Shown: in pieces, positions 1 through 28,334 of the stretch | Layout: every line of letters starts with the position of its first letter | Position numbering within the stretch: the first letter of the stretch is position 1 | Source of the DNA: a virus | Lineage: Duplodnaviria; Caudoviricetes | Virus record (IMG/VR): IMGVR_UViG_3300016662_000085 | Span: 1-28,334 of that record | Reading direction: 5' to 3' (one strand) | DNA length: 28,334 nucleotides | Notes under the pieces: model-generated | The model's database searches: none | Told to the model about the DNA's origin: nothing | The model's input: the letters and a program-made list of their open reading frames with translations, nothing else | Translations under genes and position numbers: made by a program

Positions 1-456
1 ACTTTTGGTGATTGCCATGATTTCATCACGGTCCCCACCAAATACCCGAACCATGTCAATTAAGGCGGATTTAATTCCAAATGTCGTATAATTACCAATA
101 TTACAAACATAATCAGCACCAAATGTTTTAGGTGCCCACTCGTTTTTAAGATAATCACGAACCATCGGAATGTAATCAACATCTATGTCAGGCAAGTCAC
201 CTGTGAAGACATTCGCAGGTTCACGATTGATATCGAAATCAGATGTAATTCCTAAAAGCCAACATACCAATAGGTTATTTTCATTTTTGGGGTAAAAAAC
301 CTTCTTGTCATAAAGATTAAGAAAATAGTCTTGTTTTTCCTTGCAAACTATTTCTTGACTTTCCCATTTGAACCTTTTTTTAAATGCCGGATCATCGGCA
401 AGCCCTTTTGAAACAAGAGCCTGCTCACAAAGTTGAATAAATCTTTCCTTGCTCAT
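1..456 (-). CDS. dnaE: DNA polymerase III alpha subunit, catalytic (C-terminal) half; partial, runs off the window edge
   Basis: Not in the ORF track; translated by hand from ATG at 456: MSKERFIQLCEQALVSKGL...QDYFL...LLVCWLLGITSDFD...GDLPDIDVDY...NIGNYTTFGIKSALIDMVRVFG. PDIDVD is the family-C polymerase catalytic motif. SD-like AAGGTGA at 460-466. Confidence 0.92.
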   Translation of the reverse strand, partial: MSKERFIQLCEQALVSKGLADDPAFKKRFKWESQEIVCKEKQDYFLNLYDKKVFYPKNENNLLVCWLLGITSDFDINREPANVFTGDLPDIDVDYIPMVRDYLKNEWAPKTFGADYVCNIGNYTTFGIKSALIDMVRVFGGDRDEIMAITKS

Positions 457-459
457 GAG

Positions 460-508
460 TCACCTTGTGGTTTTTGAGAATTCTACCACAAGGCTGTTTT
501 CAATCCAA
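460..508 (-). promoter_or_regulatory. Sigma70-like promoter (TTGGAT-17-TAGAAT, extended TG) overlapping a 9-bp inverted repeat that covers part of the dnaE-C SD
   Basis: -35 at 503-508, -10 at 480-485; inverted repeat CCTTGTGGT (463-471) / ACCACAAGG (485-493). Confidence 0.55.
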
Positions 509-1036
509 TAAGATTTCTTGACCATACTTGCTGTGAACTATGATTCTAAATGCCTCTAATTCGACTTGTTTTTCCTTCCAAACTTCCTTAAAGAACTTGA
601 TTGCCCTAGACTTTATCGTCTCTATCTGTGATGGTTCAGGATATTTATCAAAAAATATACCCACGCTAAATGGAGCGGTATTGATGTATTCATGATAATT
701 TGCTTCGCCAACCGGTTTTGCATGTCCCTCATCATTGATTGCATAATTTTTGTTCAATAAAACACAACATGGTGCCAAATCACCATGTTCATCTTCACGA
801 TCAACGATGTAACCAAGAAAAGGATTTTTATCCTCAGCACATAATCCATTTGAATCTTCATCACAAAGATTCATGTCTTCATAAAAAGATTCCGAATAGG
901 GACTAGTTACAAGACTTTCATGCACATATCCGGTACAGTAGGCAACAAGGTCTCTGTAAAATTCATGCGAATGAGAATTTGTATCCATCACAAAGATATA
1001 TTCTTTGTAAATTAAAACTGGCTCTGTCATTGTCAT
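500..1036 (-). CDS. Hypothetical protein (178 aa)
   Basis: Clean ORF, 4-nt overlap with the upstream AAA gene; no motif recognised. Confidence 0.75.
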   Translation of the reverse strand: MTMTEPVLIYKEYIFVMDTNSHSHEFYRDLVAYCTGYVHESLVTSPYSESFYEDMNLCDEDSNGLCAEDKNPFLGYIVDREDEHGDLAPCCVLLNKNYAINDEGHAKPVGEANYHEYINTAPFSVGIFFDKYPEPSQIETIKSRAIKFFKEVWKEKQVELEAFRIIVHSKYGQEILLD

Positions 1037-1992
1037 CTCCCGAATCCCATGGGTTTACGAACTTCATCATCCTTGGAACTAAGATTTTCTTCCCGCATAG
1101 CAGTCAATGTTTCAATTGCATCTTCGTAGCTATCGCCAAGGATGACAACCGCCACAAAAAGTTCTTTAAGATGGGCTATTGAAAACTCTTCCGTGTCATT
1201 AACCCATCTTTCTAAATCAATCTTGAGTTCTTCAACTTTTTCCTTACCACCGATTATAAACTCAAAGTAAATTCTTCTGCTCTCGGCATTAGGATGTCCA
1301 ATTTTAAATCTTTTGTCAAATCGACTTGGACGATTGATGATTCGATCACCCAAACGCTCTGGATAATTAGTTGTTGCCAAGAAAACAACTTTATCGATTT
1401 GATTTACACCATCAAGAACATTTAAAACTTCACTTTCAGAGTTAGTCTCAATGATTGAGTCAATGTCTTCCATTAAAACAACAAGAGGTGAATCAGGCTG
1501 AATTTCCCGTAGCTTTCTTACACCAGATATGAATGTGGATGGATTATTGAAGTTGATAACAACCCCACCTCTATCAATCACATCATGCATCAAAAGTTGA
1601 ATCGTTGAGCTTTTACCGCTACCTGCGGGACCATGAAGCATGATTCCACGCTTATACGCCAAGTTATAATCACGAAAAATCTTTTCCCTGCTCCAGAAAT
1701 TTTGAATTTCACTTATTATTCTAGATGAATTTGTTTCTGGAAAACGAATCAATCCTTGTGTAACTACAGGAACCTTTTCGAAAAATAGACCATTTGTCTG
1801 ATTGACTTTGATGTCATATACACCGGGAGTCAAGGCGGCAACTGTTTTAGAAGTTGGAAAAAAATGAATATGGTCAGAAGTAGACCATTGAGAACAATGA
1901 CTTACTTTATCGCTCTCTTCATTTATTTCTTTAAGGTAGTTTTTGCGGTTCTCAAAATTACTAAACAAGTCTTTGAGTCGGCTCACGCTCAA
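1033..1992 (-). CDS. AAA+ ATPase (single domain, BCS1/ATPase_AAA-like)
   Basis: Walker A HGPAGSGKS, Walker B VVLMEDID, sensor ATTN, Arg-finger RPSRFD, C-terminal MGF motif. Confidence 0.9.
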   Translation of the reverse strand: MSVSRLKDLFSNFENRKNYLKEINEESDKVSHCSQWSTSDHIHFFPTSKTVAALTPGVYDIKVNQTNGLFFEKVPVVTQGLIRFPETNSSRIISEIQNFWSREKIFRDYNLAYKRGIMLHGPAGSGKSSTIQLLMHDVIDRGGVVINFNNPSTFISGVRKLREIQPDSPLVVLMEDIDSIIETNSESEVLNVLDGVNQIDKVVFLATTNYPERLGDRIINRPSRFDKRFKIGHPNAESRRIYFEFIIGGKEKVEELKIDLERWVNDTEEFSIAHLKELFVAVVILGDSYEDAIETLTAMREENLSSKDDEVRKPMGFGR

Positions 1993-2363
1993 TCTCCCTT
2001 AACAAAACATTTTATTTTGTTTAGGTCACGAATCAAAGTGTCGTTTATATTAGTCCACCTCATATGATGGCCAAATACAAAATGACAATTTAAATTACGA
2101 TTCTCACATAATGTTATCAAATTATCAGGACAAAGTTCAAGTTCAGGATTTTCGGAAAATGATCTTATATGATGAACAGTTAGATTTTCAGGCGAGCCAC
2201 AAATCGCACAAACTGGATTTTCTAACAAATGTAAATTACGAACTTTTCTCCATTGAGAACTTCTTGGCGTTCTGCCAAGCATCTCAACCTTGGGTTGAAT
2301 GACACAATATTTGAAAATCGCAAAACCAAATAAAACTAAAAAAAATAAAGCTAGAATAATCAT
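1989..2363 (-). CDS. HNH endonuclease with a hydrophobic N-terminal segment
   Basis: WRKVR...CAICG...VHHI...NLITLC...CH pattern; N-terminus MIILALFFLVLFGFAIF. Confidence 0.8.
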   Translation of the reverse strand: MIILALFFLVLFGFAIFKYCVIQPKVEMLGRTPRSSQWRKVRNLHLLENPVCAICGSPENLTVHHIRSFSENPELELCPDNLITLCENRNLNCHFVFGHHMRWTNINDTLIRDLNKIKCFVKGD

Positions 2364-2369
2364 TGGGGA

Positions 2370-2765
2370 TCAAGTCATGTGTGGAACAGTACCATGTTGC
2401 TGAATGTACCTAGTGGTATCGGCTGTTTCCCTACCGACATCACCCGTGTAATCATGAGGCATAGTTGTACCTGTTGGTTTAGCTGGTTTAATTTTATTTA
2501 ACATGCCGGAAATTTGCACCAAGGTATTTTTGAGCACTTGCGTTTGTGAACTCAATGGCATACTTCTAGCTTTATTGTTAATATCGTTGTACTTGGTTGC
2601 AAAATCTTTCCAACGATCTTGATCAATGTCTTCTCTGGAAGTGTTTTGAATACTGACCAAAAGTGATTTGGCCTGACTGGAAAGATCGCCACCAGTCGTC
2701 CGTGAAAAAAAAAGTTCTTCATCACACTTAAATTTTAATTCCAGAAATTATTTAAATTTCAACAT
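2370..2765 (-). pseudogene. Capsid-targeting-motif protein interrupted by an in-frame TAA at codon 6 (or a 96-aa CDS from TTG 2660)
   Basis: ATG 2765 (AGGGA upstream) reads MLKFK*FLELKFKCDEELFFSRTTGG... and continues in frame into track ORF 2370..2660; the stop is at 2748-2750. Confidence 0.6.
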
Positions 2766-2786
2766 CGTTTCCCTTTTTTTGCAAAG

Positions 2787-3135
2787 TGGAGTCGAGCGGA
2801 CCTGCCCCGCTGTCTTCGCATCACTTCTTGTAAACCTCTACATGTTTAATTTGTCGTTTATTGTCATCTGTTCAGGAACAACAAATAAATCCCTCACAGC
2901 ACTATCAACTTTATCTCATCTAGTGACCGTTGACCTTCACTCTACCAGCCTATTTTTACAACAAACTTTCGGTCGCCACAGGCAGGCTACCTAAGTTCGT
3001 GACCGCAATCAAGCAGCCAAAGCGTAAACAGTTTCGCCAGTTAAGGCTTTAGTCGAATTTTTAAGAGGCCATTCGACCAACCTCTACATGCCATTTACAA
3101 GTCGTACATCCGAATCGAATTCTAATTACGACCCC
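2787..3135 (-). ncRNA. ssrA: tmRNA (one-piece, about 349 nt), tag (A)GETVYALAA
   Basis: 5' GGGGTCG pairs with 3' CGACTCC-A, including the G3.U alanine identity pair. T-stem AGCGG/CCGCT; pseudoknot 1 GAGG/CCTC plus GTCGAAT/ATTCGAC; helix 2 CTTGTAAA/TTTACAAG. Resume context TTAACT-GGC; tag ORF 3038-3009 ends ALAA-TGA. CCA not fully encoded. Confidence 0.95.
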
Positions 3136-3142
3136 GTACCTT

Positions 3143-3149
3143 TATTTAG
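3143..3149 (-). promoter_or_regulatory. T4 late-promoter-like box CTAAATA upstream of the tmRNA
   Basis: 7 nt upstream of the tmRNA 5' end; resembles T4 TATAAATA. Confidence 0.45.
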
Positions 3150-3215
3150 CATAAAATTTTTGAATTTAAGCCTTATATAGAAATATCAGGTCATTTTTAC
3201 ACTTGGGAGAAAAAA

Positions 3216-4247
3216 ATGGGATATATGTCATTTAACGAATATGTTGAAAAACAAAAGGGTCACAAGAAACCCAAGATTGCCGTAGTGCCAGATTATGAAG
3301 GTCCAACACCATCTGCTCCAGAAACTCCCAAAGGTGCGAAAAAAGGCGCTGTTCCATACAAAAGTGGCAAAGACGCTCCAGATCGTAATAAGGACGATGC
3401 TTCAGCTTTAGGCCACAAGGGTAAAAAAAGCGACCACTATATGCCGAAAGCAAAGCATCATGACACGACTCCCGGCACAGAGTTGAAATCCTATCCCCAT
3501 GTCAAAACCCAAGAATGGATTGAAAAAAATAAGAAATTATCTCTTGCCGAATTCACAAAAAAGATAAAAACCGAAAGATTTAAAGAACTTGGCGAAAACT
3601 CAACTCGTTCTTATGGATCAATCAAAGAATCAGTAGAATTCTGCAAAAGCGATAAATATGTGACTGATTTTATCCTTGAAATGCGAAGGCAAGGCGTTTT
3701 TGAAAAAGTTCTTGCTGCTATGATTCAACAAAACGAATCTTTCCGAGTCATCGGCAAAGTCATGCGTTACGATGAATCTTTCGCCCGTGCATTATTGATG
3801 AACATTACTGAAATTACCGCCGGTACTGTTGGCGACGAAGGCGAAGGCGAAGTTTCTGTTTCTGCTCCTATGGGTGATGAAGATCATGATGATATGGACC
3901 ATCATGATGATATGCATCACGACGAGGAAGGCGAAGATCATGAGGAAGGCGACGAAGATCATGATGAGGAAGGCGACGAAGATCATGATGAGGAAGGCGA
4001 CGAAGATCATGATGAGGAAGGCGACGAAGATCATGATGAGGAAGGCGACGAAGATCATGATGAGGAAGGCGACGAAGATCATGATGAGGAAGGCGAAGAT
4101 CATCACGATGATGAAGAATCACACGATGACGACCATCACGATGACATGCCCGAAGACGAGGGACCACAACCCAAGGAAAATAGCCCACTTATGAAGGCAA
4201 TGAAAAACAATCCAGAAATGATGAAAAGGATGATGGGCCAATATTGA
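3216..4247 (+). CDS. Putative head-internal/scaffold-like protein with basic N-terminal half and His/acidic repeat
   Basis: SD GGGAG; N-terminus MGYMSFNEYVE; EDHDEEGD repeats; followed by a terminator. Function is inferred. Confidence 0.8.
   Translation: MGYMSFNEYVEKQKGHKKPKIAVVPDYEGPTPSAPETPKGAKKGAVPYKSGKDAPDRNKDDASALGHKGKKSDHYMPKAKHHDTTPGTELKSYPHVKTQEWIEKNKKLSLAEFTKKIKTERFKELGENSTRSYGSIKESVEFCKSDKYVTDFILEMRRQGVFEKVLAAMIQQNESFRVIGKVMRYDESFARALLMNITEITAGTVGDEGEGEVSVSAPMGDEDHDDMDHHDDMHHDEEGEDHEEGDEDHDEEGDEDHDEEGDEDHDEEGDEDHDEEGDEDHDEEGDEDHDEEGEDHHDDEESHDDDHHDDMPEDEGPQPKENSPLMKAMKNNPEMMKRMMGQY
3954..4097 (+). repeat. 24-bp coding tandem repeat GAAGATCATGATGAGGAAGGCGAC, 5 perfect copies plus 1 near-perfect, with degenerate flanks
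   Basis: Directly visible; encodes EDHDEEGD. Confidence 0.95.
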
Positions 4248-4263
4248 TTTTAAAATAATTAAG

Positions 4264-4301
4264 AAAAAAAAGCCATGTGTTTAGATCACATGGCTTTTTT
4301 T
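4264..4301. terminator. Bidirectional intrinsic terminator
   Basis: A-tract, AGCCATGTG / TTTAGAT loop / CACATGGCT, T-tract; lies between convergent genes. Confidence 0.9.
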
Positions 4302-5694
4302 ATTGGGCCATCTCTTCTGGTGGTAAAGGATCGACATTTTTAAATTCAAGCACCAGCGATCTTCCGCCTCTAGCTTCGCTTAAAAATCGACTAAACAATA
4401 ATCCTTCCTTAACTGGATCAACACTTGTTATGCCAAGACAATAACAAATCAGAGAGCCAGCACACGATCCTCTAGCCGGTCCTACAGCTTGAGAACCGTC
4501 ACCATATCCCAAAAGTTGTACAGAAACTTTTCTCGCTTCATCAGTCATCATTTTTTGAATTAAAAAGTAACTGCTAAAACCTTTTCGTGTGATAAGACTG
4601 TATTCTTCCATCAATCTATTCAAATACTCCTTACCTTTTAGACCTCTCTTTGCCGCTCCATTCATAATTTCCTCTCGCAAACGCTCGTCAGCGTCAGGAA
4701 TAACAGGCAATTTTAAACTTCTGTCTAATGACACACCTTTGGCTTTTCTACAAATGTCTACCGTCGTTTTTTTTGCCTCACAGAAAAGTTCGTATGGAAT
4801 AATTTCTTTGTAATCAGACAGCCACTTGGAATTTAATTCCTCCTCTGATTTAAACCAAAGGTTTTGATCCTGTAGCTCAAAGAAATCTTGGTTTCCATCT
4901 TCTTTCATTGCTTTTTCAATATCATCTACTGTCCTGCCAGTTTGTATCATAAGCATATATCTTTGAAATTTACTATCTTCTTTATTACAATAATGGCAGT
5001 CGTTTGTCAGTATAATTTTAAGACCATAACGCTCTTTGGCTTTTACTATAAATGCGTCATAAGGTTTCTGTTTTTTAAAATCCAACAACATAATTTCAAG
5101 ATAAAAATGTTCTTTACCAAACATTTTAATATATCTTTCAACCATATCAAAAGCTAAATCTTCGCCACCTGTTTCAAAAGCCCTGCCTATTTCGCTTGCG
5201 TAACAGCAAGATGTAAAAATCAATCCTTCTTTCTGTTTCTGCAACTGTTCATAGTTAACTCTCGGTCTGAAATAATAACCCTTGGTCCAACCCCATGAAG
5301 ACAATCGTACAAGATTTTTATAACCCTCGTTGTTATAAGCTATTGCAAGCAAATGAGAACTTTTTCTAAATTCTTTTTTTTGCTCTTCATCCAGCGTTGT
5401 CATGAACTTTTTGCTATCTTCAGAACCATTAAATTCTGGTTGTAATCTATTGACATATAATTCAACAGCAAAGATAGGACTAAGTGTATCCTTGCCAAAT
5501 TTATCGTTAATTTTTTCACATGCACGAATTTGTCTTGGCACAGCACCTAGCATTCCGTGATCAGATATTGTCAAAAACTTTTGATTGATTTGTGGCGCAC
5601 GGAGGGCATATTCTTCACAAGTTCCCAGTCCATCAAGAACTGAGAAATCGGTGTGTAAATGAAGATGCTCAAAACCTACTATCTCAAGTGTCAT
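4300..5694 (-). CDS. dnaE: DNA polymerase III alpha subunit, N-terminal half (PHP domain plus start of the polymerase domain)
   Basis: HLHLHTDFSVLDG, ISDHG, HLLAIA, YLEI and TNDCHY (PHP metal ligands); GFSSYFL; GPARGSCAGSLICYCLGITSVDP; LLFSRFL. Ends before the PDIDxD motif. Confidence 0.93.
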   Translation of the reverse strand: MTLEIVGFEHLHLHTDFSVLDGLGTCEEYALRAPQINQKFLTISDHGMLGAVPRQIRACEKINDKFGKDTLSPIFAVELYVNRLQPEFNGSEDSKKFMTTLDEEQKKEFRKSSHLLAIAYNNEGYKNLVRLSSWGWTKGYYFRPRVNYEQLQKQKEGLIFTSCCYASEIGRAFETGGEDLAFDMVERYIKMFGKEHFYLEIMLLDFKKQKPYDAFIVKAKERYGLKIILTNDCHYCNKEDSKFQRYMLMIQTGRTVDDIEKAMKEDGNQDFFELQDQNLWFKSEEELNSKWLSDYKEIIPYELFCEAKKTTVDICRKAKGVSLDRSLKLPVIPDADERLREEIMNGAAKRGLKGKEYLNRLMEEYSLITRKGFSSYFLIQKMMTDEARKVSVQLLGYGDGSQAVGPARGSCAGSLICYCLGITSVDPVKEGLLFSRFLSEARGGRSLVLEFKNVDPLPPEEMAQ

Positions 5695-5700
5695 TCAAAA

Positions 5701-5742
5701 CCTCCAAGCACACAGCATAAAAATTGGAGGAGAATTTTGCAA
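5701..5742 (-). promoter_or_regulatory. Sigma70-like promoter (TTGCAA-17-TATGCT) overlapping a 7-bp inverted repeat that pairs with the dnaE-N SD GGAGG
   Basis: -35 at 5737-5742, -10 at 5714-5719; inverted repeat CCTCCAA (5701-5707) / TTGGAGG (5724-5730). Confidence 0.55.
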
Positions 5743-5799
5743 TGCTGTTGAGAAGTTTTTTAATTGAATCGCTTTATTTTTTGAAAGAAGCAGCGTTTT

Positions 5800-6312
5800 T
5801 TAACGATAAATGTTCAACTGACTCTTCTCAAGACTATTTCGTGCGGCGTCTGAACCACCCTTGAAAGTGTAAGGTCTTAATCCTGTATCATGCGTTGATC
5901 TTGGATCAAATTTATGAGATGGAGTAGTTTCGGTACTTCCTTTAAATCCCCTTATATCACCAATATTAAATTGCCCATCAATTCCTAATTTTGGAAAAGC
6001 TTCTTGTACCGCACGGATGATATCTGATAATTGATTGTTGTCCATCTTAATTTCTATTTTGTTTCCACGATATGAAAATGTCATAGTTTTGCCTGCTATA
6101 GTAGCATCAATCATTTTTTTGTTTAGGTATTCGCCAATTGCCTTTTCGTTGGGTCTTTGACTATCAGATAGTCTCGTTTGTTGCACAACTTTAGCTGGTC
6201 TTGGTGCTGCGGCTAGAGATGGCGCTGCGGCTGCTCCCATCATCAGTCCTGCCATTAAAGCACGATTTTCTTTTAATTTTTGCTCTTCACGCCATTGTTT
6301 ATAATTTTTCAT
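5800..6312 (-). CDS. Hypothetical protein with capsid-targeting-like leader followed by an Ala-rich hydrophobic segment
   Basis: MKNYKQWREEQKLKE-NRALMAGLMMGAAAAPSLAAA; CATAAATA (6317-6324) lies 4 nt before the ATG. Confidence 0.75.
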   Translation of the reverse strand: MKNYKQWREEQKLKENRALMAGLMMGAAAAPSLAAAPRPAKVVQQTRLSDSQRPNEKAIGEYLNKKMIDATIAGKTMTFSYRGNKIEIKMDNNQLSDIIRAVQEAFPKLGIDGQFNIGDIRGFKGSTETTPSHKFDPRSTHDTGLRPYTFKGGSDAARNSLEKSQLNIYR

Positions 6313-6356
6313 AAATTATTTATGACTAGGATTATAAAAATTATTATCCGATAAAA

Positions 6357-6695
6357 TCACAGAGAATAGCTTGAACCACAACCGCAAGTGGATTTTGCGT
6401 TGGGATTAGAAACCGTGAACCCACGATTATTTATTTCAGTCTGAAAATCAATTGTTGCACCATCAAGATAAATTGCGCTGCGTTTGTCAACAACAACATC
6501 AACGCCATTTAAGTGAAATTTTTGATCTGTGGTTTCATTGAAATTGTCGTCAATCGCCAATTTATTTTGAAATCCACTACACCCACCACCGACAACACGA
6601 ACACGCAAGAAACATCCTTGGTCGGGCATATTCTCTTTAATTATGCGTTTGACTTCATTGGCTGCAACTTCAGTAATATTGATTTCCATATTCAC
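6357..6695 (-). CDS. iscA: A-type Fe-S cluster carrier (HesB/IscA/ErpA family)
   Basis: ITEVAA, LRVRVVGGGCSG, IDF, NPNAKSTCGCGSSY with the three conserved Cys. Start may be 6689. Confidence 0.93.
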   Translation of the reverse strand: MNMEINITEVAANEVKRIIKENMPDQGCFLRVRVVGGGCSGFQNKLAIDDNFNETTDQKFHLNGVDVVVDKRSAIYLDGATIDFQTEINNRGFTVSNPNAKSTCGCGSSYSL

Positions 6696-6988
6696 CTACC
6701 CAGTAAAAACAAATTTAAAGCTTGCAGAGATGAGTTCAACAACCAGATGCCGCAAACCACATAATTACTCCTTGTGACAACTGCCTTTTCAGTTGTCATC
6801 ATGAGAAAACAATATAATGAAAAAACGACAAAACATAAATTCAAATTCAAAATACAATTATTTTTGCTTGTCGGCATTATGAAAATCATCATGCCGACGA
6901 AAATAGCAAATAAATGAACAAACAACTCAAAGGCAAGTCGCTTTCTAGTTTCCAATTCAGTCACCTTTTTTGAGTGCATTAAATTCAT
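6692..6988 (-). CDS. Small membrane protein (about 3 hydrophobic segments)
   Basis: Hydrophobic stretches; fills the gap in the operon. True start probably about 30 nt downstream of 6988. Confidence 0.6.
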   Translation of the reverse strand: MNLMHSKKVTELETRKRLAFELFVHLFAIFVGMMIFIMPTSKNNCILNLNLCFVVFSLYCFLMMTTEKAVVTRSNYVVCGIWLLNSSLQALNLFLLGR

Positions 6989-7166
6989 CCTCTAGCGCCT
7001 TTGCCTTTGCATCAAGAGCTTTGATCTCGGCTTGAACCTTGTCATAAAAAGCTTTTAATTCAGCTTTCTTTGCCTTCTTCTCTTCATGAATCGCCTTGAC
7101 CTTTTCGGCAAATGCCAAAAACTCATCAGATAGCAAAAAACTTGAATCGTCCATACACACCTCCAC
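6957..7166 (-). CDS. Small coiled-coil hypothetical protein
   Basis: Helical K/E/A-rich sequence directly downstream of spoVR. Confidence 0.75.
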   Translation of the reverse strand: MEVCMDDSSFLLSDEFLAFAEKVKAIHEEKKAKKAELKAFYDKVQAEIKALDAKAKALEDEFNALKKGD

Positions 7167-7174
7167 ACTATGTA

Positions 7175-10078
7175 TTAGAATAACTGCCCCAATTTTTTCC
7201 TATCAATCAATTGAACGAAATTCGGTGTGTTGCCATTGCAATAGTAAATTCTTTCTCTTCCTTTATCATCCTTGGTTGACAACATTACATCATTATTCCA
7301 AATCACACGCAAGGAACTTAAAACATCAGCAAGATACGGCTCATACAAGCCACGACCGTCACTTTGATGCTCAAGCATCATGATTCCACGACCAGCATAA
7401 TTAGGTTCCGTTAACTTGATATCAGGCAAACCACCGTTTAAATACCTCCGCATCAACATATTCTTGATCTGCATATAATCACGACTTTCAAGCCTGAATT
7501 CCCCATTTGGATATTTCTTCCAATGGAAATATTCATGCTTTCGGCAAAACTCCTCCGTGAAAAACTCATGAATAAATGTCAAATCATCATAATACTTCCT
7601 AACCTCAAATATCTTTTCCTTGCCCAGATTCGTAGGAATGTTCCAATTTTCCTTCTTATGCAAATCCGTGCATTCCTCGTACTCCTGACCAAATCTGCCT
7701 TTGTCCCATCTCTCACGAATATCTGCCAGCAAATAGTAACCCAACTTGTAAGGGTTCATCGAATATTTGCCACCAAGAACGCCCATTTTATGATGAGCAT
7801 ACTCCACAATTCCACAATCATGACTGCTTTGACCTAGACCAATAAGGCCCATTTCAGTCATGATTACTGAATCCGTTGTACTGGCCCAACCTTCGTTCAT
7901 TACCTTAGTTTGGCGTTGCGGGAAGAAATATAACGCCTCGTCATACAACATCGAAACGATATCTGCTTGCCAAGGCTTCAAAGGCGCATTATCTCTCAAA
8001 AATCCAAGAATGTTCTTAGTTGGATTCTTGAAAAATCCAAGTTCATCAGCGATATCCCTTTCGTGACTCTTCTGATTTTCACGCTTTTTATATTCATTTG
8101 TGTTTACAAAAGGCTCCATATAAAGCCTTTCGTTGCTCACATGAAGACGCTTCGGTGTTCGATACTTTCGTTCATCACGGATGTTTCTGTCTCTGACTAC
8201 ACGCTCTGTCCATGCTTCTGCCCCATCAATCAATGTTTCAAGCCGCATGACATGATCAAGGAATTCAATAACTCGTTCCTTGCCCCAACGAGTCATGTAC
8301 TTGCGAATTCTCGTTCCATGATTCGCCATCTTGTTCATCATGTTCGTATCGGTCGCAGAAAAATGAATATTATTCTTGAAAAAATCATTATGACCAATTG
8401 CATGAGCAACCACAGTTAAGTGATCAGCCAATGTATTAGAGGCAAGATTATAAATATAACATGGATTGGTATTGTGAGAAATAAGTCCATTTGCCAAGAA
8501 GTCATGCTCATCATGATCCAAAGCAATGTCTATGGTTTCTTGTTTTTCCTCATATATTTCAACTGATGAAACCACAAATACAGGCTTCTCAACCAATTTT
8601 AATAAATCGCCAAATGTATCTTCGTATCCAGACTCTACTGCATGATTAAGAAAACCCCACAGAGCGTTTGATGTCATATTTTTTTCTAATTTTCTCCTGC
8701 GCCACCTGTATATGCTCTCTGGAGGTCTATCCATTTGATCAATTCTTTCAAACACATTTTCCATAACACCCGGCAACGGTTGCCCACGACCTGAACGACC
8801 ATCTTTAGAGGCTAAAACATCGAACGCTTTTGCTTTGTAATCCAACGAAAAACCAATATGTTGAGCAAACAGACGGATATTTTTTTTGCCTTTTACTGTC
8901 AAGATTGCAATATCATTATGTTTATTTTTTACCCTGAAAACTTTCGATCTAATTCCCATTTCAAGCAGCAATAATTGGACATCATTTGCCAAATCATCGT
9001 TGAAACAACTTAGACTAAGCGTTTTTCCACAATGTCCATCTGTATCAAATAGACCTCTTATAAATGCAGCTCGATATTCATTAGACGAAGCCCAAATAGA
9101 CCAAGGAACTCTTTTGTTTTTATATGTGCATCCATTATTCAGCCCAGCAGAATTCATGAAATCAACAGCAAACTTGCTGCAAAGAACTACATTGTTTACA
9201 GAGTCTTTCTTTTGATGTATTGCAGGTTGTCTTGAAAAAACCTTATAAAATAAATCTGCAATTCTTTTTTGATATTCAACTAATGGTTTGTGAACGCAAA
9301 CGCTCAAAATTTGCGAGGCCAGCCTTACTCCAACAGAACCATCGCCAGCAAGCATACCCATGAGTTCTGCCAACTCAAGAGTCATGTTTTTAGGAGGATT
9401 TATTTCTAACAATCGGTTTCTGACATTTTTTCTTGTCTCAGAAATAATTTTGTCAGGAGACCATTCAATTTTTGCCGGTTTATTTAAAAAGTATCCATAT
9501 TCACTCCCCGCCTGAATAACATCACCAGATTTTATATCTTTTGTTTCAACCCAAACTGATTTACCATTTCTTACGCATTTCCACTTGTGATTTGGAGTGC
9601 AAACAATTTTATTGCCTAATTCTTCGCAGGTTATTTCCATGACTTGTGACGGTTTTTGCCTTTTTACGGCAACCACATCACGCCATCCACTCGGACCCAT
9701 TACCTTGTCACCAACCAAAACTTCGTCAGCCCTTTTTCTTCCATCTTGCGTCAAGATACTTGTTGCAAGTTCACAACAATTCACTACCATTTCGTATATT
9801 TTATGTCCTCCGAATTCATATCCTCTTTGCAATTCCTCATATTCCATGCCGAAGGACCAATGCGGGAATCGCACAGGGAATCCACCGTATGCTGCAATTT
9901 CTGAAATCTCGTCATAAGTTAAAAGTTGAACGATTGTGGGATAAAAGTCCAGACCCCAATCACGACAAGCTTTAAAAACAATAGGCAAAAGTTCTTTTAA
10001 TTCTTTGGGAAGCTGAACACCGGGAACGGTATTATTTCCCAACAACAAGCTTGAGCCATGAAAGAATTTGCTGGACAT
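7175..10078 (-). CDS. spoVR: SpoVR/YcgB family protein containing an intein (531 aa after splicing)
   Basis: GLDFYP, AAYGGFPVRFPHWSFG, KIYEMVVN|TNPC, AHAIGHNDFFKNN, YFFPQRQTKVMNEGWAS, NPYKLG; downstream of prkA and yeaH. Confidence 0.95.
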   Translation of the reverse strand: MSSKFFHGSSLLLGNNTVPGVQLPKELKELLPIVFKACRDWGLDFYPTIVQLLTYDEISEIAAYGGFPVRFPHWSFGMEYEELQRGYEFGGHKIYEMVVNCCELATSILTQDGRKRADEVLVGDKVMGPSGWRDVVAVKRQKPSQVMEITCEELGNKIVCTPNHKWKCVRNGKSVWVETKDIKSGDVIQAGSEYGYFLNKPAKIEWSPDKIISETRKNVRNRLLEINPPKNMTLELAELMGMLAGDGSVGVRLASQILSVCVHKPLVEYQKRIADLFYKVFSRQPAIHQKKDSVNNVVLCSKFAVDFMNSAGLNNGCTYKNKRVPWSIWASSNEYRAAFIRGLFDTDGHCGKTLSLSCFNDDLANDVQLLLLEMGIRSKVFRVKNKHNDIAILTVKGKKNIRLFAQHIGFSLDYKAKAFDVLASKDGRSGRGQPLPGVMENVFERIDQMDRPPESIYRWRRRKLEKNMTSNALWGFLNHAVESGYEDTFGDLLKLVEKPVFVVSSVEIYEEKQETIDIALDHDEHDFLANGLISHNTNPCYIYNLASNTLADHLTVVAHAIGHNDFFKNNIHFSATDTNMMNKMANHGTRIRKYMTRWGKERVIEFLDHVMRLETLIDGAEAWTERVVRDRNIRDERKYRTPKRLHVSNERLYMEPFVNTNEYKKRENQKSHERDIADELGFFKNPTKNILGFLRDNAPLKPWQADIVSMLYDEALYFFPQRQTKVMNEGWASTTDSVIMTEMGLIGLGQSSHDCGIVEYAHHKMGVLGGKYSMNPYKLGYYLLADIRERWDKGRFGQEYEECTDLHKKENWNIPTNLGKEKIFEVRKYYDDLTFIHEFFTEEFCRKHEYFHWKKYPNGEFRLESRDYMQIKNMLMRRYLNGGLPDIKLTEPNYAGRGIMMLEHQSDGRGLYEPYLADVLSSLRVIWNNDVMLSTKDDKGRERIYYCNGNTPNFVQLIDRKKLGQLF
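8471..9778 (-). mobile_element. Intein (436 aa) with LAGLIDADG homing endonuclease, inserted in SpoVR
   Basis: Starts at Cys101 (CCELATSILT); block B CTPNHKW; LAGLIDADG motifs LMGMLAGDG and FIRGLFDTDG; ends FLANGLISHN followed by Thr +1. Confidence 0.95.
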
Positions 10079-10079
10079 A

Positions 10080-10604
10080 TTAAACTCCTAGACCGATTAC
10101 AATCAAAGGATTTTGATAATTAAGATCATCAAGTTTTTGAACTATTTGTTGAAAACAACCGGGACCAGAACTCATTCTATATTGTAAAGCTTTTGATGGT
10201 ACGATCAAAACACCCAAATCTATAATTTTTAGAAATTTATTGAATATTTCAAATTTCATAACATTGTCTGGCATAAATGAATATTTGCCAAACTGCAACT
10301 CACAAGCCACACGATTTTTCAAAAAGTCAACTTCGTAACTTCCACTTCGCTTATTGCCGGAATTGTAACGAAAACTGTGCTTGTAAGATTTCCAATCTTT
10401 GTCACGCAATATGTATTTTGTTTGCTTATTACAGGACTTGGGACAAAAAAGCATTTGTCCGTTGCGTATTTTTTCTTTACAAGATTTTAGAAATAATTGC
10501 TTTGCATCGATGGATTCAAAAACATTTTTCAATTCTTCTAACAAAACCGTATGTTTTTCCCAAACTGTTTGATCTGGATAACATTTAATTTCTTCAAATC
10601 GCAA
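10080..10604 (-). CDS. BglII/BstYI-like PD-(D/E)xK restriction endonuclease-family protein
   Basis: EVDFLKNRVACELQFGKY (D...ExQ active-site variant); TTG start with SD GGGAG inside the yeaH end. Confidence 0.75.
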   Translation of the reverse strand: MRFEEIKCYPDQTVWEKHTVLLEELKNVFESIDAKQLFLKSCKEKIRNGQMLFCPKSCNKQTKYILRDKDWKSYKHSFRYNSGNKRSGSYEVDFLKNRVACELQFGKYSFMPDNVMKFEIFNKFLKIIDLGVLIVPSKALQYRMSSGPGCFQQIVQKLDDLNYQNPLIVIGLGV

Positions 10605-10606
10605 AA

Positions 10607-11821
10607 CTACTCCCGATGAATTTTATTTGGATTCCCAAGAAGCTGCTGGATAGCTTCAATAATTTGTTCATTTCTATTTTCTTCACTCAAAGCTGGTGCA
10701 GACCACATAGGTTTGCCATCAGCACTCCCACCAACCTGAACTGTTCGCACACATTCACGATCAAGTTTTCCGTTCTTGATTGCTTCATCAACATGAAATT
10801 TGACCGAGTCACCATAAGAAGATGCAAGAATTTGAGCGATTCCAGTAAAATTCACAATATGAGGCTTAAACTCATTAGCTAAAGTTTCAATGAAAATCTG
10901 GTTGTCTTCGCCCCAGTTCTCTCCATCCGTAAAGTAAAAAACATAAACATTCCATTTATCAGGAGGATATCTGTTTTCAAATTGTTTAGTGATAAATTTT
11001 AAAGCTGATGAACAAGTGGTTCCACCACCAAAACGATATTTGTAAAATTTCTGTTCGTCTACTTCCATAGCCTCGCTGTCATGCCACACATATAACCTGT
11101 CAACCCTATCATAAAAGCGACGAATCCAAACATCGATCCACCAAGCCATATCGCTCACGATTTCGCACTTGGCATCATCCATCGATCCCGAACCATCACG
11201 GGCAAATATCACCAAAGCATTGCTGCTTGGCAATTTAATCTCGCTGTATTGACGATAACGCTTGTCTTCATTGATTGGCTGAAGCACACGCACAGGGTCT
11301 TTACAACCCGGCACAATCTTAGTGTTAGCAATTGTGCCCTCAGCAGCTTGTCGCTTTAAAGTCTGCTTGAGTGTGCGCCTGTTATGCCTAAGCGATTCTG
11401 GTCCGATGAGTGAAATCTTATTGTATTTGATTTTCACTTCATCATAGATTTCATTTGGCTTCTTCTTTAAATTTGGCAATTCCAATTCATCTTGCATGAA
11501 CCTCAAGACATCCTCAAGGTCAAGATTGATGGTGATTCCTTCTGCTTCTCCTTGTCCCGCTCCATTTCCTTGACCTTGACCTTTTGGGTCTTTGCCTACA
11601 ACATCGCCTTCCTTGCCGGGACCACGACCGATGCCCTCGCCACTTTCGCCATAAACAATGTGAGGAATATCAATTTTGGGAATGGAAATGGAAATCTTTC
11701 CATTCTTGCCACGATTGCGAACAATCTGACCACTCTTGATAAATTTCTTGAGCGCCTTACGGATGCGTCCCGACACCACATCACGAAAGTCCTTGTGATC
11801 TTCCTCTACACGGCGGGGCAT
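10607..11821 (-). CDS. yeaH: YeaH/YhbH (DUF444) vWA-domain protein
   Basis: Gly-rich linker GRGPGKEGD, ELELPNL, MIDAS-like DGSGSM, GGTTCSSA, YFTDGENW; between prkA and spoVR. Confidence 0.93.
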   Translation of the reverse strand: MPRRVEEDHKDFRDVVSGRIRKALKKFIKSGQIVRNRGKNGKISISIPKIDIPHIVYGESGEGIGRGPGKEGDVVGKDPKGQGQGNGAGQGEAEGITINLDLEDVLRFMQDELELPNLKKKPNEIYDEVKIKYNKISLIGPESLRHNRRTLKQTLKRQAAEGTIANTKIVPGCKDPVRVLQPINEDKRYRQYSEIKLPSSNALVIFARDGSGSMDDAKCEIVSDMAWWIDVWIRRFYDRVDRLYVWHDSEAMEVDEQKFYKYRFGGGTTCSSALKFITKQFENRYPPDKWNVYVFYFTDGENWGEDNQIFIETLANEFKPHIVNFTGIAQILASSYGDSVKFHVDEAIKNGKLDRECVRTVQVGGSADGKPMWSAPALSEENRNEQIIEAIQQLLGNPNKIHRE

Positions 11822-11835
11822 TTTTTACCTCTTTG

Positions 11836-12051
11836 TCAAACAGTTTCCAAATCAAAAGAACATACCATTTCATCAATGTCGGAAGAAAAATTCTTAATCC
11901 TCATGGCAAACAGAAGATCAGTTTCTTCATCATTTAAAGAAGCGAAAAAATCACCTAATGTTCCATCAGATGCCCAAGTATCCATAGCGATCTTATCGAT
12001 GTCACTAAGAAGTTGCTTGATTTTTGCATTATTTAACCAATGATTCTGCAT
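11836..12051 (-). CDS. Small acidic hypothetical protein inside the prkA operon
   Basis: SD AAGGAG upstream; exactly fills the prkA-yeaH gap. Confidence 0.7.
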   Translation of the reverse strand: MQNHWLNNAKIKQLLSDIDKIAMDTWASDGTLGDFFASLNDEETDLLFAMRIKNFSSDIDEMVCSFDLETV

Positions 12052-12060
12052 TTTTGCTCC

Positions 12061-14139
12061 TTATTCTTCTTCCGCAAGATCACCACGGCTAAAGATAGAA
12101 CCAACAAAATCAAGGACATCTGTAGCTGATCTTTCGTTGTAGCCAAAATCCTTGATAAGCCTTGTCTTGACCGCATCAATCTTTTCTTGCAAATCCTTGT
12201 CAACAACAGTTGCTCCACTCATGTTCAAAGCGGATAGCTTGATTGTATCTTTTACATCTTCAAAAAGTTTTGCCTCAAGAGCCTTCCTCAACTTGGGATT
12301 TGAATCCCATTGGAAACTCTTGCCTTCGTGAGCAAGATGACCGATGAAAGCGGCAATCTGACGGCGGAAATCATCACATCCAGTATCAGGAATTTGAATC
12401 TTTTCCTCAATCTGACGCATGAGCCTTTCATCTGGCTTACGGTCCTGACCCGTGATTGGGTCTTTAATTTTGCTCTTGTTGATGTATGCCATCACATTGT
12501 CAATGTAATTTGTGCAAAGACGCTTGATTGCTTCTTTATCTCCAACCAAAGCTTTTTGAACCTCCGCTTTAAGAATATCTGTAAGCTTCTTTACAGCAAG
12601 GTCGATACAAGTGATGTAACGACCAACTTGTTCTTTGTTGGTAAGAAGAGAACTATGATCCAAACCGTCACGCAACTCATTTAAAACCATGAACATATTG
12701 ACATAATCATGGTTGTTAGCGAGACAGTTGGAAATCTTGTCCTGAAGATAACGAACGGATACTCCACCGCTCATGCCTTCATCTGGATACTTATCCTTCA
12801 ATTCCTTGACGGCTTCTTCGGTCCAACCGGGAAGCAACTTGCCGTCATAAAGTTCTGCTTTTTCAACGAGCGAAAGCTTTCCATCCTTATCGTCTGCTAG
12901 GCGTGTGAGAATACTCCACAAAGCAGCAATTTCAAGAGTGTGCGGGGCAATATGCTGACGCACTTTGCCGGGACCATAGTCCTTTTCCAAAATACGGAGT
13001 TCTTCGTTCCACTTTAGTGTGTATGGAACATCGATCTTGGTAGTACGGTCACGGAATGCTTCCATGTACTGATTGCTCTTCAACTTCTGGAACTCAGGGT
13101 CGTTGGTATGCGCCAGAATTGCTTCGTCAATGCTGACTTGAGCGAACTTCTTTGGCTTAATGCTTTGTTCTTGGGATGCTCCAAGAAGGTCATATAGAAA
13201 TGCTGTGTCGAGTTTAAGTGCTTCAATAAACTCGATAATTCCCCTATTTCCGCAGCAGAATTCACCATCAAAGGAGAATGCTCGGGGATCGGAATCTGAA
13301 CCAAAATTACCGATTTGGCGGAAATTGATGTCGCCAGTCAATTCAGTCGAATCTTGATTCTTTTCATCCTTTGGTTGGAAGGTTGCAATGCCGCAACGAT
13401 CCGCTTCGGAATAAACCTTGCGAACTACACGAATGTGTTTTTCAAGAACTTTTTCAAGATCGCCATCATAACGCTTAAGCAACTCATTCATGAACTTCTT
13501 GCACAAGGGATCAAGTTCATCGCTGCATTTAAGTGTGTAAAGGTCTGGTCTTTCGTTTGGAGGTGTCAGGCTTTCATGAATTTTGTTGAGTTCATCAACA
13601 ATTTGTTGCCTCATATCAAGCGGGAGAAGCTTGAGCGGCTGTTCATGCATCGGGCACTCGCATTCGGTGTCCGTAAACAATCCATCTGATCCTGTAGGAA
13701 GATCAACCCATTTGAAACTGTACCATGCACCTTCATTGGTATGGCTGTACTTTTCCATACTCCTCTTTATGAGTCGGCAAATGGTTGACTTGCTGCTGCC
13801 AACTGGTCCGTGAAGCAGAAGGATGCGCCTCTCGGTTCCATAACCTCCAGCAGCGCCTTTAATAAACTTAACAAGCGCATCTTTCATGGGAGTGAGTCCG
13901 ATGATCGGATAGGATGGATCATCGAAAAACTTGTAATTTGTGTATGTCTTGCGATATTCTTCAACAGTCTCGCTGCCTTTATCCATGATCATGTCATAGA
14001 TGGTTTGCCAAGCGTTGCGAATGAGTTTGGGGTTTTTGTAGCAAAGTTCAAGATAGTCGCTGAAACTCATTTCAGCATGAATTTCACGAAAACGCTCACG
14101 GTTAAAGTTACCAATGATCCTTTGAAGTGCGCTGCTCAT
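12061..14139 (-). CDS. prkA: PrkA/YeaG AAA+ ATPase (serine protein kinase family)
   Basis: Walker A LHGPVGSSKST, DSDPRAFSFDGE, NRGIIEFIE, EAFRDR, IAPHTLE. Start set at ATG 14139 (SD GGGGAG) rather than the track start 14172. Confidence 0.95.
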   Translation of the reverse strand: MSSALQRIIGNFNRERFREIHAEMSFSDYLELCYKNPKLIRNAWQTIYDMIMDKGSETVEEYRKTYTNYKFFDDPSYPIIGLTPMKDALVKFIKGAAGGYGTERRILLLHGPVGSSKSTICRLIKRSMEKYSHTNEGAWYSFKWVDLPTGSDGLFTDTECECPMHEQPLKLLPLDMRQQIVDELNKIHESLTPPNERPDLYTLKCSDELDPLCKKFMNELLKRYDGDLEKVLEKHIRVVRKVYSEADRCGIATFQPKDEKNQDSTELTGDINFRQIGNFGSDSDPRAFSFDGEFCCGNRGIIEFIEALKLDTAFLYDLLGASQEQSIKPKKFAQVSIDEAILAHTNDPEFQKLKSNQYMEAFRDRTTKIDVPYTLKWNEELRILEKDYGPGKVRQHIAPHTLEIAALWSILTRLADDKDGKLSLVEKAELYDGKLLPGWTEEAVKELKDKYPDEGMSGGVSVRYLQDKISNCLANNHDYVNMFMVLNELRDGLDHSSLLTNKEQVGRYITCIDLAVKKLTDILKAEVQKALVGDKEAIKRLCTNYIDNVMAYINKSKIKDPITGQDRKPDERLMRQIEEKIQIPDTGCDDFRRQIAAFIGHLAHEGKSFQWDSNPKLRKALEAKLFEDVKDTIKLSALNMSGATVVDKDLQEKIDAVKTRLIKDFGYNERSATDVLDFVGSIFSRGDLAEEE

Positions 14140-14237
14140 AATATCTCCCCGCCAAAGTGTACGGATTCCCAAAACAATTATAAGTCAGTAAATAAAATAA
14201 AAAAAGAAAATAAAAACAAAGATGTGAAAACCAAGCA

Positions 14238-14244
14238 ATAAATA
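14238..14244 (+). promoter_or_regulatory. T4 late-promoter-like box ATAAATA
   Basis: Upstream of SD GGAG and the Ntn-hydrolase gene. Confidence 0.4.
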
Positions 14245-14263
14245 TTTAAATGGAGTTTTTAAT

Positions 14264-15109
14264 ATGGATTTTAAAGATTTTTTAGAAATACAAATTAACG
14301 AATGCGTAGTAGCTGCTGTAAGGCTTGAGAAAGGCATTTTTCTGGCTAAAAACAGAGATAGAGGTTACAAGGCAAGAGTAGAAGTTTTACATCAATTGAT
14401 CCGTGGAACTGAAGTTCTTTTATGGCATGATTTAGACACCGATTGGAGCGAAGGAATTAACGAACACGGAATTGGAATAATAAACAGTAGTCTATTGGTA
14501 AAAAAAGATGAAAAAGAAAGCAATAATGTCAACGATAAAAAAACCAAGATAGACAAAAAACGACATACTACTGATGGTAAAAGAATTAGAAATGCTTTGG
14601 GCTACAAAACAATCAAAGATGTAATTGACTGCCTACTAGGGAAAAAAAATGGCGGTCAAGCCGTGAAAGGTCAAACTATTGTTAGCGATGGCAAAGAAAT
14701 ATATGTGTTGGAAGTTCCGGTAAGATTTGAACCTGTTGTAGAAAAAATTAAATCAAATGTAGTCGTTAGAACCAATCATGGAATACATCATAAAAAAGTT
14801 GGATATATCTACGGAAAGAAAAAAATATCATCTCACACAAGACTTGATTTAGCACAAAAAAATCTTGAAAAAATTTCAAAATCAGAAGAAATACTTCCAA
14901 CTTTAAGGAAAAAATATAAAGATGATCCCTTTTTAAATCCTTATAGAATTAAAAATCCATTCAATATGCAAACAACAGGTCAAATTCTCATGGACCTAAA
15001 AAATCTTCATGTAACTATCAGAATGGATAAAAAACAAGGTTCATTTAAAGGAATAAAAAATCTTTTACCCAAAGGCTATAAAGCGAAGATTGACTTAACA
15101 GTTATTTGA
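14264..15109 (+). CDS. Ntn-hydrolase fold protein (Cys nucleophile; peptidase C45/choloylglycine hydrolase-like) with a 13-aa leader
   Basis: C14-VVAAV...FLAKNRDR, WSEGINEHGIGI and VRTNHG are typical Ntn-hydrolase motifs; leader MDFKDFLEIQINE. Confidence 0.75.
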   Translation: MDFKDFLEIQINECVVAAVRLEKGIFLAKNRDRGYKARVEVLHQLIRGTEVLLWHDLDTDWSEGINEHGIGIINSSLLVKKDEKESNNVNDKKTKIDKKRHTTDGKRIRNALGYKTIKDVIDCLLGKKNGGQAVKGQTIVSDGKEIYVLEVPVRFEPVVEKIKSNVVVRTNHGIHHKKVGYIYGKKKISSHTRLDLAQKNLEKISKSEEILPTLRKKYKDDPFLNPYRIKNPFNMQTTGQILMDLKNLHVTIRMDKKQGSFKGIKNLLPKGYKAKIDLTVI

Positions 15110-15443
15110 CCTCACCCCAAACATCATTATTGTTAAGATCATTTATTTTATTGTAAGGACTGGCGTTTCCGCCTTTTTCAGCAGCATTTTGTCTTTCGGC
15201 AATAACTTTAGGAAGATTATGATTGAAACGATAATCATGTCCACCTGATTCACTATTCCACCGATCTGTGCCTTCTGGATTTGCAAATGCGTAATTGCAG
15301 GTGGACATCAATTTGGTTTTAGATTTACTGCCGCATTTAGGGCATTTTAAGCCGGGGTATTTTCCTTTTGGATCATGAGAACAAAGCTCTTCATAAACAG
15401 TTTCGCACCGATTACATGAAAATTCGTAAAAAGGCACAGTCAC
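15102..15443 (-). CDS. FmdB-family zinc-ribbon protein
   Basis: PFYEFSCNRC...CPKCGS...KLMS. Confidence 0.85.
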   Translation of the reverse strand: MTVPFYEFSCNRCETVYEELCSHDPKGKYPGLKCPKCGSKSKTKLMSTCNYAFANPEGTDRWNSESGGHDYRFNHNLPKVIAERQNAAEKGGNASPYNKINDLNNNDVWGEVK

Positions 15444-15715
15444 TCCTCTAGCTTGCGAAGCTTTTTATATGTGTCAGAAATCATTTTTAAACGAGTAGAA
15501 AGTGAATAAAATGACCACATAAAAGTATTTTCACAAACTTTGATTGCCGTTCTCATAAGACGCAAATCCATTTCACGATGCTGAATTCCAATTTTTGCTT
15601 CTTGGATTGCAAATTCTTCTGCGAGAAAATCGTCATAACCTCCCGAATTTTCTTCAAAAAACTTGTCAACATCCTCACGGAATTCATCGTTATCGTCGTA
15701 GTCGAACCTTCTCAT
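15440..15715 (-). CDS. Hypothetical protein
   Basis: Coupled ORF in a minus-strand run; SD AGGGG. Confidence 0.75.
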   Translation of the reverse strand: MRRFDYDDNDEFREDVDKFFEENSGGYDDFLAEEFAIQEAKIGIQHREMDLRLMRTAIKVCENTFMWSFYSLSTRLKMISDTYKKLRKLEE

Positions 15716-15716
15716 A

Positions 15717-16301
15717 TTAACCCCTTAATATACTTTGGTACATTTTTGACGCTGATTCCCAAAGCGCAGCAAGCCTTTTTTCATTTGGCGACATAATTCC
15801 TGCGGAATAGTCAACAGCAGAGAAAGGAATGCTTGATTTATTTATCCATGTTGATGTTACAAAGTTGCCCCAACCATCGGAATAATCACAACATACGGTA
15901 GGATTTTGAGATTTTATATTACTAATCAAACCATCTATATCAAAGCTATTTTTTTCGAAAATATTTGGATTAAAACCAGCTTCATCAAAATCTCTGAGAA
16001 AAACCACGCTTGGTTTTACCAACAAAACCGGTTCAGTAATTTTAGATTTTGGATTTTTCAATGCAAACGATTTAATTTCCAACAAGGAATCAATTGTGTG
16101 AAAAACTAAAGGAATAGAACATCTTCTTGTCCAATTAAAAATATCCGCACCTGCTTTTCTTCTGCAAGTCACGGAAATATTAGCATCAGGCAAATTTTTT
16201 TTAATTGACCAAAATGTCAAAAATGACATCCAATCATGGGATACAATAAAATCACAACAGATTAAAATCGACAGACCTTTGCCGATGTAAGATATGCTCA
16301 T
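15717..16301 (-). CDS. Hypothetical protein
   Basis: 194-aa ORF abutting the next gene; no confident motif. Confidence 0.7.
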   Translation of the reverse strand: MSISYIGKGLSILICCDFIVSHDWMSFLTFWSIKKNLPDANISVTCRRKAGADIFNWTRRCSIPLVFHTIDSLLEIKSFALKNPKSKITEPVLLVKPSVVFLRDFDEAGFNPNIFEKNSFDIDGLISNIKSQNPTVCCDYSDGWGNFVTSTWINKSSIPFSAVDYSAGIMSPNEKRLAALWESASKMYQSILRG

Positions 16302-16317
16302 AAAATAAATAAGTTAT

Positions 16318-16482
16318 TTAATAAGGTTTCATGACAGATTTGACGCTTAAACCTGTGTATTTTGGTCTTGTCGGCGAAGCAGGTCTATGACTTTTTACAA
16401 ATAGTTTGGCTGGACTTTGTCCGGTTTTAATGCCATACAGTCCAAATCTTTTAGATTCAAGAAATTTGGCAAAAGTAATCAT
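16318..16482 (-). CDS. Small basic protein (54 aa) with capsid-targeting-like leader
   Basis: Below the track cutoff; MITFAKFLESKRFGLYGIKTGQSPAKLFVKSHRPASPTRPKYTGLSVKSVMKPY. Upstream ATATATA-ATTT-ATG has the same spacing as gene 6312. Confidence 0.7.
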   Translation of the reverse strand: MITFAKFLESKRFGLYGIKTGQSPAKLFVKSHRPASPTRPKYTGLSVKSVMKPY

Positions 16483-16515
16483 AAATTATATATTTTTATG
16501 TATAAGGAAAATCTC

Positions 16516-16794
16516 ATGGCAAGAAAAAAACATTTAGTAAACAAACAAGCAAAGAAAAAAAGAATTGGTAAATGCAAATTTTGCCCTTGTGATCAATATG
16601 AACTTTTAGATTTACATCGAATAAATGAGGGCGACTCCGGTTATGGTTATACAGAAGCAAATACAATAGTTGTATGTGCGAACTGCCACAGAAAAATTCA
16701 TGCAGGATTCATAAAATTAGATCGACAATATCCAACCATGTCGGGTAATTTAATTTTACATTACTGGATTGATGGACAAGAACATTGGGACTAA
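16516..16794 (+). CDS. HNH-like endonuclease
   Basis: CKFC...LHRI...NTIVVCANCHRKIH; start moved to ATG 16516 (SD AAGGA). Confidence 0.75.
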   Translation: MARKKHLVNKQAKKKRIGKCKFCPCDQYELLDLHRINEGDSGYGYTEANTIVVCANCHRKIHAGFIKLDRQYPTMSGNLILHYWIDGQEHWD

Positions 16795-17050
16795 GCTACA
16801 TAGCTTTATGGAAACTATGCACGAAATGTTCTTAACAATTGCAGTCATTTTATTCATTGTGACAATTTATACAACACTTTTTTTACTTAGCAGACCAAAA
16901 TCATGCGAATGTAAGCAATGCTTAGTCGCCTGCAAGTGTGGCTGCGCTTGTTGTTCAATTGACGGTACATGCAGTCTAAAAGGACTTTGTTGTGAAAACT
17001 GCACATGCTGCTACGGATGTGGTATGGCAAATGGAAATTGCATTTGCTAA
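16769..17050 (+). CDS. Membrane-anchored Cys-rich (metallothionein-like) protein
   Basis: One hydrophobic helix, then 17 Cys in the last 48 aa; start uncertain. Confidence 0.65.
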   Translation: MMDKNIGTKLHSFMETMHEMFLTIAVILFIVTIYTTLFLLSRPKSCECKQCLVACKCGCACCSIDGTCSLKGLCCENCTCCYGCGMANGNCIC

Positions 17051-18465
17051 CTCTTAATCTTTTCAATAATTTTACTTGAAGATAAACCTTCTAAAATAGG
17101 TAAACGAACCACCTCTGGCACAATTCCATAACCAACAATTTGATCTATTTTATAATCACCACCTTTTGCAACTACATCAGGCATGACTTCCCTGATTAGT
17201 CTTTCAGGTGTTTGTTCATTAAATGGAACAACAAAATCAACATATTCACAAGCCTGCAAAGCTGCCATTCTTTGCTCTAACGGCAATACTGGTCTTCCCG
17301 GCTTCAAAGCAGAAACACTTTCATCAGTATTCACGGCTACCATGAGTTTATCTCCATGACTTTTTGCCGCTTTAAATGAATGCAAATGCCCAGCATGAAG
17401 AATATCAAAACAGCCATTTGTCATGACAAGTTTATAGTCTCGTTTGGCAAAGAAATTTTTGGGATTATGAATGAATTTCGCTGCTACTGGATCAATGCTT
17501 TTGTTAATCTCATAATGACTTAAAGGCTTATTGTGTTTATTTCGCACATAAATCAAACCAGCTTCGAACGCTATCTCAACCGCTTTGATTAGATTGAATT
17601 TTCTTGCTAAAGCCATGGCTAAGAAAGCCACAAAACAATCTCCAGCACCAATTACCGATTCAGGTTTGTCTACAAACTTTTTTGGTTTTATTTTCTCAAT
17701 CTTACCATTTTCAAAAATTGTTACACCTTCACCTGATTCAGTAATTACAACAGCACATTCAAGCTCTGAAGACAACATATTACCCGCATCAACTAAAGTA
17801 TTTTTCTTGGTTAACCGAAGTGCTTCATCACGATTAGGTTTAAATACTGTACAACCTTTCCACCGACGAAAATCACCATCTTTAGGATCAACAATCGTGA
17901 TAGGTGCCGTTTCAAATATCCAACTTTGTAAATTATTGAAAATGCCTTTGTCATAATCCGTCAAAATTAAACAATCCAAGTAATTCTTATTCTGATGTAT
18001 GGAATTATAAAGAGATTGAGAAAACTGATTGAGACAATCATTTTTTAAATGATAATCTTTACCTTCAACATCCCATCTAAAAATCGGATAATTTTCTGCG
18101 AAGAATCTTTTCTTGCGAGGGATATCAAATTCTATTTCTTTACAATTTTCAACTGTTAATCCGTGAGTCAAAAAAATATCCCGTGAACTTTGATCCACAA
18201 AAGAAAATAATGGGGCGTTTACATTAAAATTAACAAATTGATAAGCAACATTTGCGGCACCGCCGGGAAAAGATCGTGGTAAATTTTTTGCCGTCTTGGC
18301 AACAGGAATTGGCGATTCTTGTGAAAGCTTTTTTACTGAAACATCGTAATATTCATCAACCATCGCATCGCCTAGAACGGCGATCTTTATTTTTGGTCCG
18401 TGTAAATCATGATTTAGAAAGGTAAGAATGTTTTCCATTGACAATTCTCTCTTGAATAATATCAT
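17047..18465 (-). CDS. hldE: Bifunctional heptose-7-phosphate kinase / heptose-1-phosphate adenylyltransferase
   Basis: VLGDAMVDEY, PGGAANVA, DYDKG, VDPK, KPNRDE, GAGDCF (PfkB domain); TNGCFDILHAGH and KGGDY (nucleotidyltransferase). Start may be ATG 18438. Confidence 0.92.
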   Translation of the reverse strand: MILFKRELSMENILTFLNHDLHGPKIKIAVLGDAMVDEYYDVSVKKLSQESPIPVAKTAKNLPRSFPGGAANVAYQFVNFNVNAPLFSFVDQSSRDIFLTHGLTVENCKEIEFDIPRKKRFFAENYPIFRWDVEGKDYHLKNDCLNQFSQSLYNSIHQNKNYLDCLILTDYDKGIFNNLQSWIFETAPITIVDPKDGDFRRWKGCTVFKPNRDEALRLTKKNTLVDAGNMLSSELECAVVITESGEGVTIFENGKIEKIKPKKFVDKPESVIGAGDCFVAFLAMALARKFNLIKAVEIAFEAGLIYVRNKHNKPLSHYEINKSIDPVAAKFIHNPKNFFAKRDYKLVMTNGCFDILHAGHLHSFKAAKSHGDKLMVAVNTDESVSALKPGRPVLPLEQRMAALQACEYVDFVVPFNEQTPERLIREVMPDVVAKGGDYKIDQIVGYGIVPEVVRLPILEGLSSSKIIEKIKS

Positions 18466-18485
18466 AGAGTTTTCTGGAGGTAATC

Positions 18486-18587
18486 ATGGCACAAATAATT
18501 CTAAGTCTCATGTTTTTTGTAAATAACTTTGGTTTTAAAATGACTGACCCAAAGCCAGAAATTATGACTGTGACGAAGGAATATTGA
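18486..18587 (+). CDS. Possible 33-aa small protein
   Basis: GGAGG SD 5 nt before the ATG; MAQIILSLMFFVNNFGFKMTDPKPEIMTVTKEY; overlaps the thyX 3' end convergently. Confidence 0.35.
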   Translation: MAQIILSLMFFVNNFGFKMTDPKPEIMTVTKEY

Positions 18588-19455
18588 TTCCTAACAATTT
18601 TGCTTTCTCAAGCCATTCTGCTTGTTCACGCTTATTGTTAGTAGCAATCAACGGGACTTCTACTTGCCATGCGTGTTGCTTCATAAAACTCGACAAAGCC
18701 TCTACTTCTAAACGAGTTAATTTAATTGCTCCACGCATCGGATGGTAATCTTCCCATGCTTCAACAGCTACTGGCACGACTTGTCGTAAAAGCTCAATAA
18801 TAGCTTCGGCATAAACTCTAATTTCTTTCTGAGCATGAGAGTCTGCTCTCAAGGCAAGAAAGTGGAAAAGATTATGGAGATCAATTTTCCAATACCACTC
18901 AGTATAAAGATTTAATGGTAAAATCATTCTTGCTTGTTCACGGGACATTCCAGAATCAATCATCTTCATGTAAATTTGATAGGCTTCATTACTTTCATCA
19001 ACGAGTGTGTTTACAAATTCAGTTGCTGTTTCAAAATCAAGCTCTTCTGAGCCGCCTTGTCTATTATTAGAAGATTGTTTTCTAAAATCACAAGCAAATG
19101 GAAAATAAAACTCATCTTTCATAATTGAATAACGAGCTGATATCTCATTATAGCTGCTTGCACGATGACGAATCCATTGCCGTGCGACAAAGATCGGCAT
19201 CATACAATGGAATTTTAAGGTGACCATTTCTAACGGCGTAGTGTGAGAGTGACGAAGAAGATAACGGATCAAACCTTTATCTTCGTTGACGGTTTTAGTT
19301 CCATCCCCGTAGCTTACTCTGGCAGCTTGAACAATTGCATAGTCTGCGGTTTTTCCTTCTGGAACAACTCTTGGCATGACATCAACAAGAGTGACATGAC
19401 CTTTATCAAGGCAGCGAATTGACTTGTTGGCGACCTGATCCATGATATCTGGCAT
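18562..19455 (-). CDS. thyX: Flavin-dependent thymidylate synthase
   Basis: AARVSY, HTTPLE, ARQWIRHRASSYNEISARYS, EQARMILP, HAQKEIR. Start at ATG 19455 (SD AAGGA), downstream of a promoter. Confidence 0.96.
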   Translation of the reverse strand: MPDIMDQVANKSIRCLDKGHVTLVDVMPRVVPEGKTADYAIVQAARVSYGDGTKTVNEDKGLIRYLLRHSHTTPLEMVTLKFHCMMPIFVARQWIRHRASSYNEISARYSIMKDEFYFPFACDFRKQSSNNRQGGSEELDFETATEFVNTLVDESNEAYQIYMKMIDSGMSREQARMILPLNLYTEWYWKIDLHNLFHFLALRADSHAQKEIRVYAEAIIELLRQVVPVAVEAWEDYHPMRGAIKLTRLEVEALSSFMKQHAWQVEVPLIATNNKREQAEWLEKAKLLGINIPSSQS

Positions 19456-19489
19456 GATGATTTCCTTTATGGAGGAAGCAATCAAAAAA

Positions 19490-19517
19490 ATTATAAGAGC
19501 CAGATTTTTTTTGTAAA
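19490..19517 (-). promoter_or_regulatory. Sigma70-like promoter for thyX (TTTACA-16-TATAAT)
   Basis: -35 at 19512-19517, -10 at 19490-19495. Confidence 0.6.
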
Positions 19518-19519
19518 GA

Positions 19520-19681
19520 TTAGTGTTTGTGTTTTCTTTTATGCTTTTTAATTGGACGACCACCAATCATTTCAGGTGCTGATCTTACAAAAGGACCACC
19601 AAATAAAGGCATGGCAAATGTGGCAACAGATGCGGTGCTTGTTCCAACTTCTTGAAGTTTAAGCCATTCTTTGAATGTCAT
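19520..19681 (-). CDS. Small protein (53 aa) with capsid-targeting-like leader and basic tail
   Basis: MTFKEWLKLQEVGT...IKKHKRKHKH; TAATG stop-start overlap with the upstream gene. Confidence 0.75.
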   Translation of the reverse strand: MTFKEWLKLQEVGTSTASVATFAMPLFGGPFVRSAPEMIGGRPIKKHKRKHKH

Positions 19682-20133
19682 TACATACCACCCATAGCAC
19701 CACCAGCAGCGTTTTGAACAGCAGGAGTCCAACCTTTTGTTAAAAAGTCAGTAAGCTGATCTCGATCTAAGTGATACCGTGTTTTATCAGGTTTTTTGCT
19801 TTTGTTTAACATATTGCCAGCTAAATAACTTCTATCGCCTTTACGGGGTACAAGCATAATGTCTGCCCCGTGCTTGGAAAGAGTTCCCGGTACTATTTTC
19901 CACGCAGATGCCTTATAAATTTTTTCGCCCAATCCGAAATGAGTTGAAACCCAAGGCTCACCCTCAAAGACATTTATAATATCGTGCCAAGACAATCCTT
20001 GCTCGTCAGATAATGCATCAAAATAATCTTCCTTATCAGAAGACTTATCTTCTTTGCTGCCTTCACGATTTTTCTCAGGAGAAGGGTCCATCTCTTCTAA
20101 GAACTGTCTAAAAGTAAAAGTTGATTGGTACAT
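19681..20133 (-). CDS. Hypothetical protein with capsid-targeting-like leader
   Basis: MYQSTFTFRQFLEEMD; CATATATA (20139-20146) lies 5 nt before the ATG. Confidence 0.8.
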   Translation of the reverse strand: MYQSTFTFRQFLEEMDPSPEKNREGSKEDKSSDKEDYFDALSDEQGLSWHDIINVFEGEPWVSTHFGLGEKIYKASAWKIVPGTLSKHGADIMLVPRKGDRSYLAGNMLNKSKKPDKTRYHLDRDQLTDFLTKGWTPAVQNAAGGAMGGM

Positions 20134-20160
20134 ATGTGTATATATGATATGAGGACATAT

Positions 20161-20547
20161 ATGAGCAAGAAATTTAGCAATGATTCACCAGCATTTTCAG
20201 AATTCAGGTCTTTGATGGACAAATGGGATCAATTTGTAGAAAGCAAAAAATCGCTTTCTGAACTTATTGATGATCATGGTTTAATCCTATTCTTCAAAAA
20301 AGACAAAGAAATATATGGTGCTCCAGAAGAAAGCCGTTTAATTTTTGCCAAACTCAAAACCGACAAAGAAGACGATCCGATGCAACCCGGTTTTCTCAAA
20401 GAAGCTCAATTTACTGCAATTAAAATATCCAAGTTAAAATCAAATGACGAAGAAGATTCCAAGGAAGTTGTATTTGGCGCAAAAGACATAAAAAAAATTA
20501 AAGTTATTGACCGTGACGAAGCCCTCAAATTACTTGGAAAAAAATGA
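20161..20547 (+). CDS. Hypothetical protein
   Basis: Start chosen at ATG 20161 (SD GAGGA); ATGA overlap with the next gene. Confidence 0.75.
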   Translation: MSKKFSNDSPAFSEFRSLMDKWDQFVESKKSLSELIDDHGLILFFKKDKEIYGAPEESRLIFAKLKTDKEDDPMQPGFLKEAQFTAIKISKLKSNDEEDSKEVVFGAKDIKKIKVIDRDEALKLLGKK

Positions 20548-21218
20548 CTTTACCATTTGAAAAAGACAACGGTTTAAGAAAATACCAATGCTTTTGCTGC
20601 GGATTGGTTTTAACTACTTTTGACGAATATAAAGAACACATCATTGAATCACATGAAGAAGGCAGGGACTATGTCCTTTGTCCGCTGCCTCGTTGTGGTT
20701 GTCCCGTCCGCTGTGTAAGAACTCACTTCAAAGCCAAGCATCCACATGAAAAAAATATTCCCAAAACCGGACAGATGAAGGCTATTATATGGAAAGACCT
20801 TTCCCCGAAAGGCGGCAAGGTAAAAAACAGGAAACCCAAATTCAGGGAAGGATACATGATATCAACCAAAAATGGTGGCAAGGAAATGCATTACCGTTCC
20901 GGCATGGAATGCGAGGTCTATGAATGTTTGGAAGCAATGCCCGAAGTAATCGGATATGAGGTTGAACCTTTCAAGGTTCAATACAGCTTCATGGGAGAAA
21001 TCCATGAATACAACCCTGATCTCAAGGTTATGTTCGATAATGGAAGAGTCGAAATTTGGGAGATCAAACCATCCAGTCAAACAACTTTACCGAGGAATAA
21101 TGCGAAATGGACAGCCTGCAACCAATATTGCCAGCAGAGAGGATTAGGATTTATGGTCTTGACGGAAATAGGGATGGGAAAAATCAAACAAAAAATCAAA
21201 AACTCGAATCAACAATAA
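20544..21218 (+). CDS. C2H2 zinc-finger plus TnsA-N / T4 gp4-like PD-(D/E)xK endonuclease
   Basis: CFCC...HIIESH and CPLPRC...HFKAKH; YRSGME...EPFKVQY...YNPDL...EIKP. Confidence 0.8.
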   Translation: MTLPFEKDNGLRKYQCFCCGLVLTTFDEYKEHIIESHEEGRDYVLCPLPRCGCPVRCVRTHFKAKHPHEKNIPKTGQMKAIIWKDLSPKGGKVKNRKPKFREGYMISTKNGGKEMHYRSGMECEVYECLEAMPEVIGYEVEPFKVQYSFMGEIHEYNPDLKVMFDNGRVEIWEIKPSSQTTLPRNNAKWTACNQYCQQRGLGFMVLTEIGMGKIKQKIKNSNQQ

Positions 21219-21364
21219 AAATTCTTGACGAAAAAATAACCCATCGCTGTTGCTCTAAAGAAAGCGGTGTGCGTTGGCTTCAAGGCGCATATCCACATAT
21301 TGGTGAAATTATTCAAGGAAAAACAGGCATTGAAACAGTACAAAAATTTACACGAATTCTAAAA

Positions 21365-22219
21365 TTAGATATGCAAAATTAAATTGGTTAATTTTTTCCA
21401 ATACTTGTATTCCCAGTAATCATTTTTAATCATTTCCTGACAGTAAAAATGTGGATTTTCTATATCAATTCTAAAATTTCTTTCCCTAATTTGTTCATAC
21501 ATTTTTTTGTATTCATCTGAATGAGAATAAATTTTATTGACATCTGCAACAGCTTTTATGCGGTCAACGACCGTATCGTCCCACTTGAAATGATGCACCT
21601 GAACAAATTCTTTATAAATTGGATAACGCCAAGGATGTCTCCAACCACTAGCCCCATACTGGTTCTTTCCATCTAAATGAACATAATGCTGACCATTTGT
21701 TATTTGCACTGATCCTTTGCAAAGTGCAACCTTATTTGGGCAAGCACGACTCAAAGGATATCTGAAAAAACCTGCTACAGGAAATAATTCCCATAGATTT
21801 GAATCATGTTCAATCTTCGGAAAATCACCATTCAATCCAATCCTGTCGATAAATCCGCCTGTGACATACTTCCAACCATTACTGTCACATTCTTTAATTA
21901 TATTTTGAGGTTCATCCCAATAAACATGAAGTTCATCATCATCAGCAACTAACCACCAGTTTTCAAAAAATTGACTTTTAACTTCATTGTAAAGTCTTGT
22001 TACTTGTTCCCAATCATATGGTCGATGTGTCCTGACAGCATAAATATTAGCGCCATGTTGTTTAGCTATTTCTCTAATTTCATCACAAGTTTGCGTATTG
22101 CTTTTTTCATGTTGATAAATGACAATATATGCTCCGCTTGTCAGGGGAGCATAGTGTTTTAGTTGATGAGCAATAGTATTAGACCTACTGCCTGCTACGG
22201 TAACTAAGATTGGCTTCAC
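21365..22219 (-). CDS. GT-A fold glycosyltransferase (GT2-like)
   Basis: WWLVADDDEL (DxD motif), GGFIDR, GQH, HHFKW. Confidence 0.75.
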   Translation of the reverse strand: MKPILVTVAGSRSNTIAHQLKHYAPLTSGAYIVIYQHEKSNTQTCDEIREIAKQHGANIYAVRTHRPYDWEQVTRLYNEVKSQFFENWWLVADDDELHVYWDEPQNIIKECDSNGWKYVTGGFIDRIGLNGDFPKIEHDSNLWELFPVAGFFRYPLSRACPNKVALCKGSVQITNGQHYVHLDGKNQYGASGWRHPWRYPIYKEFVQVHHFKWDDTVVDRIKAVADVNKIYSHSDEYKKMYEQIRERNFRIDIENPHFYCQEMIKNDYWEYKYWKKLTNLILHI

Positions 22220-22920
22220 TTATTCCTTACCAATTCTGTATATTTATTTGTTTTGCACAGCGTTGTATAAGTTGACAAACACCCACAGTCATATTCCTGT
22301 ATAATTTTTTCATTTACTCTATTTGTTTCATTTTTATCCTTTTGCGGATAGTTTACAGTTCTTAACGCATCATCGTGAGGAATGTGATACAGAAAATGCT
22401 CGATGTTCATAATTACTATTCTTTCTAACCCTCTTTTTTCCATTCGGCGATAAAAGTCTTCGTCATCAAATCCCCATCCACGAATTCTCTCATTATATCC
22501 TTGTATTGCAACAAAGTCTTCTCTTGGAAAAAAACTGAATCCATGAAAGTCATATTTTTTAGGAATAGTGCCACAATAAAATGATTTAGAATTTCTGGAC
22601 CTATAAAATGTTTCTAATAGCTGTTCGTTAATTAACTTGTAATCAATATCAATTTTAACCACATGATCTAAAGAAGCATGGAAAACACCAACATTTAGAC
22701 TGAAAGACATGCAAATAAATGATTCTTCGTCATTCACTCTTACAATTCGGGTTTTTGGATGATGAATTATTTCTGATACTGATTCATCAGTAAAAATAGG
22801 AATCTTACTAGACCAATCAACTATAACAACTTCACCTATATGATGATAATTTATCCATGTCGAAAGGCATGGAATAATACGATCTGTACGATTCATTACT
22901 GGAACGACTATACTGAACAT
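22216..22920 (-). CDS. Glycosyltransferase (GT2 / GT7 C-terminal-like)
   Basis: SIVVPVMNR, VVIVDWSS, KIDID, GYNERIRGWGFDDEDF. Confidence 0.88.
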   Translation of the reverse strand: MFSIVVPVMNRTDRIIPCLSTWINYHHIGEVVIVDWSSKIPIFTDESVSEIIHHPKTRIVRVNDEESFICMSFSLNVGVFHASLDHVVKIDIDYKLINEQLLETFYRSRNSKSFYCGTIPKKYDFHGFSFFPREDFVAIQGYNERIRGWGFDDEDFYRRMEKRGLERIVIMNIEHFLYHIPHDDALRTVNYPQKDKNETNRVNEKIIQEYDCGCLSTYTTLCKTNKYTELVRNK

Positions 22921-23480
22921 CTTTCAATTGCCACTTGGCAACCCAAATAAATAACTTTAATTTTCTTGTTGTATACATTCAAAAATGCGTCAATAGCAAC
23001 ACTTGGGTTTTCTTCCATTCCTTGTGTTTTGTAGTGATAATCATCCATGACCATTATTCCGCCAACTTTCAATAGTTGAAATGATAATATCATGTCATTT
23101 AAAACATCAGTTTGTTCATGTGACCCGTCAACATAAATGAAATCATAATTTATTTGTTTATTTTGTAATCTTAAAAGTGATTCAAAACTTTTGCCGCAAT
23201 AAATGCTAATCCTGTCCAAATAGCCATTTAAGTTTTCATAAAAAGAATCTTCAAGGCTTTTACCATTTTTTTCGTGATATGCTTGATCCCAAAACCAATC
23301 CAAGCAAGTTATGTTACTGCTTGGATCAGTCAAAACATTTTTCAACAACCAAAGACATGACCTTCCTTCATAACTACCGATTTCCATGAAATTAAGATTT
23401 GGCTGTCCTACAAACTTGGAAAGCCAAATATTCCATCGTGGAATATGATAAGAAAACCAGTCTTCAGAAAAAAATGCCAT
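22908..23480 (-). CDS. Class I SAM-dependent methyltransferase (Methyltransf_24-like)
   Basis: MEIGSYEGRS, YDFIYVDGSH, LLKVGGIMVMDDY. Confidence 0.88.
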   Translation of the reverse strand: MAFFSEDWFSYHIPRWNIWLSKFVGQPNLNFMEIGSYEGRSCLWLLKNVLTDPSSNITCLDWFWDQAYHEKNGKSLEDSFYENLNGYLDRISIYCGKSFESLLRLQNKQINYDFIYVDGSHEQTDVLNDMILSFQLLKVGGIMVMDDYHYKTQGMEENPSVAIDAFLNVYNKKIKVIYLGCQVAIERCSV

Positions 23481-24121
23481 TAGAATTTCCTAAAGAATTC
23501 ATCAACAAAGGGAGCAATCTTTGTTGCGGTTTTATGTTTTAAATCTGATAAAGTACCATCGTTTGCAAACCAATAATGATAATATTGCAAAGCATTTGGA
23601 CATGCATTGCCATATTTTTCTTTGAGAGCCTTGAAGTCAATTGGCCCTTCAGAGATATTATTATTGCGACAAAAATCAACCAATGGCCTGATTTGTGATT
23701 CAGAAGGATTAGGGTCATCATTGATGAAGCCGGGCCTGTACATCAAAAAAACAAGACCTTTACGCTCACGCACAGCTTTAGCTTCATTGAAATACCTAGA
23801 ATCTGATATAATTTTATTACTATCTCCACGAAGTGCTATTTCAATCCAAATTTCATCACGGATTTTGCGATAACCATCTCCAATAAATTGGAGGCATTGT
23901 CGAATAGGCAATAAAAAACCGGGCGGCGGCTCAGAAACTCTTTTCCAATTCTCAATAAAATCACGATCTACGCCGAATGCTTGGCAAAAAGTATTTTTGA
24001 CTGCATCGGCAAATGCACTTCTTTCCCATTCATGTTTTTCGTCATTTAGAACTTTGGCCAAATGGTTACAAAACTCATCTTTACCGTTGGCAAGCTGGGC
24101 TGCTACTGCAATCAATTTCAT
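23480..24121 (-). CDS. Deoxynucleoside monophosphate kinase (T4 gp1-like)
   Basis: N-terminal P-loop-like ANGKD, FADAVK, RQCLQFIGD, IISDSRYFNE, SE, NDGT. Confidence 0.8.
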   Translation of the reverse strand: MKLIAVAAQLANGKDEFCNHLAKVLNDEKHEWERSAFADAVKNTFCQAFGVDRDFIENWKRVSEPPPGFLLPIRQCLQFIGDGYRKIRDEIWIEIALRGDSNKIISDSRYFNEAKAVRERKGLVFLMYRPGFINDDPNPSESQIRPLVDFCRNNNISEGPIDFKALKEKYGNACPNALQYYHYWFANDGTLSDLKHKTATKIAPFVDEFFRKF

Positions 24122-24183
24122 AGGATTGTCCTCAATTATACTAAACTATTTTAATAAGAAGATTGTCATAAGGGAATTTCAAA

Positions 24184-24453
24184 ATGTCAAAAAAGCAACC
24201 TTTAGAACAAATTTGTGGAAATTGCTTGCTTTACAACCATGAAAAAAGGGAATGCAAAGTGGCTGTTTTGATCGAAGGAACAGAATATCACATGCCTGTT
24301 AATCCTCGTGATAAATGTCATATGGAACAACTAAATATCCCCGTGCAACAAGTCAGATGGTGGGTTGAAGATGAAAATGGAAATCCAACCGATGGAAATG
24401 GCACAGTAAAAGTTGAATATCCAAAAAATTTCTTTGGCAATGAAAGGAAATAA
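24184..24453 (+). CDS. Hypothetical protein with CxxC
   Basis: CGNC...C...C; SD AAGGGA; TAATG coupling to the next gene. Confidence 0.75.
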   Translation: MSKKQPLEQICGNCLLYNHEKRECKVAVLIEGTEYHMPVNPRDKCHMEQLNIPVQQVRWWVEDENGNPTDGNGTVKVEYPKNFFGNERK

Positions 24454-25058
24454 TGGCTGGCAATTGCAATCCTCCTTATAAATGTGGCACGGGCGGGTGG
24501 TGTGGTTGCAGTTGTGGATGTTGTCTTTTATGTCCTTGCTATACCGAAGTTATATATCATGTAGAAATATCTAATATACCGGGAGCGCCAACTCAGTTCT
24601 GTAATATCATTGACCCATTTACAACCGACATAACCATCACATTTGATGGATGTTTTCTTTACTCTGCACAACTTTATGATATTGGATTTGGTTATTTTAC
24701 AACATTTGGTTCAGGAACGGTAACTATTGATCCAGTTGCAATAGATGATTTTTCCTGTAGCAAAAGCGGCGCATGTACAGTTACAACATGTCTCTACTTA
24801 CCAGAAGAAAGTTATTTTTTTACTGAGCCTGAATCCTTTTCTTTCTCTGTAGAAGATTGTACAGAATTCTCATTTAATATTGGTTGTTCATCTTTTTGTG
24901 AACCTTGCTGCTACATAAGTGGAGTTGATACAACCGATAGTACACTCATAGGACAATGCCAAGGAGCAACCCCGATGCTATCGAGAAAAAAAATTATGAA
25001 ACAAAGAATAAAAAACACAATCCTCTCCCGCATCAAAAAAGTTCATTACAAGCCTTGA
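24453..25058 (+). CDS. Cys-rich hypothetical protein with basic C-terminal tail
   Basis: CGCSCGCCLLCPC near the N-terminus; RKKIMKQRIK tail. Confidence 0.7.
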   Translation: MAGNCNPPYKCGTGGWCGCSCGCCLLCPCYTEVIYHVEISNIPGAPTQFCNIIDPFTTDITITFDGCFLYSAQLYDIGFGYFTTFGSGTVTIDPVAIDDFSCSKSGACTVTTCLYLPEESYFFTEPESFSFSVEDCTEFSFNIGCSSFCEPCCYISGVDTTDSTLIGQCQGATPMLSRKKIMKQRIKNTILSRIKKVHYKP

Positions 25059-27067
25059 GCCTGTTGGACTATTGCCTGTACAGCATCGACCTTCATGTTA
25101 ACAATTTTAGCAAGTTTTTCTGGTTCAATAGTTGCAACCTGTTTAGCAGTCTTTATTCCAGCATCATACAACTTGGTCGCACGAACACGACCAATGTTTT
25201 CTAATTGGCACAAATCCAACAAATGAACAGGAACACCATAAGCAATTCTTCCTTCCAAATTTTTAAACCAATTTTTCTTTTTCCAAAGATTGCCTATGCT
25301 GTCCAACGCATTCAACACTTGAGCAATTCTGTTAAAGTCTTGCTGTAAATTTCTTTGAGAACTAGCACAAGCCTGTGAGTTAATGCCATTAAGCAAATTG
25401 TAATAACAGTAAGCAGCTTTTACCGCACCGTCTAACAAAACTTTGCCACCAGCCTTCAATCTAATTTGATTAGCAAACAAGCTTATTTCTTCTTTTTCTA
25501 GTTTATTGACAATATTCATGCGTAAGCTATCAATATTGCCAAGAGCCAATGCAACTTTATAATCATCGTCCTCACAATTGCCTTTAAATATACCATCAAA
25601 GTTAAAATAGAGGTCTGATACATCGAATGGACTGATGTAAAACATACTGGCAACTTTGAGAACTGTTCTTGTTTTCCAAATTCCATTTTCCTCGGTTATT
25701 GCTCCACATTTTGTGAGCAATTTTAAAGTGCTATCAACAATAGAATCATCAAAATGTTTGTTTTGGAAATAAGCCAAAGAACGATTGAACCATTTGTGAA
25801 CATCTTCTGTCGTAGTGATTCCACCGAAGAAAATTTCGCTTACCAAATGAAAAGCCAAGGTTTTGTAAGTCTCGCCTGTTTTAATCAAAAGCTGAGATTC
25901 GATACGATTGGATTTACTGTACTTTCTTTTGTATTCAGCGGCTCGACTTTCAGGAACAAGAATATAGGCATCGCCCATAGGGTCGATGCCATAGCGACCG
26001 GATCGACCTATCATTTGCAAAATATCATAAGATTCCATCTCATCAACGCCACGATGAACACCAAGAATAATAACTCTTCGTGCTGGCAAATTAAGTCCAT
26101 ATGCCAGAGTGCTTGTTGCAACAATTACTCTAAACATTGGATCGTTCTTAAATCTATCTTCCACCTTGGCTCTTTCAGATGATTCCAAATCAGCATTATG
26201 AAACTGACAATCAATTCCTGCTGACTTTAATTCTTTCTTCATTAAATCGCCGGTTCTTTTTGTATGAGCGAATACCAAGAACTTGTCATCTTTGTACCAC
26301 TCTACAATGTCAAGTGCTTTATTGATTTTCTCTTGTTCAATCAAATCATATCTTCTTAGTGAGTCATCATAATTTTCATAATGAACTGTAAGTGGAACAG
26401 GTCTGTATTCTGAAAGAAGAATAAATGTTTGTTTTTGATTAAGTGAATAGCTTACCCATTCAGCAATTTCTTCCACATTTGGCATGGTTGCTGACAATAA
26501 AACAATTCTTGCGCCGGGATTGATTTGAGTGAATTTCATCAATCCAACTTCGAGATGATCACCACGCCCCGGCACAGTAAGAAGGTGGCTTTCATCAATA
26601 ACAAGAACACCAATCTTCTGCAAAAATTGGCTTTGTTCTGATTTATGGCTTCGGCTTCTGTGACTAAGCATTTCGCTTGTCATGACGATTATATCGGCTT
26701 CTTCAAGTTCTTTGGTTCTTTCTTTAGTAAGTCGATAATCGCCTGTGCAAATGCTGATTTTTAAATCAGAAAAATGATGATCTTTGTCAGTCCAATCATT
26801 TAATTTTTCACGGGCAAGCGCACGAAGAGGGGCAAGAAACATTGCCTTACCGCCACGACTGCGAATTTGTTCAGCCATGAATTGTTCGGCAATTGTTGTC
26901 TTACCGGCACTTGTTCTGGCGGCGATTAAACCATTTACATCTTGATTATAATATTCCATGATCCGGCTTTGAACCGGATTAAATTTTTCAAATTTCCATT
27001 TAGCAAAAGGAAATTCCGAAGTTGCGACACAAACAGTTTGGTCTTCGGTCTTAATGATCGGCGGCAT
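25046..27067 (-). CDS. Ski2/Hel308-like SF2 helicase
   Basis: Q-motif FNPVQ, ARTSAGKT, PLRALA, TGD, DESH, SAT, TSTLAYGLNLPA, QMIGRSGR; C-terminal HhH ENIGRVRATKLYDAGI. Confidence 0.92.
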   Translation of the reverse strand: MPPIIKTEDQTVCVATSEFPFAKWKFEKFNPVQSRIMEYYNQDVNGLIAARTSAGKTTIAEQFMAEQIRSRGGKAMFLAPLRALAREKLNDWTDKDHHFSDLKISICTGDYRLTKERTKELEEADIIVMTSEMLSHRSRSHKSEQSQFLQKIGVLVIDESHLLTVPGRGDHLEVGLMKFTQINPGARIVLLSATMPNVEEIAEWVSYSLNQKQTFILLSEYRPVPLTVHYENYDDSLRRYDLIEQEKINKALDIVEWYKDDKFLVFAHTKRTGDLMKKELKSAGIDCQFHNADLESSERAKVEDRFKNDPMFRVIVATSTLAYGLNLPARRVIILGVHRGVDEMESYDILQMIGRSGRYGIDPMGDAYILVPESRAAEYKRKYSKSNRIESQLLIKTGETYKTLAFHLVSEIFFGGITTTEDVHKWFNRSLAYFQNKHFDDSIVDSTLKLLTKCGAITEENGIWKTRTVLKVASMFYISPFDVSDLYFNFDGIFKGNCEDDDYKVALALGNIDSLRMNIVNKLEKEEISLFANQIRLKAGGKVLLDGAVKAAYCYYNLLNGINSQACASSQRNLQQDFNRIAQVLNALDSIGNLWKKKNWFKNLEGRIAYGVPVHLLDLCQLENIGRVRATKLYDAGIKTAKQVATIEPEKLAKIVNMKVDAVQAIVQQAQGL

Positions 27068-27347
27068 TGTTGTCCCTTATTGCTTTAGGAGAATTATACC
27101 ACGCTTTCAATTCAGGGTTAATTTTTTGAAGCAATTCACGATTTTTAATTACCTTTTCTTGATCAAAATTTATATCAACGGCTTTGCCATCAGGATGCCT
27201 TGCAATTCCCGATGAAAAATCCTCATACATCAAAATTACATCTTGTGCGCCCTTTTTGTACCAATATTCTTGACTTGCTATAAATCCAAGGGCCAACCCC
27301 AACAAAAAGGTAACTATAATTTTGCTAAATTGAGAAATAATTTTCAT
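27051..27347 (-). CDS. Hypothetical protein with an N-terminal membrane anchor
   Basis: IIVTFLLGLALGFIA hydrophobic helix. Confidence 0.65.
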   Translation of the reverse strand: MKIISQFSKIIVTFLLGLALGFIASQEYWYKKGAQDVILMYEDFSSGIARHPDGKAVDINFDQEKVIKNRELLQKINPELKAWYNSPKAIRDNNAADH

Positions 27348-27355
27348 GCTTCACC

Positions 27356-27387
27356 AAAAAAAATGTCCCACGCTTGATTGTGGGACA
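27356..27387 (-). terminator. Intrinsic terminator
   Basis: TGTCCCAC/GTGGGACA stem followed on the minus strand by 8 T. Confidence 0.8.
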
Positions 27388-27409
27388 GTAAATAAAATTA
27401 AGTTTAAAA

Positions 27410-27667
27410 TCAAGCTGCGGATGCAGCGAGTCGCTTTTCATGCTCTTTTTGAATCGCAAATTGTACCATATCAATCATATCATAAAATTGATTAAAATCT
27501 GTTGCAGAAGATAACCACTTATCAATTTCTCTTACTCCTCCTAAAAATTCTACTGCTTCAGATAGGTCTGCCGCAATCCTTTGACTCAGTCGAGCTTGAA
27601 GGAATTTGACATTGTCATCTGAAATTTTAGCGCAATACTCTCTTAGGTAGATTTCTGGCTTCTTCAT
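27410..27667 (-). CDS. Hypothetical protein
   Basis: SD GGAG; followed by a terminator. Confidence 0.8.
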   Translation of the reverse strand: MKKPEIYLREYCAKISDDNVKFLQARLSQRIAADLSEAVEFLGGVREIDKWLSSATDFNQFYDMIDMVQFAIQKEHEKRLAASAA

Positions 27668-27701
27668 GGGATAATACTCCGCTTAATTTGAGGACCGTGC
27701 A

Positions 27702-28028
27702 ATGAAAATTTTTGACGCAGACAAGTTAGAAAAACTTCTCGTCGCAAACTGGACACAGTTCCTCGATAGCACAAGACTGGTGGCGTTTGTGTTACAAAAA
27801 CTACAAGAAAACGCCGGTCGTCTTGATATTATATCTTCCGATTCAATTAAATCCAAAGGTATAAAAATAACATTGTCAAGGTTTTATCCTTCACAAAATT
27901 GTTTTACTATTTGGATTGAATTCAATGCTCCGGTAGTCCCCAACCGATATGCGGAGGGAACTATGGAGTTAATGCTTGATTTAGACGGCAAAATCGAATT
28001 ACTTCATCTAATGGGGAATATTACTTAA
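27702..28028 (+). CDS. Hypothetical protein
   Basis: SD GAGGA; divergent from the 27667 gene. Confidence 0.75.
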   Translation: MKIFDADKLEKLLVANWTQFLDSTRLVAFVLQKLQENAGRLDIISSDSIKSKGIKITLSRFYPSQNCFTIWIEFNAPVVPNRYAEGTMELMLDLDGKIELLHLMGNIT

Positions 28029-28324
28029 ACAACATCAAATCTTCTGACTTGTTCGCCGTTGTTGTCAATGAACTTGTCTTCAAAAACTAAAATGTTGTCT
28101 TCGTCAGAAAATCTCAAACCCATGTTATAAGCATCCAAGCTTGTAGCTCTGTTTTCTCTAGATGTAATGACCCAGCAATAATCATCCTTAACAACAAGTT
28201 TTCCTTCTTTATTTTCCTGTGTCACGCCAATCTCAAGTTTTACGCCATCAGGCAAAAGCAGTTCTATCTGCCCGTATTTTAGAAGATGTTCTACGAGCAG
28301 GGCTTGTATTTTATTCTTTTTCAT
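28025..28324 (-). CDS. Hypothetical protein
   Basis: Clean 99-aa ORF convergent with the previous gene. Confidence 0.75.
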   Translation of the reverse strand: MKKNKIQALLVEHLLKYGQIELLLPDGVKLEIGVTQENKEGKLVVKDDYCWVITSRENRATSLDAYNMGLRFSDEDNILVFEDKFIDNNGEQVRRFDVV

Positions 28325-28334
28325 GGTTTTGACC

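Follow-up and report, generated by a model that had tools for sequence, protein, structure and literature searches.

The window, that is, the whole 28,334-nt stretch of DNA analyzed here, represents part of a phage genome in which two dnaE halves lie on the minus strand with 3,843 nt between them. The N-half gene (4300..5694, minus strand) encodes 464 amino acids that, according to Pfam and homologues, comprise a PHP domain, an N-terminal palm subdomain, and a conserved tail. At its stop codon, a consensus scan by itself placed a terminator-like hairpin of 15 pairs followed by a T run (4265..4301, minus strand). The gap contains a 343-aa gene with no assigned function and an acidic His-rich repeat (3216..4247), which is on the plus strand, opposite to the dnaE halves, and which in single-chain relatives is found upstream of dnaE. 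It also contains a tmRNA gene (2784..3135, minus strand; Rfam RF00023, 94.3 bits, E 2e-37) that was overlooked by ARAGORN and by the Rfam gathering scan. Also on the minus strand are an HNH-domain ORF (1989..2363), an AAA ATPase gene (1033..1992) that lies within the gap in split forms and, in single-chain relatives, immediately precedes dnaE, and a 178-aa gene of no assigned function (500..1036), the direct upstream neighbor of the C-half in many loci. The HNH ORF is not present in most related gaps; among the related loci compared, its homologues were found only in L005 and in the contig of L006, L051, and L066, and, judged by homologues of this ORF, an endonuclease between the halves is not a constant feature. 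The C-half begins with a leader (residues 1-88; 193..456, minus strand), a degenerate duplicate of the N-terminal palm segment in which NxNNL replaces RGS and which ends in the invariant G86, and continues with the start of the polymerase core (1..192, minus strand; PDIDVD at 192-175), the rest being off the window edge. A promoter of its own was not established for the C-half (extended -10 in 8 of 24 loci against 3.9 expected; consensus score of at least 9 in 5 against 2.4 expected).

Pfam matched the N-half with PHP at residues 10-202 and with DNA_pol3_alpha at 338-442 (profile positions 2-98). Alignment to Taq and Mtb DnaE gave the PHP metal ligands H12, H14, D21, H46, E78, H114, C164, D232, and H234 (4993..5661, minus strand), the nine-ligand make-up of this site being described in PMC5636811. 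H46, E78, H114, C164, D232, and H234 are invariant in 99/99 rows, while H12, H14, and D21 are present in 72, 76, and 89 of the 99, the remaining rows being mostly gapped. The palm segment homologous to the C-half leader (residues 337-424; 4423..4686, minus strand) includes R408-G409-S410, and these residues, as well as R436 and R442, are invariant in 99/99 N-halves. Among the matches listed, the N-half ended at most 35 residues from an FxRF-type motif in 119 of 120 homologues. After R442 comes a tail (GGRSLVLEF...; 4303..4368, minus strand) that the earlier note had described as short and unrelated. It is indeed short, but it is strongly conserved, with the consensus R-G-G-[RK]-x-h-x-h-x-F; GG was found in 209/213 tails, a set chosen by a pattern already demanding the first G, and DxD in 1/213. 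The tail may represent a copied DxD strand that has degenerated and follows a Gly-Gly hinge, a likeness that depends on the frame (rank 1 to 43 of ~1,170 positions in nine settings) and is suggestive only.

The remainder of the C-half was retrieved as P0132 (909 aa), whose start is identical to the 152-residue piece of the window. This piece matches DNA_pol3_alpha profile positions 98-163 from residue 85, and P0132 contains the PF17657 and PF14579 domains, with fingers, HhH, and OB parts, the OB-fold matches lying at about 771-890. D90, D92, D94, and D249 are invariant in 99/99 C-halves, the catalytic aspartates being D90, D92, and D249 (PDxD and KxD). All the motifs quoted in the earlier note, including PHP, RGS, and PDIDVD divided between two genes, are found in the sequence. 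The leader has invariant residues of its own (Y44, N58, N61, and G86) and [RK]GS in 0/144 cases. Its pN/pS was 0.04-0.37 in six pairs and 0.39 pooled, and that of the tail was 0.40; by these values, leader and tail are both under purifying selection. In models of each chain alone, made with no single-chain control, the N-half was confident except for residues 440-457 and the C-half except for residues 83-95 and 234-250 (pLDDT <50 in each case), all of them conserved pieces at the junction, leaving the DxD and third-Asp strands of the C-half without defined structure.

We also looked for the split in relatives. Related phages share the breakpoint: it recurs in 41 distinct contigs of IMG/VR that show both halves (a hand count, several being near-identical), and the identical cut was also found in a much more distant lineage. 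Misassembly, raised earlier as a possible explanation, is excluded by the 41 related contigs together with matching contigs from other runs. The gap between the halves ranged from 970 to 9,323 nt in 25 loci and was 817 nt in L129 and ~15 kb in G003, and in L043 a C-part piece was on the opposite strand. In 5/5 large split-form genomes PF07733 matched twice and no more, once in each half, and none of these five had a third, full-length dnaE beside which the halves could be decaying fragments, as had also been considered; decay of the halves is excluded because of the purifying selection. The C-half was not found in 2 of 5 short contigs, which are 9-10% complete, and a metagenome scan with P0483 gave no match. 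The split form is carried by giant phages that have not been cultured and that make up a large group. Three leader matches were within bacterial genome bins, where a chromosomal location is putative. N and C distances correlated (Mantel r 0.79, 26 pairs), mirrored distances being predicted by shared descent alone. No intein family (HINT) matched either half, in agreement with the claim that neither end carries split-intein motifs, and at the cut ends the tail begins Gly-Gly and the leader ends G-[DE]-x, followed by Pro. As there is no intein at the cut, a two-protein complex is likely. Some relatives do have split inteins at other sites, not at this cut.

We asked whether the leader was a degenerate copy of the region preceding the PDIDxD motif, as the earlier note had claimed. 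Pairwise BLASTP of N-half against C-half was not significant (best E 0.022 over 10 aa), whereas profile alignment (HHalign) of leader and N-half gave a probability of 86.6% (E 4.5e-6), compared with no more than 5.1% in 30 column shuffles and 0.1% with the reversed alignment. The leader reached 95.1% (E 3.3e-8) with 9 outgroup DnaEs and 96.3% (E 1.8e-9) with all 24 single-chain references; its second segment by itself reached 46% over 11 columns. PHROG 405 (DnaE) was matched by 14/23 leaders with E values no higher than 1, the best being 0.0023, and an LLGITxxDP-like motif was kept in 16/150 distant leaders. A search of solved structures with the leader profile gave no DnaE, its one match being unrelated (E 0.24). 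Judged from these profile comparisons, the reading of the leader as a duplicated and degenerated form of the palm segment with which the N-half ends holds up. Together with the reciprocal division of the catalytic motifs between the two genes, this homology supports the proposal of duplication followed by reciprocal loss.

Single-chain relatives keep RGS at the junction, which reads R-x-D-x-PD, without leader or tail, and they coexist with split forms at 52-65% identity. In trees, they nest inside the split lineage for both the C part (AU p 0.00046) and the N part (AU p 0.015), indicating natural re-fusion. The first trees were inconsistent on polarity, one N tree making the split form monophyletic with a value of 89 and others making it paraphyletic. 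The re-fusion result rests on a deep lineage and long outgroup branches, because with narrower sampling of the C part split monophyly was not rejected (AU p 0.54). Two independent re-fusions were not supported (p 0.185 for intact monophyly). Re-fusion by one simple deletion is excluded by gene order, which gives no direction. Single-chain relatives thus appear to be later re-fusions that lost leader and tail. Neither these relatives, nor the conservation of the tail, nor the co-occurring PolA-like gene described below had been mentioned in the earlier note.

Taking these data together, we propose, with a probability of about 75%, that a single family-C DnaE is encoded by the two genes as complementary halves, which assemble without splicing as a heterodimer, with an active site made from both chains. 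The split would have originated in one ancient duplication overlapping the palm and then reciprocal loss, so that each copy retains half of the catalytic motifs. The RGS/Arg subdomain of the N-half would dock on the DxD sheet of the C-half, as in single-chain DnaE, and its PHP would proofread; later re-fusion would give the single-chain relatives, with both leftovers dropped. The leftovers may also pair with each other, the tail strand onto the leader, as a swapped, inactive half-palm that has its hinges at Gly443-Gly444 and Gly86 and clamps the dimer, an idea to which we give slightly less than even odds. More doubtful, although conceivable, is the broader picture in which this pseudo-palm clamps and possibly gates the live site, the split was the original condition of the replicase in a very large giant-phage lineage, and precise re-fusion took place at least once, possibly twice.

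The heterodimer is favored over the other possibility offered in the earlier note, a stand-alone PHP protein with a remodeled polymerase. There, the C-half would be self-sufficient, the leader replacing the N-terminal palm in its own chain, and the N-half would be a separate proofreader, like epsilon beside E. coli alpha. This is rather improbable, but it can draw on the leader's own invariants and on the lone C-half model, in which the leader shows a helical pattern like that of the palm segment at a pLDDT close to 90. That model superposes on E. coli alpha with residue 1 near residue 287 (Z 23.2, rmsd 7.0, 535 aligned), compatible with a leader in the native site of its own chain. The leader, however, never carries [RK]GS, whereas RGS and both arginines are kept in every N-half, arguing against a pure proofreader, which would need none of them. 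In addition, the undefined DxD and third-Asp strands of the lone model speak against self-sufficiency, as do the single-chain relatives, which have the N-half segment and no leader. A smaller probability goes to a pair that assembles but is an accessory, repair, or non-polymerase factor, the genome being replicated by a host enzyme or by a PolA-like protein. In 5/5 split-form genomes there is a PolA-like gene, some 420-445 aa long, and DnaE is therefore not the sole polymerase gene. Iyer 2021 (PMC7824862) proposes an accessory role for a minimal split Pol III beside PolB, and Yutin 2024 reports divergent PolAs alongside regular polymerases. The PolA-like protein is, however, short and altered in its motifs (HDG in motif C), and its gene is also found in 4/4 single-chain relatives, so that it does not compensate for the split. 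PolB was found in 0/5 split-form genomes, and the catalytic and PHP residues of the pair are all retained. As a short PolA-like gene co-occurs, the split DnaE is no more than a candidate for the main replicase.

The remaining explanations would bring the halves back into one product. Tail and leader sit precisely where the gene is cut, show conservation, and do not occur in single-chain relatives, as would be expected of an unrecognised trans-splicing element that would join the halves and excise itself. We find this very unlikely, given that there is no HINT match, that the Cys/Ser/Thr and Asn/Gln required by inteins, as listed in PMC2677866, are missing at the cut ends, and that the leader is already accounted for as a palm duplicate. 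A join made in the RNA, by an intron, trans-splicing, or ribosomal bypass, or else an assembly artefact, has nothing in its favor beyond the halves being mostly on one strand and in order, and is the least credible of all. Within the gap there are an opposite-strand gene, a tmRNA, and a hairpin resembling a terminator, the gap size varies between less than 1 kb and some 15 kb, and the L043 piece is inverted; moreover, leader and tail are conserved as protein, and contigs of other runs match with no joints. Among the listed holders none was RNA, a result with no bearing on expression.

The heterodimeric DnaE would be a natural, testable case of an essential polymerase gene split without an intein and without a dead intermediate, by a route in which an overlapping stretch is duplicated and each copy then loses one catalytic motif set. 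In the part of Dassa 2009 (PMC2677866) dealing with this question, the viable-intermediate gap is an open problem and the cyanobacterial break is called irreversible. Here, as split and apparently re-fused forms coexist at 52-65% identity, fission and fusion could be compared directly. The split would also show one place within the Pol III palm where a cut is tolerated, and would account for the annotation of these phage genes as fragments.

The split pair shares domain order, PHP ligands, RGS, arginines, three aspartates, and fold with single-chain enzymes having an active PHP exonuclease, namely M. tuberculosis DnaE1 (5lew/7pu7) and T. aquaticus Pol III alpha (2hpi). It has the PHP ligand set, RGS with the arginines, the three aspartates, and the fingers, HhH, and OB parts of a DnaE, but not the single polypeptide: a cut within the palm divides it between two genes, and it has the duplicated leader and the conserved tail besides. 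Split inteins rejoin the cyanobacterial split DnaE and the metagenomic fractured genes, according to Dassa 2009 (PMC2677866); these dnaE genes are also in two pieces, sometimes with an endonuclease between them, whereas HINT halves and splicing residues are absent here. The split gp43 of T4-like phages is family-B and unrelated, and the introduction of the same paper mentions no duplicated leftovers for it. Our literature search, in which subscription papers were sparsely covered, gave no account of a full-size split DnaE, and the supplement of Iyer 2021 may list members of this family. The passages of that paper (PMC7824862) on group 2.2 jumbo phages describe an intein-free minimal split Pol III alpha, with an N-terminal unit that binds NTP and a C-terminal unit that binds Mg, without other domains and in phages with PolB. 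Candidate N units of 177, 188, and 172 aa (Atu_ph07, GAP32, and RaK2) end at PF07733 position 95-98, compared with 98 here, and have neither PHP nor the RGG tail, while the pair here is full size with PHP; an Iyer-type C unit was not found in 4 genomes. The PolB described for those phages has no counterpart in the five split-form genomes, of which two reach a completeness of 90% or more. In conclusion, an intein-free split Pol III alpha has a published precedent in Iyer 2021, and what would be new here, as far as the sequences indicate, is the apparent re-fusion.

The earlier note had proposed a split dnaE lacking inteins, and both parts of the proposal were borne out. In the 28,334-base virus record, one DnaE profile is shared between two ORFs: the 464-aa N-half (4300-5694, minus strand) carries a PHP domain (residues 10-202) and covers positions 2-98 of the profile for the DnaE NTPase domain, and the C-half (start 456, minus strand) resumes that profile with its residue 85, at position 98. 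The 152 C-half residues in the window exactly match the N-terminus of P0132, a full C-half of 909 aa with fingers, HhH and OB parts present. A family search of both halves returned no match to intein families.

In family-C polymerases, the GS motif and arginines bind the dNTP and aspartates bind metal. As the earlier note had suggested, these motifs are reciprocally divided: R408-G409-S410, R436 and R442 are invariant across 99 N-halves, and D90, D92, D94, K247 and D249 across 99 C-halves. The leader (C-half residues 1-88) contained [RK]GS in 0 of 144 sequences, and the tail (N-half residues after R442) contained DxD in 1 of 213. The PHP site has nine ligands according to the accessible text of PMC5636811; six are invariant across the 99 N-halves and the first three are retained in 72, 76 and 89 rows, the remaining rows being mostly N-terminally gapped.

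The two genes are separated by 3,843 nt in the window, and a terminator-like hairpin lies at the stop codon of the N-half. The gap holds a conserved 343-aa gene on the opposite strand (3216-4247, plus strand; tandem DEDHDEEG repeats, no Pfam match), a tmRNA gene (2784-3135, minus strand), an HNH ORF, an AAA ATPase and a 178-aa ORF. The tmRNA was found by an E-value scan (94.3 bits, tag reading ending GETVYALAA) and was called neither by ARAGORN nor by the Rfam gathering scan; its T-loop is atypical. The DEDHDEEG repeat is the point where assemblies break. A 10-pair hairpin (about 462-495, minus strand; -15.3 kcal/mol, with 3% of shuffles equally low) is predicted over the C-half's AAGG ribosome site and could silence read-through transcripts; at the loop lies a TG-n-TAGAAT box.

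The cut is common to related phages, and misassembly fails to account for it. Both halves were visible on 41 distinct IMG/VR contigs (a hand count including several near-identical contigs), and contigs from two sequencing runs (X4 and X5) covered, at no less than 99% and without joints, both the stop of the N-half and the start of the C-half, although no single piece spanned the entire stretch and the source possibly lies within their study. A far lineage (L129-L131) has the identical cut, its N-half ending RGG-F/Y-ML-x-V. Nor did a separate full-length dnaE appear in any of five large genomes of the split form, which range from 225 to 527 kb and include two that are at least 90% complete: each gave two PF07733 matches and no more, one to the N-half and one to the C-half. 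The N-half search gave 48 viral loci, one single-chain (L007) and 47 N-half ORFs, one of these cut by its own contig end. Among 120 listed protein homologs, from a search restricted to 255-812 aa, 119 stop at most 35 residues past the FxRF-type motif; a search of longer proteins returned mainly intein-bearing N-halves with the identical tail type, plus one single-chain group. The leader profile matched 226 clusters (50% identity). P0411 has an unrelated domain of about 170 aa fused N-terminally to its C-half. Three bacterial genome bins (L126, L127, L128) contain C-halves with the leader, which are probably mis-binned phage contigs.

Profile comparison confirmed the leader as a palm duplicate: the alignment probability was 96.3% against the full set of 24 single-chain references (E 1.8e-9) and 95.1% against outgroup DnaEs, both over about 70 columns. 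Against N-half residues 337-378 it was 86.6% (no more than 5.1% in 30 shuffles and 0.1% when reversed), and residues 414-424 gave a second N-half match. Across 4,600 ORFs, the top non-leader matches of the leader HMM were the N-half palm segment, and 16 of 150 distant leaders retain an LLGITxxDP-like reading, the DnaE motif following the RGS helix. The tail has an h-x-h-x-F pattern near the DxD-strand register, without the two catalytic aspartates, and ranked 1 to 43 among about 1,170 positions against that strand, varying with settings; its sequence is suggestive of a degenerate copy.

Split and single-chain loci also differ in gene order: SpoVR, N-half, 343-aa gene, AAA and C-half in many split loci, versus SpoVR, 343-aa gene, AAA and full gene in four single-chain contigs (L007, L061, L063, L064). 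Trees of 26 split pairs, with four long outgroups left out of one of the analyses, did not settle the direction of change. With 80 further C-halves added, single-chain forms fell within the split lineage. Split monophyly was rejected in the C-part tree (p-AU 0.00046; 42 rows picked after the larger tree had been seen), where single-chain forms occupy two places, their monophyly being compatible with the data (p 0.185). The N part was concordant (41 rows, four outgroup and six intact rows dropped; quick tree, p-AU 0.015, with a long-branch warning). Since deep and shallow split forms have the leader and RGG tail in common, a single early split with later re-fusion is a more economical history than the same split arising repeatedly.

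We consider a non-covalent heterodimer, with its active site built in trans, the best mechanism (probability about 0.75). At the single-chain junction, the N-half segment is retained together with RGS, and both leader and tail are absent, which supports the halves acting as one enzyme. In AlphaFold2 models, the lone C-half (mean pLDDT 84, leader confidently helical) fell under 50 at residues 83-95 (DxD) and 234-250 (third Asp), and the lone N-half (mean 86.6) at 440-457; within a lone chain, the most conserved junction pieces thus find no confident partner, which is what folding on the other chain would produce. The C-half model nevertheless superposed on E. coli alpha with its residue 1 placed on alpha residue 287 (Z 23.2, rmsd 7.0), which fits a leader in the native site and counts against folding in trans. 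A self-sufficient C-half, with the N-half as separate proofreader, seems unlikely to us. In the heterodimer, tail and leader may pair as a dead half-palm clamping the dimer, flanked by Gly hinges at both cut points.

Joining at the RNA level, or an artefact, is hardly credible. Uncorrected pN/pS of the leader was 0.04 and 0.08 in two close pairs, 0.29-0.37 in four distant pairs and 0.39 pooled, and that of the tail was 0.40 (core segments 0.23-0.24); both leftovers are therefore translated and under selection, which argues against RNA splicing. Protein ligation of a novel type is very improbable. Additional breaks at other sites, with intein-like ends, occur in several C-halves (among L001 15591-20480, L023, L028, L080, L131) and in the L131 N-half, leaving dnaE in three or four pieces, one on the opposite strand in L043. 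In Rossellomorea phage phiT1 (L107 3486-6768), the annotation divides dnaE into genes of 573 and 469 aa; the break there is a different one, and a 49-codon ORF lies in the interval. That the split pair is an accessory enzyme is also improbable, somewhat less so than ligation. A PolA-like gene occurs in five of five split genomes and four of four single-chain relatives (it was not called in one additional split genome), so it is not safe to regard split DnaE as the only polymerase. Three short PolA-like genes (L114 798-2132, L115 846-2114, L116 839-2152; 422-444 aa), drawn from split as well as single-chain relatives, have HDG in motif C.

Upstream of dnaE, in the window and most relatives, lies a PrkA, YeaH (DUF444) and SpoVR cluster (7175-14172, minus strand). 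The window SpoVR contains a LAGLIDADG intein and is preceded by a BglII-like endonuclease ORF. The window also encodes an Fe-S biosynthesis gene (6357-6695), a PfkB-cytidylyltransferase fusion, ThyX, a TnsA-like endonuclease and glycosyl- and methyltransferases (17047-23480, minus strand), and a DEAD-box-type helicase (25046-27067).

A literature search found no account of a full-size intein-free split DnaE, on which the PMC7824862 supplement, outside that search, could bear; the accessible parts of PMC3919608, PMC12926913, PMC4889955 and PMC11348598 do not mention one. The three short PolA-like proteins resemble divergent PolAs described in section 13 of PMC11348598, in its accessible text. 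The window enzyme probably functions as DnaE1 with an active PHP does. DnaE1 is one chain, whereas the window enzyme is encoded by two genes, and it does not belong to the split-intein class as presented in the available portion of PMC2677866. PMC7824862 (accessible section 3.4.1) reports a minimal Pol III alpha split without intein, its NTP-binding and Mg-binding parts separated. Proteins that are probably its N units stop where the window N-half does on the profile, but they lack the PHP and tail that the latter has, and those phages use PolB, which was found in none of the five split genomes here. The full-size split DnaE is real, and novel as a variant on known intein-free splitting of Pol III alpha.
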